DNA from: Macrostomum lignano | Taxonomy: Eukaryota | Direction: 5' to 3' | Length of the DNA: 64,000 nt | Assembly: GCA_002269645.1 (NCBI GenBank) | Contig: NIVC01001860.1 | Location: forward strand, 62,001 to 126,000 | Program-made: the position numbers and the translations under genes | Shown: positions 1 through 64,000 of the stretch, piece after piece | How the letters are laid out: each line of letters starts with the position of its first letter | Numbering within the stretch: the stretch's first letter is position 1 | Notes under the pieces: generated by a model | Told to the model about the DNA's origin: nothing | Seen by the model: the letters and a program-made list of their open reading frames with translations, nothing else | The model's database searches: none

Positions 1-222
1 GGCACACCATGGAAATTTTAGGTTTCGTTTAAAGGTACCGTGTAAATTTTAAATGGCCTTCTAAGAAATGCGTATTTCCTTGGTTGTTAGACTGATGCAG
101 ACTGCAGTGGAGCTGAAGATACCCAAATTCCTTTCAGGGCTGCAAATTTGCAAGAAAAATGACGTGATCAAAGCATGATAACAACCATGAGAGTACTACG
201 TCTCACAAACTGGCTTTCCAAG

Positions 223-995
223 CAGGGATGGGCAGACTTTTACCTCAAAGGCCAGATAAAGAATCCAGCTCATGGCTGAGGGGCAGATGAGAGTGGAAAG
301 AAGAAGGAATAGACGATTCGAAGAGAAGAGAAGCGAAAGAGGGGATAAAAGAAAAGATAAAAGATAATAGGAGAGATGAGGGGGTGATGACGATGAGAGA
401 GAGGGAGAGAAGAGGGGAGAGAGGAAAAGCGAGAGTAGAGAGTAGAGATGAGAGAGCAGAGAGCTGCAGATGAGAGGAGAGAGGAGACAGCAGAGAGGAG
501 AGCAGAGAGGAAACAGGTGAAAGAAGAGATGAGAGAGTACAGGGAAGAGAGAAGAGATAAAGATACATCTCTACATCTCTAAGGTTGTAGAGATGAGAGG
601 TGAAAGGAGAGATGAGAGATGAGAGATAACGGATAGAGGAGAGTGGAGTGAGAGAAGAGAGGGAGACAGAGTATAGAAAAGGGAAGAGAAGAGAAAAGAA
701 GAAAGGAGAAAGGAAAGTGAGGAGTCAAAAGAGGGGAAAGAAAAGAGTACAGAGGAGAGAGGTGAGAGAACATATAAGACAGAGATGCCAGATTAAAGAG
801 GGGGATGAGAGAGCAGAGACGAGAGTGAACAGATAAAAGATGGGAAAGTAGAGAGAACAGAGGAGAGGTTACAGAGACGAGAGGAGAGAGGAGAGACAAA
901 GGTAGAGAAGTGAGTGAGGAGAGGGGAGAGGAAAGGGGAGAATGGAGAGGGAAGAGAGTAGAGAGAGGAGAAGAGATAAGAGAGAAAGACAGAGA

Positions 996-1041
<46 letters not shown>

Positions 1042-1498
1042 AGCAGAGAGAAATGAGAAGAGATAAGAGAGAAAAGATAAAAGAAGAGAAAGGAAAGATG
1101 AGAGAGCAAAGACGAGAGAGAAAAGAGGTGAGGGAAGAGACGAAAGAAGAGGGGAGAGATGAGAGAGTAGAGGAGAGAGTTAAGAGAAGAGAGAAAAGAA
1201 TAGAAAGGAGAAGGAAGATAAGAAAGAAGAGGGGGTGAGAGGAGAGAGGAGAGGGAGAGAGAGGAGAGAGAAAACGAAAAAGTAGAGAGGAGAGAGGAGA
1301 GGAGAGAGAAAAGAAGAGACAAGAGATGAGATAAGAGAGATGAAAGAGAAGAGAGATGAGGGAAGATACGAGAGAAGAGGGGAGAGAGGAGAGACGAGGG
1401 ACGAGAGAGATGAGAGGAAACAAAGAGACGATAGAAATTTTAAAGGATCCAAGGGATGTAGGGAGAGTCAGGGAGAGACCAGAGTTTAGCAATATATG
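223..1498 (+). mobile_element. hAT (Charlie-like) non-autonomous element filled with a GA-rich tract
   Basis: Left end CAGGGATGGGCAGACTTTT..AAAGGCCAGATA resembles Charlie/MER58-type termini. About 1.2 kb of purine tract follows. The degenerate right end (AAAGGATCC..CCAGAGTTTAGCAATATATG) resembles the end at 32330-32394. Flanks TTTCCAAG / TTTTAGAG match only 5/8. Confidence 0.55.
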
Positions 1499-2438
1499 TT
1501 TTAGAGTCAGACAGACATTGCCTGACATTCTGCGCAGTACCCCAGCCAACAATGTCTCAAACCCTAATTTTACACGAATGTGCTCCATTTTATGTCTACC
1601 TCTATCCTACTAACTATTAACAGTTTTTGTTTGTGTATGGCCTTAGATTTCAGAATACATGCAAAAGTAGTTCCGGGTATTGGAATTCCCCGGGTTCAAA
1701 ATCCGCGGGTTTCAACAGCTTGTTTTCTATATTTATAGGCTTTGATATTTTGGTGAATAGGGGCCTATGTGTTTCTATTAATGATTGCTATTTAGTTAAT
1801 TGTTTATTTATAATATTTAAAAAAAATTAGAATAAAAATGAAGCAATCCTATTACAAAAATAGTATACATAAAAATATAAATATAAGCATTCTGCAGAGT
1901 TAAAAGTTGGACAATAAAAAGTAGAATTTTAACAAAGCTAAAAAATTCTATAAATTAACAATTAAAAGTCTTATAAATATAACAATCTTATACCATAAGT
2001 GATTTTCTATAAAATATCTTTTTTTGTTTTTTTTTATTATGCTTTTTAACCATATTATAAACCAAAAAGCTAAATATCTAGTTTTTCAATTAAACATATC
2101 TAGTTGCCATTTTGGTTTAAATGCACTAAGCTACTTTTATTAACTGCATCATGCTAGAATAGAGGAATTATTTGGCAGGCTTACAATAGACAAGCCATAG
2201 CTATACCTCTTTACCTTGCCATGCCATCCCCCATTGTTGTGTTATACCTATCTATGCTGTTGCAATGCACTTGTCCATGCCATGCCACATTGCCAACAAG
2301 CTGATCAATGCTGCAAACCATTCCCAAAATGCCTATGCATTACAATTTGGCATTGGGGACCTTGTCCTTGTATATATCCCAGAATTGGTAGTTCATTACC
2401 TAACGGATTTAATTTTTAGACTAGTAATCCATCCACTA

Positions 2439-3803
2439 GATCCTCAGTTGCTAATCCACCCCCAGATCCTCAGTTGCTAATCCACCCCCAGATCCTCAGT
2501 TGCTAATCCACCCCCAGATCCTCAGTTGCTAATCCACCCCAGATCCTCAGTTGCTAATCCACCCCAGATCCTCAGTTGCTAATCCACCCCCAGATCCACA
2601 GTTGCTAATCCACCTCCAGATCCTCAGTTGCTAATCCACCCCCAGATCCTCAGTTGCTAATCCACCCCCAGATCCTCAGTTGCTAATCCACCCCCAGATC
2701 ATCAGTTGCTAATCCACCCCCAGATCCTCAGTTGCTAATCCACCCCCAGATCCTCAGTTGCTAATCCACCCCCAGATCCACAGTTGCTAATCCACCCCCA
2801 GATCCACAGTTGCTAATCCACCTCCAGATCCTCAGTTGCTAATCCACCTCCAGATCCTCAGTTGCTAATCCACCCCCAGATCCTCAGTTGCTAATCCACC
2901 CCCAGATCCTCAGTTGCTAATCCACCCCCAGATCCACAGTTGCTAATCCACCTCCAGATCCTCATTTGCTAATCCACCCCCAGATCCTCAGTTGCTAATC
3001 CACCTCCAGATCCTCAGTTGCTAATCCACCCCCAGATCCTCAGTTGCTAATCCACCTCCAGATCCTCAGTTGCTAATCCACCCCCAGATCCTCAGTTGCT
3101 AATCCACCCCCAGATCCTCAGTTGCTAATCCACCCCCAGATCCTCAGTTGCTAATCCACCCCCAGATCCTCAGTTGCTAATCCACCCCTCAGATCCTCAG
3201 TTGCTAATCCACCCCCAGATCCTCAGTTGCTAATCCACCCCCAGATCCTCAGTTGCTAATCCACCCCCAGATCCTCAGTTGCTAATCCACCTCCAGATCC
3301 TCAGTTGCTAATCCACCTCCAGATCCTCAGTTGCTAATCCACCCCCAGATCCTCAGTTGCTAATCCACCCCCAGATCCTCAGTTGCTAATCCACCCCCAG
3401 ATCCACAGTTGCTAATCCACCTCCAGATCCTCATTTGCTAATCCACCCCCAGATCCTCAGTTGCTAATCCACCTCCAGATCCTCAGTTGCTAATCCACCC
3501 CCAGATCCTCAGTTGCTAATCCACCTCCAGATCCTCAGTTGCTAATCCACCCCCAGATCCTCAGTTGCTAATCCACCCCCAGATCCTCAGTTGCTAATCC
3601 ACCCCCAGATCCTCAGTTGCTAATCCACCCCCAGATCCTCAGTTGCTAATCCACCCCTCAGATCCTCAGTTGCTAATCCACCCCCAGATCCTCAGTTGCT
3701 AATCCACCCCCAGATCCTCAGTTGCTAATCCACCCCCAGATCCTCAGTTGCTAATCCACCTCCAGATCCTCAGTTGCTAATCCACCCCCAGATCCTCAGT
3801 TGC
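2439..3803. repeat. 26-bp minisatellite (GATCCTCAGTTGCTAATCCACCCCCA)n, about 52 copies
   Basis: Tandem units read directly; period 26. Confidence 0.97.
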
Positions 3804-3956
3804 AAGGCCACTGCCACCTTCCTCGGTGTCTAGGCCAGCCTTCCAGATCCCCAGTGTACTCGTGGAAAATTAAAGCACCTGAATTTGAAACAAACAGCGC
3901 CAACAAACTCGCAAACCGAATGTTCTGATTGCAGAGCGTGCAGTCCCAGCTGAGCC

Positions 3957-4373
3957 ATGTCCAAGCGAAGCACCTCCCGGTCCACTAAGTTTCGCGTGTC
4001 TCTCGGCCTGCCAGTTGGCGCCGCTATTAACTGCGCCGACAACAGCGGCGCCAAGGTGCTGAACCTGTTCGCCGTCACGGGCATCCGCGGCCGATTGAAC
4101 CGCCTACCAGCTGCCGGTGTCGGCGACCTGATCGTCTGCAGCGTGCGCAAAGGCAAGGCCGACCTGCGCAAGAAGGTCATCCTGGCCGTTATCATCCGGC
4201 AACGGAAGTCCATCCGGCGAAAGAACGGCGATATTCTGTACTTTGAAGACAATGCCGGGGTAATCGTGAATAACAAAGGCGAGATGAAGGGCTCAGCTGT
4301 CACCGGCCCGGTTGCTAAGGAGGCCGCAGAACTGTGGCCGAAGATTGCGTCCAGCTGCACTTCTATCAAGTAA
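3957..4373 (+). CDS. RPL23: 60S ribosomal protein L23 (uL14), intronless and divergent
   Basis: 138-aa ORF with [24 protein letters not shown] and [20 protein letters not shown] motifs typical of eukaryotic uL14; no intron. Confidence 0.95.
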
Positions 4374-4728
4374 TTATCTTGCTCGGCGCTAACTTTGTTT
4401 ACTGGCTTGTTGTGGTAACGATTGAGACCAATAATTATAAGTCGCTGTTCATTGGTCTTTGTGGATGAACTGTTCAACCAACTAAATTACGTCTTGGATT
4501 AAGAAAACTTTATCTGCATTTTACTTTGTCTTTGTTGCTTATTTCGGCTTTGATTGAAAGGGCGATATCATATACATAGCTAATTCTCTACTCTCAGTTC
4601 AGTAGCAGAAAAACATGTGCAAGCTTTTTTCTGAAAAAAAAACAGTTTGCTTGACTTGCAGACGTAAAAAACTGGCTATTGGTGCAGAGGTTATGTACGT
4701 TTAGCCTGCGCCGCTGAAATGTGCATAG

Positions 4729-5505
4729 CAGGAGGCGGCTTTAGGCTGAAAGGTAATAAAATTGGGCGGGGGCTAGAGATCCCTTCTCTCCTCTCCCTTC
4801 TCTCCTCTTCTCTCCTCTCCCTTCTCTCCTCTCCTCTCCTCTCCTCTCCTCTCCCTCCTCTCCCTTCTCTCCTCTCCTCTCCTCTCCTTTCTCTCCTCTT
4901 CTCTCCCCTCCCTTCTCTCTCCTCTCCCTTCTCTCCTCTCCTCTCCTCTCCTTTCTCTCCTCTTCTCTCCTCTCCCTTCTCTCCCCTCCCTTCTCTCTCC
5001 TCTCCCTTCTCTCCTCTCCTCTCCTTTCCCTCCTCTCCCTTCTCTCCTCTTCTCTCCCTTCTCTCCTCTCCTTCCTCTCCTCTCCCATCTCTCTTCTCCT
5101 CTTCTCTTCTTTCTCTCCTCTCCTCTCCTCTCCTTTCCCTCCTCTCCCTTCTCTCTTATCTCCCTTCTCTCCTCTTCTCTCCCTTCTCTCCTCTTCTCTC
5201 CCTTCTCTCCTCTTCTCTCCCTTCTCTCCTCTTCTCTCCCTTCTCTCTTCTCCTCTCCTCTCCTCTCCTCTCGCTTCTCTCCTCTCCTCTCCTCTCGCTT
5301 CTCTCCTCTCCTCTCGCTTCTCTCCTCTCCTCTCGTCTCCTATATTTCATCTCTCTTCTTCTATCTCCTTTATTCCCTCGCCTCTCCTTTCTCCAATTTC
5401 CCCGCTCTCTTCTCTATTACTTCTCATCTTTGCCCTCCTTTGACCTGCAGTCATGTGCTAGGTTTTGTATATGGCCTTTAAGGGACAAAAGTTCGGCGAC
5501 CCCTG
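4729..5505 (-). mobile_element. hAT-like MITE, possibly chimeric, with TC-rich (GA on minus strand) tract
   Basis: Minus-strand end CAGGGGTCGCCGAACTTTTG..AAAGGCCATATA resembles 223-290 over about 65 bp. The other end CAGGAGGCGGCTTTAGG is a different hAT-like terminus. No matching TSD. Confidence 0.45.
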
Positions 5506-5884
5506 ACCTAGACTGATTTTAGGATGAAAAATAATAATGCCGAAAATTTAGTTTAAGATCAGCAGCTAGTAAACATGACAGAATTTATTCCTGCTACTCT
5601 ACTTGAAGTAGGCTGAAGCGAATTTTTTTCATTACTTGAATTCGTTGAATTGATTGATTTGAGTTTCGATTCGCCACTTTGTTTCTGAACAGTAGTCACA
5701 GTAGATAGCAAGATAAGGCACATCCACTAGACTATACTAAAATCTTTCAATTTATTAATATGACCTTTCAAACATAATCTTTCAATTGCGCTTCTCCAAA
5801 CACTAAATGAAAGAGATAACTAAGCTCGACGAATGACGGGAGCTCATGAATGGCATCCACCTACCTATCTAACAGACATGGGTA

Positions 5885-6625
5885 GGGACGCCCAACAAGA
5901 GACTGGTTTCCCACCAAAAGACAGGGGTTTCCCAATAAAAGACAGGGGTTTCCCACCAAGAGACGGGACGCCCACCAAGAGACAGGTCAGGGACGCCCAC
6001 CAAGAGACAGGTCAGGGACGCCCACCAAGAGACAGGTCAGGGGACGCCCACCAAGAGACAGGTCAGGGACGCCCACCAAGAGACAGGTAAGGGGACGCCC
6101 ACCAAGAGACAGGTCAGGGGACGCCCACCAAGAGACAGGTCAGGGACGCCCACTAAGAGACAGGTAAGGGGACGCCCACCAAGAGACAGGTCAGGGACGC
6201 CCACCAAGAGACAGGTAAGGGGACGCCCACCAAGAGACAGGTCAGGGGACGCCCACCAAGAGACAGGTCAGGGGACGCCCACCAAGAGACAGGTCAGGGA
6301 CGCCCACCAAGAGACAGGTCAGGGACGCCCACCAAGAGACAGGTCAGGGACGCCCACCAAGAGACAGGTCAGGGACGCCCACCAAGAGACAGGTCAGGGA
6401 CGCCCACCAAGAGACAGGTCAGGGACGCCCACCAAGAGACAGGTCAGGGACGCCCACCAAGAGACAGGTCAGGGGACGCCCAATGAAACTGCAGCAATAA
6501 GAGACAGTGGTCGCCCACCAAGAGACAGGGGATGTCCAATAAAAGACGGACACCCACCAAGAAACAGGGGATGTCCAATAAGAGACAGGGGACGCCCACC
6601 AAGAGACAGGGACGCCCACCAAGAG
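5885..6625. repeat. 26-27-bp minisatellite (GACGCCCACCAAGAGACAGGTCAGGG)n
   Basis: Tandem units read directly, with degenerate edges. Confidence 0.95.
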
Positions 6626-7399
6626 CCCTTCGCCTTTGGGGTGCCAGAAACAGCCTCCAATGTCGCTAACGCCCTTCGCCAAAGTCGTTCTCTCTGCATA
6701 ACCATATTAACTCAATCAGGATTCGGACATGCTAATTTCCACAGTCCTTCTTTGGATTGTCAAGTCCGAATATATTTTTTGCCTCATCAATTATGAATCG
6801 AGTCGCGATCCCTGCGCCGTGGCTGGCGCACAGTCCCTGGGATTATTTTTTTGCGTTAATTGGGCTCGACGGAGTCCGGAGTTCGAGTCGGGGCGGCTGC
6901 TTTTGTGCGATACTCCCTGAGCACTGGCGGTTTATCTTTAATGAAGCGTGCTTCGCCGCATAGGGGATATCTTATGCGCGACCTGTACAGAATGCTGGAG
7001 CTTCATCAACTCCTGTATAGGTTTAGTCGCGTTGCCAAGGCCAATCAAGCAGCATTATTCATGGCCGAACTGGCTGACCTACGGAGTCTCTCCGGATTAA
7101 CTGATGCATTTTCTTGATTCCGTTCTCCTGGCCTCTCCTGCAGATGAGTCTAGACTCAAATGCAATTACAATTGGCTAGAAGATAAATTCAGCTTTGCAA
7201 TAAACCTGTACAGTGAATTTCTGCGACTGGAAAGTACATACTGAGCTATCATACTTGCGAGCTCCTATGGACTCCTGGTTCCGTTTAACTTCCGCTAGTA
7301 GCCTGTCATTATTTACAAGAACTGCAGTGCAATGGACACGTGCAAGCCCTTATCTAAGTCTCCACCTGTCTTTACTTTGGGCCTATCGACTCATGGAAC

Positions 7400-7672
7400 C
7401 TGCTTGTGTAATAAGGTTAAAAACTCAGCCAGTCGGGTCACATGGTTTGAGTTGAATATCGAGCTATCTTTGGGTTCATATCCAGCAGTCAACAATGCTT
7501 GCGCTAATGGTGTTGCTTTTTTCCAGCACAGAGTCGTTCTTATTTTTATCTTCTCTACAGGTATTTCTAAACAATCCGTCTTGCTATTTGCTCTAGGCCT
7601 CTGGAATAATTTAATGGGGGTGGGGGCAGCTCTGGCTCCCACTCACCGCCTGGACAAGCTTTTTACTTGGTG
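7400..7672 (-). CDS. Possible internal exons (7672-7647, 7600-7400) of an unidentified gene
   Basis: Acceptor TTTCAG, 26-nt exon, donor GTGAGT, 46-nt intron, then a 201-nt open phase-0 exon. No recognisable domain. Confidence 0.25.
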
Positions 7673-7747
7673 CTGAAATTGCGAAACGTTATTAAGAACT
7701 ACCAGTGTATGCGCATGTATTCTAGTGACCAGCTGTTGCTTGTGATC

Positions 7748-8330
7748 AAAATCTTGCTGATTGTAAGCATGGCGCTTCAAATCTTGCTGATTGTAAGCAT
7801 GGCGCTTCAAAATCTTGCTGATTGTAAGCATGGCGCTTCAAAATCTTGCTGATTGTAAGCATGGTGCTTCAAAATCTTGCTGATTGTAAGCATGGCGCTT
7901 CAAAATCTTGCTGATTGTAAGCCTGACGCTTCAAAATCTTACTGATTGTAAGCATGACGCTTCAAAATCTTGCTGATTGTAAGCATGGCGCTTCAAAATC
8001 TTGCTGATTGTAAGCATGGTGCTTCAAAATCTTGCTGATTGTAAGCATGGCGCTTCAAATCTTGCTGATTGTAAGCATGGTGCTTCAAAATCTTGCTGAT
8101 TGTAAGCATGGCGCTTCAAAATCTTGCTGATTGTAAGCATGGCGCTTCAAAATCTTGCTGATTGTAAGCATGGCGCTTCAAAATCTTGCTGATTGTAAGC
8201 ATGGCGCTTCAAAATCTTGCTGATTGTAAGCATGGCGCTTCAAAATTTTGCGCACTGTAAGTCTGACACTTCAAAATGTCGCTAACTGTAGGCATGACGC
8301 TTCAAAATCTTGTTCATTTTAAGCATGACA
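7748..8330. repeat. 31-bp minisatellite (AAAATCTTGCTGATTGTAAGCATGGCGCTTC)n
   Basis: About 18 tandem units, degenerating at the right end. Confidence 0.95.
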
Positions 8331-9704
8331 CTTCAAAACCTATTTCACTATAATTATCATGACACCACAAAATCCCTCTCCAGACTAGCCTGAAGTTTCA
8401 GAGTCTCCCTATCCGCTTAAGCCTGCTCTTATCAGAGGCCGAAGCATGACTGCTGTAATAAGCAAGTTGCATCGCGTGCACGGATCAGGCGGATGATTGT
8501 GTATAATATTATTTGTTGCTCCAAAGCCACTGGATGAAATCGAATCTATGTGACTCAGCTGTCTGTAACTAACTACAGATATATTTCGTTAGAACCGTTT
8601 CATTATTTCCGTTGCCCCGCGCAGTTGCAAGGAGTCACCATCAAAACAACGACCTGCTCTGTAATTAACAAGAAGCTTGCAGAGTTGTGCACAATGAATT
8701 ATATATATATTTTTAGTGACGGTTGCTTCCACATGAGATTTTTTCCATTATTAAAAAGTCTTTAACATTGATGATAAGCTGTTTATGAGCGCGAGTCAAA
8801 GAAAACAATACATTTACACGCACATGCCCGCACCGAACAGCTAGAGACAAAGGTTGCTAAGACGATATTCCTTAGGTTGCTGGCCTCCTCAAATCAATGA
8901 AATGTATAGATTTCTTACACTACTAATAAAGAGTCTCACTGTCAGATTTGGTCGAAAAAGTCTCCTCAATCAGCGGGCCAAATCGAATATTCATCAGCTC
9001 TTGTATTGATTTTATCTGTCGCTGAGGAGGCGTGAGCAACGCGAAGGCCGCACATTGCTTAGAAACTGTTAATTGTAACTCGGCTTGCTCGTGTGCCAGA
9101 CTGGGTTAGCTGTGAAAGCGAGATTAAGTCCTTGGCGCCGGCCTGAAAAGGAAGTAACGGAGAGCTGGGAAATGAGGTGCAGTTCAGATCGGGTTTCAAG
9201 AGCAGTTGAAACCTCATCGCGGCTTCAGCTCTCCATCAAATCTTGTAGAGGCAGCTTGGCGATTGTCAATTTCTCTCTGGCTCAGTGCCATATGCCTAAT
9301 GTGAAACTTCAGCCACCTGTGTGTAAAAATAATAGTACGCGAAGACAGTCAACAAAATCTCTGCTCGCTGGACCGCTTCGAAATCAATTAGAGACAATTT
9401 TCGTTGACGCCTCATAGGATGCACACGCGTAGTTGAAAGCCTAACAAACCAACCGAGGCAGGATTTCCAAGTGCACCAGCACTGACCAGACAGAGCTGTG
9501 TTTTCAGCAGGGAATCCGCCAATCTTTCATTGCTATACATGGAATTCCGACTGTTAAAAAGACGGCTCAGAAACAATCCCATTCCTGACACTGTCGCCGT
9601 CACAGGGGATTAAATTCAAGGATATAGAACAGGCTGTCATTTATACTGACGCACCTTACGAGATTCATAATTCAGCTATATCGAAAGGAATTTTATGGCC
9701 ACGG

Positions 9705-11204
9705 CTACCACTGCACCGAATGCAGCATCGGTGTGGAGCTGCTGCACGCGTAGATAGGCGACGGCGGTCGCTGCTGGGCGGCCTCTTCAGCTCCGGCCGC
9801 CGACGCCAGGCGCAGCGGACCGGCCGCTGTCAGGGACGCCGCTCTTTGGCCGCGACGAACGAACGAATCAGCTTTGAGCATCTGCCCGTGACGCGCCTGA
9901 CGTTCCCGACGGCGTCGGCTGCCACCGAACGTGTGCAATGGTCGGTTGTTGTTGAGGCGATTCGTTGACGTCGTCAGGGTGGCCGCAGCAGCGGCTGCGA
10001 CTAGCGGAACGCCGGCCGCCGCGGCGGCAGCCTGCCGACTCCTGCGCTGGCAACCCAGCAGGCGGATGAAGGCGCGTCGAAAGTCGCGCATCGAGTGGGC
10101 GTAGATCGCCGGGTTGATGCAGCTGTTGGCGTAGCCCAGCCAGGTGGCCACCTGGCCAAAGGCTCGGCCGCCTCTGCCCAGGGCCTCTGGGGCCACCGCG
10201 ACAGCCACGTTGCAGACGAAGAACGGCAGCCAGCAGGCGATGAAGACGCCCATCACGACGCCGAGCGTTTTGGCGGCCCGCTGCTCGCGAGAGAATCTGG
10301 CCAGCTTCCTGCGCAGTCCCAGGCTGCTGTGCTGCTCCTTGGCCGCCGCTGCCGCTGCAGTAGCCGCCTCGGTCGGGGTCAACTCCCTGCGGCCGCGGTG
10401 GATGCGCAGGACGATGGCGGAGGCGCGCCTGCCGCCATTGGCGCCGTCCCCACCTCCACCGTTGGCGCCAGGGCAGCCGCTTTTCAGGACGACCTTCGCT
10501 CCGGTGTGCCAGCCGCGCACGAGCTGCGTAGCTGTGCGGTAGATCTTGCAGTAGACGAACACCATCACCAACAGGGGCGCATAGAAGGACACGACGCTGG
10601 AGCAGATCAGGTAGACCGGGTCGCTGGTGAAGCGGCATTCGTAGGCCTCCCCTGGGGCTGTCGCCTCCGCAGTCGCCCGCCACCAGTAGATTGCCGGAAA
10701 ACTGATGAAGCTGGCCAGAATCCAGGCGGCCGAGACCAGCATCAGGCAGCGCCGGCGGGTCAGCCGGCTGGGATAGCTGATGGGATTCTCCACGGCCCAG
10801 TAGCGCTCCATGGCGATGATGCAGAGGTTGAGGATGCTGGCCGTAGTGCTCAGCACGTCGAACGCGTGCCAGAGGTCGCACCAGACCGGGCCGAAGAGCC
10901 ACCGGTCGCTGGTTGCGTAGGAGACGGCCGAGAAGGGCACGACAACGAGGCCCATAAGCAGGTCGGCTGTCGCCAGCGACACGATGAAATAATTGGTGAT
11001 GGTGCGCAGGTGATGGTCGCGCAGCACGGCCAGGATGACCAGCGAGTTTCCGAATATCGTCAGGCAGGCCAGCAGCGCCAGCAGGCTGGCAATCAGCGCC
11101 TGAGCTGGGCTGATCTGCAACCCGCTTAGCAGCTGCGCGTCTAAGTCGGTCCAATTCTGCGTCTGATTGTTGAAGCCTTTGATAAACCTGGCCTGCAGCG
11201 GCAT
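9705..11204 (-). CDS. Aminergic class A GPCR, invertebrate-type dopamine receptor (Dop1R2/DAMB-like)
   Basis: 499 aa, 7 hydrophobic segments. TM3 Asp (CDLWHAFDV), ERY in place of DRY, FPAIYWWRA, TM5 serines (CSSVVSFY), LRIHRG in ICL3, REQRAAKTLG, CWLPFF and NPAIY. Intronless, ATG context GACGCC. Confidence 0.9.
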   Translation of the reverse strand: MPLQARFIKGFNNQTQNWTDLDAQLLSGLQISPAQALIASLLALLACLTIFGNSLVILAVLRDHHLRTITNYFIVSLATADLLMGLVVVPFSAVSYATSDRWLFGPVWCDLWHAFDVLSTTASILNLCIIAMERYWAVENPISYPSRLTRRRCLMLVSAAWILASFISFPAIYWWRATAEATAPGEAYECRFTSDPVYLICSSVVSFYAPLLVMVFVYCKIYRTATQLVRGWHTGAKVVLKSGCPGANGGGGDGANGGRRASAIVLRIHRGRRELTPTEAATAAAAAAKEQHSSLGLRRKLARFSREQRAAKTLGVVMGVFIACWLPFFVCNVAVAVAPEALGRGGRAFGQVATWLGYANSCINPAIYAHSMRDFRRAFIRLLGCQRRSRQAAAAAAGVPLVAAAAAATLTTSTNRLNNNRPLHTFGGSRRRRERQARHGQMLKADSFVRRGQRAASLTAAGPLRLASAAGAEEAAQQRPPSPIYACSSSTPMLHSVQW

Positions 11205-11682
11205 GGCGTCGATGAGCTGCAGTTGCTGTGTCAGTCAGGGAGAGCTGAGTGCAAACGGCAATTGGAAACCTGCCACAACAGCTCCAGCTAATAAATGCAA
11301 TGAGAAGAGGCAGCGCCCAACTTGTCTGCACGAGGAGGGGCGACTCTCAGCCAATCCGGTTTAAGCTGCCATGGATAAAGTCAGACATTGCTACACAGCC
11401 GCAACAGACCGAATGGGTTTTGCCGATGTAATTGGAGCACTAATCAATGCTTCCATTATGCCGCATTAACCAGTGAGCTCTTGTTTTTTGCTCGCCGTAA
11501 CTCTTGGAATGCTATTTATAGCTTGGCTACTTCAGCTTGCCATTCGCTACTTCAGTAGCCGTTACAGTAACTATCGCAGGCGCCTTGAGAAACTCTTGAG
11601 CCTACTCCATCTCGAGCTGCACTCTCTCTGACAGGGGTAACTTGGCTAAGTGCTTTAACTATACACTGTGGATATAGTGACT

Positions 11683-12558
<876 letters not shown>

Positions 12559-13469
12559 ACTATACCGGTCAGTGGACACGCGCATAGTGAAGACGGTCGA
12601 GCCTGTTCTGGATTTACCTGAAAACTAAGCCACTTCCCTACGCTGGAAGACACGCAGGTGCAGTAACGGCAAATTCTGATTAGACTAATTTGCATATCGA
12701 ATAAACATTCCGGCTAAATCATAAAGCAAATGCAGTATAAAATGCAGATTTGCACTACTGTGCAGCTCTTTACCTGAATATTTGTCATGTGTTAAGCCTT
12801 TCATATCTGGCTTTCACATAGTTGTATATTTGGCTTTTTGCAATACTGGATAATTTCCAAGTTCCGAGTCTGTCGAATGGGTATTATTGTGAGGCCATGC
12901 ATGTATTACAGACCCTTACTGTTAAGAGCTGAGGAAAACAGAGCCTGAAAACCTGCTGCCATGTTGATGTCAATCATCTCAGCTCACACGGCTAGAAGGG
13001 TTTCAGAAGTATTCGGTAAACACAAAAACGGTATCCCATCGCTTGAGTAATTTGCGTGTGAAGTCCTTCAAACTGTCATTGGCTTGTTGTACGTCAGCTG
13101 TTCCGTGTAGTGCTAAACCTGTAAACATGAATGTACGGTACATGCACCATGTGTTACAGTATCTCTGGAGGTGGTTGCCTAAAATAACACCAGACCTATA
13201 GCGTCGCACAGCATCCCCTGAACACGTCAGAATAGTTCGAGTTCCTGACTGAGTTCTGACGTCCCGGAAATTGATAACCAAATGGGTTGCTCGCGATTAA
13301 TTAAAATCGCTTCCTTTCTACGGATGCACTGTGCGTGATTGGGACAAATGTGTGATGCCCGCCTGTCCTAGCAGTTTTTTTTGCTGTTTTATTCTGAAGT
13401 CTGCTGCTTTGGTCTGAATTCTAAATCAGTTGTCATCTTCATTGATGAGAGTACAATGTTTTCCCGATG

Positions 13470-16197
13470 CTTTGATCCGCCGCTGCTGCCGATGCCTTGA
13501 TCTGCCCCATCCCGATGCTTTGATCTGCCACATCCCGATGCTTTGATCTGCCCCATCCCGATGCTTTGATCTGCCACATCCCGATGCTTTGATCTCCCAC
13601 ATCCCGATGCTTTGATCTGCCACATCCCAATGCTTTGATCTGCCACATCCCGATGCTTTGATCTGCCACATCCCAATGCTTTGATCTGCCACATCCCAAT
13701 GCTTTGATCTGCCACATCCCGATGCTTTGATCTGCCACATCCCGATGCTTGATCTGCCACATCCCGATGCTTTGATCTGCCACATCCCGATGCTTAATCT
13801 GCCACATCCCAATGCTTTGATCTGCCACATCCCGATGCTTTGATCTGCCACATCCCAATGCTTTGATCTGCCATGCATGTATCCCGATGCTTTGATCTGC
13901 CACATCCCAATGATCTCCTACATCCCGATGCTTTGATCTGCCACATCCCGATGCTTTGATCTGCCACATCCCGATGCTTTGATCTGCCACATCCCGATGC
14001 TTGATCTGCCACATCCCAATGCTTTGATCTGCCACATCCCGATGCCTTGATCTGCCACATCCCAATGCTTTGATCTGCCATGCATGTATCCCGATGCTTT
14101 GATCTGCCACATCCCGATGATTTGATCTGCCACATCCCGATGCATTGATCTGCCACATCCCGATGCATTGATCTGCCACATCCCGATGCTTTGATCTGCC
14201 ACATCCCGATGATTTGATCTGCCACATCCCGATGATTTGATCTGCCACATCCCAATGCTTTGATCTGCCACATCCCGATGCTTTGATCTCCTACATCCCG
14301 ATGATTTGATCTCCTACATCCCGATGATTTGATCTCCAACATTCCGATGATTTGATCTGCCACATCCCGATGCTTTGATCTGCCACATCCCGATGCTTTG
14401 ATCTGCCACATCCCGATGCTTGATCTGCCACATCCCGATGCTTTGATCTGCCACATCCCGATGATTTGATCTGCCACATCCCGATGCTTTGATCTCCTAC
14501 ATCCCGATGATTTGATCTGCCCCATCCCGATGCTTTGATCTGCCACATCCCGATGCTTTGATCTGCCACATCCCGATTCTTTGATCTGCCACTTCTCGAT
14601 GCTTTGATCACCTACATCCCGATGATTTGATCTGCCACATCCCGATGATTTGATCTGCCCCATCCCGATGCTTTGATCTGCCACATCCCGATGATTTGAT
14701 CTGCCACATCCCGATGCTTTGATCTGCCACATTCCGATGCTTGATCTGCCACATCCCGATGCTTTGATCTCCTACATCCCGATGATTTGATCTGCCCCAT
14801 CCCGATGCTTTGATCTGCCACATCCCGATTCTTTGATCTGCCACTTCTCGATGCTTTGATCTCCTACATCCCGATGATTTGATCTGCCACATCCCGATGC
14901 TTTGATCTGCCACATCCCGATGCTTTGATCTGCCACATTCCGATGCTTGATCTGCCACATCCCGATGCTTTGATCTGCCACATCCCGATGCTTTGATCTG
15001 CCACATCCCGATTCTTTGATCTGCCACATCCCGATGCTTTGATTTGCCACATCCCGATGCTTGATCTGCCACATTCCGATGCTTGATCTGCCACATCCCG
15101 ATGCTTTGATCTCCAACATCCCGATGATTTGATCTCCAACATCCCGATGATTTGATCTGCCACATCCCGATGCTTTGATCTGCCACATCCCGATGCTTTG
15201 ATTTGCCACATCCCGATGCTTTGATCTGCCACATCCCGATGCTTTGATCTCCAACATCCCGATGCATTGATCTCCTACATCCCGATGATTTGATCTGCCA
15301 CATCCCGATGATTTGATCTCCTACATCCCGATGCATTGATCTGCCACATCCCGATGCTTTGATCTGCCACATCCCGATGCTTTGATCTCCAACATCCCGA
15401 TGCATTGATCTGCCACATCCCGATGCTTTGATCTCCTACATCCCGATGATTTGATCTGCCACATCCCGATGATTTGATCTGCCACATCCCGTTGCTTTGA
15501 TCTGCCACATCCCGATGCTTTGATCTGCCACATCCCGATGCTTTGATCTGCCACATCCCGATGATTTGATCTGCCGCATCCCGATGCTTTGATCTGCCAC
15601 ATCCCGATGCTTTGATCTGCCACATCCCGATGATTTGATCTGCCACATCCCGATGCCTTGATCTGCCACATCCCGATGATTTGATCTGCCACATCCCGAT
15701 GCCTTGATCTGCCACATCCCGATGCTTTGATCTGCCACATCCCGATGCTTTGATCTGCCACATCCCGATGCTTTGATCTGCCACATCCCGATTCTTTGAT
15801 CTGCCACATCCCGATGCTTTGATTTGCCACATCCCGATGCTTTGATCTCCAACATCCCGATGATTTGATCTCCAACATCCCGATGCTTTGATCTGCCACA
15901 TCCCGATGATTTGATCTGCCACATCCCGATGCTTTGATCTCCTACATCCCGATGCTTTGATCTGCCACATCCCGATGATTTGATCTGCCACATCCCAATG
16001 CTTTGATCTGCCACATCCCGATGCTTTGATCTCCTACATCCCGATGATTTGATCTGCCGCATCCCGATGCTTTGATCTGCCACATCCCGATGCTTTGATC
16101 TGCCACATCCCGATGATTTGATCTGCCACATCCCGATGCTTTGATCTCCTACATCCCGATGATTTGATCTGCCACATCCCGATGCTTTGATCTGCCC
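13470..16197. repeat. 23-bp minisatellite (GATCTGCCACATCCCGATGCTTT)n, about 118 copies
   Basis: Read directly; it explains all the repetitive minus-strand ORFs here. Confidence 0.97.
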
Positions 16198-16724
16198 CTT
16201 CTTTTTCCACGCCCTTAAGTGCTCCACTTGTTGTAGCTCGTACTGTCTAGGTGGTCTCAGGTGTGATTAAATCGTGCGAACGAGGCCGATTGCTCTTTAA
16301 TTTTAGTCTTCAAATTTTTTCCGACGTGTTAGTTAAAGACGCCAGGGCTGGCTGCCCTTACGCTCGTATATGCATACGGCATACCTTGAGATTGCGTGCT
16401 CACAGGACACGCCATCCAGTCCTTAAGAGCGAGCCACGCCCTGAACTAATGTTAGACTATACACACGGAGTTGATGCAGCAATATCCAAGCCTGCAAAAC
16501 TTGTTATTAATGTCTCTACCTAAGCTTGTATCCACGACGAAGTGATATGGAGCAACTTTGATATTCGACAAATACTACTCTCAAGAGTTTTAATGTATAT
16601 ATGGTTAGTAATGCAAGTTGAGCATGTACATGTACATATATACTGCTGATTTTTGTTGATTGATGGCTTAACGTGTTCAAGCAAGTTGAGGTGGCAAAGC
16701 CTGGTGCAGTTCTCACACTGATTT

Positions 16725-17125
16725 CAACACGTCTGACTCAGAATTCGATACACCTGACTCGGAATTCGACACATCTGATTCGGAATTCGACACATCTGAC
16801 TCAGAATTCGACACAGCTGACTCGGAATTCGACACATCTGACTCAGAATTCAACACGTCTGACTCAGAATTCGACACACCTGACCCAGAATTTGACACAT
16901 CTGACTCGGAATTCGACACACCTGACCCAGAATTCGACACATCTGACTCAGAATTTGACACACCTGACCCAGACTTTGACACATCTGACTCAGAATTCGA
17001 CACACCTGACCCAGACTTTGACACATCTGACTCGGAATTTGACACATCTGACTCAGAATTCGACACATCTGACTCCGAATTCGACACATCTGACTCGGAA
17101 TTTGACACATCTGACTCAGACTTTG
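16725..17125. repeat. 21-bp minisatellite (CTGACTCAGAATTCGACACAT)n
   Basis: About 19 tandem units. Confidence 0.95.
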
Positions 17126-17854
17126 ACGCAGAATTAGTTATACCGCTAATAAAAAACTCATTTCTACGAAATTTATTTGCTAGATGATTTTTTATTTCAT
17201 GCATTTCAGAGTTCGTGCTTTTTAAATTTGCACATCGTAAAATTCGTAGCAAAAAGTTTCATTATGCAGCCCAGAATTAAATGCGTGTCGCTAAACATTC
17301 CTCGATGCTACTTACAGTAGCAAGTCTAGCTTTAGTAAGAAAAAAATCTATAATTTATACCAAACCTGGCTTTCTGTCATACCGGCGTTGATGTGATTTT
17401 AATGACAGTTAATTGTCTATGTTGTATTTACTTTCTTTAAAAATGCTGCAGAATGGGCTGGTAACTTTAATAAATCTATACTCGTATTATTTGAGCTTTT
17501 CGGTCAATTCAAGTAAAGAAATCACAAACAACAGCGAACAGCACCTGTCCATATAAGTAAAACGGTTCAATTAACTTACGACTTTAGTAGCACAGTTTAT
17601 TTATAAGAAATTTCGGAGTGAATCAATTGGATCATGGATGATGGATCTGATGATGATTTGGTTGACCAAGGATCGCAGTCACTGCATACCAGATAATGCA
17701 TTTATATATATATGAATTAGATTACTCAATACAAATGCACTACTGACAGGCAGAGATGATCCGGCAGGGCAAACAAACTGGAGTAGAGCAACTTTTCAGC
17801 AGCAATTCATTTCTCAGAAAGGCATTTAGCTAGAACCAACACAGCAAAAGCGAC

Positions 17855-18400
17855 TTACCCGCAGAGGACTGAATGACAGCCTGCCATGCATGGAATTGGG
17901 AGGGAGAGAGAGCGGGCAGCGGCAGCGGCGTCTGCTGGGCCAGCCGGGGGTCCTCTTTTTCAAGCCCCAAGCAAGGCTGGAGGAGGGCGGCGGGGCTTGC
18001 GCACAATAAACCCGGGTTGGGTTTGGTTGGGTTGGGTGAGAGAGGGGGACAGAGAGCTGGCAGCCTATTGGGCCAAAAAGAGACATAAAGCCGCATGCCA
18101 GCGCCCAGCTGGCTTGTCTTGTACGCTGGCGTGACGTGGGTGCGTGAATCAGCGCTGGCGCTGTGGCCTCGCTGTGACCCCAGCCACAGCCAGCCCCCCA
18201 GTTGAAGCGAAGTGACTCACCCTCCCTCCCAAGTCCGAAGCAAGACAGACCAACTGGCGAACGAAAGAAACAAAGCCCCTTTGCCACTCAATTCCATTTT
18301 CTAACACACTTTGGCGGAGTCCGGGGCTCCGGGGCGGGCAGGGGGACCGGGTCCAAGCAGGCCAGACTGCTTTCTGTAATCTTTATAGTTCTGTATCATA
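17855..18400 (-). promoter_or_regulatory. GC-rich island with minus-strand splice donors; candidate promoter or 5' UTR exon(s) of the dopamine receptor
   Basis: Donors GCGG|GTAAGT (about 17858) and GAGG|GTGAGT (about 18218). An acceptor CTGACTGACACAG lies at about 11226, just upstream of the receptor ATG. The linkage is inferred. Confidence 0.3.
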
Positions 18401-19086
18401 AGTAAACCAAGTGGGCAGGAGGCCTTTGTGTAAAGGGCCCACGCGAACTTCCATTTCAAGGTGAAACAAGGTTTTCGTTATACGAGCTAGTTTCAGCTGT
18501 AGCCTGTAGAGCAGTTTAGTGCTCATTCACAGGATAACGGACCAGTGAGTCTAAAACCCTTTCTTTGTCCACGCGAGGCCAAACAAAATTGAATAAGATT
18601 TGGATGTGCAGAATATATTCTTAAAGAACAACCTTAGCAGCCTTGACATTTCTACATTTAGGAATTAACACACAAGTTCTTATCATTCACATTGCTTTTG
18701 AACGCTATCTCGTCTCCTCATCGCGAGAAATGATTAACTAAACTGAGAAATGGACTGTCTGCGACTATTTATTTCAACTATTAATTGGAGCTCCCTGGCC
18801 CGAGGCACAAATATTAACGGCCCGCCTGGCGAAAAGTGAACTGTACGAAGAATCCGTCAACAATGTACATTCAGATACGGACTGAACGGGACAGGTTTTA
18901 CAGCCCCCACACCCGCTAAAGTGAAGTCCGAGTGCAAGTCGTTTCCATTTTGAGCCGAAGGCTTTTAGTTTTATGGTCTAGCGCTGACTTCACGTGCAGT
19001 TGGGCAAGACTGAATCAGGCCATAAAATTTCTGCAAACTCAGAATGCAGATAAGATATTTCTCCGCCTATATTGTACCGAGTTTAG

Positions 19087-19593
19087 CAGTGGCGCACGCA
19101 GGAATTTTTATTGGGCGGGTCAAAGATTGCTCAAATCAATTTTCTAACGGGTCTGAACAAACTGTACATTGCTTTGAGCAATCTTTGGTGAGCATATGAG
19201 CTTTTGGTTTGGCGATATAGTAAACCGGCCTTAAGGGCGCCAAATATCTGGTGTCTTGGTCGGCGGGGGTCGGCGCCCCACCCGTCTGCTGATGGCCGCC
19301 CCTGTCTCTTGATGGCCATCCCTGTCTCTTGATGGCCACCCGTCTCTTGATGGCCACCCCTGTCTCTTGATGGCCACCCCTGTCTCTTGATGGCCACCCC
19401 CGTCTCTTGATGGCCACCCCCGTCTCTTGATGGCCACCCCTGTCTCTTGATGGCCATCCCTGTCCCTATCTCCGGCCTAGGTTTGGTGGATGCCATGTCC
19501 GACACGTGGCTACCACTCAGTTTTTGAAGTTCAATTTTTGTGGGGCGATTGAGGGGGGGGGGTGACCTGCACCCCCTTGCGCACAGCGTACTG
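19087..19593. mobile_element. hAT-like MITE containing a 21-bp minisatellite (CCCTGTCTCTTGATGGCCACC)n
   Basis: Ends CAGTGGCGCACGCAGG ... CTTGCGCACAGCGTACTG form a loose TIR; no TSD seen. Confidence 0.35.
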
Positions 19594-21894
19594 CAGAGTA
19601 ATTAGTTCACTAAACAATCAAAGACTAAACCGTTCAGGTAGTGTGATGAAATCTTCTGATGAAGCGCATTTTAAACTTTTGCGAGCGTATTAATAAATTT
19701 CAGCCTGTACGAATTAATTTTGTACCCGGCAGAGTGAGTCATCACGTTCATCACTCGCAGGCTGCGGCTGCGCATTGCAATTACTTACATGTACAATTAG
19801 ACTAATGGAAGCGGGTACGCCCAGGTTAAACCAAATATGCAACTTGGCTACACTTGAATTGGAAGTAAAATATACAATGTAGCAGCTAATGTATTCCATT
19901 GTATCAGCCTCGCATCGCAGCATCAACAGATCTGACTCACTCACCCGGGCACGCGCACAAAATGCCCGAATTTAGAAATAGAAAAAGCTCGATGTGGATT
20001 TTCCGGAATGAATAATCATAAATGTGTAGATAGTTTTGGTGGGATGGGATCCGAGAGACGGGGATGCTGGATTCTGGCCACGTGACCGCGCATCCCACTG
20101 TACGCTGCCAGATGGGGAGTTGCACACGTGTACACATGTGGAAAAGATGCCCTGTCTCTACCCCAATACACTGTACGCATCAGATCTGCCCATGCATGCC
20201 GCATACAGGAAATGCCCAGTATAGCAAGAGAAGACTATATCGGATTAGGCTAGCAATATAGGGATAGGTATGCATGAGTAATATTAATAGTGTCACTCAC
20301 ACTACTTAACTAGACTGTGGGACGCAAGTTGCAAGACATTAAAGGTGCTGGTACATGTACGAGTATGGCGCCGCTCCCAGTGTGGCGCTCCCAACGTGGC
20401 GCCAACCTGTGCTGTATTTCTGGCACCAAAAGAAGGCAAATAAGGAAAAAGAGAACGGGTTCTGTCATCAATATTGATAGTTATTACTCCTCTGTGTCAC
20501 TAAAGCTTTCGCGCAGCAGAAGGCGGTGTTGCCTGGGAGGATTCAAAGCACGCATTTTCAATAATAACAAAATTAAACTTACTTAATCATTATGATTAAT
20601 AAATATATTTGTATACATACTGTTAGGCATGTAATAATTTATAAATAATAATCATCTTATCAAATAATAGAACTATTGCGGGGACTTTTCGATTTCGAAC
20701 CTCAAAAATGGGAAGTCTCAAACACCGGACAGGCGTGGCAACAGTCCGATGGAGGGAGCGGGCGGCGGAAGTAAGGGAAAACGCATGCAACTGCGCGCAG
20801 ATTGGTTAATTGAACAACAGCTCACAATTACTGGCCAACACACGCAAAGGAAGGACAAAAAACTGTATATTACTAAATACAAGTAATACGTTAGGCCTTC
20901 TAAAAACTGTTCTAAATTGAATGTTGAATGGTGAATTATTTGGATAATATCTTAGTCGCTAATAAATATTTGATATATAATTATTATAACTAAATTTGGA
21001 AATAGGATTATATAACAGTAAAGCTGCTAATAAGTAATATATGTACATGCTGGGGTCTCTTATACGTGTACAAGCAGATGCTCCCCGTTAGCTCCGTATT
21101 GCTAAGCAAGCAATCAAAGCCTCTTATTATTAAACAGATTAAAAACACGATTTCCAAGCATAACATATTGCAGAATTACAAGCAGTTACTCGTACATGGC
21201 TAACAGGATAAGATTGTCCGATTAACCTCAACACATTCTGCAACGAAACAAACTGGTCTTAAAAAGCATTGAAAATCGTTTGTTCCTACTTAATATTCGC
21301 AATGTCAGTAGTCTAATAAGCTTATGCATGTTATTTTTTATTGGATAAAGAAGAATATTGATTAATTTGCTGAAAAAGCAGAGTAATTTGAATTGAAATT
21401 TGAGGGCAAGTCTGACATGAAACGATTTGAGGGAAAATAAATGGAAATAAAATAAATTGGTGAATTATACTGCGCAACTACTACTGCTAGTAGTAGCAAT
21501 CAGAAGGCTATAATGTGTCTATAAAATATTAAGGGTTTATGTTCCCTAATTCTTGTGGGAACAGTAGGATTTAACGGCGACCGGGGCTTCAGATAAAAAT
21601 AAATAAATAAATTTGAAAATATTACTAAAGCGTACAAAAATACACAACATTAAATAGCAATTTAATCGTTTAATATTGAATTTAAGCCACTAAGTGTTGA
21701 TTAACAAAATACAATGACTATATAAAATAATGTGAAGCATAGCAGTGCACACAGGACTACTAGCTGGCTTTGATGGACAGGCAGACAAAAGCTCTAATCC
21801 ACTACAGGGCATGCTGTGTATATGGGAAGGGTTTATTAGCCTTCAAGTTCTTCGTGTGTGTGCTAGGCCAGCAGGCAGCCGAAGCATTATGTGT

Positions 21895-21923
21895 TCAAAC
21901 TTCAGGCTGCTGCTCCGATTGAT
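21895..21923 (-). CDS. Adducin exon 4 (terminal coding, DQSEQQPEV*)
   Basis: Strong acceptor TTTTATTTTTTCAG, phase-1 compatible with exon 3; AATAAA downstream. Alternative acceptors near 22075 and 22130 are possible. Confidence 0.55.
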
Positions 21924-22230
21924 CTGAAAAAATAAAACATTAAAATTATACGAAAACACATTCAGTAGTTGCTTAAGGACTTCTGCTTCTGGGCTTTTGA
22001 GACAGTGTGCTTTCTTGCCTGTTCATAATTTTCATGTTAGGATAAAACACAACAGACATGGATACTGCGCTACCTGTAGCTGGAATATTGCAGGAGATCG
22101 GAGTGACTTAGGGAGGCGAGGAACAGTCTGAGGAGAGGAAGGGGAGCGAAGCAGCCAGCACGGTTAGAGTCGGGGAAGGGCTAACTGTCAGGGACTGAGA
22201 TATTTTGATGGAGAAATGTTGTAGCTCCTG

Positions 22231-23110
22231 TTGTTATTGATGCTTGTTGTTGTTATTGTCTGTTGTTGTTATTGTTTGTGTTGTTGTTATTGTTTGTGTT
22301 GTTGTTATTGTGTCTGTTGTTGTTATTGTGTCTGTTGTTGTCATTGTCTGTTGTTGTCATTGTGTCTGTTGTTGTTATTGTGTCTGTTGTTGTCATTGTG
22401 TCTGTTGTTGTTATTGTGTCTGTTGTTGTTAGTGTCTGTTGTTGTTATTGTGTCTGTTGTTGTCATTGTGTCTGTTGTTGTCATTGTGTCTGTTGTTGTT
22501 ATTGTGTCTGTTGTTGTCATTGTGTCTGTTGTTGTTATTGTGTCTGTTGTGATTATTGTCTGTCATTATTGTGTCTGCTGTTGTCATTGTGTCTGTTGTT
22601 GTCAGTGTCTGTTGTTGTCATTGTTGTTTGTTTTTGTTTTTGTGTCTGTTTTTGTTTTTGTGTCTGTTGTTGTCATTGTGTCTGTTTTTGTTTTTGTGTC
22701 TGTTGTTGTCATTGTGTCTGTTGTTGTCATTGTGTCTGTTGTTGTTATTGTGTCTGTTGTTGTCATTGTGTCTGTTGTTGTTATTGTGTCTGTTGTTGTC
22801 ATTGTGTCTGTTTTTGTTATTGTGTCTGTTGTTGTCATTGTGTCTGTTGTTGTTATTGTGTCTGTTGTTGTCATTGTGTCTGTTGTTGTTATTGTGTCTG
22901 TTGTTGTCATTGTGTCTGTTTTTGTCATTGTTGTTTGTTTTTGTTTTTGTGTCTGTTGTTGTCATTGTGTCTGTTGTTGTCATTGTTGTTTGTTTTTGTT
23001 TTTGTGTCTGTTGTTGTCATTGTGTCTGTTGTTGTCATTGTGTCTGGTGTTATTTTTGTGAGTCATTATTGTGTCTGTTAGTACTATTATTGTTTGTTGT
23101 TATTATTGCG
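22231..23110. repeat. About 18-bp low-complexity repeat (TTGTTGTCATTGTGTCTG)n in adducin intron 3
   Basis: Read directly. Confidence 0.93.
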
Positions 23111-23232
23111 TCAGTTATTATTTTGGTCTGTTCTGTTGTTGCAACGCCTTCGGCAACTTTGGCTCACAACCAGCGATGAAGCAACTGCCCATCCCGCTGA
23201 CTACTGAGCACACACAAGCTCCGCCCCCTTAC

Positions 23233-23349
23233 CGAAATTCAATTTCTCGGCTTCCTCAGCTGCCGGTTGGCTCTGCTCCGTCCCGGATTCCCCTACCGGT
23301 TCCTCTTTGGCTGACTCAACAGGGTCAGGTTCAGCTGCTTGCGCTGTCT
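23233..23349 (-). CDS. Adducin exon 3 (E/P/A-rich tail, 117 nt, phase 1-1)
   Basis: TTTTGCAG acceptor and G|GTAAGG donor; translates ETAQAAEPDPVESAKEEPVGESGTEQSQPAAEEAEKLNF in frame with exon 2. Confidence 0.75.
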
Positions 23350-23834
23350 CTGCAAAATAATTAATGAAAAATTGACACTTAGAGAGGCGGTTATAATTTT
23401 AATATTGACTTTATTATCCTACTCTAAAATTCCCCCAACCATCCAGCTGGGAGATATACAAAACCAATTAGTTATAATAGTTTGTGTCTGAGTTAGCTGC
23501 AATTCAGAAGATCAAATGTTGAGAGACAATCAAATATAGCCAGTCTTTGATAAGGGAACTGGGCTGCATCATATCCCACTATACCCATATACTGTAGTTA
23601 ATTACGAGCGTAGAGGGAGGAGAAATAAAAGTACAAAATAGAATATAAAGAACAGGGATTAGTACGAACGTTTGGCGTTCCCCACAACAGTGGCACTAAT
23701 AACAAACTATGATGGGGATTAGATCCCACACTACTCACTAATCGGTTTTATATCCAGCAGTAGTTAACAATTAATGTGTTTTATGAATGATTTATGATTA
23801 AATTATTAAATTTAACACACGATGAAAGGATTAT

Positions 23835-24019
23835 ATCCAATACCGGATTAGCAATGGGATTATATCTCACACTGGATTAGTAATGGGATTATATCCCACA
23901 CTGGATTAGCAATGAGATTATATCTCACACTGGATTAGCAATGAGATTATATCTCACACTGGATTAGCAATTGGATTATATCCCACACTGGATTAGCAAT
24001 GGGATTATATCCCACTCAC
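23835..24019. repeat. 29-bp minisatellite starting at the adducin exon 2 donor
   Basis: (GGATTAGCAATGGGATTATATCCCACACT)n; the last unit overlaps GTGAGT on the minus strand. Confidence 0.9.
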
Positions 24020-24800
24020 CAGGAGCATTAGCCTCATCTCCAGCCGGGGCGGCCACAGCCTCCTCCTCCTCTGGCAGTGGCGTGGGCGGCTTCTGTGGCT
24101 TCCTTGGCCGGTCCTCGGGCGCCCGCAGACGCGGCTCCTTGTACACGTAGCCAGTCCGGTAGCCGGCGCCGTCCAGCTCGCGCATGGCGGCCTCGAACTC
24201 CAGCTGGCCGAAGCTCCAGCCATTGGCGCCGGACCTGGCCGCGGCGGCTTTGCCAGCGGCCACGGCGGCCTCAGACGGCAGCCAGAGATTGTCCGGGCCG
24301 CCGGCCGCGCGCAGGCTCTCCAACTGAATCCTGGCGGCGGTCATCAGCAGCTCGGTACGGCGCCAGGCCTCTTCTAAAGTGGCGCCGCAGACGCAGACTC
24401 CGTGATGACGCAACAGCAGGACGGTGGCTTTCTGTCCGATGGATTCGATGAGGGCCGGCCGCTCGCTCTCGTCCGACACGATGCCGTGGAAATCGTGAAA
24501 AGCGACTTCGTCCATGATGGCCAGGGCCTCCGGGCACAGCGGCAGCAGGCCGCAGCGGCTGTTGGCCACGGCCAGGGCTTCGTTAGAGTGCAGGTGCACA
24601 ATGGCCCGGATGTCCGGCCTGGCCGAGTGAATGGCCGAGTGCAGCACCCAGCCGGCCTTATTGACGCCGAAGACGGTGCAGCCACGATCGACAATATCGC
24701 CGGCCAGGTCGATCTTCACCAGGCTGCCGGCGGTGATCTCACGGTACTCCAGGCCGAACGGGTTGATGAGGAAGTGCTCGCTGGCGCCCTCCACGCGGGC
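24020..24800 (-). CDS. Adducin exon 2 (class II aldolase-like head domain)
   Basis: ARVEGASEHFLINPFGLEYREITAGSLVKID, GWVLHSAIHSARPD, VHLH, LLLRHHG and ELDGAGYRTGYVYKEP; acceptor CCGCAG, donor G|GTGAGT. Confidence 0.92.
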
Positions 24801-24847
24801 CTGCGGTATGGAGATTGGGGGCGACAGGCTGATTTGAAACCCCGTGC

Positions 24848-25317
24848 TATACATGTATGTTTGTATGCATGTGGGTATGTATGTATGTATGTGGGTATGT
24901 TTGTATGCATGTGGGTATGTATGTATGCATGTGGGTATGTATGTATGCATGTGGGTATGTATGTATGTATGTATGTATGTGGGTATGTATGTATTTGTGT
25001 ATCTATGTATCTATATGTATGTATGTACGTGTATGTATGTATGCATGTGGGTATGTATGTATGTATGTATGTATGTATGTGGGTATGTATGTATTTGTGT
25101 ATCTATGTATCTATATGTATGTATGTACGTGTATGTATGTATGCATGTGTATGTATATGTATGTATGTGTATGTATGTACATGTATGTATGTGTATGTAT
25201 GTATGTATGTATGTATGCATGTGTATGTATATGTGTGTATGTATGCGTATGTATGCATGTGTGTATGTGTATGTGTGTGGATGTATTTATGTATGTATGT
25301 ATATATTTATGTATGTA
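24848..25317. repeat. (TATG)n/(TGTA)n-type microsatellite in adducin intron 1
   Basis: Read directly. Confidence 0.93.
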
Positions 25318-25540
25318 CCACCTTAGTGACATTAGGTTTGTAAAAGACGCTCCGGTATCAAAACACTTCCGCTCTCCTGGCCAAGGCCATCAGGACTTTC
25401 GTTTCATATGGTCGCGATTTCTGAGCACATGAACGTCAGTGCGCGCTATTTTTTTAATATCTTTGAAATATTTTGCCTAACAGTATAACCGATACAAAAA
25501 TGCCTGACCCCGATGGACATGTTTAGTGATGAAGCAATAA
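25317..25540 (+). mobile_element. Possible 3' fragment of a Penelope-like element (GIY-YIG C-terminus)
   Basis: HLSDIRFVKDAPVSKHFRSPGQGHQDFRF resembles the H..IR....PVA.HF...GH...D tail of PLE endonucleases; short and degenerate. Confidence 0.4.
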
Positions 25541-25968
25541 GCTACCAGTGCACCAATGTGGCTCAGAAGCACACTCAAGTGCATTATAATCAAACGGACG
25601 AAGTTAAAAATTTATTTTAGTAAGCTAAAAATTGTTGTCGCACTCCTCTCGCTAAAATGCATTGCCATATAGGCGCAGGGCACCAGCACAGCCTGTCTCT
25701 GACTGCCTGTGACCCACTTTCCGACCGCAGCAGACTTAAGCACAAACTAACAGGACCGAAGGACAGTGCAATTGCAATACCAGGCCTGTAAAACGCTGCA
25801 TGATGGAAAGCAAGACCACATAGCAACTGCACAGTTAGTGCTTACCCGCCTGACTCTGAGCTATGCTTTATAAACCCTTATGCTTAATAAACTGTTTATT
25901 AGTTTAACTATCTCTATTCTAAAGCTGGAAGACATGCAATACACTATTGTGTAGGTCTTGGTAAGTTA

Positions 25969-26103
25969 TACTGGAATACTGTGACTCAAGCTGACCCACA
26001 AATACTGGAATACTGTGACTCAAGCTGACCCACAAATACTGGAATATTGTGACTCAAGCTGACCCACAAATACTGGAATATTGTGACCCAAGCTGACCCA
26101 CAT
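25969..26103. repeat. 34-bp minisatellite, about 4 copies
   Basis: (TACTGGAATACTGTGACTCAAGCTGACCCACAAA)n. Confidence 0.9.
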
Positions 26104-26254
26104 ATTGAAATATAGAAAATGTGCAATTATATGACTCAAGTGAACCGCGTTGAGTCAAGACTTGAGCCACTATTATAGTTCATAGTAGACTGCATCAGTC
26201 AACATGACCCATATGTTGGAGGGTGATGTAAACAGATCTATTACTGCAATAGCA

Positions 26255-26440
26255 GGTAGTCCAGACCCGCAGTGTACCCAAACTAACGGTCACGTGATTA
26301 TACAGTCCAGACCCGCAGTGTACCCAAACTCACGGTCACGTGATTATACAGTCCAGACCCGCAGTGTACCCACACTCACGGTCACGTGATTATACAGTCC
26401 AGACCCGCAGTGTACCCACACTCACGGTCACGTGATTATA
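26255..26440. repeat. 46-bp tandem repeat (4 copies) spanning the adducin exon 1 / intron 1 junction
   Basis: Unit CAGTCCAGACCCGCAGTGTACCCACACTCACGGTCACGTGATTATA; CACGTG at 26291, 26337, 26383 and 26429. Confidence 0.92.
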
Positions 26441-26950
26441 GATGCCCTCAGACCAGCCGTGCAGGTCAACCAGGCGATAGACGGCGGCCAGCTTACAGCG
26501 GAGCAGCCGCTCCTCGGGCTGGTAGGCTGCCGCATCACCGCCGCGAAGGTCGTTAACTGGCAGCACCGAGGTGGTGGCGGCGGCGACGCTGGATGAAGCG
26601 GACGGAGCTAGAAGGTCGCTCAACTGACGAAGCGCGTCAAGGGAGGCCGGCTGCGCGCCGCCAGTCTTCAATTGGGACTGAACAATCTCCTCCAGTTCGC
26701 GCCGGAACGCCTCGGAGTTGAGTATCAATGAGACGCGTTTTCGTTGCTCCATGAGCGTCAGGTCCTCCTTGATCTCCGCTGGGCGCATGAGCTGGCGCTG
26801 GTACTCAGGGTCCTCGGGATCGATGGAGTCGATGAACTTGGCGTCGCCATTGGCAGCGCCGGCCTTGCCAGCGGCCGAGGGCGCTTTCGATGATTTAATA
26901 GCCGCCGCCGCAGCAGCTGAAGCCGCCGCTGAGTTACTCTTTTTCGGCAT
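26426..26950 (-). CDS. Adducin exon 1 (gene 21895-26950, about 483 aa spliced)
   Basis: DPEDPEYQRQLMRPAEIKEDLTLMEQRKRVSLILNSEAFRRELEEIV, and RCKLAAVYRLVDLHGWSEGIYNHVT|GTGAGT joining ARV of exon 2 as in adducin NHITAR. Confidence 0.93.
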
Positions 26951-27056
26951 TGGATTTCCGGTTGCTAAGGTAAGCTGGGCTCTGTTGCTAGGGAGATGAT
27001 AATAGGGGCAGCGGTCTGAAATTTTAGAAATGAAACATTGTTACAATCATGCTTGG

Positions 27057-27207
27057 GCGCAACCTTGGGATTTACTCGGCCGTTTCTATTGGCAACATAC
27101 ATGTAATTGGACGGAATAGTGGTCACGTGACTGCTCTCAGCTAATAGCGACTTACATGTATGTAAGTGTTGCCAATAGAAACGGCCAGGCGATTCCCAAG
27201 GTTGCGC
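27057..27207. promoter_or_regulatory. About 50-bp-arm inverted repeat upstream of adducin, with CCAAT boxes and a loop E-box
   Basis: Arms 27057-27106 and 27152-27207 (GCGCAACCTTGGGA..GGCCGTTTCTATTGGCAACA..TACATGTAA); GTCACGTGAC at 27122-27131. Confidence 0.7.
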
Positions 27208-27524
27208 ATGTATGGTTACAATGATTTAATCAGTCTATTTAATGGCAGACAACTATAACTACCTTAAGTATCATTAGATTAGAGTTTAGATTTTTTACTG
27301 TAATTTCACTATAAATCGATTTTTTACTCTAAAGTAGCATTGAATTTTGAGATATCGTAATAATCATTTGTCTTGAAGTTCTATTATCCAAACTTTAGAC
27401 AAATATTCTAAATCATTTATTCTATTATTTGGTAACAAAAATAACATTTTGGTAACATATGTTAAAGATCATAAAATAGTCAAAACCAAATAAAGCTTTC
27501 AATTGCATGCACAGTAAACCAATA

Positions 27525-28632
27525 TGAGGGGTATTCAAAAAGTTTTGGCAACAGGCTATTAAAATCTAGTGCAAGCTTCATTATTCTAAAAGTAAGGGTT
27601 TACAGTCCTACGTAGTCTCCGCCACGCTCTATGCACTTCTGATGCCTCCGTAGCCACAAATCAAAGGCGCAGCGGTACTCCAATTCAGTGAATGCCCTCA
27701 ACTCTGAATTGAGAGCGCGCGCCAGGTCTTGCGGCCTCTGCACTCAACGAGCTGTGATCTTCTTGAGCCCTAGCTGCTCATGCAGGGTGGTAAAAACACC
27801 GCTCTCAGATATGTCAAGTGTCTGGCTCAGCATGGCAACAGAAATGTTTGGATCCTCAGCCACCAGCGATTGCACAGCGCTAATGTTGCTCTTGTTCACG
27901 GCTGTGCTCGGCCTCCCAGATTGACGGTTGTCACAGAGGCTGCTCCTGCCGGCGCCAAAAGCCTCAATCCATTGTGCAACAGTGCGACAAGATGAAGCTT
28001 GATCCCCTATTACCTGTGCTAAGTTGTGCACATAAAGATGTAGAAGCGCATGTTTTCTGAGCTGATATTTCCATCTTTTGTCACAAGCCAAAACGTAGGT
28101 ATGGTCAGGTGTGAATTGTGCAATAATGAGTGAAGCTATTGCGCTGAAAAATTATATGGTGGTCTTTTTTAGAGGCAGGGGGGTTGTGTGCACCCTGGCG
28201 CACTTTAAGTGACATAGGCACACAACCAGCAAGAGGCATTACTGCCCATTCCGCCGACTCACCTGAGCAGGCATACAAGTGCGCGGATATGTACGCAGGC
28301 ACACACTCACACAGGAGTGTACAGCGGCCCTAACTTATTGTTAGGCATGTACACTTCACTGCGCCTTGGGGGTTGGCTCTCAAGGCCGTTAATTGCATGA
28401 GCAGAGCCAAGCTGAGATTCCAATTCAGCCCCAAATTAATGTGACTGCACTTGGAATCGAGCCTGTGTTGCTGGCACACCAGAGCCTACGCTAGACTGCT
28501 GGGCTACGGCCCCCTTATAGATATATGGTGGTCTCAGGTATATTACTAAAATATTCCTAAAATTTAGTGTGTTTTGCTTGAGCCAAAGTATATCTATATA
28601 TGCAGTTGCAAAAACTTTTTGAATGCCCCTCA
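27525..28632 (-). mobile_element. Mariner (Tc1/mariner) element with internally deleted transposase
   Basis: TIRs TGAGGGG(T/C)ATTCAAAAAGTTTT, TA flanks. HTH region (GRSSLCDNRQSGRP..LGLKKITAR*V) is joined almost directly to the C-terminal KCIERGGDYV; no DD34D domain. Confidence 0.9.
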
Positions 28633-29046
28633 TATAAACAAAAAGGCTTTCTAGATATAGCCATATTATATTCTTGTAGAAAACTATTGTACTAGTCAAC
28701 TATAAATTCATAAATTTTGTAAGATTTATATAACTTTTAGCTTTTAATATATATAGCAATATATCAATATATAGCTTATGTTAAAATTCTATTACACATA
28801 TATTTCTGTTTTTATTATCTATAGCAAAAAACTAATTAAACTAGTACATTGTCAATAAATGCTTCTAACATACAAATTAAAAATGATGCCAAAAAACTAA
28901 ACCATTTATAATCATTCTTCTTTTTGGCTAAAATTGTTTAAATGAATTCTAATTAATTGTATATATTTCATTTTATCATATGAAAACTAGTTTTGAAATT
29001 AAAAAATATTGGCCATATAATTTAGCTTATCTTTATATAATTCCTG

Positions 29047-29336
29047 ATTGCAGCGCATGGGCATTTTGGCGGACGGCGTCCGGCGCGGATCAGCCTGCGC
29101 GGCGCAGCATTGGTGGTGGACCAGGGGTAAGTTGCAAAAATGCCACCCCATAGAATACGGGTGTAGTACTAATTAGATGCTGAGGCATTTAGGCTTGATA
29201 AGACAGTCATAGTTACTCCTGCCATTTACCCAAAACTGCGTTAATTTTGCTTTAGGGTTTCTTTCACAGGTAAGTCATTTCATAGCGTGGCGCAGGTTGT
29301 GTAGGCGTCTGGCGTACTTAAGCCATGCGCTGCAAT
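29047..29336. mobile_element. MITE-like element with perfect 14-bp TIR ATTGCAGCGCATGG
   Basis: GC-rich 290-bp island in AT-rich DNA; TIRs at 29047-29060 and 29323-29336; no TSD found. Confidence 0.5.
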
Positions 29337-30036
29337 AGGGATATAATTTAGTTTGCTACTTTTGTTATAAGAATTATTTGGCACTTTTTTATTCTATTTT
29401 TTCTCTTGGTTTTTTAATATTTTAATATTATGTTTTTTTAAATTCATTTATCAATTTTTAAGGTTTTTAAATAATACTCATTTTTTATTGAATAAATATT
29501 TGAAAGAAAAATCTAATTTGAAAATAAAATACTAATAATTAATTTGATTCATTAATATAATAAAACCAAGGACCTTTTTAGAAATTCCTTATAAATGAAT
29601 GCTAAAGAGGTTGAAAAGAATCTTTTTTCTTTTTTAATTTATAGAAATTAATACTATCCCTAACTTTAAATTGTACTTATCTGTGCAAGCTAAAACATTG
29701 TTCCTATATGTTATAAATAAAGTCAAGACTCAAAGACAGCCAAGGTAATGCCCAGAATTATATTTATTCAATGAAATTTTTTTGATTAATATCTTTACTA
29801 AGATACCAATGCTACTTAAGTAGGCCCTATATATTTTTTACCTATTATTTCTAATTTTGCTTGCATTGCCTAGAAAATTAAACAAAAAATAATTTTAGTA
29901 ATTGGTTTTATTTTTTATAAAAAACATATGGGGCAATAAAACTGTTTCTATATAAAAGTTTAGCCTTATCTTTTCAATATTGACAAAATTGGCAATTTTT
30001 TACTTTATTGCATTTAATTATTTTTCACTTTTCTTT

Positions 30037-30273
30037 GGATGGGAGGCCTACAATGGCTTGCAGAACCACGATGTTGTGAATAATCAACTTCATTTTGCTG
30101 ACCCTAACAACCCATCGATCCACACAAACACCATTTAGGGGTCGTGGGCCTATGTCAAGGCAAAGTTCCGGGCAATGCATGGCACTTCCAAAGCTCTGTT
30201 TGAAAGCCATCTCAGCGAGTATCTCTGGCGCTGGCTCTCTCCTAGAAAGAAGTTTGGCAACTTCCTGTACTAG
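30037..30273 (+). pseudogene. Merlin (IS1016/IS1595-like) transposase C-terminal relic
   Basis: GWEAYNGL..HDVVN..HFADP..IHTNTI*GSW..K..HGTS..HLSEYLWR matches the Merlin DDE C-terminus; the catalytic Glu codon is replaced by TAG. Confidence 0.75.
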
Positions 30274-31838
30274 GTGGCTCATTATTATTGACTAATTGAC
30301 TTACCTGACACTTCAAGACACTTATCTTTTATCTTCCTACCATCTTTATGTTTTGAAATTAAAAAAGAACCATTAAAAAATTAAACGTAGTAAAGTAAAA
30401 GATTGCTACAAAATTACAAATTTTTACATTATATTAAAACTGAAATTTGATTGATTAGCTTGTTTAATTATTTGGTTTAGTTGACAATATTAATATCCTC
30501 TATATCCTAGAATTATCTATCATAAAAGGCCTATATAACTATAACTATAAGCAGATCATAAATTTAAATAGGCTGGGCAACTACTTTAAGTTAAAGGCAT
30601 ACTAACTCATTTTAACTAGATGACCAAGTTGAGCTTGATGTTAGCACTACAATTATTCTAATTTATTCATTCAATCAAATATAATACAAAGCAAATTCCA
30701 AATAAAAATGAGTTGTTGCTTGTTGGTTTCTATTTATGACTATATATGCGATCAATTTCAGAAATAAATAAAGTCAACTAAAAATATACCATTTGTCGAC
30801 TTTAATCTTCATATTCAGAATCTTATTCTGTCTTTAATGAGCTAGGGGCCTAGTAATTATTAATATATGGATAAATTCTAAATTCGATTCAACTTCAACT
30901 GACTGTTAAATTAAAATCAATTACGCTTACGCCTAAAGATTAAGAGCATCAACAGTTTACAACATTCTTTAATCTATTGTCCTATTACCAATCACAATAT
31001 TTACTCTAACGTCAAAGCCTTTTCCTCAGCTTGCCTCATCAAACTCGTGGTAAATCAATAATTCATTCATGGTTCACTGTAGGAAGAAAACTGTTGTCGT
31101 TCAAAACCGTCTCTAGATCTTGATTTACTTATTATTAAAATATATACAAACTATTAAGCTAAAACAGGGTACCTTGGAAAGTGTCTTAATCCTTATTAAA
31201 CATAAAATGAAGACTAGCTTTTCTGTTTCTTTGTTAAACTTTTTAAATACACGCAAACCGGTGGTTCTTACGAGGACAATGTGCATCTGTGCAGATCAGA
31301 GGGGATTAAGAGGTATAAAATGTGGGGAGCAGATTTTAACCAGGAGTAACTAGAGGGGCGCCATAATATATACACTAGAGGGGCGCCATAATATACACTA
31401 GAGGGGCGCCGTAATACACTAGAGGGCGCCCTGAAGGGGCGCCATACTGAGCAAACGGAGGTTGTGGTGGGGACCTTTTTTGTAGGGCAATGAAAATGGG
31501 GGTGGCCGCCCCCCAAATCACTTTAAAATTGGTTAACTAAGCTACAGTAAATTGATTTAACACGTAAACACCTGCAGCTAGTATAGCTAGCTAGAATGCT
31601 TGTACGTGAAACTAAATGAAACAAAAACGGAAACTAAGATTTTCCATCATATAGTTTACCCATCCTAGAGTTTATAGTACCAGCCGACATCAATTTACAA
31701 GCCCCGGCCCAGTTTAAAAGTTTATTTCATAATCTAAGGTCGCTGCAATTAAAGTCTCTCAGGTATAACATTGAGGGTAGGTCCAAACTATTTTCATGTA
31801 ATATTTTACGAAATTTTCATAACGGAAAAAAGCATTCA

Positions 31839-32879
31839 CAGGGGTGTCGGAACTGGGGGGGCATGGGGGGCTGGAGCCCCCACTTTTTAGCATGATCCTG
31901 CAAGTGCCCTTTTTGAATTTCAAGCAATTGTGTCGGCCCGTTTTCGGCATTGGCTTTTCTGAGTCTTGGAAGCTAAAGGGTATAAAGGGAGAGGATAGGG
32001 AATAGACAAGAGAAATACGAGCGCAGGAGAAAGGAGAGGCGAAGGAATAAAGGAGAAAAGAGTAGACGAGAACAGAAAAAAATAGGAGAGGAGAGTGGAG
32101 ATAAATGGGGAGAGGAGAGTCGAAATATAAGAGAGAGGAGAGAAGGAGCGGAGGGAAGGGAGAAAATAATAGAGAGGAAACGGGAGATGAGAAGAGAAGA
32201 GAGAGGTGAGGAGAGGAGAGAAGAGGACAGGACAGGAGAATATGAGAAGAGAGAGGTGAGGGAAGAGAGCTGAGAATTGAGACACAAACATCGAGTTGGC
32301 CGGATTGCTATCGTGAAGATTCAAAGGATCCGAGGGCCGGATAGAGAGGCTTTGCAGACATTTGGCCCTCAAGGCCGGAGTTTGCCAACCCCTGTTTTAG
32401 TATTCAGCCCTTTTACTTTGGCATCTCTGATCGAAATTCCGAGTCCGCCGCGCAATCCCAAGACTTAAACCGCTGCTGTCGCTGCAACTAAGGTAAAAGC
32501 ACCAAAATGCCGTTAGATAACAGAATAAAGAGACAGCGCCAAGAGGAACTGAAGGAGACAGCCAAGAGATCCAGAAAATTACCTGATTGGTCTTGCCCTT
32601 GCAATTTTCATTCATTTGAGATATTTTACTAAATAAATTGATAATGCAGTGCAGTGCAGTTGCGCAATGTTTGAATTTGTTGAAAATTCGAACATTTTTC
32701 AGACTTTTGGCCACTTCCAACACATAATTGAATATTGGCCTGGTTGTCAGAATTAATGTCACAAACTGACATAACAGCAGGAGTTTGGGTGCCCTCCCTT
32801 AGACTAAAAAAATCATGTGCAATGTGCCCTCCCAACAATATAGCCCCCCCCCACTTTGAAATATGTTTCGACACCGCTA
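31839..32879. mobile_element. hAT-type non-autonomous element with perfect 8-bp TSD, enclosing a GA tract and a Charlie-like right end
   Basis: Termini CAGGGGTGTCGGAAC / GTTTCGACACCGCTA; TSD AGCATTCA at 31831-31838 and 32880-32887; internal end ..GGAGTTTGCCAACCCCTG at 32394. Confidence 0.8.
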
Positions 32880-34053
32880 AGCATTCATATTGTAGTCGTA
32901 AATGTATATAGACGTATTACATATAGATGTAGTACATTGTAGCCGTTTTACCCCCCATACCCCGATGGAGAGTGGTGCGGACGTCGTGTACAAGTGCATG
33001 GTACGCTACGGCCAGCGCAGCCGCAATCCAAGCAACAGCCGCCATCGGAAAAGTTTTTCGCATCTTAAATAATGTATGGCAATGTTCAGTATCAATCTTC
33101 TGCAGAGGCTATGCGTCTGACCTATAAGATCCTACACCTAAAGCTGCCTGTGATTGACCTGTCATGCGCCCAGCTAATTTGTATGTAATATATGAGTAAA
33201 CATGTAGATGATGTTGCAGGAAAAATTAGCTTAGCTTCAGATTGTACATGTACATTTCTGCAGAAATTATCTACATTTGCAAAATTGCAGAACATTATTA
33301 CGCGTATATTTAAATGTGATTTGTATGGCTACTCTGTATGCATGCTATAATATTGAATAATATATTAGCTGTAGGCTTGTAATTTAATTAATGAAAATAT
33401 ATTGAACAAACTCCTTAATCGTAAAATACTTGGCTTGACTCATTTTTTGTACTCATATTTATACTCATCAATACTCATATTCATATTCTATTATAATTCC
33501 CTTATTTAAATACTTTAAATTTGCCATTTCGTTGTTAGTCGTCACTTTCGTCCAAAAATACCGTAAAAAATTTTGGCGCGCTTTCAAATACTTAATTATA
33601 TTTTACAATTAACATCGAATCGTCTTTATAAACTTCTATTTCGAAAATTTTTCCAAATACATTGCCGTATAATATATTGGCCAAACAGGCTAACTGCCTG
33701 AGCCAAATTCCTACTACTACTACTACTACTTGGCGTAGCGTAGTAAGTAGCGTAGTATGCTTGCGAACTCGAATTATATATGCTGACGATATTCTATATA
33801 AACGTTGGAGTTAAACGCGCCAATCCTTCTATGGCAGAGGCCACCGATTTTGGAAATTTCTAATCTGAGTTAGCCCAGCTGCTTTGACATCCAAGCGTGC
33901 GTTCCACGCATTAAGGACTTTCAGGTTAAAGCTCACTTAGCCTGCTATACATTTAATACAATTTGGCTGAGATTGCATGAACTGAACTTTAGCTATTGAG
34001 AAATAACACTAACTGCACTACGTGTCGGCCAACTTGGATTTTTAACAGTAAGA

Positions 34054-34165
34054 ATGACAGTCGTTACAGTCAACTTCTGTCGCTGCATGCTAGCTGTGTG
34101 GCTGTTCTCATCAATATTCTGCTTTAGTGGCTGCGTTGGTTGCAACTTCATCACCAGGCAAATCA
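34054..34165 (+). CDS. Secreted WSC-domain protein, exon 1 (signal peptide)
   Basis: MTVVTVNFCRCMLAVWLFSSIFCFSGCVG is a hydrophobic leader; donor A|GTGAGT, phase 1. Confidence 0.75.
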
Positions 34166-34209
34166 GTGAGTTTTTTCATTATTCTTGCGCAAGAAATATT
34201 TGGTTAGTT

Positions 34210-34990
<781 letters not shown>

Positions 34991-35169
34991 TAGTTGGTTA
35001 CAGGTACATGTGTACTGTATCGTTATAGTTTTCTTTTGGAACATTAGGAATGCTTCTAGAATCCTGAGCCTTGAGACAATAAAACAACTTCTAAGCAACA
35101 AAATTTCACAATCTTCAACTTTTAAGTTCCAATTCCAATTCCAACTGACCTGCACCTTGAGCATTTCAG

Positions 35170-35465
35170 TTAAGCGTAAGACTTTCACGTACATGGGTTG
35201 CTACATGGACAAGGCGCAGTCCAGGGACCTGTTGATCCCAGGCGGACACGGCAATCACATGGACCCCACCGAGTGTAACGAGGTATGCAAAAAACGAATG
35301 AAAACAAAGTTCATGGGCCTACAGGACGGCGGCAACTGCTGGTGCGGCAACAAATTCAATAAGTACGGCAAAGCCAAGGACAGCGCGTGCAACACACCAT
35401 GCGCCGGGAATCCAAAAGAGAAGTGCGGTGGCAGGTACCTCAACTCAGTGTTTGAAACTGCTTGA
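35170..35465 (+). CDS. Secreted WSC-domain protein, exon 2 (135 aa total)
   Basis: Acceptor CATTTCAG; YMGCYMD..MDPTECNEVC..FMGLQDGGNCWCGN..CNTPCAGNPKEKCGG shows the 8-Cys WSC pattern. Confidence 0.88.
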
Positions 35466-35704
35466 AACAGATGCTGATAATATCTACCAGCTATTACAAT
35501 GTATTAAGTTTTTAAGCCTCTCGCAGGCCGTGCAGTCTACTGCCTGTGATAACTTATTAGTTGATATGTGCATTTGCAAATACACTATGCATGCCTCAGC
35601 TAGGGCTTACTTTAAAAGTCCACTAGGACTTATAGCTATATTAGTATTTCGACTTGGGCCTTCTGCTTACTTTTTTGCGACTCAATCGGGCATTTTTAGC
35701 GGCT

Positions 35705-36848
35705 TCTTCCTGTGGCGGTTGCGAGTATTTTAGTTCCAACTCTTCCTGTGACGGTTGCGAGTATTTTAGTTCCATCTCTTCCTGTGACAGTGCTACTGCA
35801 GTTCCAACTCTTCCTGTGACGGTTGCGAGTATTTTAGTTCCAACTCTTCCTGTTACGGTTGCGAGTATTTTAGTTCCAACTCTTCCTGTGACGGTTGCGA
35901 GTATTTTAGTTCCAACTCTTCCTGTGACGGTTGCGAGTATTTAGTTCCAACTCTTCCTGTGACGGTTGCGAGTATTTTAGTTCCAACTCTTCCTGTGACG
36001 GTTGCGAGTATTTTAGTTCCAACTCTTCCTGTTACGGTTGCGAGTATTTTAGTTCCAACTCTTCCTGTGACGGTTGCGAGTATTTTAGTTCCAACTCTTC
36101 CTGTGACGGTTGCGAGTATTTTAGTTCCATCTCTTCCTGTGACGGTTGCGAGTATTGTAGTTCCAACTCTTCCTGCGACGGTTGCGAGAATTGTAGTTCC
36201 AACTCTACCTGTGACGGTTGCGAGAATTGTAGTTCCAACTCTTCCTGTGACGGTTGCGAGTATTTTAGTTCCAACTCTTCCTGTGACGGTTGCGAGAATT
36301 GTAGTTCCAACTCTTCCTGTGACGGTTGCGAGTATTTTAGTTCCAACTCTTCCTGTGACGGTTGCGAGTATTGTAGTTCCAACTCTTCCTGTGACGGTTG
36401 CGAGTATTTTAGTCCCATCTCTTCCTGTGACGGTTGCGAGTATTGTATAGTTCCAACTCTTCCTGTGACGGTTGCGAGTATTTTAGTCCCAACTCTTCCT
36501 GTGACGGTTGCGAGTATTTTAGTCCCAACTCTTCCTGTGACGGTTGCGAGTATTTTAGTTCCAACTCTTCCTGTGACGGTTGCGAGTATTTTAGTTCCAT
36601 CTCTTCATGTGACAGTGCTACTGCAGTTCCAACTCTTCCTGTGACAGTGCTACTGCAGTTCCAACTCTTCCTGTGACGGTTGCGAGTATTTTAGTCCCAA
36701 CTCTTCCTGTGACGGTTGCGAGTATTTTAGTTCCATCTCTTCATGTGACAGTGCTACTGCAGTTCCAACTCTTCCTGTGACAGTGCTACTGCACTTTCAA
36801 CTCTTCCTCTGAAAGCTATTGTAGTTCTAACTCCTCTTGTGACGGTTA
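35705..36848. repeat. 36-bp minisatellite (GTTCCAACTCTTCCTGTGACGGTTGCGAGTATTTTA)n
   Basis: Read directly; abuts the broken end of the LINE fragment. Confidence 0.96.
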
Positions 36849-38075
36849 TTGCAGTTCGGCGGCTATGCAGCGTAGCGGATCCATTTTCAGCCTGACAGTA
36901 TTGCTACTGGCCAGGAGGTTGAGCTGCCGGGCGCAGTCGGCGACTGTCCGGGAGTTCGTGGTGGTGTGGCAAAGGGACTGTAAGGCCGCTTGGCTGTCAG
37001 AGTGGATAACGATAGTCTCTCCTCTCGTACCCTTGGCATTCATTTCTGCGGCCCAGGAGCTGATATGCTCGTAGCAAGGACGTTGTTCTGGAAGACCGTA
37101 GAGAGTCTGCCAATGTGCTGGGCATGCGTAGCAATCCAGACGCGGCCGTCGATGATGCAGACCCCAAAGCCGGCGCGACCGTCTTTGATGGATCCGTCCG
37201 TGTAGCAATGGACCTCCTGGAAATTCCAGTGGTCATTGGCAGCATCCCTAGAGGGGATGGTGACCTTGTAGCGCTGAAAGAGGTTGAGAGTGCGGGGTTC
37301 GCCGTCAGATAGGACGTGGAGCCCGCCGCTGTCTCTCAAGTCCTTGAGGCAGAGGTCGGCGTGGGGCAGAAGCTTACGCTTAGCCATGGCCCTATGGGGC
37401 TGGATTCGAATGCCAGCGTCAGCTAGACGGCGGGCAGTCTTAGCCGCTTCCCTGCGGACAAAGATGTCCAGCGGGGGAATGTTGAGGAAGGCGTTGATGC
37501 CATCGTAAGGAGCAGACGGAGGGGCGCTCATGATCGTGCGACATGGGCGCCCTTGCGCTCTCCTGAGAGCCTCTAGACAGGTCTTTACCTGCAGGGCGCT
37601 AGCCCAGATCAGGCCGCCATACGAGATAGCGGGCCTAACCATTGCAGTGTAGATCCACCAGAGGCGCTTGGGGGTGAGCTCCCAGGTGGTGCCGACAGCC
37701 CTGCGCAGCTGCGCGAGGACTGCGAAGGCCTTTTTGGCTTTTGTTTGAACGTGGGGTGACCAGTTCAGCCTGTGGTCCAGGGTAATACCCAGACATTTAC
37801 TGTGCTTGCAGAAGGGGATTTCCCTTCCGTAAAGCGTGAGCGGCCGAATCTGCCACTTGGTCCTGCTGGTGAACATGATCGCTGCGGTCTTAGTCTCAGA
37901 GAGCCTTAAACCACAGCGGTCCGCCCATTGCTCAGCGGTGTAGATAAAGTTCTGAAGAAGGTCCCTAAGGGTATCAGGGGACGGACCAGATGCCACCGCG
38001 GTGACATCGTCCGCATATCCAACTTTCAGAATGGGGTCAGGCCGAGCATCCCAAACGAGCTCATCGATGACAAAA
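36846..38075 (-). mobile_element. Non-LTR retrotransposon fragment (RT C-terminal half + RNase H), LOA/R1-like
   Basis: VGYADDVTAV (about 38010), LGITLDHRLNWSPH, WELTPKRLWWIYTAMVRP, HCYTDGSIKDGRAGFG and IHSDSQAAL; truncated at both ends and frameshifted. Confidence 0.88.
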
Positions 38076-38350
38076 ACATGAAACTAAGTCTGATATAAAA
38101 AGTATCAATTGTTGCTTAGATACCAGCAGGTTTAAAGTTGCGCGAATTACAATAACGTGCTGTTGTGGTGCATAATTACTTTGCTTGTTTAAAAAACCTA
38201 AATTTGCAGCATAATTAGTTTTTTAATACTTCAATACATTATTATTGAATGTTATGGTACTAAACGGCTTCCCAGGTGTGTCAAAAGTTTTTAAGGTTTT
38301 CACTTTTTGTGTTTAATTGTTGTGGTAACATGAACTCACATGGCAAGTCC

Positions 38351-38712
38351 GGGTCTCCCTAAAACACGCACCGCACCGCCCCGAACCGCTACACATTATA
38401 ACATTTTTTGTCAATGCAGAATTTGATTGCAAAGAAAACAATTTGTTGTAAGAGTAATGTAATAAATATCTTTAATTATTATTTTAAATATTATTATTAT
38501 TTTTTATATTCTCGTTTTCATTACTAAATTATTTTATTAATATTATTATTAATATCACTTATTAGTCACCGAATTTCGAATTTAAAAAACTAAATTTAAT
38601 AAAAAAATTTAAGCTTAACAGAAAACGCATTTTGAAGTGTCTTCAGTTATAGTCCAATTTGTTTTAATGTGTAGCGCTGCAGGGCGGTGCGGGGCGTGTT
38701 TTAGGGAGACCC
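38351..38712. mobile_element. Mutator-type MITE, 362 bp
   Basis: About 50-bp imperfect TIR beginning GGGTCTCCCTAAAACACGC; perfect 9-bp TSD GGCAAGTCC at 38342-38350 and 38713-38721. Confidence 0.85.
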
Positions 38713-39600
38713 GGCAAGTCCGTCGATCCTATTATTCGTAGCCTGTTTAATGTAGCAGCGTCCTTCACTCGTACATAGTCATACGAATACAATTTAAATT
38801 TATATAACATGGTTTATGACTAGGCTAGGCCTATGGCCATATACTATAGCCTATAGGCTACCAGTCCAGCCTGAGTTTTTTCTGTGGCGCTAAGAATATG
38901 CGAAATCGCACCCAAGTGCAAGTCAAGACCAAGGCACATAGCCGTAGGCATAGTCATTATAGCTTATATAATAATAATATAACATAATGGCAATGCCAAT
39001 GGCAATGCAATAGCAAATTATATAGCTAGCATACATACAAAGTTTGCCAATGTCACTAGGGGCCTATTTATTTATGTAATACTTAAAATAGAGAAATTAG
39101 TTAACTCAAGTCAATTATAGGCCCTAGCTACTAAAATTAAGTAGCTTACTTGATAATAACTTGTATTGTAAACTACATAATAATAATATAGCCTAAATAT
39201 AGCCTATATAATAATATAGCCTATATATGCAGGCCTATACACTAATGGCTAGATCTAGGCCTATCTTATTGCTATTATATTCCATGAAAAGAAAGAATAA
39301 AAATGCCATTCAAAATAGGCCTAGTCTATGTATTAATAGCCCAGGCCTATTCCAAATGCTTTGGCTTTATTTATTATATATTAAGGGCCTAAGCCTATTT
39401 ATTAAGACTGTTTATTGACTAGATTCTTATAATAAATTTATATTAGGCCTATAGTTTATTTACAACCATAGATAAGTAGCATAGCAATAATATAGGCCTA
39501 GGTCTAATCTCTAGAAAGTCAAATATTTATTATAAGGCCTATTATAAGTATGTAATAAAAATGAATAAACATATTTAAAATATATATAACTACTCGCAGT

Positions 39601-40367
39601 TGTGACAGGCCTTTTGGCTCTGTCTTTCTAAACTTCTAACTATTAGTGTTTATTAAATATCCTACGAGCTGCCACCAAAGTTGTTACAGGCCTTTCACCT
39701 CTTACTTTATCAATTTTAATCCCACCGATTTGCCAACTACAGTTATCCTGATTATACTTGCTTTTACTCCCTAACTATTTCTTAGAATTTCATTTAAATA
39801 TTTCTGGGTAGCGTTCTTAGTAGCGTTTCTGGTAGCGTTCTTAGTAGCGTTTCTGGTAGCTTATGGCTTGCTTTCTGGTAGCGTTCTAGTAGCTTATGGC
39901 CTGAGCGGTCTAGTACTGGTATATGTATTAGTGTATAGTCCTAATCGGGCGTTCACCGAGACTAGAGGGTCACGGCGCCTCTCTTGGTATATCTCCAAGA
40001 ATTAGTCCCAATTCCCTTCTCTTAGCAAATTTCTTAGAATCGTTTCACAGGTTTTGCAAATAAATAAGTCGCTATTTAGCTCAAAGACTTTGAAATGGTT
40101 TAGATTGAACTGCTTATTCTGTTCGCAATTATTTGCTCACGAGTAAAAGACAGTTAGAGTATATTTGTCGCGAAACCGCTCCTATATATAGTGATTTTCC
40201 CCACATACGATTAAAACAAAAAATAATTCTCCAATTTATTTCGCACATTAAAACAAACTATTATTTGGCGTTCGCGTAGATTCAGTTTCTAAGAAAGATT
40301 CGAATATACAGTTATTACATTGAAAGAACATTCGAGTATACTATGATAAAGGCATAGCACTAGTACA
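39601..40367 (-). repeat. 3' LTR (767 bp)
   Basis: No difference from 47528-48294 found by eye; TATA-like TATATATA near 40183-40190; AATAAA on the minus strand near 39650. Confidence 0.97.
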
Positions 40368-40368
40368 A

Positions 40369-40380
40369 CTTTCCTCCTCT
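40369..40380 (-). other. Polypurine tract AGAGGAGGAAAG
   Basis: Immediately upstream of the 3' LTR on the element strand. Confidence 0.85.
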
Positions 40381-40653
40381 AAATATCAAATTTTGAACGA
40401 AATACTATATTATATGTATACAGTGAAAAATTGAAATCGTAGGAAAATGCAGGTGAAAAGGTGCAAAGCAAGGTGCAGAAAACACAATTCAGTGCTAAAA
40501 CAATTGGTGCATAAAATGGTTGTGATAGAACTATTATGTAGGTAAACCATTAAAGTGAGAACTATTATGGAAGCAAAACGAACTATTATAAAAGTATTAT
40601 AAAAGGCAAAATTGTTATTAAAGGCAACGCAAAAGTTAGTTCACCTCAATAGT

Positions 40654-40920
40654 TCAGATAAACATGCAGGGCTCCGGGAGGTCGCGATAGTAGGGCCAGC
40701 CGACTTGAGCGAAAAACCATCGGTACTCTTCGTCGAGGACCGTCAGCGCTGGCGGCGGGTTGGCTCTTATAGCTCGCTGGAGGCGATAGGCGACGTCCTG
40801 GAGAACAGCGACAGCTTCCTGGTAACTGAATTGATCCCTCAGAAACTTCAGGTGTGTCCAAATTTGCGAGCATTGGGGGTAGCGCTGTCGGCTGTCGGAT
40901 CGGTGGTAGGCCCCCCTACG
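40654..40920 (-). CDS. ATG-less 88-codon ORF in the +1 frame at the end of ORF3
   Basis: RRGAYHRSDSRQRYPQCSQIWTHLKFLRDQFSYQEAVAVLQDVAYRLQRAIRANPPPALTVLDEEYRWFFAQVGWPYYRDLPEPCMFI*; globular-like composition; translated by hand. Confidence 0.4.
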   Translation of the reverse strand, partial: RRGAYHRSDSRQRYPQCSQIWTHLKFLRDQFSYQEAVAVLQDVAYRLQRAIRANPPPALTVLDEEYRWFFAQVGWPYYRDLPEPCMFI

Positions 40921-41539
40921 CTACTTTCAGTGCGTATTGCTCAATGTGGAAGCGTAGCTTTTCCACCTCTGCTCCGCGAGTCTCCACAAGTTCTCGGACG
41001 ATGCGATGAAAATCTCTCTGCGAATTCGATTGCTGCTGGCTCGGCTGTAGTGCTGATGGCTGGCTAGACTGCTGCGCTGATTGCAGGCTCGGCTGCAGCG
41101 CTGACTGCTGCGCTGATTGCAGGCTCGGCTGCGACGCTGGCTGCTGAGCTGGCGGTGTCGCAGCTGTCGATTTCTTCTGCCGTGGTGCCGGGGTCTTTCT
41201 CGATGATGGGGCAGCTGGCGGTGACACCAATTGCTGCGTTCGGCTTGATGTCGACGATCCTGGCGTGGCCTTGACAACATAGGAGCGCACGGGCGCAGCT
41301 GCCTGTGCTGCCACCAGGGCGGCGCGCTTCTGTTCGGGGCCTTCGACCCTCATTTGGCGGCAAGGCGATGAAGCTGGCGATGATGTTCTTGGCCGTTTGC
41401 TGGATACACCAGGCGCCTTTGGACGTGTTGCACATCGAAGCGGTGCCTCATTTTCGTCGGTGTTGGGCGCTGGCTGAGGCTCCATATCGTCTGACAGGTC
41501 ACCGATCAACTCTTGCAGAATGTCGACTGAGTTATCCAT
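40916..41539 (-). CDS. Accessory ORF3 of the gypsy element (207 aa, S/P/Q/A-rich, not env)
   Basis: Same sense as pol, between pol and the PPT. Acidic N-terminal helix, basic KRPR/RQKK patches, QPS repeats, C-terminal helix; no signal peptide or TM segment. Confidence 0.7.
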   Translation of the reverse strand: MDNSVDILQELIGDLSDDMEPQPAPNTDENEAPLRCATRPKAPGVSSKRPRTSSPASSPCRQMRVEGPEQKRAALVAAQAAAPVRSYVVKATPGSSTSSRTQQLVSPPAAPSSRKTPAPRQKKSTAATPPAQQPASQPSLQSAQQSALQPSLQSAQQSSQPSALQPSQQQSNSQRDFHRIVRELVETRGAEVEKLRFHIEQYALKVA

Positions 41540-41620
41540 ATGGTTCTCTTCGAATGACTCTTAGAATAGAAAGGAAGCTAGCAGTGAGCTATGGGATCTG
41601 TGGGGCCTGCAGGGTGCTCG

Positions 41621-41690
41621 TATTTATAGGCTGGCGGGCCGAAAAACTGGACCTCTTCGAAGCACTCCCCTCGCGCGTGGGGCGGGGCAT
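41621..41690 (-). promoter_or_regulatory. Internal Pol II promoter for ORF3 (GC box + TATA box)
   Basis: TATAAATA at 41628-41621 and a GC box CCCCGCCCC near 41679-41687, about 80-150 nt upstream of the ORF3 ATG. Confidence 0.6.
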
Positions 41691-41937
41691 GCCAGATTTG
41701 ACAGATTTGACAACTAAATTTTTATGGATTTTCTATTTCTTTTTATAACTTTTTTATTTTTTGATAGATTTTCTTGAGTAAAGTATCAAATTAAAGATCG
41801 CATTTTGTAGATTAATATGGTATTTACAGATTCGCTCTATGTACAGCATGTCAAATTTTATAAGCAGATAAGTAATTCTAATACGGAATTTTAACTATTT
41901 AACACTGTTTCTTATGGGAAATTGCTTACGTCATGAT

Positions 41938-44900
41938 TTAAGGTGCTAAATATCTCGCGTAGCGCCTTCGGGGCACAAATCCTGTCGCGCCTTCTCTTTC
42001 TCTCCTTCGCTGAGTCATCCTAAAGTTATACCTATTCTCTGGCTGAACTCGTTCCTCCTCTAACTCTAATGCTCCTTCTTCTTCTTCTGATGGCTCATCT
42101 GAGTCAGTCGCTCTCTCTGTATTCTCACTGTTTAATTCTTCATTTCCTTCGTTTTCACTCTGCGAATTCGGATCTGCGAATACTCTCCATTGAATTCTGT
42201 TTTCTTCGTCTGAGCTTTCCTCTAAAATTTGAACTTCTGGAATTCTAACTTCTTTTTGTCTATGGCAAATTCTTTTCTTCGGCTTCGGCTGTTCTTTCTT
42301 CTTAGTTGGCACTGGTGCTGGTTTTAAATTATTATTAATTTCCTCTGGTAAATCAATTTCGGATTTCGGCACTGGAGTCAGATTATTTCTATGTACTAAT
42401 AGTTTTTCTCCGCTCCTTTCGCCATTGATTTCTCTTTGCACACGGAACACTGTGTCTGATATCTTCGCAAGTACTCGATAGGCTGCTCTTTTCTTTCGAT
42501 GAAATTTGTGGCTCTCCTCTTGGTGAAGTTGAGGATTGTTGATGAGAGCGAGACAGCCAACTGGCACATTTTTAGGCTGACGATTCTCAACTTCGTCCTC
42601 TTGCCTTTTCTCTCGCACCTTTTCGAGTTGTCTTCGCACAATTGCTTTTGTCTCCTCGATTCTCTTGGCATGATCCAGCACATAACTAGGATAGTCTCGG
42701 TATAGTCTTGGCCTTTTCACAATGCTATCTATTGGCAAATCTGCTTCTCTCCCGAATAGTAAGTAGTGTGGTGTGAACCCAGTAGTTTGATTAACACTGG
42801 TTCGCACAGCTACCAAAGCGGCGGGTATGAGCAGATCCCAATCTGAATGATCCTTTTCAATCAAACAGGTTACAATCGATTTAATTTGCTTGTTAAATCT
42901 TTCGACAAGCCCGTTACTCTGAGCATGGTAAGGCGTAGTGCAAGTATGCTTAATGCCGTATAGGGTACAGAATGCCTGAAATTGGTGACTTACAAAAGTC
43001 TTGCCATTATCAGTGTGTATCCATTGACACTGGCCATACTCGCTGAAAATTCTCTCTTGTATCGTTTTGATAACAGTCGCGGATTTCTGATTCCGAACCG
43101 GAAAAGCGAATGGGAACTTTGTTGTACTATCTACGACAGTAAGTACATATCGGTGTCCTCTTCTGCTTTCCTTTGATATTGGACCGATCAAATCTATGTG
43201 CAGCCGATGAAATGGCTCGCATATCGGAAAGGTCTGCACCGGTGCTCGTACTTTATTTCCGTTTTTACTTTCCAGACACGGGATGCATTCTGCGATGTAC
43301 TTTTCAACTGCAGTCACTAACCCCGGCCTCCAGAATCGGTCTCGGACTCGCTGTAGCGTCTTGTCCCGACCTAGGTGGCCTGCTAGCGGACTGTCGTGCA
43401 GCTCTTTGAATACATCTTTCTCAATCTTCTCTGGCAATACTACTTTTCGTTTACCGTCTTCACTGACTGTCAGCATTTCATCTTCGATTTTCATCTGCTC
43501 GTAGAACTTAACCATCTTCTTCAATTCTCCGGATGCATTTTCTGGTAACTTCGGCTCACGCACTTTCTTCTGCTTCCAGTCCATCAAGGTTCTTATAGAA
43601 GGATCAGCATGCTGCGCTGAAGTCAGCTGCTCTTTCTTCAATGGAACCGAGAGGTAATCTGTCAGAAGCTTTCTGCACACTGTCTCTTCCTCTTCGAAAT
43701 AGTCTCTTGCATCTTCATAGATGTCATCATCATCTTCGAACTGATCACTGGCATCTTCGTATTCATCATCTGCGAATTCGTCTTCGGAATCTGATTCATA
43801 CTCTTCTGTGAAGTCGGTCTGGCAACTCTGATCTTTCACGCTGTTAGTCACGACTTGTTTCACAGCGCTGGTTTCTATTGTCATCTTAGGAATTTCGGCC
43901 TCATTCTCTTTGATCTTAGCATCTTTCTGTTCAACTGGTGGTTCCGAGGGTCGCCGTGACAATCCATCTGCGTTGGAATGTTTGGCTCCACTGCGGTGCT
44001 CAATATCGTATTGAAACTCACTCAGTCTTTCAATCCATCTTCCGAGAATTCCTTGGGCTTCGGTCTGGCGCAGTAACCATAGAATTGCCTTGTGGTCTGT
44101 GCGGGCCAGAAACCTTTTGCCAATTAGGTAAAATCGGAAGTGTTTCATGCCATCTACTAGCGCTAATAGCTCTTTTCTGGTAATCGGATATCTTTTCTCA
44201 GACTCTTTCATTGCTCTGCTGAAGTAAGCAATGGGTCTTTCAACCCCGTCCGATTGTATTTGACCCAGGCAAGCACCAATTCGGTCTTCGCTTGCGTCGG
44301 TGTCTAATACCATTCGAACATTCTCGTTCTCTGAGAATTCTGGGTACGCGAGTACTTCGGTCGATGTCATTCTCTGCTTCAACTGCTGGAAAGCCTCGTC
44401 ATGTTTCTTGGTCCACTTTTCCCTAAAGTTTTGAATACCTTTCTTAGTTAATTGAAATAGCGGATGCGCTGCCTCTGCGTAATTCTTTACAAATCTGCAG
44501 TAGTAGTTACACAACCCCAAGAAGCTTCGCAGTTCTTTGACCTCTTTCGGCGTAGGCCATGACTGTATCGCTTCGATCTTAGCTGGGTCTGTTCTAATCC
44601 CTTCTCTTCCTACGATATGCCCTAAGTACTTTAGCTCTTTCTGAAACAAGTTGCACTTTTTTGGTCTTAATTTTAGTCCTGCTGAGATTAGTCTTTGAAA
44701 TACTTCTTGCAGATGACCGAGATGATCTTCGAATTTCTCTGAGTATGTCACAATATCATCTATGTACGACATTGCGAATTTGTGCTGTATTCCCATCAGC
44801 ACCAAATTCATGAGTCTCTGGAATGTACCAGGAGCGTTAGACAAGCCCTGTGCCATGACCTGATATTCGAACTGGCCTCTGGTAAGGGTGGAAAAGGCTG

Positions 44901-46446
44901 TCATAAATTTGTGCTCCTCTTTGATAGGTACCTGCCAGTATCCAGAGTTTAAATCTAGACTACTGAAGTACTTGCTTCCAGATAACTGAGCGAAAGTCTC
45001 TTGTATGTTCGGCAATGGATATGGGTAATAGTTCACTCTCGAGTTCAGGACCCTGAAGTCACTGACGATTCTTATGGATCCATCCTTCTTAGGAACTATC
45101 ACTAGCGGCGTTGAATAAGTACTATAGCACGGTCGGATCAGGTTCTTAGCAAGCATGTCGTCAAGTTGCTCATCTACTTGCTTTTGCAGATGTGGTGGAA
45201 TTCTGCGTGTTGGAATCCTGACCGGTGTGGTATCTTTTAGAGATATTTCATGAGTCACAAGATGGGTGAGACCCATGTCTTGGTTGGTCTGCGAAAATGC
45301 TTCCTTGTTCTTCTTTAGCAAATCGATCACTAGTCCTTTCTGTTCTGATGTTAGCTCTTCTCCTAAATCGATCTCGTTTATCCAGCTGTACTCACTCTCT
45401 TCACTCTTCACTGTCCTAATTGTATCATCTGAACTGGCTTGACCTTTGCTGTTAATAGAGTAGGCCAGGCCTCCTGGCTTCAAGGGTTTGGCCACTCCAA
45501 TCAGCGTAGATCTTGTCAGTCTGATATCGTCATTCTGTCGATTGATTATTTCCACTACTCCTGTTCCATCGTTCATGGTCACTAGAGTAGGAATCATCTC
45601 TAAGGAATTTCTCTTCGTAGTCACTTGGCCTCCAATGGTGTCAATGACCATTGGCGTTCCATAGTTGGCTTCTGATCCTTTAGTCATTCTAATTGGAATT
45701 CGAAGAGCGCTATTCGCTGGTATAGTCACGCTGTTATGGCTGTAGATTCGGCAAACCCGTACGGGTAATTTTGTAAACTGAATTGGGATGCAGGTTCCTT
45801 CTTTTAATACAAGCATTCCTCTGGAAAGGCTGATGCTGTCGCAGAAGTTCATGAAGAACTCCATCCCGAGTATGTCGTCACACTCGTGATTGCACAGCAG
45901 GAACTCTGTCTCAATCTCTATCTCTCCGAATCGTATTTTCGTTCTGACTTCTCCTTCAATTCGCACACTTGATCCGTCAAACGTAGTCACTCTTCGAGTA
46001 GTCAACTCAATTTCATCACTTCTGAACATCTTTTTCCAAGTACTCTTGCTTAGGAAATTATGTCCAGCTCCTGTGTCTAGCAAGAAGTAGACCTTTCGGT
46101 TTCTTAGCATTCCATTGACGACTGCTTCTCGTCCTTTTCTCTCCGTATCTTCTTCGAATTCTCTCTTCGAATGCTCATTCGGAATTACTGTACTTTGTAC
46201 TTTATTATTCGGCCTACTGTGGCTAGCAGACGCATGACTAGGTGCAAGCGGCATATGTACACGAGGTGCAAAATTTTTATTTGGTTTTCTGTGAAATTTA
46301 TTGAATTCGGCATGCGTTCTGCTGTTACTATACTGTCTGGCATTACTTCGATACGCATTATTTACAAATTCAGAGGCCTGAAATTCGCGATAATTGTTGC
46401 TAGAGGGACGTGGCCTCGCAAAGCGGCCCTCGCTACTCAGTTTCCC
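41938..46446 (-). CDS. pol: Pol polyprotein (protease, RT, RNase H, integrase), expressed by -1 frameshift
   Basis: LDTGA, LDLNSGYWQV, YIDD, DTDAS, HHCC zinc motif and D,D35E (HIDLIGP / HTDNG / NGLVERFN). The frame is open from the GGGAAAC slippery site (46446-46440) through the ATG at 46254. Confidence 0.96.
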   Translation of the reverse strand, partial: GKLSSEGRFARPRPSSNNYREFQASEFVNNAYRSNARQYSNSRTHAEFNKFHRKPNKNFAPRVHMPLAPSHASASHSRPNNKVQSTVIPNEHSKREFEEDTERKGREAVVNGMLRNRKVYFLLDTGAGHNFLSKSTWKKMFRSDEIELTTRRVTTFDGSSVRIEGEVRTKIRFGEIEIETEFLLCNHECDDILGMEFFMNFCDSISLSRGMLVLKEGTCIPIQFTKLPVRVCRIYSHNSVTIPANSALRIPIRMTKGSEANYGTPMVIDTIGGQVTTKRNSLEMIPTLVTMNDGTGVVEIINRQNDDIRLTRSTLIGVAKPLKPGGLAYSINSKGQASSDDTIRTVKSEESEYSWINEIDLGEELTSEQKGLVIDLLKKNKEAFSQTNQDMGLTHLVTHEISLKDTTPVRIPTRRIPPHLQKQVDEQLDDMLAKNLIRPCYSTYSTPLVIVPKKDGSIRIVSDFRVLNSRVNYYPYPLPNIQETFAQLSGSKYFSSLDLNSGYWQVPIKEEHKFMTAFSTLTRGQFEYQVMAQGLSNAPGTFQRLMNLVLMGIQHKFAMSYIDDIVTYSEKFEDHLGHLQEVFQRLISAGLKLRPKKCNLFQKELKYLGHIVGREGIRTDPAKIEAIQSWPTPKEVKELRSFLGLCNYYCRFVKNYAEAAHPLFQLTKKGIQNFREKWTKKHDEAFQQLKQRMTSTEVLAYPEFSENENVRMVLDTDASEDRIGACLGQIQSDGVERPIAYFSRAMKESEKRYPITRKELLALVDGMKHFRFYLIGKRFLARTDHKAILWLLRQTEAQGILGRWIERLSEFQYDIEHRSGAKHSNADGLSRRPSEPPVEQKDAKIKENEAEIPKMTIETSAVKQVVTNSVKDQSCQTDFTEEYESDSEDEFADDEYEDASDQFEDDDDIYEDARDYFEEEETVCRKLLTDYLSVPLKKEQLTSAQHADPSIRTLMDWKQKKVREPKLPENASGELKKMVKFYEQMKIEDEMLTVSEDGKRKVVLPEKIEKDVFKELHDSPLAGHLGRDKTLQRVRDRFWRPGLVTAVEKYIAECIPCLESKNGNKVRAPVQTFPICEPFHRLHIDLIGPISKESRRGHRYVLTVVDSTTKFPFAFPVRNQKSATVIKTIQERIFSEYGQCQWIHTDNGKTFVSHQFQAFCTLYGIKHTCTTPYHAQSNGLVERFNKQIKSIVTCLIEKDHSDWDLLIPAALVAVRTSVNQTTGFTPHYLLFGREADLPIDSIVKRPRLYRDYPSYVLDHAKRIEETKAIVRRQLEKVREKRQEDEVENRQPKNVPVGCLALINNPQLHQEESHKFHRKKRAAYRVLAKISDTVFRVQREINGERSGEKLLVHRNNLTPVPKSEIDLPEEINNNLKPAPVPTKKKEQPKPKKRICHRQKEVRIPEVQILEESSDEENRIQWRVFADPNSQSENEGNEELNSENTERATDSDEPSEEEEGALELEEERVQPENRYNFRMTQRRREREGATGFVPRRRYARYLAP

Positions 46447-46599
46447 TGCTGCTTCTGGTAGTCCATCACTCGCTGACCGTTTGGCCTAGCGCTCTGGCAA
46501 TTCCTCGCCATGTGGCCAAGCTTCCCGCAATTGTAGCAGGCTCGAGGCTGCTGTTGTTGCTGTGGCTGCCTGTTGAACTGAGGCTGACCGCGCCATACT

Positions 46600-46632
<33 letters not shown>

Positions 46633-47426
46633 GGTCCAGCGACCTGAGCGTACGTTTGATATTGATTCTGCGGATGATACTGCTGACGGCTAGCTCTCTT
46701 CTCTTCCATCAGCTCCTCAATCGCCTTCTTCTGTTGCTCTAACTCTGCTCTCTGCTTCTTGATGATGTCCTCAAGCTTCTCCTGATCTGCCTTCTGCTCA
46801 CTCTCGCCTTCGCCTTTGGCCATTCTCATGTTGACATTCTTGTGAGACATGTTCCACGCAGCCTCCATCCTTCTTAGCATTCTTCTAGCCTCTTGTAAAT
46901 TGCCTGGCTGCGCAAAGATTAGCTTCTCACGGGTCTCTGACGGAATTCTGATTCCCTTGATGAATTGCTCAACAATTTCTTCTTCCCTTTGCTCAACCGT
47001 CATATTCGGAAATGCACGCGATGCCAGCTCGATCAAACAGTCTGCGAAAGTCTCTACAGGCTCATTTCTGCCTTGCATTCTTCCACGAAACTCCTCTCTG
47101 AATTCTGCGGAACTACCGATTCTTCCGAATCGCTCAATCAGTCGCTCTTTGAACTCTTCGTATTCGAGATCCTCGGGCAGATTTAGGCGCTGTACCGCTG
47201 CGAATGCAGTGGACAGGTCCAGATTAGCTAGCAATTCCTGCTTCCTATGTTCCTCATCTATCCCTTCTACTTCACAGCGCTGATCGAAAGCTGTTAGCCA
47301 AATCCGAGTGTCTTGCGTAGGTGTGAATTTCTGAATCTTAACGTGTCTCATCGGCCGTATCTCTAGTCGGTTTCGCAATTCTTCTGCCAGCATGGCGATG
47401 GCGTCATTAGCCTGATTCTGATTCAT
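46437..47426 (-). CDS. gag: Gag (329 aa) with CCHC zinc knuckle
   Basis: Capsid-like region plus CYNCGKLGHMARNC. Confidence 0.95.
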
Positions 47427-47514
47427 CTTCTCTCTACGAAAAACTTTTCAAATTATTCTTCGGAATTCTTCTGAATCTAGTTTTGAGAGTTCGCGCCGTT
47501 TCTCTAATCCTTAT

Positions 47515-47525
47515 CGCTGCCACCA
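47515..47525 (-). other. Primer binding site TGGTGGCAGCG, complementary to the tRNA-Leu 3' end
   Basis: 2 nt after the 5' LTR; metazoan tRNA-Leu(AAG/TAG) ends ..CCACCGCUGCCA-CCA (recalled sequence). Confidence 0.88.
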
Positions 47526-47527
47526 GC

Positions 47528-48294
47528 TGTGACAGGCCTTTTGGCTCTGTCTTTCTAAACTTCTAACTATTAGTGTTTATTAAATATCCTACGAGCTGCC
47601 ACCAAAGTTGTTACAGGCCTTTCACCTCTTACTTTATCAATTTTAATCCCACCGATTTGCCAACTACAGTTATCCTGATTATACTTGCTTTTACTCCCTA
47701 ACTATTTCTTAGAATTTCATTTAAATATTTCTGGGTAGCGTTCTTAGTAGCGTTTCTGGTAGCGTTCTTAGTAGCGTTTCTGGTAGCTTATGGCTTGCTT
47801 TCTGGTAGCGTTCTAGTAGCTTATGGCCTGAGCGGTCTAGTACTGGTATATGTATTAGTGTATAGTCCTAATCGGGCGTTCACCGAGACTAGAGGGTCAC
47901 GGCGCCTCTCTTGGTATATCTCCAAGAATTAGTCCCAATTCCCTTCTCTTAGCAAATTTCTTAGAATCGTTTCACAGGTTTTGCAAATAAATAAGTCGCT
48001 ATTTAGCTCAAAGACTTTGAAATGGTTTAGATTGAACTGCTTATTCTGTTCGCAATTATTTGCTCACGAGTAAAAGACAGTTAGAGTATATTTGTCGCGA
48101 AACCGCTCCTATATATAGTGATTTTCCCCACATACGATTAAAACAAAAAATAATTCTCCAATTTATTTCGCACATTAAAACAAACTATTATTTGGCGTTC
48201 GCGTAGATTCAGTTTCTAAGAAAGATTCGAATATACAGTTATTACATTGAAAGAACATTCGAGTATACTATGATAAAGGCATAGCACTAGTACA
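47528..48294 (-). repeat. 5' LTR (767 bp)
   Basis: Copy of 39601-40367; followed by TSD CAGT. Confidence 0.97.
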
Positions 48295-49319
48295 CAGTTA
48301 ACTTAATAAAGCTAAGAAGATACATAATAATTTCTTAAATAAATTAACTAGGCCTAGATAAAGTCTTAGGCCTATAATATAAAAGTCAAGCTTAAAATCA
48401 TCTATCATTTATTTTTTGTTTTCTTTAAAATATCTATCTATTAAGTATTAGGGCCTAAGCCTAGGCTAGGCCTAAGTTTAAATTTGAACCAAACTTGTCT
48501 AAAGCAAAAATTTTAGCCTGTCTTTAATAATTATTAGGCCTTACAATTCTTAGCCTTAGCTTATAGGCTTCTTAGTTAATATTATAGCTTTTTGTAGCCT
48601 ATTTGCCATATTTAGGCCTATGCATATTGAATTGAATTTATGAATATATTTGCTAATATAATGGAAGCTTTTGTCTATGGTAGCAAAGCTAGTATAGTGG
48701 CATTTAATTTGGTCCAAATGCTTGTGAGCCATTTGGCAAACTCTTGTTTTCTTGCAACTATAATAAGTAAACTCGGATGGTTAGTGCAAGGTAGAAAAAT
48801 AGTATGGCCCTCACAAGAGCCCACAACCAATGAATATATATTTGGGGCATAGTACCCTTCTGATTCATATTGATTTTGATATGGCCGAATATACATAAGT
48901 AAAATATACATGCAACCCCAACTCATAGCAACCATTGGCATATTGCTATAATATAAATGTCTATCAACAAGTTGATTTAGTTGCTTTTCTAGAGCTCTGC
49001 TAATAATAAAAAACCTGATAACCAACTAGAACTATTCTTTAAACTTCTATTAATTTTTTTTCAATGTAATAAAAGGTTCTCTTTCCTTTTCTAGGCAACC
49101 TTTGCTAGCAATGGTTTTAATGCACTGCTAGATACTTTTCTTTTCTTTTATATTTAGCAACATTGCAATGTCTTTTGGGTGATTATCTCTGTTTAGTGCT
49201 TAGATCATAGCCAATGGCATTCATTTGACACTTGATAACCTAGTATATGGTCTATAATTATGGGGTTGCAATCTTGCTTTTTTGTTGCAATTGCTAATAA
49301 AGCTTGATTGATTCGGACC

Positions 49320-49623
49320 AAATTCAATGCTGCTATGCCAGCCTTAATACCATGGACAAAAGTTCTATTATATTGGCAAACTTATCTTGGATTAAATTCA
49401 ATGCTGCTATGCCAGCCTTAATACCATAGACAAGAGCTCTATTATATTGGCAAACTTATCTTGGATTAAATTCAATGTTGCTATGCCAGCCTTAATACCA
49501 TAGACAAAAGCTCTATTATATTGGCAAGCTTATCTTGGATTAAATTCAATGCTGCTATGCCAGCCTTAATACCATAGACAAAGCTCTATTATATTGGCAA
49601 ACTTATCTTGGATTAAATTCAAT
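49320..49623. repeat. 74-bp tandem repeat, about 4 copies
   Basis: AAATTCAATG recurs with period 74. Confidence 0.9.
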
Positions 49624-50039
49624 GCGCATAGGTACAAATGTGCTGCAAAAAGCTATATTAATATACATAGTAATAGAAGAAAGGTTAGAAAAAACCTTAA
49701 TTAAAGACACCTACATCTCAACCCTTGCTTGCATAGCATAGCTCTCTCTTAATTAAAATTTTAATTGCTAATTTTAACCTATTTAATACCTACAGAGCAA
49801 ATATAATAACTAAACAAAAAGGCAAAAATGCTTATAAAAGGCAAGCAGGTAGGCTAAGCTAGCATGCCCATAGAATAAATTACTCAATTAATAAATAAAT
49901 AAATATAACTAAATGTTCTCAGCTTTTTACAAACTTAAATCAAGTCTTCCATCTTGTGCTTTGATTGGTATCCTAAGCAATTTCTAAGAAAAACGATTTC
50001 TTCACTGCAGCATTAAGCAGCAATCGGCTGAAAGCAGAA

Positions 50040-50653
50040 ATGTCAACAAAACAGACAGGAAAGACTAGAAAGTCGGAGCGCAGCAAAGCTGCTGAGACCT
50101 CCAAGCAGCAGAAACAGGCTGAGTCCATTGTCACAGAGGCGGAGGAAATCGTCAGCGAGCAGCAGCAGGGAGAATTTGAGGAAAATATTGAGCAGCAGGA
50201 GCAGCAGCAGGAGGAAGCTAGCACTGTAGTGACCACAGTGACAAAGAAGGTCACTTCGCTGCTCACTGGCACCCCAATAACAGCGGCAGCAGCCAGCTCC
50301 AGCAGTTCCAGCGTAGGCGGCAGTCGGCATCGCCGATCGCGCAGTCCGCTAGCAATCTCTCGTGAACAAGAGAAAGAAGAGCTGGCCCATCTCAACACTA
50401 AGCTGGCCTGCTATATTGAGTTTGTACGCTCTCAGCAGCAGTCTGCGGAGACTGTCCGCCGCCAGTACGAGTCTCTAAGCGAGTCGGCTAACCAGGAGTT
50501 CAGCCAGAGCACAGGCCTGTACGAGCGGGAGATTGGCGGCCTGCGACAGCAGCTGGACCGGCTGGCCGGGGAGCGGGCGGACCTGCAGCTGGCTCTGGAC
50601 AAGGCCAATGCTGAACGGGCTCAGGCGGAGAAGCGGGCCGCCGCATTGGAGAA
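50040..50653 (+). CDS. B-type nuclear lamin exon 1 (gene 50040-59187, about 662 aa)
   Basis: Long head, RSRSP CDK-type site, EQEKEELAHLNTKLACYIEFVR coil 1A; donor AA|GTTAGT. Confidence 0.92.
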
Positions 50654-50953
50654 GTTAGTTGGACTGCTTTCCAATAGCTTGATGCGCTGTCTATAGAATG
50701 ACAATTAGAAAGTCAGAACCGCTGTAACACCCTGTGTGAGCGTGTGTATGACTGGCTGCCTTGTAGGTGCTCAGAAGCCAGCTTGGCTTGAAGCGGAATT
50801 GCTTGCCATTCCGGTAAGCAGAGAGCCTCTTCGCCACAAGTCGCAAGCGTTACTCCTTTTTGACGGTTGTTTTTCCTTTCAAGTTCGCGCGCCTGATCTC
50901 AACAAAGATCCCTATGCACTACTAACTCAGTATTGTAACGCATTCCGCCCCAG

Positions 50954-51158
50954 GTCGCTGAAGGACCAGCAGCGGGATTTGGACCGAGCAGCCGAGGCCG
51001 AGGCGGAGGCCAGCGACCTGCGCGCCGAGGCCGCCAGGCTGCGCGATCGCGTCGCTGCCCTGGAGGCGGCCGCCGCTGCCGGCGCCAAGGAGGCTGCGGC
51101 TCTGCGCAAGGCTCAGATCGCCGCCGAACGGGCCGAGCGAGAGAATCAGCGGCTGCAG
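50954..51158 (+). CDS. Lamin exon 2 (coil 1B)
   Basis: CCCCAG acceptor and CAG|GTGCGG donor; phases consistent with neighbouring exons. Confidence 0.88.
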
Positions 51159-51164
51159 GTGCGG

Positions 51165-51545
51165 CACTGCGGGATCACTCTGTCCACAGTGTGGGATCAC
51201 TCTGTCCACCGTGTGGGATCACTCTGTCCACCGTGTGGGATCACTCTGTCCACCGTGTGGGATCACTCTGTCCACAGTGTGGGATCACTCTGTCCACAGT
51301 GTGGGATCACTCTGTCCACAGTGTGGGATCACTCTGTCCACAGTGTGGGATCACTCTGTCCACCGTGTGGGATCACTTTGTCCACAGTGTGTGATCACTC
51401 TGTCCACAGTGTGGGATCACTCTGTCCACAGTGTGTGATCACTCTGTCCACAGTGTGGGATCACTCTGTCCACAGTGTGGGATCACTGTCAGCCCATGTG
51501 GGATCACTCTGTCAGCCCATGTGGGATCACTCTGGCCACCATGTG
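51165..51545. repeat. 22-bp minisatellite (GTGTGGGATCACTCTGTCCACA)n right after the lamin exon 2 donor
   Basis: Read directly. Confidence 0.95.
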
Positions 51546-52021
51546 GGATTACTCTGTCGTCATTAAACGCTCCGAACCGCCATTAAAAGCATACAATTAA
51601 AAAAGATTGTTACAGATTCAGGTTTTAGACAGTAAGCTATGGTTGATGTTTACATTTCTTATCAGATAGGACAGACACAGTTTTAATATGCATAGATTTT
51701 ATAATGTATACTTGAGAGTATTTGGGCAGGGGATAAGTAAGACTGCAATAGGAAAAGTGGTACACTATGTTTTGCTTTTGCTTGAATTCGTTACAATGAG
51801 AACAATAAGTTAGAGGCAGCAATGAAACTCTAAGAAACTTGACATACATAGCTAGATCTCTCATCCTCTCTCCCCTCTTAGAGGGCGTTTAGAAAGTCGG
51901 GTCCGATGTACACCCTGTGTGAGCGTGTGTTTGAGTGCGTGCCTGTGTACAGTATTGGCGCGCTTGTATGTGCTCAGGACTCAACGGAAGTTGGCAGATG
52001 TTTACGTCAAGAAAACAGGTC

Positions 52022-52876
52022 TCAGGCGAACGGGGACACGCACTTGCAGATGACGCTAACAGGCTCGACGAAAGTTGGCGACACGGGGTAGTCATTGAGT
52101 TTTTGGACAGCAAAGTACCTGCCAGTAACGATTTCCTTTGTTTGGTAGTTATCCGGCTGAGCCCAGCCCCACAGGCTGCTGTCCACTGTGGTGTTGCAGT
52201 CGGCCCAGTACCAGCCGTCCTTGGACAGGGGCTGGACAGGAGTCTGCATGCCTCCGAGCCACAGGGACTTGGCTAAAATGAAGGGAGATTCGATCACTGT
52301 ATCCATCTGGCATGAGTAAGCCGGCCTGAGAACTGTTACTTACACTGGCTGTAGAACTGGGTGTAGAACTGGGTGTCAATGAAGGTCATCTCAGCGTCAG
52401 TCACATCGGCCATGACAACCAGTCCGCTATCGTTTTGGCACCTCTCCATTGCCTCCTGCCAATTGTAAGAGTGCTCATGCACTGCCAACCGGAGGCCGCA
52501 CAGCCGGTCTGTGTACTCAGCTGGGCACAGCTGTCCCGGCTCGAGTCCTTTCTGTTGCTTGATGAAGACCGTGCCCCTTCTTGAGCAGTTGCCGAACTGC
52601 CACTCCCCTGCTGCACCTGTTGAACAGGAAGAGTTTGCGGGTACCGTCGGAGATGCTGAAGGCCTGGCAGAAGGGCCGGGCGTTGCACTTGAGGGAGCAC
52701 TCGAGCTCGGATATGATGCCAGCCATGCGAATCTCCGTGAACTGCTCGTTTATACACAGGCTGCCATTCACAGCCGTGTAGGTGGCGGGCATGGGACAGC
52801 GCTGGCTGCTGCCGAGCACCTTGAGCAGCAGAGATGACAGCAGCACTGCCGCAAGCTCGAATTGTGTCCGGTACAT
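52022..52876 (-). pseudogene. Secreted PAN/apple + C-type lectin gene nested antisense in lamin intron 2; one frameshift
   Basis: Signal peptide, then PAN (ECSLKCNARPFCQAF), then a frameshift near 52660-52610. CTLD N-half (CPAEY..NWQEAMERC..EMTFI), 71-nt GT-AG intron 52343-52273, CTLD C-half (WLGG..WYWAD..WAQPDN..KLND..VICK). Confidence 0.75.
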
Positions 52877-53304
52877 CCTTGATTCGGCGTATTGAGTTTA
52901 ATGGACCGACTGACTGGCTGGCTTAACCGCTTCGGGAAGAGGGGCTGCGGCAGGTAGGGCAGCATAGCTGGAGTTATTTTCATTGCAGTTTTATTTGGCG
53001 GATGCTTCAATGGCTGCTCCTAAGCCATTTAATTATTCAACAGTTTTGCCTATCCGCTGTAGTTTGCAATCGTTTTGATTGGCAATAAATTGTTGAAATT
53101 ATCCTGGGTGCCGGCTCAGCTAAGCGAAATTATTTTCAAGCTGGTGTCCTCTTGGTCTGTTGATTAATTAGCTTGCTGTCTGCTTGTGGGTTTGAGAAGG
53201 AGGTGGACATGTCCAATAGGCTAGTATTGCCGCGCAGAATATACTTTTGCTAAAATTCAATGTTATATTATATTATTCAATACTTTTCGGTGGATAGAAA
53301 ATCA

Positions 53305-55330
53305 ACCCGATAATCCAGTGGATAGATACTCAAACCGATAATCCAGTGGATAGATATTCAACCCGATAATCTAGTGGATAGATAAATACTCAACCCGATA
53401 ATCCAGTGGATAGATAGATACTCAACCCGATAATCCAGTGGATAGATAGATACTCAACCCGATAATCCAGTGGATAGATAGATACTCAACCCGATAATCC
53501 AGTGGATAGATATTCAACCCGATAATCCAGTGGATAGATAAATACTCAACCCGATAATCCAGTGGATAGATAGATACTCAACCCGATAATCCAGTGGATA
53601 GATAGATACTCAACCCGATAATCCAGTGGATAGATAGATACTCAACCCGATAATCCAGTGGATAGATATTCAACCCGATAATCCAGTGGATAGATAAATA
53701 CTCAACCCGATAATCCAGTGGATAGATAGATACTCAACTCGATAATCCGGTGGATAGATACTCAACCCGATAATCCTGTGGATAGATACTCAACCCGATA
53801 ATCCAGTGGATAGATAGATACTCAACCTGATAATCCAGTGGATAGATAGATACTCAACCCGATAATCCAGTGGATAGATACTCAACCCGATAATCCAGTG
53901 GATAGATAGATACTCAACCCGATAATCCAGTGGATAGATACTCAACCCGATAATCCATTGGATAGATACTCAACCCGATAATCCGGTGGATAGATACTCA
54001 ACCCGATGATCCGGTGGATAGATACTCAACCCGATGATCCGGTGGATAAATACTCAACCCGATAATCCAGTGGATAAATACTCAACCCGATAATCCAGTG
54101 GATAGATACTCAACCCGATAATCCAGTGGATAAATACTCAACCCGATAATCCAGTGTATAGATACTCAACCCGATAATCCAGTGGATAAATACTCAACCC
54201 GATAATCCAGTGGATAGATACTCAACCCGATAATCCAGTGGATAGATACTCAACCCGATAATCCAGTGGATAAATACTCAACCCGATAATCCAGTGGATA
54301 GATACTCAACCCGATAATCCAGTGGATAGATACTCAACCCGATAATCCAGTGGATAGATACTCAACCCGATAATCCAGTGGATAAATACTCAACCCGATA
54401 ATCCAGTGGATAGATACTCAATCCGATAATCCAGTGGATAGATACTCAACCCGATAATCCAGTGGATAGATACTCAACCCGATAATCCAGTGGATAAATA
54501 CTCAACCCGATAATCCAGTGGATAGATTCTCAACCCGATAATCCGGTGGATAGATACTCAACCCGATAATCCAGTGGATAGATACTCAACCCGATAATCC
54601 AGTGGATAAATACTCAACCCGATAATCCAGTGGATAGATACTCAACCCGATAATCCAGTGGATAGATACTCAACCCGATAATCCAGTGGATAAATACTCA
54701 ACCCGATAATCCAGTGGATAGATACTCAACCCGATAATCCAGTGGATAGATACTCAACCCGATAATCCAGTGGATAAATACTCAACCCGATAATCCAGTG
54801 GATAGATACTCAATCCGATAATCCAGTGGATAGATACTCAACCCGATAATCCAGTGGATAAATACTCAACCCGATAATCCAGTGGATAAATACTCAACCC
54901 GATAATCCGGTGGATAGATACTCAACCCGATAATCCAGTGGATAAATACTCAACCCGATAATCCAGTGGATAAATACTCAACCCGATAATCCAGTGGATA
55001 GATTCTCAACCCGATAATCCGGTAGATAGATACTCAACCCGATAATCCAGTGGATAAATACTCAACCCGATAATCCAGTGGATAGATACTCAACCCGATA
55101 ATCCAGTGGATAGATACTCAACCCGATAATCCAGTGGATAAATACTCAACCCGATAATCCAGTGGATAAATACTCAACCCGATAATCCAGTGGATAGATA
55201 CTCAACCCGATAATCCAGTGGATAGATACTCAACCCGATAATCCAGTGGATAGATACTCAACCCGATAATCCAGTGGATAGATACTCAACCCGATAATCC
55301 AGTGGATAGATACTCAACCCGATAATCCGG
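53305..55330. repeat. 28-bp minisatellite (TACTCAACCCGATAATCCAGTGGATAGA)n in lamin intron 2
   Basis: Read directly; ends about 65 nt before the exon 3 acceptor. Confidence 0.97.
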
Positions 55331-55395
55331 TAGGTACGAGTATGCGCCCGATGAAAAAGCCTACAAAATCTTACCTGCCCTCCTCGCTTTCCCAG

Positions 55396-55751
55396 TCGGA
55401 GCTGCAGGACTCGCTGGCTCAGCTGCGCACATTTCGCGACCAGCTGGAGACTGAGGTGAAGCTGAAAACTGAGCTGGAGAACCGGCTGCAGACAGCAAAA
55501 GAGGAGGCGGCCTTTCGCGATAGCCTGCTCAAAGAGGAGCGCAGTCGATTTCAAGAGCGCAGCGTCGTTATCGAGGAGGTCACCCGGAGTCAGGAGGCCG
55601 AGTTCGAGTCCCGCCTGTGCGAGGAGCTCCGCCGGGCCAGGCTGGAGGCTGACCAGTCCGCTGCCGAGTTCCGGCTCAATCTGGAGGCCACCTTCAAGGC
55701 CAAAATGGACGAGTTGCGATCCAGTTCGGACAAGTATTCGCAAGATGCCAG
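55396..55751 (+). CDS. Lamin exon 3
   Basis: TTTCCCAG acceptor; ELENRLQTAKEE and EFESRL match the lamin rod; donor AG|GTTCGT. Confidence 0.92.
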
Positions 55752-55784
55752 GTTCGTTAGTCTCGTTAATCCTTGCTCAGCCTC

Positions 55785-56130
55785 GCTAATCCGCATTACA
55801 CTATCGCTAATCCGCATTACACTATCACTAATCCGCATTACACTATCGCTAATCCGCATTACACTATCGCTAATCCGCATTACTCTATCGCTAATCCGCA
55901 TTACACCATCGCTAATCCGCATTACGCCATCGCTAATCCGCATTACACTATCGCTAATCCGCATTACACTATCGCTAATCCGCATTACTCTATCGCTAAT
56001 CCGCATTACACCATCGCTAATCCGCATTACACTATCGCTAATCCGCATTACTCTATCGCTAATCCGCATTACACCATCGCTAATCCGCATTACACCATCG
56101 CTAATCCGCATTACGCCATCGCTAATCCGT
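55785..56130. repeat. 21-bp minisatellite (CGCTAATCCGCATTACACTAT)n filling lamin intron 3
   Basis: Read directly. Confidence 0.96.
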
Positions 56131-56168
56131 GTCTGAGTCAATCCCACCCCGATGCACCCCACCCGCAG

Positions 56169-56757
56169 GAGCAGTCGCGAGGAGCTCCTCGAGCTTCGCC
56201 GCCGCCTAAACGACAGCGAGCTGGCCCTGGAGAAGGCGCTGAAGGAGGCGGAGCTGCTCCGCGCCGGCCAGTCCCGTCTGGAGGAGGCGCTGCGCCGGGA
56301 GCGGGAGAATTTCGAGCAGCAACTGGAATTCCTGCGCGAGGAGGAGCGCAAGAATCGGGAGCGGCTGGCCGAGCAGCTGGAGGAGTACAACATCCTGCTG
56401 ACTAGCAAGCTGGCTCTGGACCAGGAGATCCTGGCCTACAGGCAGCTGCTGGAGGAGGAGCAGCGGCGCACCAATTATTCACCCCATCGGCACGGCGCCA
56501 AGCGACGCCGGTTGGGCAGCGGCGACGAATTTGATGAAGAATTCGAACGGCGGTACTCGGCCAGTCAGGAGCAGCGGGGCCCGATGCAATTGGCCGAGAT
56601 CGATTCGGACGGCCAGTTTGTCCGGCTGAGAAACACCGGCGAGACTGAAGTCGGACTGGGCGGCTGGACTCTGCGTTGTTCGGCCGATGATGGGGCCCGG
56701 CGGTTTGAGTACCGCTTCCCGGCCAAGACTGCGGCGCCTGCGATGGCTGAGATCACC
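56169..56757 (+). CDS. Lamin exon 4 (coil 2, NLS, start of the LTD Ig fold)
   Basis: KLALDQEILAYRQLLEEE IF consensus, KRRR NLS, QFVRLRNTGETEVGLGGWTL. Confidence 0.95.
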
Positions 56758-56784
56758 GTGAGTTGCCTGTTGATGATCGTTGTC

Positions 56785-57010
56785 AGTTGATGCTCATTGT
56801 CAGTTGATGCTCATTGTCAGTTGATGCTCATTGTCAGTTGATGCTCATTGTCAGTTGATGCTCATTGTCAGTTGATGCTCATTGTCAGTTGATGCTCATT
56901 GTCAGTTGATGCTCATTGTCAGTTGATGCTCATTGTCAGTTGATGCTCATTGTCAGTTGATGCTCATTGTCAGTTGATGCTCATTGTCAGTTGATGCTCA
57001 TTGTCAGTTG
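56785..57010. repeat. 17-bp minisatellite (TCAGTTGATGCTCATTG)n filling lamin intron 4
   Basis: Read directly. Confidence 0.95.
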
Positions 57011-57052
57011 ATGATAACTTTAAATCTATGTTCCATGCGTCCATTAATGCAG

Positions 57053-57169
57053 GTGTGGAGCTCGGACTCTGGCAAGACCGCCAAACCGCCCTTGGAGTTT
57101 GTCTCTAAGAGCACCGGCTTGGGCCAGGCTAACAGCTACGATGGCACTCTGCTGGACTCTCGGGGTCAG
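57053..57169 (+). CDS. Lamin exon 5 (rest of the LTD)
   Basis: VWSSDSG..GTLLDSRGQ, phase 0-0; donor GTGCGT. Confidence 0.9.
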
Positions 57170-57244
57170 GTGCGTGCCAGACGCCTGCGTCTAAATTGTC
57201 GCGAACCAACTAATATTAGTAAACAGCCTCCTAAAAACTACTCG

Positions 57245-59065
57245 ACCACCTAAAAAATCGCCACTCAACCACCCTAAAGAATGGCCCCTCAACCACCCTA
57301 AAGAATCGCCCCTCAACCACCCTAAAGAATCGCCCCTCAACCACCCTAAAGAATGGCCACTCAACCACCCTAAAGAATGGCCCCTCAACCACCCTAAAGA
57401 ATCGCCCCTCAACCACCCTAAAGAATGGCCCCTCAACCACCCTAAAGAATGGCCCCTCAACCACCCTAAAGAATGGCCCCTCAACCACCCTAAAGAATGG
57501 CCCCTCAACCACCCTAAAGAATCGCCCCTCAACCACCCTAAAGAATCGCCCCTCAACCACCCTAAAGAATTGCCCCTCAACCACCCTAAAGAATCGCCCC
57601 TCAACCACCCTAAAGAATCGCCCCTCAACCACCCTAAAGAATGGCCCCTCAACCACCCTAAAGAATCGCCCCTCAACCACCCTAAAGAATCGCCCCTCAA
57701 CCACCCTAAAGAATGGCCCCTCAACCACCCTAAAGAATCGCCCCTCAACCACCCTAAAGAATCGCCTCTCAACCACCCTAAAGAATCGCCTCTCAACCAC
57801 CCTAAAGAATGGCCCCTCAACCACCCTAAAGAATCGCCCCTCAACCACCCTAAAGAATGGCCCCTCAACCACCCTAAAGAATCGCCCCTCAACCACCCTA
57901 AAGAATCGCCCCTCAACCACCCTAAAGAATGGCCCCTCAACCACCCTAAAGAATCGCCCCTCAACCACCCTAAAGAATCGCCCCTCAACCACCCTAAAGA
58001 ATCGCCCCTCAACCACCCTAAAGAATCGCCCCTCAACCACCCTAAAGAATCGCCTCTCAACCACCCTAAAGAATCGCCCCTTCAACCACCCTAAAGAATC
58101 GCCCCTTCAACCACCCTAAAGAATCGCCCCTTCAACCACCCTAAAGAATCGCCTCTCAACCACCCTAAAGAATCGCCCCTTCAACCACCCTAAAGAATGG
58201 CCCCTCAACCACCCTAAAGAATGGCCCCTCAACCACCCTAAAGAATCGCCCCTCAACCACCCTAAAGAATCGCCCCTCAACCACCCTAAAGAATCGCCCC
58301 TCAACCACCCTAAAGAATGGCCCCTCAACCACCCTAAAGAATCGCCTCTCAACCACCTAAAAAATCGCCCCTCAACCACCCTAAAGAATGGCCCCTCAAC
58401 CACCCTAAAGAATCGCCTCTCAACCACCCTAAAGAATTGCCCCTTCAACCACCCTAAAGAATCGCCCCTCAACCACCCTAAAGAATCGCCCCTCAACCAC
58501 CCTAAAGAATCGCCTCTCAACCACCCTAAAGAATCGCCCCTTCAACCACCCTAAAGAATCGCCCCTTCAACCACCCTAAAGAATCGCCTCTCAACCACCC
58601 TAAAGAATCGCCCCTTCAACCACCCTAAAGAATGGCCCCTCAACCACCCTAAAGAATGGCCCCTCAACCACCCTAAAGAATCGCCCCTCAACCACCCTAA
58701 AGAATCGCCCCTCAACCACCCTAAAGAATCGCCCCTCAACCACCCTAAAGAATCGCCCCTCAACCACCCTAAAGAATCGCCTCTCAACCACCCTAAAGAA
58801 TCGCCCCTTCAACCACTCTAAAGAATCGCCCCTCAACCACCCTAAAGAATCGCCCCTCAACCACCCTAAAGAATCACCCTTCAACCACCCTAAAAAATCG
58901 CCACTCAACCACCCCAAGAATCGCCCCTCAATCACCCTAAAAAATCGCCCTTCAATCACCCTAAGGAATCGCCCTCAACCACACATAAGAATCGCCCTTT
59001 AACCACCCTAAAGAAGCGCCCCTCAACCACACCAAGAATCGCTCCTCAACCACCCCACCCCCTCA
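57245..59065. repeat. 24-bp minisatellite (CCCTCAACCACCCTAAAGAATCGC)n filling lamin intron 5
   Basis: Read directly; degenerates into the acceptor at 59079. Confidence 0.97.
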
Positions 59066-59079
59066 ACCGCGCCCCGCAG

Positions 59080-59187
59080 GAGGTGGCCTGGCGCAAGCTG
59101 CGCGCTGATTTCCAGCGCCAAATCCTTACTGGGAAGCGGCGCCTCCGAGCGGGAGAGTCGGGTGACCAGCGGTGCAGCATCATGTGA
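59080..59187 (+). CDS. Lamin exon 6 with CaaX box
   Basis: EVAWRKL...GDQRCSIM*; CCCCGCAG acceptor. Confidence 0.92.
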   Translation, partial: EVAWRKLRADFQRQILTGKRRLRAGESGDQRCSIM

Positions 59188-59822
59188 CCGCCTGAGACTC
59201 TGTGCTCTGGTTTCGTCCTCTGTTCTGTTTCTCCTCCGGCTCATGAAATCTTTGCTTCCGTCTTGCAGCTAATAGTTTTATTGAAAGTACTGCACTGGCT
59301 CCAGTTTTATCCTCACCCTGCTTGACACATTTCCGTTTCCATTGCTGTCATTTTTTTAAACTTCCCTGGCAGCATTGCGCGATCATTTGGCTCAATTAGA
59401 CCGATTCTCTGGCTACTTGCAGTAGCGTGTCTGCGTGTCTATTTATTTGCGGTGCTGATACAAACGTATGAACAGTTTTGCAACCATTTTTTTATTTTAG
59501 ACAAGTATTTTCATTATTCAATTTTTCTTCTATTCTATCCAGCCAGTCATGTTTTTTAGAGTTCAATAAACTTAGTCGCTTATTTTTCTCTTCAATGGAT
59601 ATTTATTAGCTGTGCTAGCTATCAATCAATTTTTAAGCACAAAGACTCCGGCTTCAGTCTTTGTTGTGTGTGTGTGCTTGAACTGCGCTAGTCGCCAGGT
59701 TGTGAGTTTGACCAATATAGCCAATTCTTGTCCTTGAATAACTTGGCCAATTAAAAGTGGGTTGGGTTAAGAAGAATTCCATTCTTTCTGAATTGTAAAC
59801 AAATCCGAATCAATTTTTCTAC

Positions 59823-60310
59823 GTTGAGGGTAAATCAGAAAATCGATATTTTCTGGGGCAGTTGAGGGTCAATCAGAAAATCGATATTTTCTGGGGCAGT
59901 TGAGGGTAAATCAGAAAATCGATATTTTCTGAGGCAGTTGAGGGTCAATCAGAAAATCGATATTTTCTGTGGGGCAGTTGAAGGTCAATCAGAAAATCGA
60001 TATTTTCTGGGGCAGTTGAGGGTAAATCAGAAAATCGATATTTTCTGGGGCAGTTGAGGGTAAATCAGAAAATCGATATTTTCTGGGGCAGTTGAGGGTA
60101 AATCAGAAAATCGATATTTTCTGGGGCAGTTGAGGGTAAATCAGAAAATCGATATTTTCTGGGGCAGTTGAGGGTCAATCAGAAAATCGATATTTTCTGT
60201 GGGGCAGTTGAAGGTCAATCAGAAAATCGATATTTTCTGTGGGCAGTTGAGGGTCACTCAGATAATCAATATTTTCTCGGAGTTCAGATCAGAAAATCGA
60301 TATTTTCTGT
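59823..60310. repeat. About 38-bp minisatellite (GTTGAGGGTAAATCAGAAAATCGATATTTTCTGGGGCA)n
   Basis: Read directly. Confidence 0.93.
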
Positions 60311-60770
60311 GGGGTAGTGGGCCCATCAGAAAATCTCATTTCTCCGCCCATTTTTATCAGGCCAATTATTTCTTTGTGTCCAATTAAAAAAATTTACATT
60401 AAATTGTCCGATAACGTATTGTACTGATCAGCTCCCTACGCTTAGTTGCCGTGTGCCAGTGTGATTTATAATCATTAATACAATCGTACAGAATTATTTC
60501 CTACTACTAGCTACTGCTGATAAGTAGTATACAATTTGTATTTCAGCTATTTTTTGAAAAAAAGTAAATTTTTTGTTTTTAATTGCCAACTTTGTGTCAC
60601 AAGCATTGATCCGATCGTCTTGCAGCTGCGGTTTTTGTTTCTCTATTCTGTGTCTTCTTTTTTAAGCACTCGATAATAAAATTTTGCTCAAAACCGCCAT
60701 TTTCAAAAGGGACAGTTTCCTGCCAAGTGTTTCCTGCAATCTGTGTTTTGCAAGTGGCACTCATTTCCAG

Positions 60771-62488
60771 ACACACATGGGCTAGCACAGACACACATGG
60801 GCTAGCACAGACACACATGGGCTAGCACAGACACACATGGGCTAGCACAGACACACATGGGCTAGCACAGACACATGGGCTAGCACAGACACACATAGGC
60901 TAGCACAGACACACACAGGCTAGCACAGACACACATGGGCTAGCACAGACACACATGGGCTAGTACAGACACACATAGGCTAGCACAGACACACATAGGC
61001 TAGCACAGACACACATGGGCTAGCACAGACACACATAGGCTAGCACAGACACACATGGGCTAGCACAGACACACATGAGCTAGCACAGACACACATGGGC
61101 TAGCACAGACACACACAGGCTAGCACAGACACACATAAAGGGTAGCACAGACACACATGGGCGAGCACAGACACACATGGGCTAGCACAGACACACATGG
61201 GCGAGCACAGACACACATGGGATAGCACAGACACACATGGGCGAGCACAGACACACATAGGCTAGCACAGACACACATAGGCTAGCACAGACACACATAG
61301 GCTAGCACAGACACACATGAGCTAGCACAGATACACATGGGATAGCACAGACACACATGGGCTAGCACAGACACACATGGGCTAGCACAGACACACATGA
61401 GCTAGCACAGACACACATGGGCTAGCACAGACACACATGGGCTAGCACAGACACACATGGGCTAGCACAGACACACATGGGCGAGCACAGACACATGGGC
61501 TAGCACAGACACACATAGGCTAGCACAGACACACATAGGCTAGCACAGACACACATAGGCTAGCACAGACACACATGGGCTAGCACAGACACACATGAGC
61601 TAGCACAGACACACATGGGCTAGCACAGACACACATGGGCTAGCACAGACACACATGGGCTAGCACAGACACATGGGCTAGCACAGACACACATAGGCTA
61701 GCACAGACACACACAGGCTAGCACAGACACACATGGGCTAGCACAGACACACATGGGCTAGCACAGACACACATGGGCTAGCACAGACACACATGGGCTA
61801 GCACAGTCACACATAAAGGGTAGCACAGACACACATGGGCTAGCACAGACACACATAAAGGGTAGCACAGACACACATGGGCTAGCACAGACACACATGG
61901 GCTAGCACAGACACACATGGGCTAGCACAGACACACATGGGCTAGCACAGACACACATGGGCTAGCACAGACACACATAAAGGGTAGCACAGACACACAT
62001 GGGCTAGCACAGACACACATGGGCTAGCACAGTCACACATAAAGGGTAGCACAGACACACATGGGCTAGCACAGACACACATAAAGGGTACACAGACACA
62101 CATAAAGGGTAACACAGACACACAAAGGGTAGCACAGACACACATAAAGGGTAACACAGACACACATAAAAGCTAGCACAGACACACATAAAGGCTAGCA
62201 CAGACACACGTAAAGGGTAACACAGACACACATAAAGGGTAGCACAAACACACACAGGCTAGCACAGACACACACAGGCTAGCACAGACACACACAGGCT
62301 AGCACAGACACACACAGGCTAGCACAGACACACATAGGCTAGCACAGGCTAGCACAGACACACACAGGCTAACACAGACACACACAGGCTAGCACAGACA
62401 CACACAGGCTAGCACAGACACACATAGGCTAGCACAGGCTAGCACAGACACACACAGGCTAACACAGACACACACAGGCTAGCACAGC
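60771..62488. repeat. 20-bp minisatellite (GGGCTAGCACAGACACACAT)n
   Basis: Read directly; the unit drifts toward the right end. Confidence 0.96.
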
Positions 62489-63299
62489 ATTAGCCAAAGC
62501 AGTGCTTCTACCAGCTATCAGGCGACCCGGCACGAGGACTAAGCAAGACTGGAAGCCCTAAAACCTGTAGCAAAAGTCCAGCATCATCTGCAGGAATTTT
62601 AGCCAGCTTTTTCGGCGCCGTAACGCACAATTTCGGACAAGTGAATGTCGCCCCCCACCCTGAAATTGAAGCAATAAAAACCATTTCGCTGGCCAGACGG
62701 TCAGGAAAAATGAAAGCACAACACAAAAGAAGAAAAGGAAAGCGCAGCGGTGACAGGGGAAGCCAGTCGGTCTCCTTGTAAAACAGGAGAAAAAGCAAGA
62801 AGCAGAGTGAGACGCACAAGAAAAATACTACCTCTGCCGCCGAATTTCTGCTATGCATTTGCGGATGCCTCTCTCTATCTTCTACATGTAGCTTCTTGTC
62901 ACCGCTTAGCGGTGGAAAATATCCCTCACTGGTCGATTCCCCTCTCTGCCCCCCCGCAGGCAATCCAATTAAGCCCGTGGTCCCCTCGGTTCTATTTTCA
63001 AAGGATCTTGGACTTTGGTCTGTCTGTCTCCTTCCCAGTTGGGAGAGCAGTCAGTGATCAGCTGACTGACTTTTGAAAAAAAATGACTGTTGAATTCGGG
63101 GTCCCATGCTAATTTATTATATTCTAGCGGTCGTGTCCCCTTGGGACACTTATTTTACTTTAGTTGTTTTAATAAATTCTTGTTGAAGTCACCGAGTCCT
63201 ATGTGAGTGCAATGAGTAATTAACAATCAGGGTGGCACCAAAGGCGATCTTGAGCTGTACTCACTGAGCGCTGTGTCCTATGTAGCTGTTTCTCTGGTT

Positions 63300-64000
63300 A
63301 CGGTTTGTCTCTCGCCCTCTCCATCTCCCTTCATTTCTCTCCTTCATTTTTTTCTCTCGTCTAACCACTAATCTCTCTGCATGGAACCCTCTCTTCTCTG
63401 CCTCTCCCTTCATCCTCCCGCAGTTCTTTCCCACTCCCTTTCCTATACTCTCCTTCCCTACATCTCCCTCTCTCCCTTTGCCTCTTTCAATCTCCTCTCT
63501 CCCTCGCCTCTTACTCTCCCTCTCCCACTCTCCCTCTCTCTCTCCCTGATCTCTCCCCCTCCTCCACTCTCACTCTTCCATTCTCACTCTCCCTCTCCCT
63601 CACCCCCTCTCTCCCTCATTCACTCTCCATCTCTCCCCCTCCCACTCAGTCACTCTCCCTCTCCCTCTCCCACTCACTCACTCTCCCTCTCCCACTCAGT
63701 CACTCTCCCTCTCTCTCCCTCCCACTCACTCACTCTCCCTCTCTCCCACTCACTCACTCTCCCTCTCTCCCTCTTCCACTCATTCACTCTCCATCTCTCC
63801 CCCTCCCACTCAGTCACTCTCCCTCTCTCCCTCTCCCACTCACTCACTCTCCCTCTCTCCCTCTCCCACTCAGTCACTCTCCCTCTCTCCCCCTCCCACT
63901 CACTCACTCTCCCTCTCTCCCACTCACTCACTCTCCCTCTCTCCCTCTCCCACTCACTCACTCTCCCTCTCTCCCTCTCCCACTCACTCACTCTCCCTCT
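63300..64000. repeat. TC-rich low-complexity tract with CACTCACTCACTCTCCC units
   Basis: Read directly; runs off the window end. Confidence 0.9.

Follow-up and report, generated by a model that had tools for sequence, protein, structure and literature searches.

We identified a gene, ORF3, between pol and the 3' LTR of a Ty3/gypsy retrotransposon of Macrostomum lignano, and it is almost certainly a real, selected gene. The intact gene comprises ~290 codons, obtained by joining two reading frames, and the copy in the window (by which we mean the whole 64-kb stretch of DNA that was analysed) is a broken allele. ORF3 is under purifying selection, as measured over 20 codons (2-21). Tentatively, and at less than even confidence, our analysis reads its product as a nuclear transactivator-like accessory protein, which would be made from an internal promoter in the style of the foamy viruses.

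The host element

The Ty3/gypsy element that harbours ORF3 is 8.7 kb long, lies on the minus strand of the window and has the following features:

48295..48298 (minus): target-site duplication ACTG, 5' copy
47528..48294 (minus): 5' LTR, 767 bp, same sequence as the 3' LTR, with a TATA-like site at 48117 and AATAAA at 47581
47515..47525 (minus): primer-binding site TGGTGGCAGCG, an 11-mer starting with TGG, 2 nt from the LTR
46437..47426 (minus): gag, 329 aa, open, with one CCHC knuckle and a poly-Q stretch
46440..46446 (minus): slippery heptamer G GGA AAC at the gag end, in the gag/pol overlap
41938..46485 (minus): pol, 1515 codons, open, PR-RT-RNaseH-integrase
40381..40653 (minus): AT/U-rich 3' untranslated stretch
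40369..40380 (minus): polypurine tract (PPT) AGAGGAGGAAAG, adjoining the 3' LTR
39601..40367 (minus): 3' LTR, 767 bp, with AATAAA at 40240 and 39654, candidate 3' ends for the ORF3 message
39597..39600 (minus): target-site duplication ACTG, 3' copy

The original prediction had described identical LTRs and intact gag and pol genes, and both descriptions hold. The two 767-bp LTRs are identical, have the ends TG..CA and are flanked on either side by the 4-bp target duplication, while gag and pol are each open, with Pfam matches in Pol at residues 124-211, 464-625, 691-824 and 1018-1187 giving the order PR-RT-RNaseH-IN, up to a pol stop codon at 41938-41940. At the heptamer, which is followed by a hairpin with a raw folding value of -17.1 kcal/mol, we infer a -1 shift from gag into pol. 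The primer-binding site presumably matches tRNA-Leu; no tRNA gene for comparison was found within the 64-kb window. Pol residues 380-1400 are 100% identical to the M. lignano gene model BOX15_Mlig011037g1, and the corresponding Pol cluster comprises 10 members; 9 of them are long and 98.4-100% identical to the Pol of the window, and one of these may be the window's own copy. Named Pol matches outside Macrostomum carry the labels '412' and 'K02A2.6' and show 34-48% identity. The element family is young and multi-copy.

Additional features were observed in Pol and in the LTR. Between its RNase H and integrase, Pol has a long insert rich in Asp and Glu (window ~43650-43810, minus strand), and its C-terminal tail is acidic (~41940-42300, minus strand). 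Within its 3' part the LTR includes a near-copy of its own end together with the primer-binding site, internal to the LTR and 79 nt upstream of the genuine one (47575-47630, with 39648-39703 as the counterpart in the 3' LTR); this near-copy may be a record of LTR extension or a second priming site.

Extent, integrity and selection of ORF3

The distance from the pol stop to the PPT is ~1.56 kb, in agreement with the ~1.55 kb given by the original prediction, and the GC-rich island placed there is present as well, at ~58% GC against 20-32% in its flanks. It extends to ~40650, ~260 nt beyond the stop of the first ORF3 frame, and encodes ORF3 on the strand that also carries gag and pol:

41700..41937 (minus): AT-rich spacer, 25% GC, leading from pol to the GC island, with AATAAA at 41758 within an A-rich run
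40916..41539 (minus): ORF3 first part, 207 codons, encoding an acidic helix, EAPLR and KRP motifs and a disordered linker with QPS repeats
40907..40916 (minus): break in the window copy, ten extra bases relative to the main contigs, producing a +1 shift and then a stop
40654..40906 (minus): ORF3 second part, encoding the rest of a six-helix domain and ending in a GWPYY segment

The same-sense frame of 207 codons (41539-40916) reported earlier is present with the motifs quoted for it, but 207 aa is not the length of the protein. An 88-codon frame (40920-40654) that had been missed overlaps the ORF3 stop in the +1 frame and contains the second part, which is 40-51% identical to three related proteins (pairwise E 7e-24 to 2e-18) that are themselves continuous; the first part also encodes the first two helices of the folded domain. 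We compared contigs over 40368-42400 from four sequencing runs of four studies, out of 24 runs listed, and the ten bases at 40907 were missing from the main contig in 4/4 runs at full depth (869/869, 221/221, 47/47 and 30/30). The stretch is contained in 20 of the 24 runs, none of them recorded as RNA, and contigs lose rare variants, so that these comparisons bear on the dominant copies. The frame is therefore open in the dominant contigs and broken in the window copy, the opposite of the frame broken in most copies that had been named earlier as a refuting case, and the break is either a true single-copy change or an assembly error. Furthermore, a 2066-nt contig of run X17 spans the pol end, spacer, ORF3, PPT and LTR; since it bridges the end of pol to the LTR, the cassette belongs to the family.

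Two ways of translating past the stop were considered and rejected: a programmed +1 frameshift, because sister copies simply run on uninterrupted, and stop read-through in frame 0, because only the continuation in the +1 frame matches the relatives. Other frames of the GC island (154, 157, 140 and 127 codons) gave no Pfam match. Beside the break, at 40912-40979, unexplained extra contig depth was seen in runs X11 and X9, and not in X2 or X17.

Between the majority contig and the window we counted at least 22 differences among the 40 of 153 rows listed. Among these rows, 16 differences fall in codons 2-21, with 11 at third positions, 5 at first and 0 at second, corresponding to 11 synonymous and 5 replacement changes (pN/pS 0.12, Fisher p 8e-7), and two further coding differences beyond codon 21 are silent. 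Together with 9 further Pol records at 98-100% identity, this pattern supports ORF3 as a real gene of a young family. Over 416 nt, a more divergent copy can be aligned gap-free with 73 differences, a result that concerns the alignment only.

The N-terminal allele of the window is real, as an exact 95-nt contig occurs in run X2. The ORF3 start occurs in two strongly differing alleles, which coexist between common flanks at 41477-41557; that of the window seems to come from a more distant subfamily, which suggests, on sequence comparison, a recombination swap of the acidic N-terminus. Also observed, at 41727-41892, were loose contig ends corresponding to sister subfamilies with a common pol-side spacer that diverge at the promoter, one of these ends resembling the upstream edge of the promoter with an altered GC box.

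The ORF3 protein and its relatives

A HMMER search of 1.84 billion representatives returned only three relatives:

P0004: 349 aa, E 8e-27, 43%, M. lignano hypothetical protein
P0005: 235 aa, with a cluster mate, P0007, of 251 aa
P0006: 90 aa, M. lignano hypothetical protein

All three, at 35-47% identity, are continuous across both window frames. A profile search of longer proteins recovered 2 of 7992 candidates, both already known relatives, and a word-seeded search with the C-terminal region recovered 0 of 93; neither the 1.84 billion representatives nor two word-seeded searches yielded a relative named from another organism. In M. lignano, P0004 and P0006 each have a separate gene model and are listed as ordinary hypothetical genes. 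According to the available text of PMC5730564, the M. lignano gene annotation was built from an RNA-seq-guided assembly, a weak sign that the relatives are transcribed apart from pol, the tie of their gene ids to that annotation being inferred. Their gene ids were not found in papers and supplements, and none of their accessions is adjacent to the 11 Pol accessions listed, a result that is uninformative on linkage.

These records bear on the origin of ORF3. A host gene of M. lignano might have been captured with its promoter and kept for a host-like function or as a passenger, as the GC-rich island with a promoter of its own inside an AT-rich spacer and the two named relatives, ordinary hypothetical genes without a neighbouring Pol accession among those listed, could suggest. 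We consider such a capture very unlikely, given that none of the searches above named a relative from another organism, that passenger status conflicts with a pN/pS of 0.12, and that the loose ends at 41727 show sister subfamilies with a common spacer and a cassette in which they part, the pattern that long vertical inheritance within the element would be expected to leave.

Comparison with the relatives also separates the conserved parts of the protein from the variable ones. Each of the 3/3 full-length proteins keeps the acidic N-terminal helix, EAPLR, KRP at 17-18 residues behind EAPLR, a second basic patch and the C-terminal domain. The acidic amphipathic N-terminus of the original prediction is thus retained in the relatives. 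Of its basic NLS-like patches the KRP motif is kept, but the sequence of RQKK is not conserved, nor is that of the QPS repeats, which are present in the window ORF, and the linker varies in length. The predicted C-terminal helix is no more than the start of a folded domain of ~115 aa that had been overlooked. Net charge is -10 over the N-terminal 31 residues and +16 over the next 99. A strict K(K/R)x(K/R) import pattern occurs in 2/3 full-length proteins, P0007 having KRPM. On these sequence features the ORF3 protein is, with good probability, nuclear.

As originally proposed, ORF3 is not an env gene. Neither a signal peptide nor a membrane segment was found in the two window frames and three relatives, where the highest 19-residue hydropathy is 0.26-1.02; the ORF3 proteins have 0-1 N-glycosylation sequons and 2-3 Cys, and no Pfam family, fusion-protein families included, scored above cut-off. 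The HPD motif is absent from 5/5 proteins, and there is no DnaJ match.

In the structure model of P0007, a helix at residues 7-17 is followed by a mostly disordered stretch (21-133) and a folded region from ~130 onward, and the C-terminal 116 residues of P0004 are modelled as six helices with pLDDT 86.6 and pTM 0.82 (four-row alignment). The break in the window copy falls after the second helix, and the 207-aa product would therefore lack four of the six. The domain is weakly basic to near neutral (net charge 0 to +4). Searches of Pfam, PDB sequences, the ESM Atlas (with P0004), the Foldseek PDB and viral libraries and VIA-align gave no clear match: Foldseek returned none with E up to 0.001, and the best VIA-align row among 48,161 chains was 3zta (Z 8.2, rmsd 3.9, 100 aligned), within the helical-bundle background. 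A missing fold match does not show a new fold, and a homologous family may lie outside the libraries searched.

An all-helical domain of this kind, joined to short conserved motifs in a disordered chain, would also fit a counter-defence adaptor, whose acidic helix and helical domain would engage two host proteins, for example a silencing factor plus a chromatin or ubiquitin-ligase complex, and would lift silencing with no binding to the LTR. The near-neutral charge of the domain is consistent with this, as are the two N-terminal alleles, saturated at silent sites and seemingly swapped between subfamilies, and a cullin-repeat bundle that ranks near the top of the structural matches (Z 7.5, rmsd 3.7, 100 aligned). 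However, a Z of 7.5 falls within the tool's helical-bundle background, and selection over the 20 codons is purifying rather than diversifying; we regard the adaptor as rather unlikely.

Upstream region and candidate regulatory roles

Upstream of ORF3, and in the LTR, we identified the following putative regulatory features:

41679..41687 (minus): GC box CCCCGCCCC on the element strand
41621..41628 (minus): TATA element TATAAATA of the predicted internal promoter
41595..41600 (minus): initiator-like CAGATC, at +29/30 from the TATA
41560..41580 (minus): pyrimidine tract plus AAG, acceptor-like, 20 nt before the ORF3 ATG
47706..48222 (minus): three TTCT(A/T)AGAA near-palindromes, at 48222, 47966 and 47714, ~254 nt apart in the LTR

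The GC box and TATAAATA, on which a promoter had originally been proposed, are both in place, and a transcript start is predicted at ~41599, from which no ATG intervenes before that of ORF3. Of the 57 TATAWAWR matches on both strands of the window, this TATA alone has GC-rich flanks. When the 161-nt core was dinucleotide-shuffled 20,000 times, TATA with the initiator at that spacing arose at 1.5e-4 and TATA with the GC box 0 times, a co-occurrence beyond chance; the motifs were picked after inspection of the sequence, so these figures flatter the promoter case. Taken together, it is reasonably likely that ORF3 has its own promoter.

The promoter core and the LTR have no more words in common than expected by chance, and a response element common to both was rejected on that ground. 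Within the LTR, TTC-N3-GAA has a P of 0.0018 in 5000 shuffles, calculated post hoc, and the ORF3 leader contains an 8-of-9 copy of the near-palindrome. These near-palindromes, candidate binding sites for a dimeric factor, may be recognised by the ORF3 protein or by a host STAT-type factor. No three-unit heat-shock element was found on the element strand, and a triplication of the LTR behind the 254-nt spacing was rejected, as there is no self-similarity at that period. The more specific proposal, that a transactivator made from the internal promoter has a new six-helix fold and binds the three near-palindromes and the near-copy in the leader, strikes us as quite unlikely.

The same region could be read as a splice acceptor. 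The tract at 41560 ranks best of 638 acceptor-like tracts on the element strand, with no ATG between it and ORF3, and GTRAG donors occur in the LTR at 48067 and 47632. A Rev-type export pattern (hydrophobic x2-x2-x1) stands at one place in 3/3 relatives. Together, the best acceptor-like tract and this pattern keep alive a Rev/CERV-like reading, in which ORF3 would be a shuttle translated from a spliced or spliced-leader trans-spliced message and would export unspliced genomic RNA. A precedent is CERV of C. elegans Cer1 (PMC10309623, available text), and 38.8% of M. lignano genes are trans-spliced (PMC5730564, available text). Conversely, the acceptor ends in AAG, whereas cis and trans acceptors of M. 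lignano are enriched for CAG and YTNCAG in the available text of PMC8629364. The export pattern is loose, with four matches each in P0004 and P0007, and is absent from both window frames, although it is in that segment that the break lies; a single unbranched contig crosses the acceptor-like tract in run X17, which is guessed rather than recorded to be RNA; no splice junction appeared among the contigs compared, which span the cassette; and the reading gives no account of the TATA, initiator and GC box. On this balance we judge a shuttle unlikely.

We return to the nuclear transactivator, which we tentatively favour. By established transcription-factor anatomy, an acidic helix, an import motif, a disordered linker, a compact domain and a TATA promoter of its own make up the layout expected of a nuclear regulator. 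A short message would start at ~41599 and end at one of the poly(A) sites of the 3' LTR, and its product would use the conserved basic motif KRP for import. The acidic amphipathic N-terminal helix would recruit a host co-activator, and the six-helix C-terminal domain would provide targeting through DNA, chromatin or self-association. A basal internal promoter could make the protein while the LTR is quiet, gag-pol transcription being switched on thereafter as by Tas, a protein of ~300 aa. The product of the window copy would lack most of the folded domain, and this copy would depend on intact sisters in trans. Counting against a transactivator are the folded domain, weakly basic and showing no known DNA-binding fold, the strict import pattern in 2/3 proteins only, and the lack of excess words shared by promoter and LTR. 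Acidic amphipathic helices also bind many kinds of partner, so activation is not singled out.

The import motif could serve a cytoplasmic or particle cofactor as well, one that would assist Gag, integrase or the pre-integration complex as a chaperone or in nuclear entry, since a basic motif might bring such a complex into the nucleus, a role suggested for additional ORFs of plants (PMC7264820, available text). A stoichiometric particle component, however, needs no separate promoter, and we judge a cofactor highly improbable.

As a class, additional ORFs located between pol and the 3' LTR are already known, while no match to the ORF3 protein family was returned from outside these worms by our searches. 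In the available text of PMC7264820, gene23 of maize Grande is an antisense ORF between pol and the 3' LTR, nuclear and self-promoted. Grande gene23 and other plant additional ORFs share with ORF3 a gypsy context, an orphan 3' internal ORF, an upstream promoter and a nuclear protein (predicted for ORF3), but gene23 is antisense where ORF3 is sense, the hosts are plant and animal, and no sequence relation was found. Foamy viruses have an internal promoter and Tas/Bet (PMC13220597, available text), and likewise place a same-sense regulatory gene near the 3' end behind an internal promoter (predicted for ORF3). Tas, by the same text, lies behind env, carries its activation domain at the C-terminus and is a proven DNA binder, whereas ORF3 has an N-terminal acidic helix and belongs to an element without env; no Tas-ORF3 homology was found in the sequence and structure libraries searched, and the ORF3 parts for activation and targeting are predicted from sequence.

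The tested case that we found among simple animal LTR elements is CERV, a spliced nuclear export factor (PMC10309623, available text). CERV and ORF3 are both lineage-restricted accessory proteins with an orphan folded domain, and both may carry import and export signals. CERV, however, has 517 aa, is spliced, shares exons with gag and contains a Cys loop and a G-protein-like domain, whereas ORF3 is one free-standing ORF with an all-helical domain. LTR elements of bdelloid rotifers carry non-env ORF3s encoding a GDSL esterase, a DEDDy exonuclease and small membrane proteins (PMC5408684, available text); those are recognisable enzymes or membrane proteins, while the present ORF3 has neither a Pfam family nor a membrane segment. 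No description of ORF3 was found in the open-licence literature: the term 'ORF' is absent from the main text, as available, of a survey of M. lignano LTR families (PMC12801592), and the available portions of PMC13524379 and PMC13269885 give no account of it.

A hallmark of complex retroviruses is that they encode regulators of their own; for simple animal LTR elements, such regulators have hardly been characterised. With ORF3 comes an orphan protein family whose well-modelled domain has no clear known fold, carried by a young multi-copy element, and the question of whether retrotransposons without env encode transactivators or silencing antagonists of their own becomes directly testable. The host is amenable to RNAi and transgenesis, and an LTR reporter has already been used (PMC12801592, available text). 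The layout alone would be unsurprising to a specialist, whereas a demonstrated circuit would surprise: if the more specific proposal, with the ORF3 protein binding the LTR near-palindromes, is true, an env-less retrotransposon would have built independently a foamy-virus-like, self-amplifying latency-to-activity circuit.

Elsewhere in the window we observed an intermediate-filament (lamin-like) exon at 49977-50696 (plus strand; Pfam Filament, E 1e-12), ~1.7 kb from the 5' LTR, and a frame with a WSC domain at 34932-35465 (plus strand; E 5e-19). At 36846-38083 (minus strand), a fragment resembling a non-LTR reverse transcriptase is followed by an RNase H-like stretch, as judged by eye. Inverted-repeat pairs of 41-55 nt at 38349-38714, 27522-28635 and 27057-27207 are probably small DNA-transposon derivatives. 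Much of the window is occupied by minisatellite arrays with units of 8 to 36 nt, at approximately 2431-3485, 11655-12500, 13359-16000, 34053-35000, 35691-36735, 53737-55500, 57105-59000 and 60688-63000.

What the first reader, a model, noticed from the sequence alone, without database searches (positions are those of the whole stretch)
47528..47840. Gypsy LTR carries a non-collinear mosaic of segments complementary to its own primer tRNA-Leu
Seen in both LTRs (plus-strand coordinates for the 5' LTR; subtract 7927 for the 3' LTR): GCTGCCACCA (47595-47604), AATCCCACCG (47645-47654), GGTAGCGT three times (47734, 47758, 47804) and GTAGCTTATGGCCTGAGCGGTCTA (ending 47839). From recalled metazoan tRNA-Leu(AAG), GGTAGCGTGGCCGAGCGGTCTAAGG...AATCCCACCGCTGCCA-CCA, these equal its 3' end, T-arm 3' side, 5' end and D arm. 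On the element RNA they are antisense to the tRNA and lie downstream of the LTR TATA box. Their order (3' end, T arm, 5' end/D arm) is reversed relative to a simple tRNA copy, so this is not a plain captured tRNA cDNA. Three exact 10-mers from one roughly 85-nt tRNA in 767 bp are unlikely by chance. Extended primer-template contacts are known (Ty1 boxes, Ty3 bipartite PBS, HIV PAS), but coverage of both tRNA ends with amplified anti-5'-end repeats is unusual. Inference: a multivalent tRNA-capture or primer-activation platform, or target/decoy sites for 5' and 3' tRNA fragments.
Basis: partly seen in the sequence, partly recalled or inferred. Interest (0 to 1): 0.8.

Follow-up and report, generated by a model that had tools for sequence, protein, structure and literature searches.

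The report
Fossil tRNA primer sites inside LTR
A young flatworm (Macrostomum lignano) Gypsy retrotransposon carries, inside its terminal repeats, decayed copies of its own tRNA-Leu primer-binding site plus a copied piece of the tRNA's 5' end; most are best read as scars of sloppy reverse transcription, not a purpose-built tRNA-capture device.

Summary
Every motif is at the stated coordinates in both identical 767-bp LTRs. Three exact 10-mers shared with tRNA-Leu(AAG) compare with 0.05 expected (P about 2e-4), all antisense on the element RNA.

The element is an intact minus-strand Ty3/Gypsy retrotransposon of Macrostomum lignano with a tRNA-Leu PBS.

Seven other insertions of the family explain the 3'-end and T-arm boxes. 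They are remains of a tandem array of [LTR terminus + spacer + 18-19-nt tRNA-templated PBS] units:
- One unit aligns to that probe almost full length (score 49; shuffle maximum 33).
- Copy L001 has three such units, plus a fresh U5-PBS duplication behind its 5' LTR only.
- An unrelated metagenomic solo LTR holds a perfect [U5]-[33-nt tRNA copy]-[U5].

Priming from the downstream PBS would carry upstream units into both LTRs, which explains the non-collinear order.

The 5'-end/D-arm block is separately significant (P<0.001). Similar blocks recur in unrelated tRNA-Leu-primed LTRs (4 of 21 loci against 0 of 21 for the sense control). Its terminal 7-mer is amplified in an array whose copy number varies between insertions. 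I cannot say whether it is a captured cDNA scar or a Ty3/Gypsy-like second tRNA-binding site.

Verdict: a new variant of known aberrant strand-transfer products.

The parts
47528..48294 (-). Element 5' LTR (767 bp; TGTACT...GTCACA on the element strand).
   Evidence: 100% identical to 39601-40367.
39601..40367 (-). Element 3' LTR. It carries the same boxes, at the 5' LTR coordinates minus 7927.
   Evidence: A 4-bp target-site duplication, CAGT, lies at 39597-39600 and 48295-48298.
47515..47525 (-). Active primer-binding site TGGTGGCAGCG, 11 nt complementary to the tRNA-Leu 3' end CGCUGCCACCA. A 2-nt spacer GC (47526-47527) follows the LTR.
   Evidence: Sibling copies L003, L008 and L009 carry the perfect 19-mer TGGTGGCAGCGGTGGGATT at the same place.
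47528..47556 (-). The last 29 nt of the LTR, AGAAAGACAGAGCCAAAAGGCCTGTCACA. This is the module duplicated together with the PBS, and it is the probable U5.
   Evidence: An exact second copy lies behind the PBS in L001. It starts about 20 nt after AATAAA. Placing the R/U5 border here is inference.
47576..47581 (-). AATAAA polyadenylation signal on the element strand (LTR position 714-719).
   Evidence: and the sequence. Function is inferred.
47586..47635 (-). Fossil U5-PBS unit 2: ..AAAGGCCTGTAACA-ACTT-TGGTGGCAGCTCGTAGGAT.
   Evidence: It aligns to positions 3-49 of the 50-nt probe (U5 29 nt + GC + PBS 19 nt) with score 49. The best score per shuffle averaged 18.9, with a maximum of 33.
47645..47662 (-). 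Fossil PBS unit 1: TGGCAAATCGGTGGGATT.
   Evidence: Score 23 is not significant on its own. Support comes from exact identity to the distal half of the sibling PBS, its position one unit upstream, and PBS-like units at the same place in L001. An extended-unit test gave P=0.06.
47728..47820 (-). Tandem array of period 12/24 nt. The unit is CGCTAC(C/T)-A(A)GAA(A), which is the antisense of tRNA nt 1-7 plus AGAA. It contains the three GGTAGCGT boxes.
   Evidence: TRF. Copy number varies between insertions: -13 nt in L001, -12 nt in L006 and L007, -24 nt in L009.
47816..47839 (-). Block antisense to the tRNA-Leu 5' acceptor strand and D arm (about nt 1-22): TAGACCGCTC-A-GGCCA-TAA-GCTAC.
   Evidence: Smith-Waterman against shuffles gives P=0.0007 for the whole tRNA and below 1/3000 for the 5' 24 nt. 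The match is specific to the Leu-AAG type. Predicted duplex energy is -38.9 kcal/mol against an LTR background of -14.4+-5.9.
48110..48119 (-). TATA-like motif (CTATATATAG) upstream of all the boxes on the element strand.
   Evidence: Sequence and motif list. Promoter use was not tested.
46437..47426 (-). gag ORF (329 aa, CCHC zinc knuckle).
41938..46254 (-). pol ORF (1438 aa; domain order protease, RT, RNase H, integrase).
   Evidence: It is 100% identical to M. lignano PAA58172.1.
40368..40380 (-). Polypurine tract AGAGGAGGAAAGT, directly upstream of the 3' LTR.
   Evidence: Sequence. Its role is inferred from position.

Best explanation
**Main claim.** The last roughly 310 bp of this LTR is a pile-up of reverse-transcription by-products made with the element's own primer, tRNA-Leu(AAG/UAG type).

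**Shown**
- The PBS of this family is re-copied from the tRNA. Some copies carry the perfect 19-nt complement and others an 11-13-nt variant.
- A module made of [last 29 nt of the LTR + 2-4-nt spacer + PBS] has been duplicated repeatedly.
- The LTR interior holds one near full-length decayed module (containing TGGTGGCAGC) and one half-decayed module (containing CGGTGGGATT).
- The L001 subfamily holds three decayed modules, plus a fresh module behind its 5' LTR only. In that fresh module the upstream PBS is the perfect tRNA copy, followed by a 4-nt filler (GTTC).

**Inferred**
- The duplications arise from aberrant or deferred plus-strand transfer. Plus-strand strong-stop DNA ending in the tRNA copy switches, by a non-homologous jump, onto a minus-strand template that begins at the start of U5.
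- In the next cycle, priming from the downstream PBS copies everything upstream into both LTRs. The old PBS becomes internal to the LTR and decays.
- Older events lie further upstream, which gives the non-collinear order.
- The block antisense to tRNA nt 1-22 comes from an event that copied the 5' part of the tRNA to its end and then restarted at U5, producing the junction CGCTACC|AGAAAG.
- That junction was later amplified by slippage into the 12/24-nt array.

No dedicated function is needed for the 3'-end and T-arm boxes. Whether the 5'/D block has since been kept as a second tRNA contact is left open.
For: **Anatomy.** The element is an intact Ty3/Gypsy element with identical LTRs, a target-site duplication, a PBS and a polypurine tract.

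**PBS polymorphism** across eight independent insertions:
- 11-nt match (GCGATAAGG) in the window and L005.
- GCGGTAAGG in L007.
- Perfect 19-mer TGGTGGCAGCGGTGGGATT in L003, L008 and L009.

**Fresh duplication in L001.** The structure is 5' LTR-GC-PBS19-GTTC-U5(29 nt)-GC-PBS11. The 3' LTR ends at the first GTCACA.

**Decayed units inside the LTR.**
- The probe (U5 29 nt + GC + PBS 19 nt) hits the window LTR interior with score 49; the shuffle maximum was 33.
- It hits the L001 LTR three times in tandem with scores 41, 34 and 29; the 99th percentile of shuffles was 28.
- The unit alignment shows CCTGTnACA + AC(TT)/GC + a TGGTGGCAGCGGTGGGATT-like sequence in every unit.
- Unit content differs between subfamilies while the rest of the LTR is about 97% identical.

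**Same phenomenon elsewhere.**
- The related family L002/L010 (50% amino-acid identity) also has an exact 11-mer, TGGTGGCAGCG, inside its LTR.
- L016, from an unrelated lineage, is a probable solo LTR flanked by TAGAC. It contains a perfect [58-nt U5]-[33-nt tRNA-Leu copy]-[58-nt U5].
- Metagenomic elements carry tRNA-Leu copies of 25-58 nt after the LTR. Several are joined directly to RT-coding sequence.
- That matches the deferred second-strand-transfer products described for HIV-1, which carry tRNA inserts of 7-54 nt (PMC12657518).

**The 5'/D block.**
- It is on the same strand as the PBS and highly significant.
- It is followed by AGAA(AG), the first bases of the 29-nt U5.
- Array copy number is polymorphic.
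Against: - The second unit (CGGTGGGATT) is not significant on its own: score 23, and P=0.06 for the extended unit.
- No copy was found in which the fresh L001 unit is present in both LTRs. Internalisation is therefore shown only by decayed units and by L016.
- L001 could equally come from a parent with longer LTRs that was primed at the upstream PBS, which is the same process run in the other direction.
- The 5'/D block is not preceded by recognisable copies of the rest of the tRNA (P=0.33).
- Fresh read-through copies in other elements stop at 25-58 nt and do not reach the tRNA's 5' end. How nt 1-22 was copied is therefore unexplained.
- The block matches the tRNA better (about 21 of 22 nt plus two indels) than the supposedly younger PBS fossils do (14-16 of 18).
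- Similar blocks recur in unrelated tRNA-Leu-primed LTRs. Together with the previous point, this hints at selection.
- Relic unit 2 keeps a 10-nt perfect match, almost as long as the active 11-nt PBS.
- The transcription start, the poly(A) site and the host tRNA-Leu gene were not determined.
Confidence: 0.6

Rival explanations
1. Functional multipartite primer site. The 5'-end/D-arm block, and perhaps the CGCUACC repeats and PBS-like units, would be kept because they pair with parts of tRNA-Leu other than its 3' end. When the PBS opens the acceptor stem, the released 5' strand and D arm would be captured. That would stabilise or position the primer, or bridge the genome ends for strand transfer, as proposed for Ty3, Ty1 and Drosophila Gypsy.
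For: - The block is the strongest predicted tRNA-Leu-binding site in the LTR: -38.9 kcal/mol against -27.8 for the active PBS.
- Antisense-(nt 1-26) blocks are enriched upstream of the PBS in unrelated tRNA-Leu-primed LTRs. Four of 21 loci reach P<=0.01, against 0 of 21 for the sense control. Those LTRs share no detectable similarity.
- The related L002 family has such a block directly next to its PBS (P=0.0035).
- The block is invariant in all family copies and matches the tRNA better than the PBS fossils do.
- Precedents exist. Gypsy has a second 11-nt tRNA-Lys site, and Ty3 has a bipartite PBS (PMC1635307).
Against: - The distance from block to PBS is not conserved: 1 to about 290 nt.
- Repeat copy number varies between active copies.
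- The PBS-like units are decaying in different ways in the two subfamilies.
- Family copies are too similar (96-100%) for conservation to be informative.
- The class of blocks adjacent to the PBS is only weakly significant overall.
- No binding or replication data exist.
Confidence: 0.28
2. Target or decoy sites for tRNA fragments. The boxes would be bound by 3' CCA tRFs or 5' tRFs of tRNA-Leu, either as host silencing targets or as element-encoded sponges.
For: - The 18-nt 3' tRF of tRNA-Leu, ATCCCACCGCTGCCACCA, is a known abundant fragment.
- 3' tRFs are reported to target LTR-retrotransposon PBSs (Schorn et al. 2017, recalled from memory; reviews that cite it were found).
- The 5'/D block matches the length of a tRF-5 (about 22 nt).
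Against: - The PBS-like fossils retain only 10 contiguous nt, with mismatches and indels. That is poor for Argonaute-type targeting.
- Extra target sites would harm the element, so they would not be selected.
- No small-RNA data for M. lignano were examined.
Confidence: 0.06
3. The 12/24-nt repeats and the block act as ordinary U3 enhancer or promoter repeats, and their likeness to the tRNA is incidental to what they do now. In this case the real start site would lie downstream, near the ATATTTAAAT and GTATAAT motifs.
For: - AT-rich TATA-like motifs follow the array directly.
- The L002 family has a comparable layout: four GGAGTCTACC repeats (plus a looser GGAGTCTCTC copy), then an AT-rich stretch, then the PBS relic.
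- Tandem repeats upstream of the core promoter are common in LTRs (general knowledge).
Against: - The likeness to tRNA-Leu nt 1-22 is far beyond chance and strand-specific, so the origin is still tRNA-related.
- There is no canonical heat-shock element.
- The transcription start is unknown.
Confidence: 0.12
4. Chance matches, or a degenerate tRNA gene, pseudogene or SINE lying inside the LTR.
For: - AT-rich, repetitive sequence can inflate the number of short matches.
Against: - Shuffle tests reject chance.
- ARAGORN and Rfam find no tRNA in the LTR, even at E<=10.
- The pieces are antisense and non-collinear, and each PBS-like piece carries an LTR-terminus motif.
Confidence: 0.01

Closest known systems
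Deferred or aberrant plus-strand (second) strand transfer with read-through of the primer tRNA, as in defective HIV-1 proviruses (PMC12657518). From memory: tRNA sequences at circle junctions of MLV and avian retroviruses.
   Same: - A tRNA-templated sequence directly follows U5.
- There are non-homologous junctions with short fillers.
- Metagenomic relatives show tRNA-Leu copies of 25-58 nt, some joined straight into pol.
   Different: - Here the products are not dead ends. They sit in a young, intact, multi-copy family.
- The event duplicates U5 plus PBS rather than deleting sequence.
- It has happened repeatedly.
- The old PBSs have moved into both LTRs.
Bipartite or multipartite primer-binding sites: the Ty3 5'-3' bipartite PBS, the Ty1 boxes 0/1/2.1, and the second 11-nt tRNA-Lys,2 site of Drosophila Gypsy (PMC1635307).
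   Same: - Extra genome segments are complementary to parts of the primer tRNA other than its 3' end (D arm, T arm).
- They lie in or near the LTR of a Ty3/Gypsy element.
   Different: - No binding or functional evidence exists here.
- The complementarity covers the 5' acceptor strand itself and is up to 22 nt long.
- It is amplified in a polymorphic tandem array.
- The T-arm and 3'-end segments are explained as PBS fossils.
Primer-activation and U5 contacts in retroviruses: the HIV-1 PAS/anti-PAS pairing and the RSV U5-TpsiC interaction (from memory).
   Same: - Short U5 sequences upstream of the PBS pair with the tRNA.
   Different: - Those motifs are 7-8 nt, at a fixed position and tested experimentally.
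- Here position and number vary.
Self-priming Ty3/Gypsy elements such as Tf1 (from memory).
   Same: - A second copy of PBS-related sequence lies in R/U5.
   Different: - Tf1 carries the complement of its PBS at the RNA 5' end.
- Here the internal copies have the same sense as the PBS. No tRNA-sense copy exists on the element strand; only a chance 8-mer was found.
- The defining feature is therefore not met.

Membership tests
Ty3/Gypsy (Metaviridae) LTR retrotransposon | Identical LTRs ending TG..CA, short target-site duplication, PBS after the 5' LTR, polypurine tract before the 3' LTR. | tested here: met
   767-bp LTRs, 100% identical, reading TGTACT..GTCACA. Target-site duplication CAGT. 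PBS lies 2 nt after the LTR. Polypurine tract AGAGGAGGAAAGT.
Ty3/Gypsy (Metaviridae) LTR retrotransposon | gag with a CCHC knuckle, and pol with the domain order protease, RT, RNase H, integrase. | tested here: met
   Pfam hits zf-CCHC, gag-asp_proteas, RVT_1, RT_RNaseH, Integrase_H2C2 and rve, in that order.
tRNA-Leu-primed element | PBS complementary to the 3' end (including CCA) of a host tRNA-Leu. | tested here: met
   11 nt in the window and a perfect 19 nt in L003, L008, L009 and L001. These equal the complement of the human tRNA-Leu-AAG 3' end. The M. lignano tRNA gene itself was not retrieved.
Aberrant plus-strand-transfer / tRNA read-through product | tRNA-templated sequence next to U5, joined by a non-homologous junction to further element sequence. 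| tested here: met
   L001 reads PBS19-GTTC-U5(29)-GC-PBS11. L016 reads U5-33 nt tRNA-U5. In the window itself only decayed units remain.
Aberrant plus-strand-transfer / tRNA read-through product | Copying continues past m1A58 into the T loop and beyond. | tested here: not met
   In this family the copies stop at 19 nt. Longer copies of 25-58 nt are seen only in metagenomic elements that were selected for read-through.
Bipartite/multipartite PBS (Ty3, Ty1, Gypsy) | Extra genome segments complementary to non-3'-end parts of the primer tRNA. | tested here: met
   A block antisense to nt 1-22, P<0.001, with predicted duplex energy of -38.9 kcal/mol.
Bipartite/multipartite PBS (Ty3, Ty1, Gypsy) | The tRNA anneals to these segments, and they are needed for or enhance cDNA synthesis. 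| not testable with these tools
   Needs annealing, structure-probing or transposition assays.
Bipartite/multipartite PBS (Ty3, Ty1, Gypsy) | Conservation of the segments across related elements. | tested here: inconclusive
   The block is invariant within a 96-100% identical family, so conservation is uninformative. Repeat number varies. Similar blocks occur in 4 of 21 unrelated LTRs and in the L002 family, at variable distance from the PBS.
Self-priming (Tf1-like) | The RNA 5' region carries the complement of the PBS. | tested here: not met
   No tRNA-sense match of 9 nt or more on the element strand of the LTR.
tRNA gene / pseudogene / tRNA-derived SINE | Collinear cloverleaf-forming tRNA sequence. 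| tested here: not met
   ARAGORN finds none. Rfam finds none at the gathering threshold or at E<=10. The pieces are non-collinear.
tRF target site | Near-perfect complementarity to an 18- or 22-nt tRF, and tRF-dependent repression. | tested here: inconclusive
   Fossil PBSs keep 10 contiguous nt. The 5' block pairs over 22 nt with bulges. No small-RNA data were examined.

The most novel reading that the evidence does not exclude
tRNA-Leu-primed Ty3/Gypsy elements across eukaryotes would keep, in R/U5, a second primer contact complementary to the tRNA's 5' acceptor strand and D arm. Both strands of the opened acceptor stem would then be captured by the genome.

The LTRs of these elements would also lengthen over time by adding U5-PBS units. 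The stack of fossil PBSs would be a readable record of past replication errors and the raw material for such contacts.
Probability: 0.25. Interest if true: 0.75.

Novelty: new variant of a known kind. Interest (0 to 1): 0.55.

Why it matters
- It gives a concrete, sequence-readable way in which LTRs change length and gain tRNA-complementary sequence: the PBS and the LTR end are duplicated together, then absorbed into the LTR.
- It shows that aberrant strand-transfer products, known mostly from defective HIV-1 proviruses, can be fixed and re-used in an active retrotransposon lineage.
- It offers a plausible origin for the extended primer-template contacts of Ty1, Ty3, Gypsy and retroviruses.
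- It turns one open question into a direct experiment: does capture of the tRNA's 5' strand help priming? M. lignano has transgenesis and active LTR elements (PMC12801592).
- For annotation, PBS-like motifs inside LTRs can mislead tools that call LTR boundaries.

Tried and rejected
**1. tRNA gene or tRNA-like RNA in the LTR.** ARAGORN and Rfam were negative.

**2. A decayed full-length antisense tRNA upstream of the 5'/D block.** The Smith-Waterman alignment extends collinearly, but the extension is not above shuffles (P=0.33). Not claimed.

**3. A longer paralogous unit (LTR positions 560-650 against 700-790) to prove that the CGGTGGGATT box has a full U5 partner.** P=0.06 with the PBS part and 0.19 without it. 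Suggestive only.

**4. A block antisense to the tRNA 5' end directly next to the PBS as a general rule.** Only L002fam (P=0.0035) and L019 (P=0.016) pass. Overall support is weak.

**5. Heat-shock elements as in other M. lignano LTRs (PMC12801592).** None in this LTR.

**6. Self-priming.** Rejected.

**7. Finding the host tRNA-Leu gene in about 260 kb of fetched M. lignano DNA.** No tRNA genes were found.

**8. Pattern scans for CACGCTACC-N(1-30)-TGGTGGCAGCG.**
- The prokaryote-genome scan returned 45 hits against about 32 expected by chance.
- The viral-contig scan returned 2 hits, with no chance expectation worked out.
- Neither scan was informative.

**9. The distant relative P0003 (L011).** Its contig has no recognisable LTR or PBS.

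**10. The internal TGGTGGCAGC at 41307-41316.** It lies in GC-rich ORF3 coding sequence with no LTR-end motif before it. I treat it as probably coincidental.
Full report
**What is there**

The finding lies in the upstream LTR of an intact Ty3/Gypsy retrotransposon on the minus strand of the window.
- The two LTRs (39601-40367 and 47528-48294) are 767 bp and identical.
- They read TGTACT...GTCACA on the element strand and are flanked by a CAGT target-site duplication.
- gag (46437-47426, CCHC knuckle) and pol (41938-46254; protease, RT, RNase H, integrase) are open.
- A polypurine tract abuts the 3' LTR.
- pol is 100% identical to a Macrostomum lignano protein, so the host is this free-living flatworm.
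- Two bases after the 5' LTR lies TGGTGGCAGCG (47525 down to 47515), complementary to ...CGCUGCCACCA, the 3' end of metazoan tRNA-Leu(AAG/UAG).

**Check of the observation**

Every motif is at the stated coordinates, in both LTRs.
- Against 5000 dinucleotide-preserving shuffles, three exact 10-mer blocks compare with a mean of 0.05 (P about 2e-4). Seven 8-mer blocks compare with a mean of 0.87.
- All are tRNA-sense on the + strand, so antisense on the element RNA.
- ARAGORN and Rfam find no tRNA in the LTR, even at E<=10. This is not a tRNA gene or pseudogene.

**Other copies of the family**

I fetched eight further places in the M. lignano assembly that encode cluster relatives of pol.
- One of them, L004, has the same flanks as the window and is the same locus in a redundant assembly.
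- The other seven are independent insertions, with LTRs 96-99.5% identical to the window's.

The PBS is polymorphic across them:

| Copies | Sequence after TGGTGGCAGC |
|---|---|
| Window, L005 | GATAAGGATT (11-nt match) |
| L007 | GGTAAGGATT |
| L003, L008, L009 | GGTGGGATT (perfect 19-nt complement of AAUCCCACCGCUGCCACCA) |

This is the expected signature of a PBS inherited sometimes from the genome and sometimes from the primer tRNA. The tRNA's last 18 nt are copied into plus-strand strong-stop DNA up to m1A58 (established retroviral mechanism). It also gives the 3' 19 nt of the host tRNA directly.

**The 3'-end and T-arm boxes are fossil primer-binding sites**

That is an LTR-terminus-like sequence, a short spacer and a decayed PBS. 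It parallels the true end ...AAAGGCCTGTCACA-GC-TGGTGGCAGCG.
- A 50-nt probe made of the last 29 nt of the LTR, GC and the 19-nt PBS aligns over positions 3-49 to LTR positions 660-709 (window 47586-47635). The score is 49. The best score per shuffle averaged 18.9, with a maximum of 33.
- The AATCCCACCG box reads CGGTGGGATT, exactly the distal half of the 19-nt PBS. It is preceded by TTGGCAAAT, a damaged TGGTGGCAG, and lies one unit further upstream.
- On its own this second unit is not significant (score 23; extended test P=0.06).

The diverged copy L001 settles the matter.
- At the same place its LTR has three tandem units, each CCTGT(C/T)ACA or CTACCACA + AC(T)T + a PBS-like 18-19-mer.
- Their scores are 41, 34 and 29 against a 99th percentile of 28.
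- Behind its 5' LTR only, L001 reads GC-TGGTGGCAGCGGTGGGATT-GTTC-AGAAAGACAGAGCCAAAAGGCCTGTCACA-GC-TGGTGGCAGCGATAAGG.
- In words: a perfect tRNA-templated PBS, a 4-nt filler, an exact second copy of the last 29 nt of the LTR, and then the ordinary PBS.

The two PBS copies in L001 differ, and the upstream one is the tRNA copy. This argues for an event during reverse transcription and against a plain DNA duplication.

If the downstream PBS primes the next cycle, minus-strand strong-stop DNA includes the upstream unit, and both LTRs of the progeny carry it internally. Only duplications that bring a usable LTR end with the PBS can propagate, which explains why each fossil keeps its terminus motif. 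These two steps are inference.

Older units lie further upstream and decay independently. So the T-arm half survives in one unit and the 3'-end half in the next.

The 29-nt module starts about 20 nt after the only nearby AATAAA. It therefore probably equals U5. This would fit an acceptor template ending at the R/U5 border, but that is also inference.

**Independent support**

- A second M. lignano family (L002, L010; 50% pol identity) uses the same PBS. It has an exact 11-mer, TGGTGGCAGCG, about 200 nt inside its LTR, plus a candidate decayed unit.
- A metagenome scan for a mature-tRNA-Leu cDNA running past A58 returned 25 loci.
- Most of these loci show ...CA, then 0-4 nt, then 25-58 nt of antisense tRNA-Leu.
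- In L015, L020 (with the near-identical L014) and L025 the tRNA copy runs almost directly into RT-coding sequence. These look like the deferred second-strand-transfer deletions described for HIV-1 (PMC12657518).
- L016 is a probable solo LTR flanked by TAGAC. It contains a perfect [58-nt U5]-[33-nt tRNA copy]-[58-nt U5], which is the internalised state in an unrelated lineage.
- About 1.7 kb beyond L001's element lies an isolated inverted fragment made only of such units.

**The 5'-end/D-arm block**

TAGACCGCTC-A-GGCCA-TAA-GCTAC (47839 down to 47816) is antisense to tRNA nt 1-22.
- With the PBS-unit array excluded, it is still significant: P=0.0007 against the whole tRNA and below 1/3000 against the 5' 24 nt.
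- It is specific for the Leu-AAG type (Leu-CAG 0.018, CAA 0.23, TAA 0.89).
- The L001 subfamily keeps the full ...GCTACC end.
- Directly after the tRNA's 5' terminus come AGAA(AG), the first bases of the 29-nt module.
- The junction CGCTACC-AGAAA is repeated as a 12/24-nt array. Its copy number differs between insertions (-13, -12 and -24 nt).

I read this as one more copy-then-restart event that reached the tRNA's 5' end, followed by slippage. Several things do not fit that reading neatly:
- The upstream collinear extension is not significant.
- Fresh read-through copies elsewhere never reach the 5' end.
- The block matches the tRNA better than the supposedly younger fossils do.

Blocks antisense to nt 1-26 are also enriched in the 300 nt upstream of the PBS in unrelated elements.
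- Four of 21 loci reach P<=0.01 (L019, L022, L028, L029), against none for the sense control.
- The LTRs of these loci show no similarity to each other.
- The L002 family has a block adjacent to its PBS (P=0.0035).
- One apparent case, L016, is better read as a collinear read-through relic, because CCACGC occurs twice in the tRNA.

The block is predicted to be by far the best tRNA-Leu-binding site in the LTR: -38.9 kcal/mol, against -27.8 for the PBS and -14.4+-5.9 for the background. This uses unmodified RNA and ignores the cost of unfolding the tRNA.

A Ty3/Gypsy-like second tRNA contact (PMC1635307) therefore remains a live rival, perhaps built from a captured scar.

**Verdict**

- The proposed multivalent platform is not needed for the 3'-end and T-arm boxes, which are fossils. 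I put about 0.85 on that sub-claim.
- The 5'/D block is really tRNA-complementary and its role is unresolved. I put roughly 0.45 on a pure scar, 0.3 on a retained second contact, and the rest on enhancer or tRF readings.
- In kind, this is a new variant of known aberrant strand-transfer products: iterated, fixed in an active family, and absorbed into the LTRs.

I found no description of this in the papers searched, including the M. lignano LTR survey, which does not mention PBSs or tRNAs. That is absence in a limited library, not proof of novelty.

Noticed in passing
window 40916-41539 (-), with a promoter-like region near 41600-41700: Between pol and the 3' LTR there is a third ORF of 207 aa. 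It is GC-rich and rich in Q, S and A, with no Pfam hit. An ATAAATA motif and a GC-rich stretch lie upstream of it. It may be an accessory or captured gene with its own promoter.
   Followed up: partly
window 41307-41316 (-); also L001 14700, L003 7338, L004 14696: A further exact TGGTGGCAGC lies inside ORF3 and is conserved in family copies. No LTR-end motif precedes it. It is probably coincidental in GC-rich coding sequence, but this is not explained.
   Followed up: partly
window 2400-3500, 7650-8430, 11650-12500, 13350-14700, 16650-17200, 22200-23100, 34050-34600, 35700-36740, 53740-55500, 57100-58900, 60690-61600, 63490-64000: Most of the window outside the element consists of many different minisatellite arrays, with periods of 8/12, 18, 20, 21, 23, 24, 26, 28, 31 and 36 bp. 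Several show strong GC skew.
   Followed up: no
window 39200-39600 and 48300-48480: The element sits in AT-rich DNA studded with AGGCCT(A/T) motifs, such as 'aggcctag' and 'ggcctata'. This looks like a dispersed or satellite-like repeat.
   Followed up: no
L001 18198-18325 (-): An isolated inverted fragment of about 130 bp, 1.7 kb beyond the element, is made only of U5-PBS-like units. No other LTR sequence or leader sequence is attached.
   Followed up: partly
L016 1036-1430: A probable solo LTR from a metagenome, flanked by TAGAC, contains a perfect 58-nt U5 duplication around a 33-nt tRNA-Leu copy.
   Followed up: yes
L015, L020/L014, L025: Metagenomic Gypsy-like copies in which the tRNA-Leu read-through copy after the LTR is joined within about 10-100 nt to RT-coding sequence. 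These are internal-deletion derivatives like those reported for HIV-1.
   Followed up: partly
L002 7562-7672 (and the same region in L010): The related family's LTR carries four copies of GGAGTCTACC (and a looser GGAGTCTCTC copy near 7950) upstream of an AT-rich stretch. The layout parallels the CGCTACC array of the window's family.
   Followed up: no
L010, 5' LTR end against its 3' LTR (alignment A3, columns 479-482): A 4-nt insertion, AGCT, is present only in the 5' LTR. It turns CCACGCT-TGTCCA into CCACGCTAGCTTGTCCA, which is closer to the antisense of the tRNA 5' end (CCACGCTACC).
   Followed up: no
L036 and L026: In these tRNA-Leu-primed metagenomic elements the integrase-like match lies upstream of the RT match. 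This is a Gmr1-like domain order.
   Followed up: no
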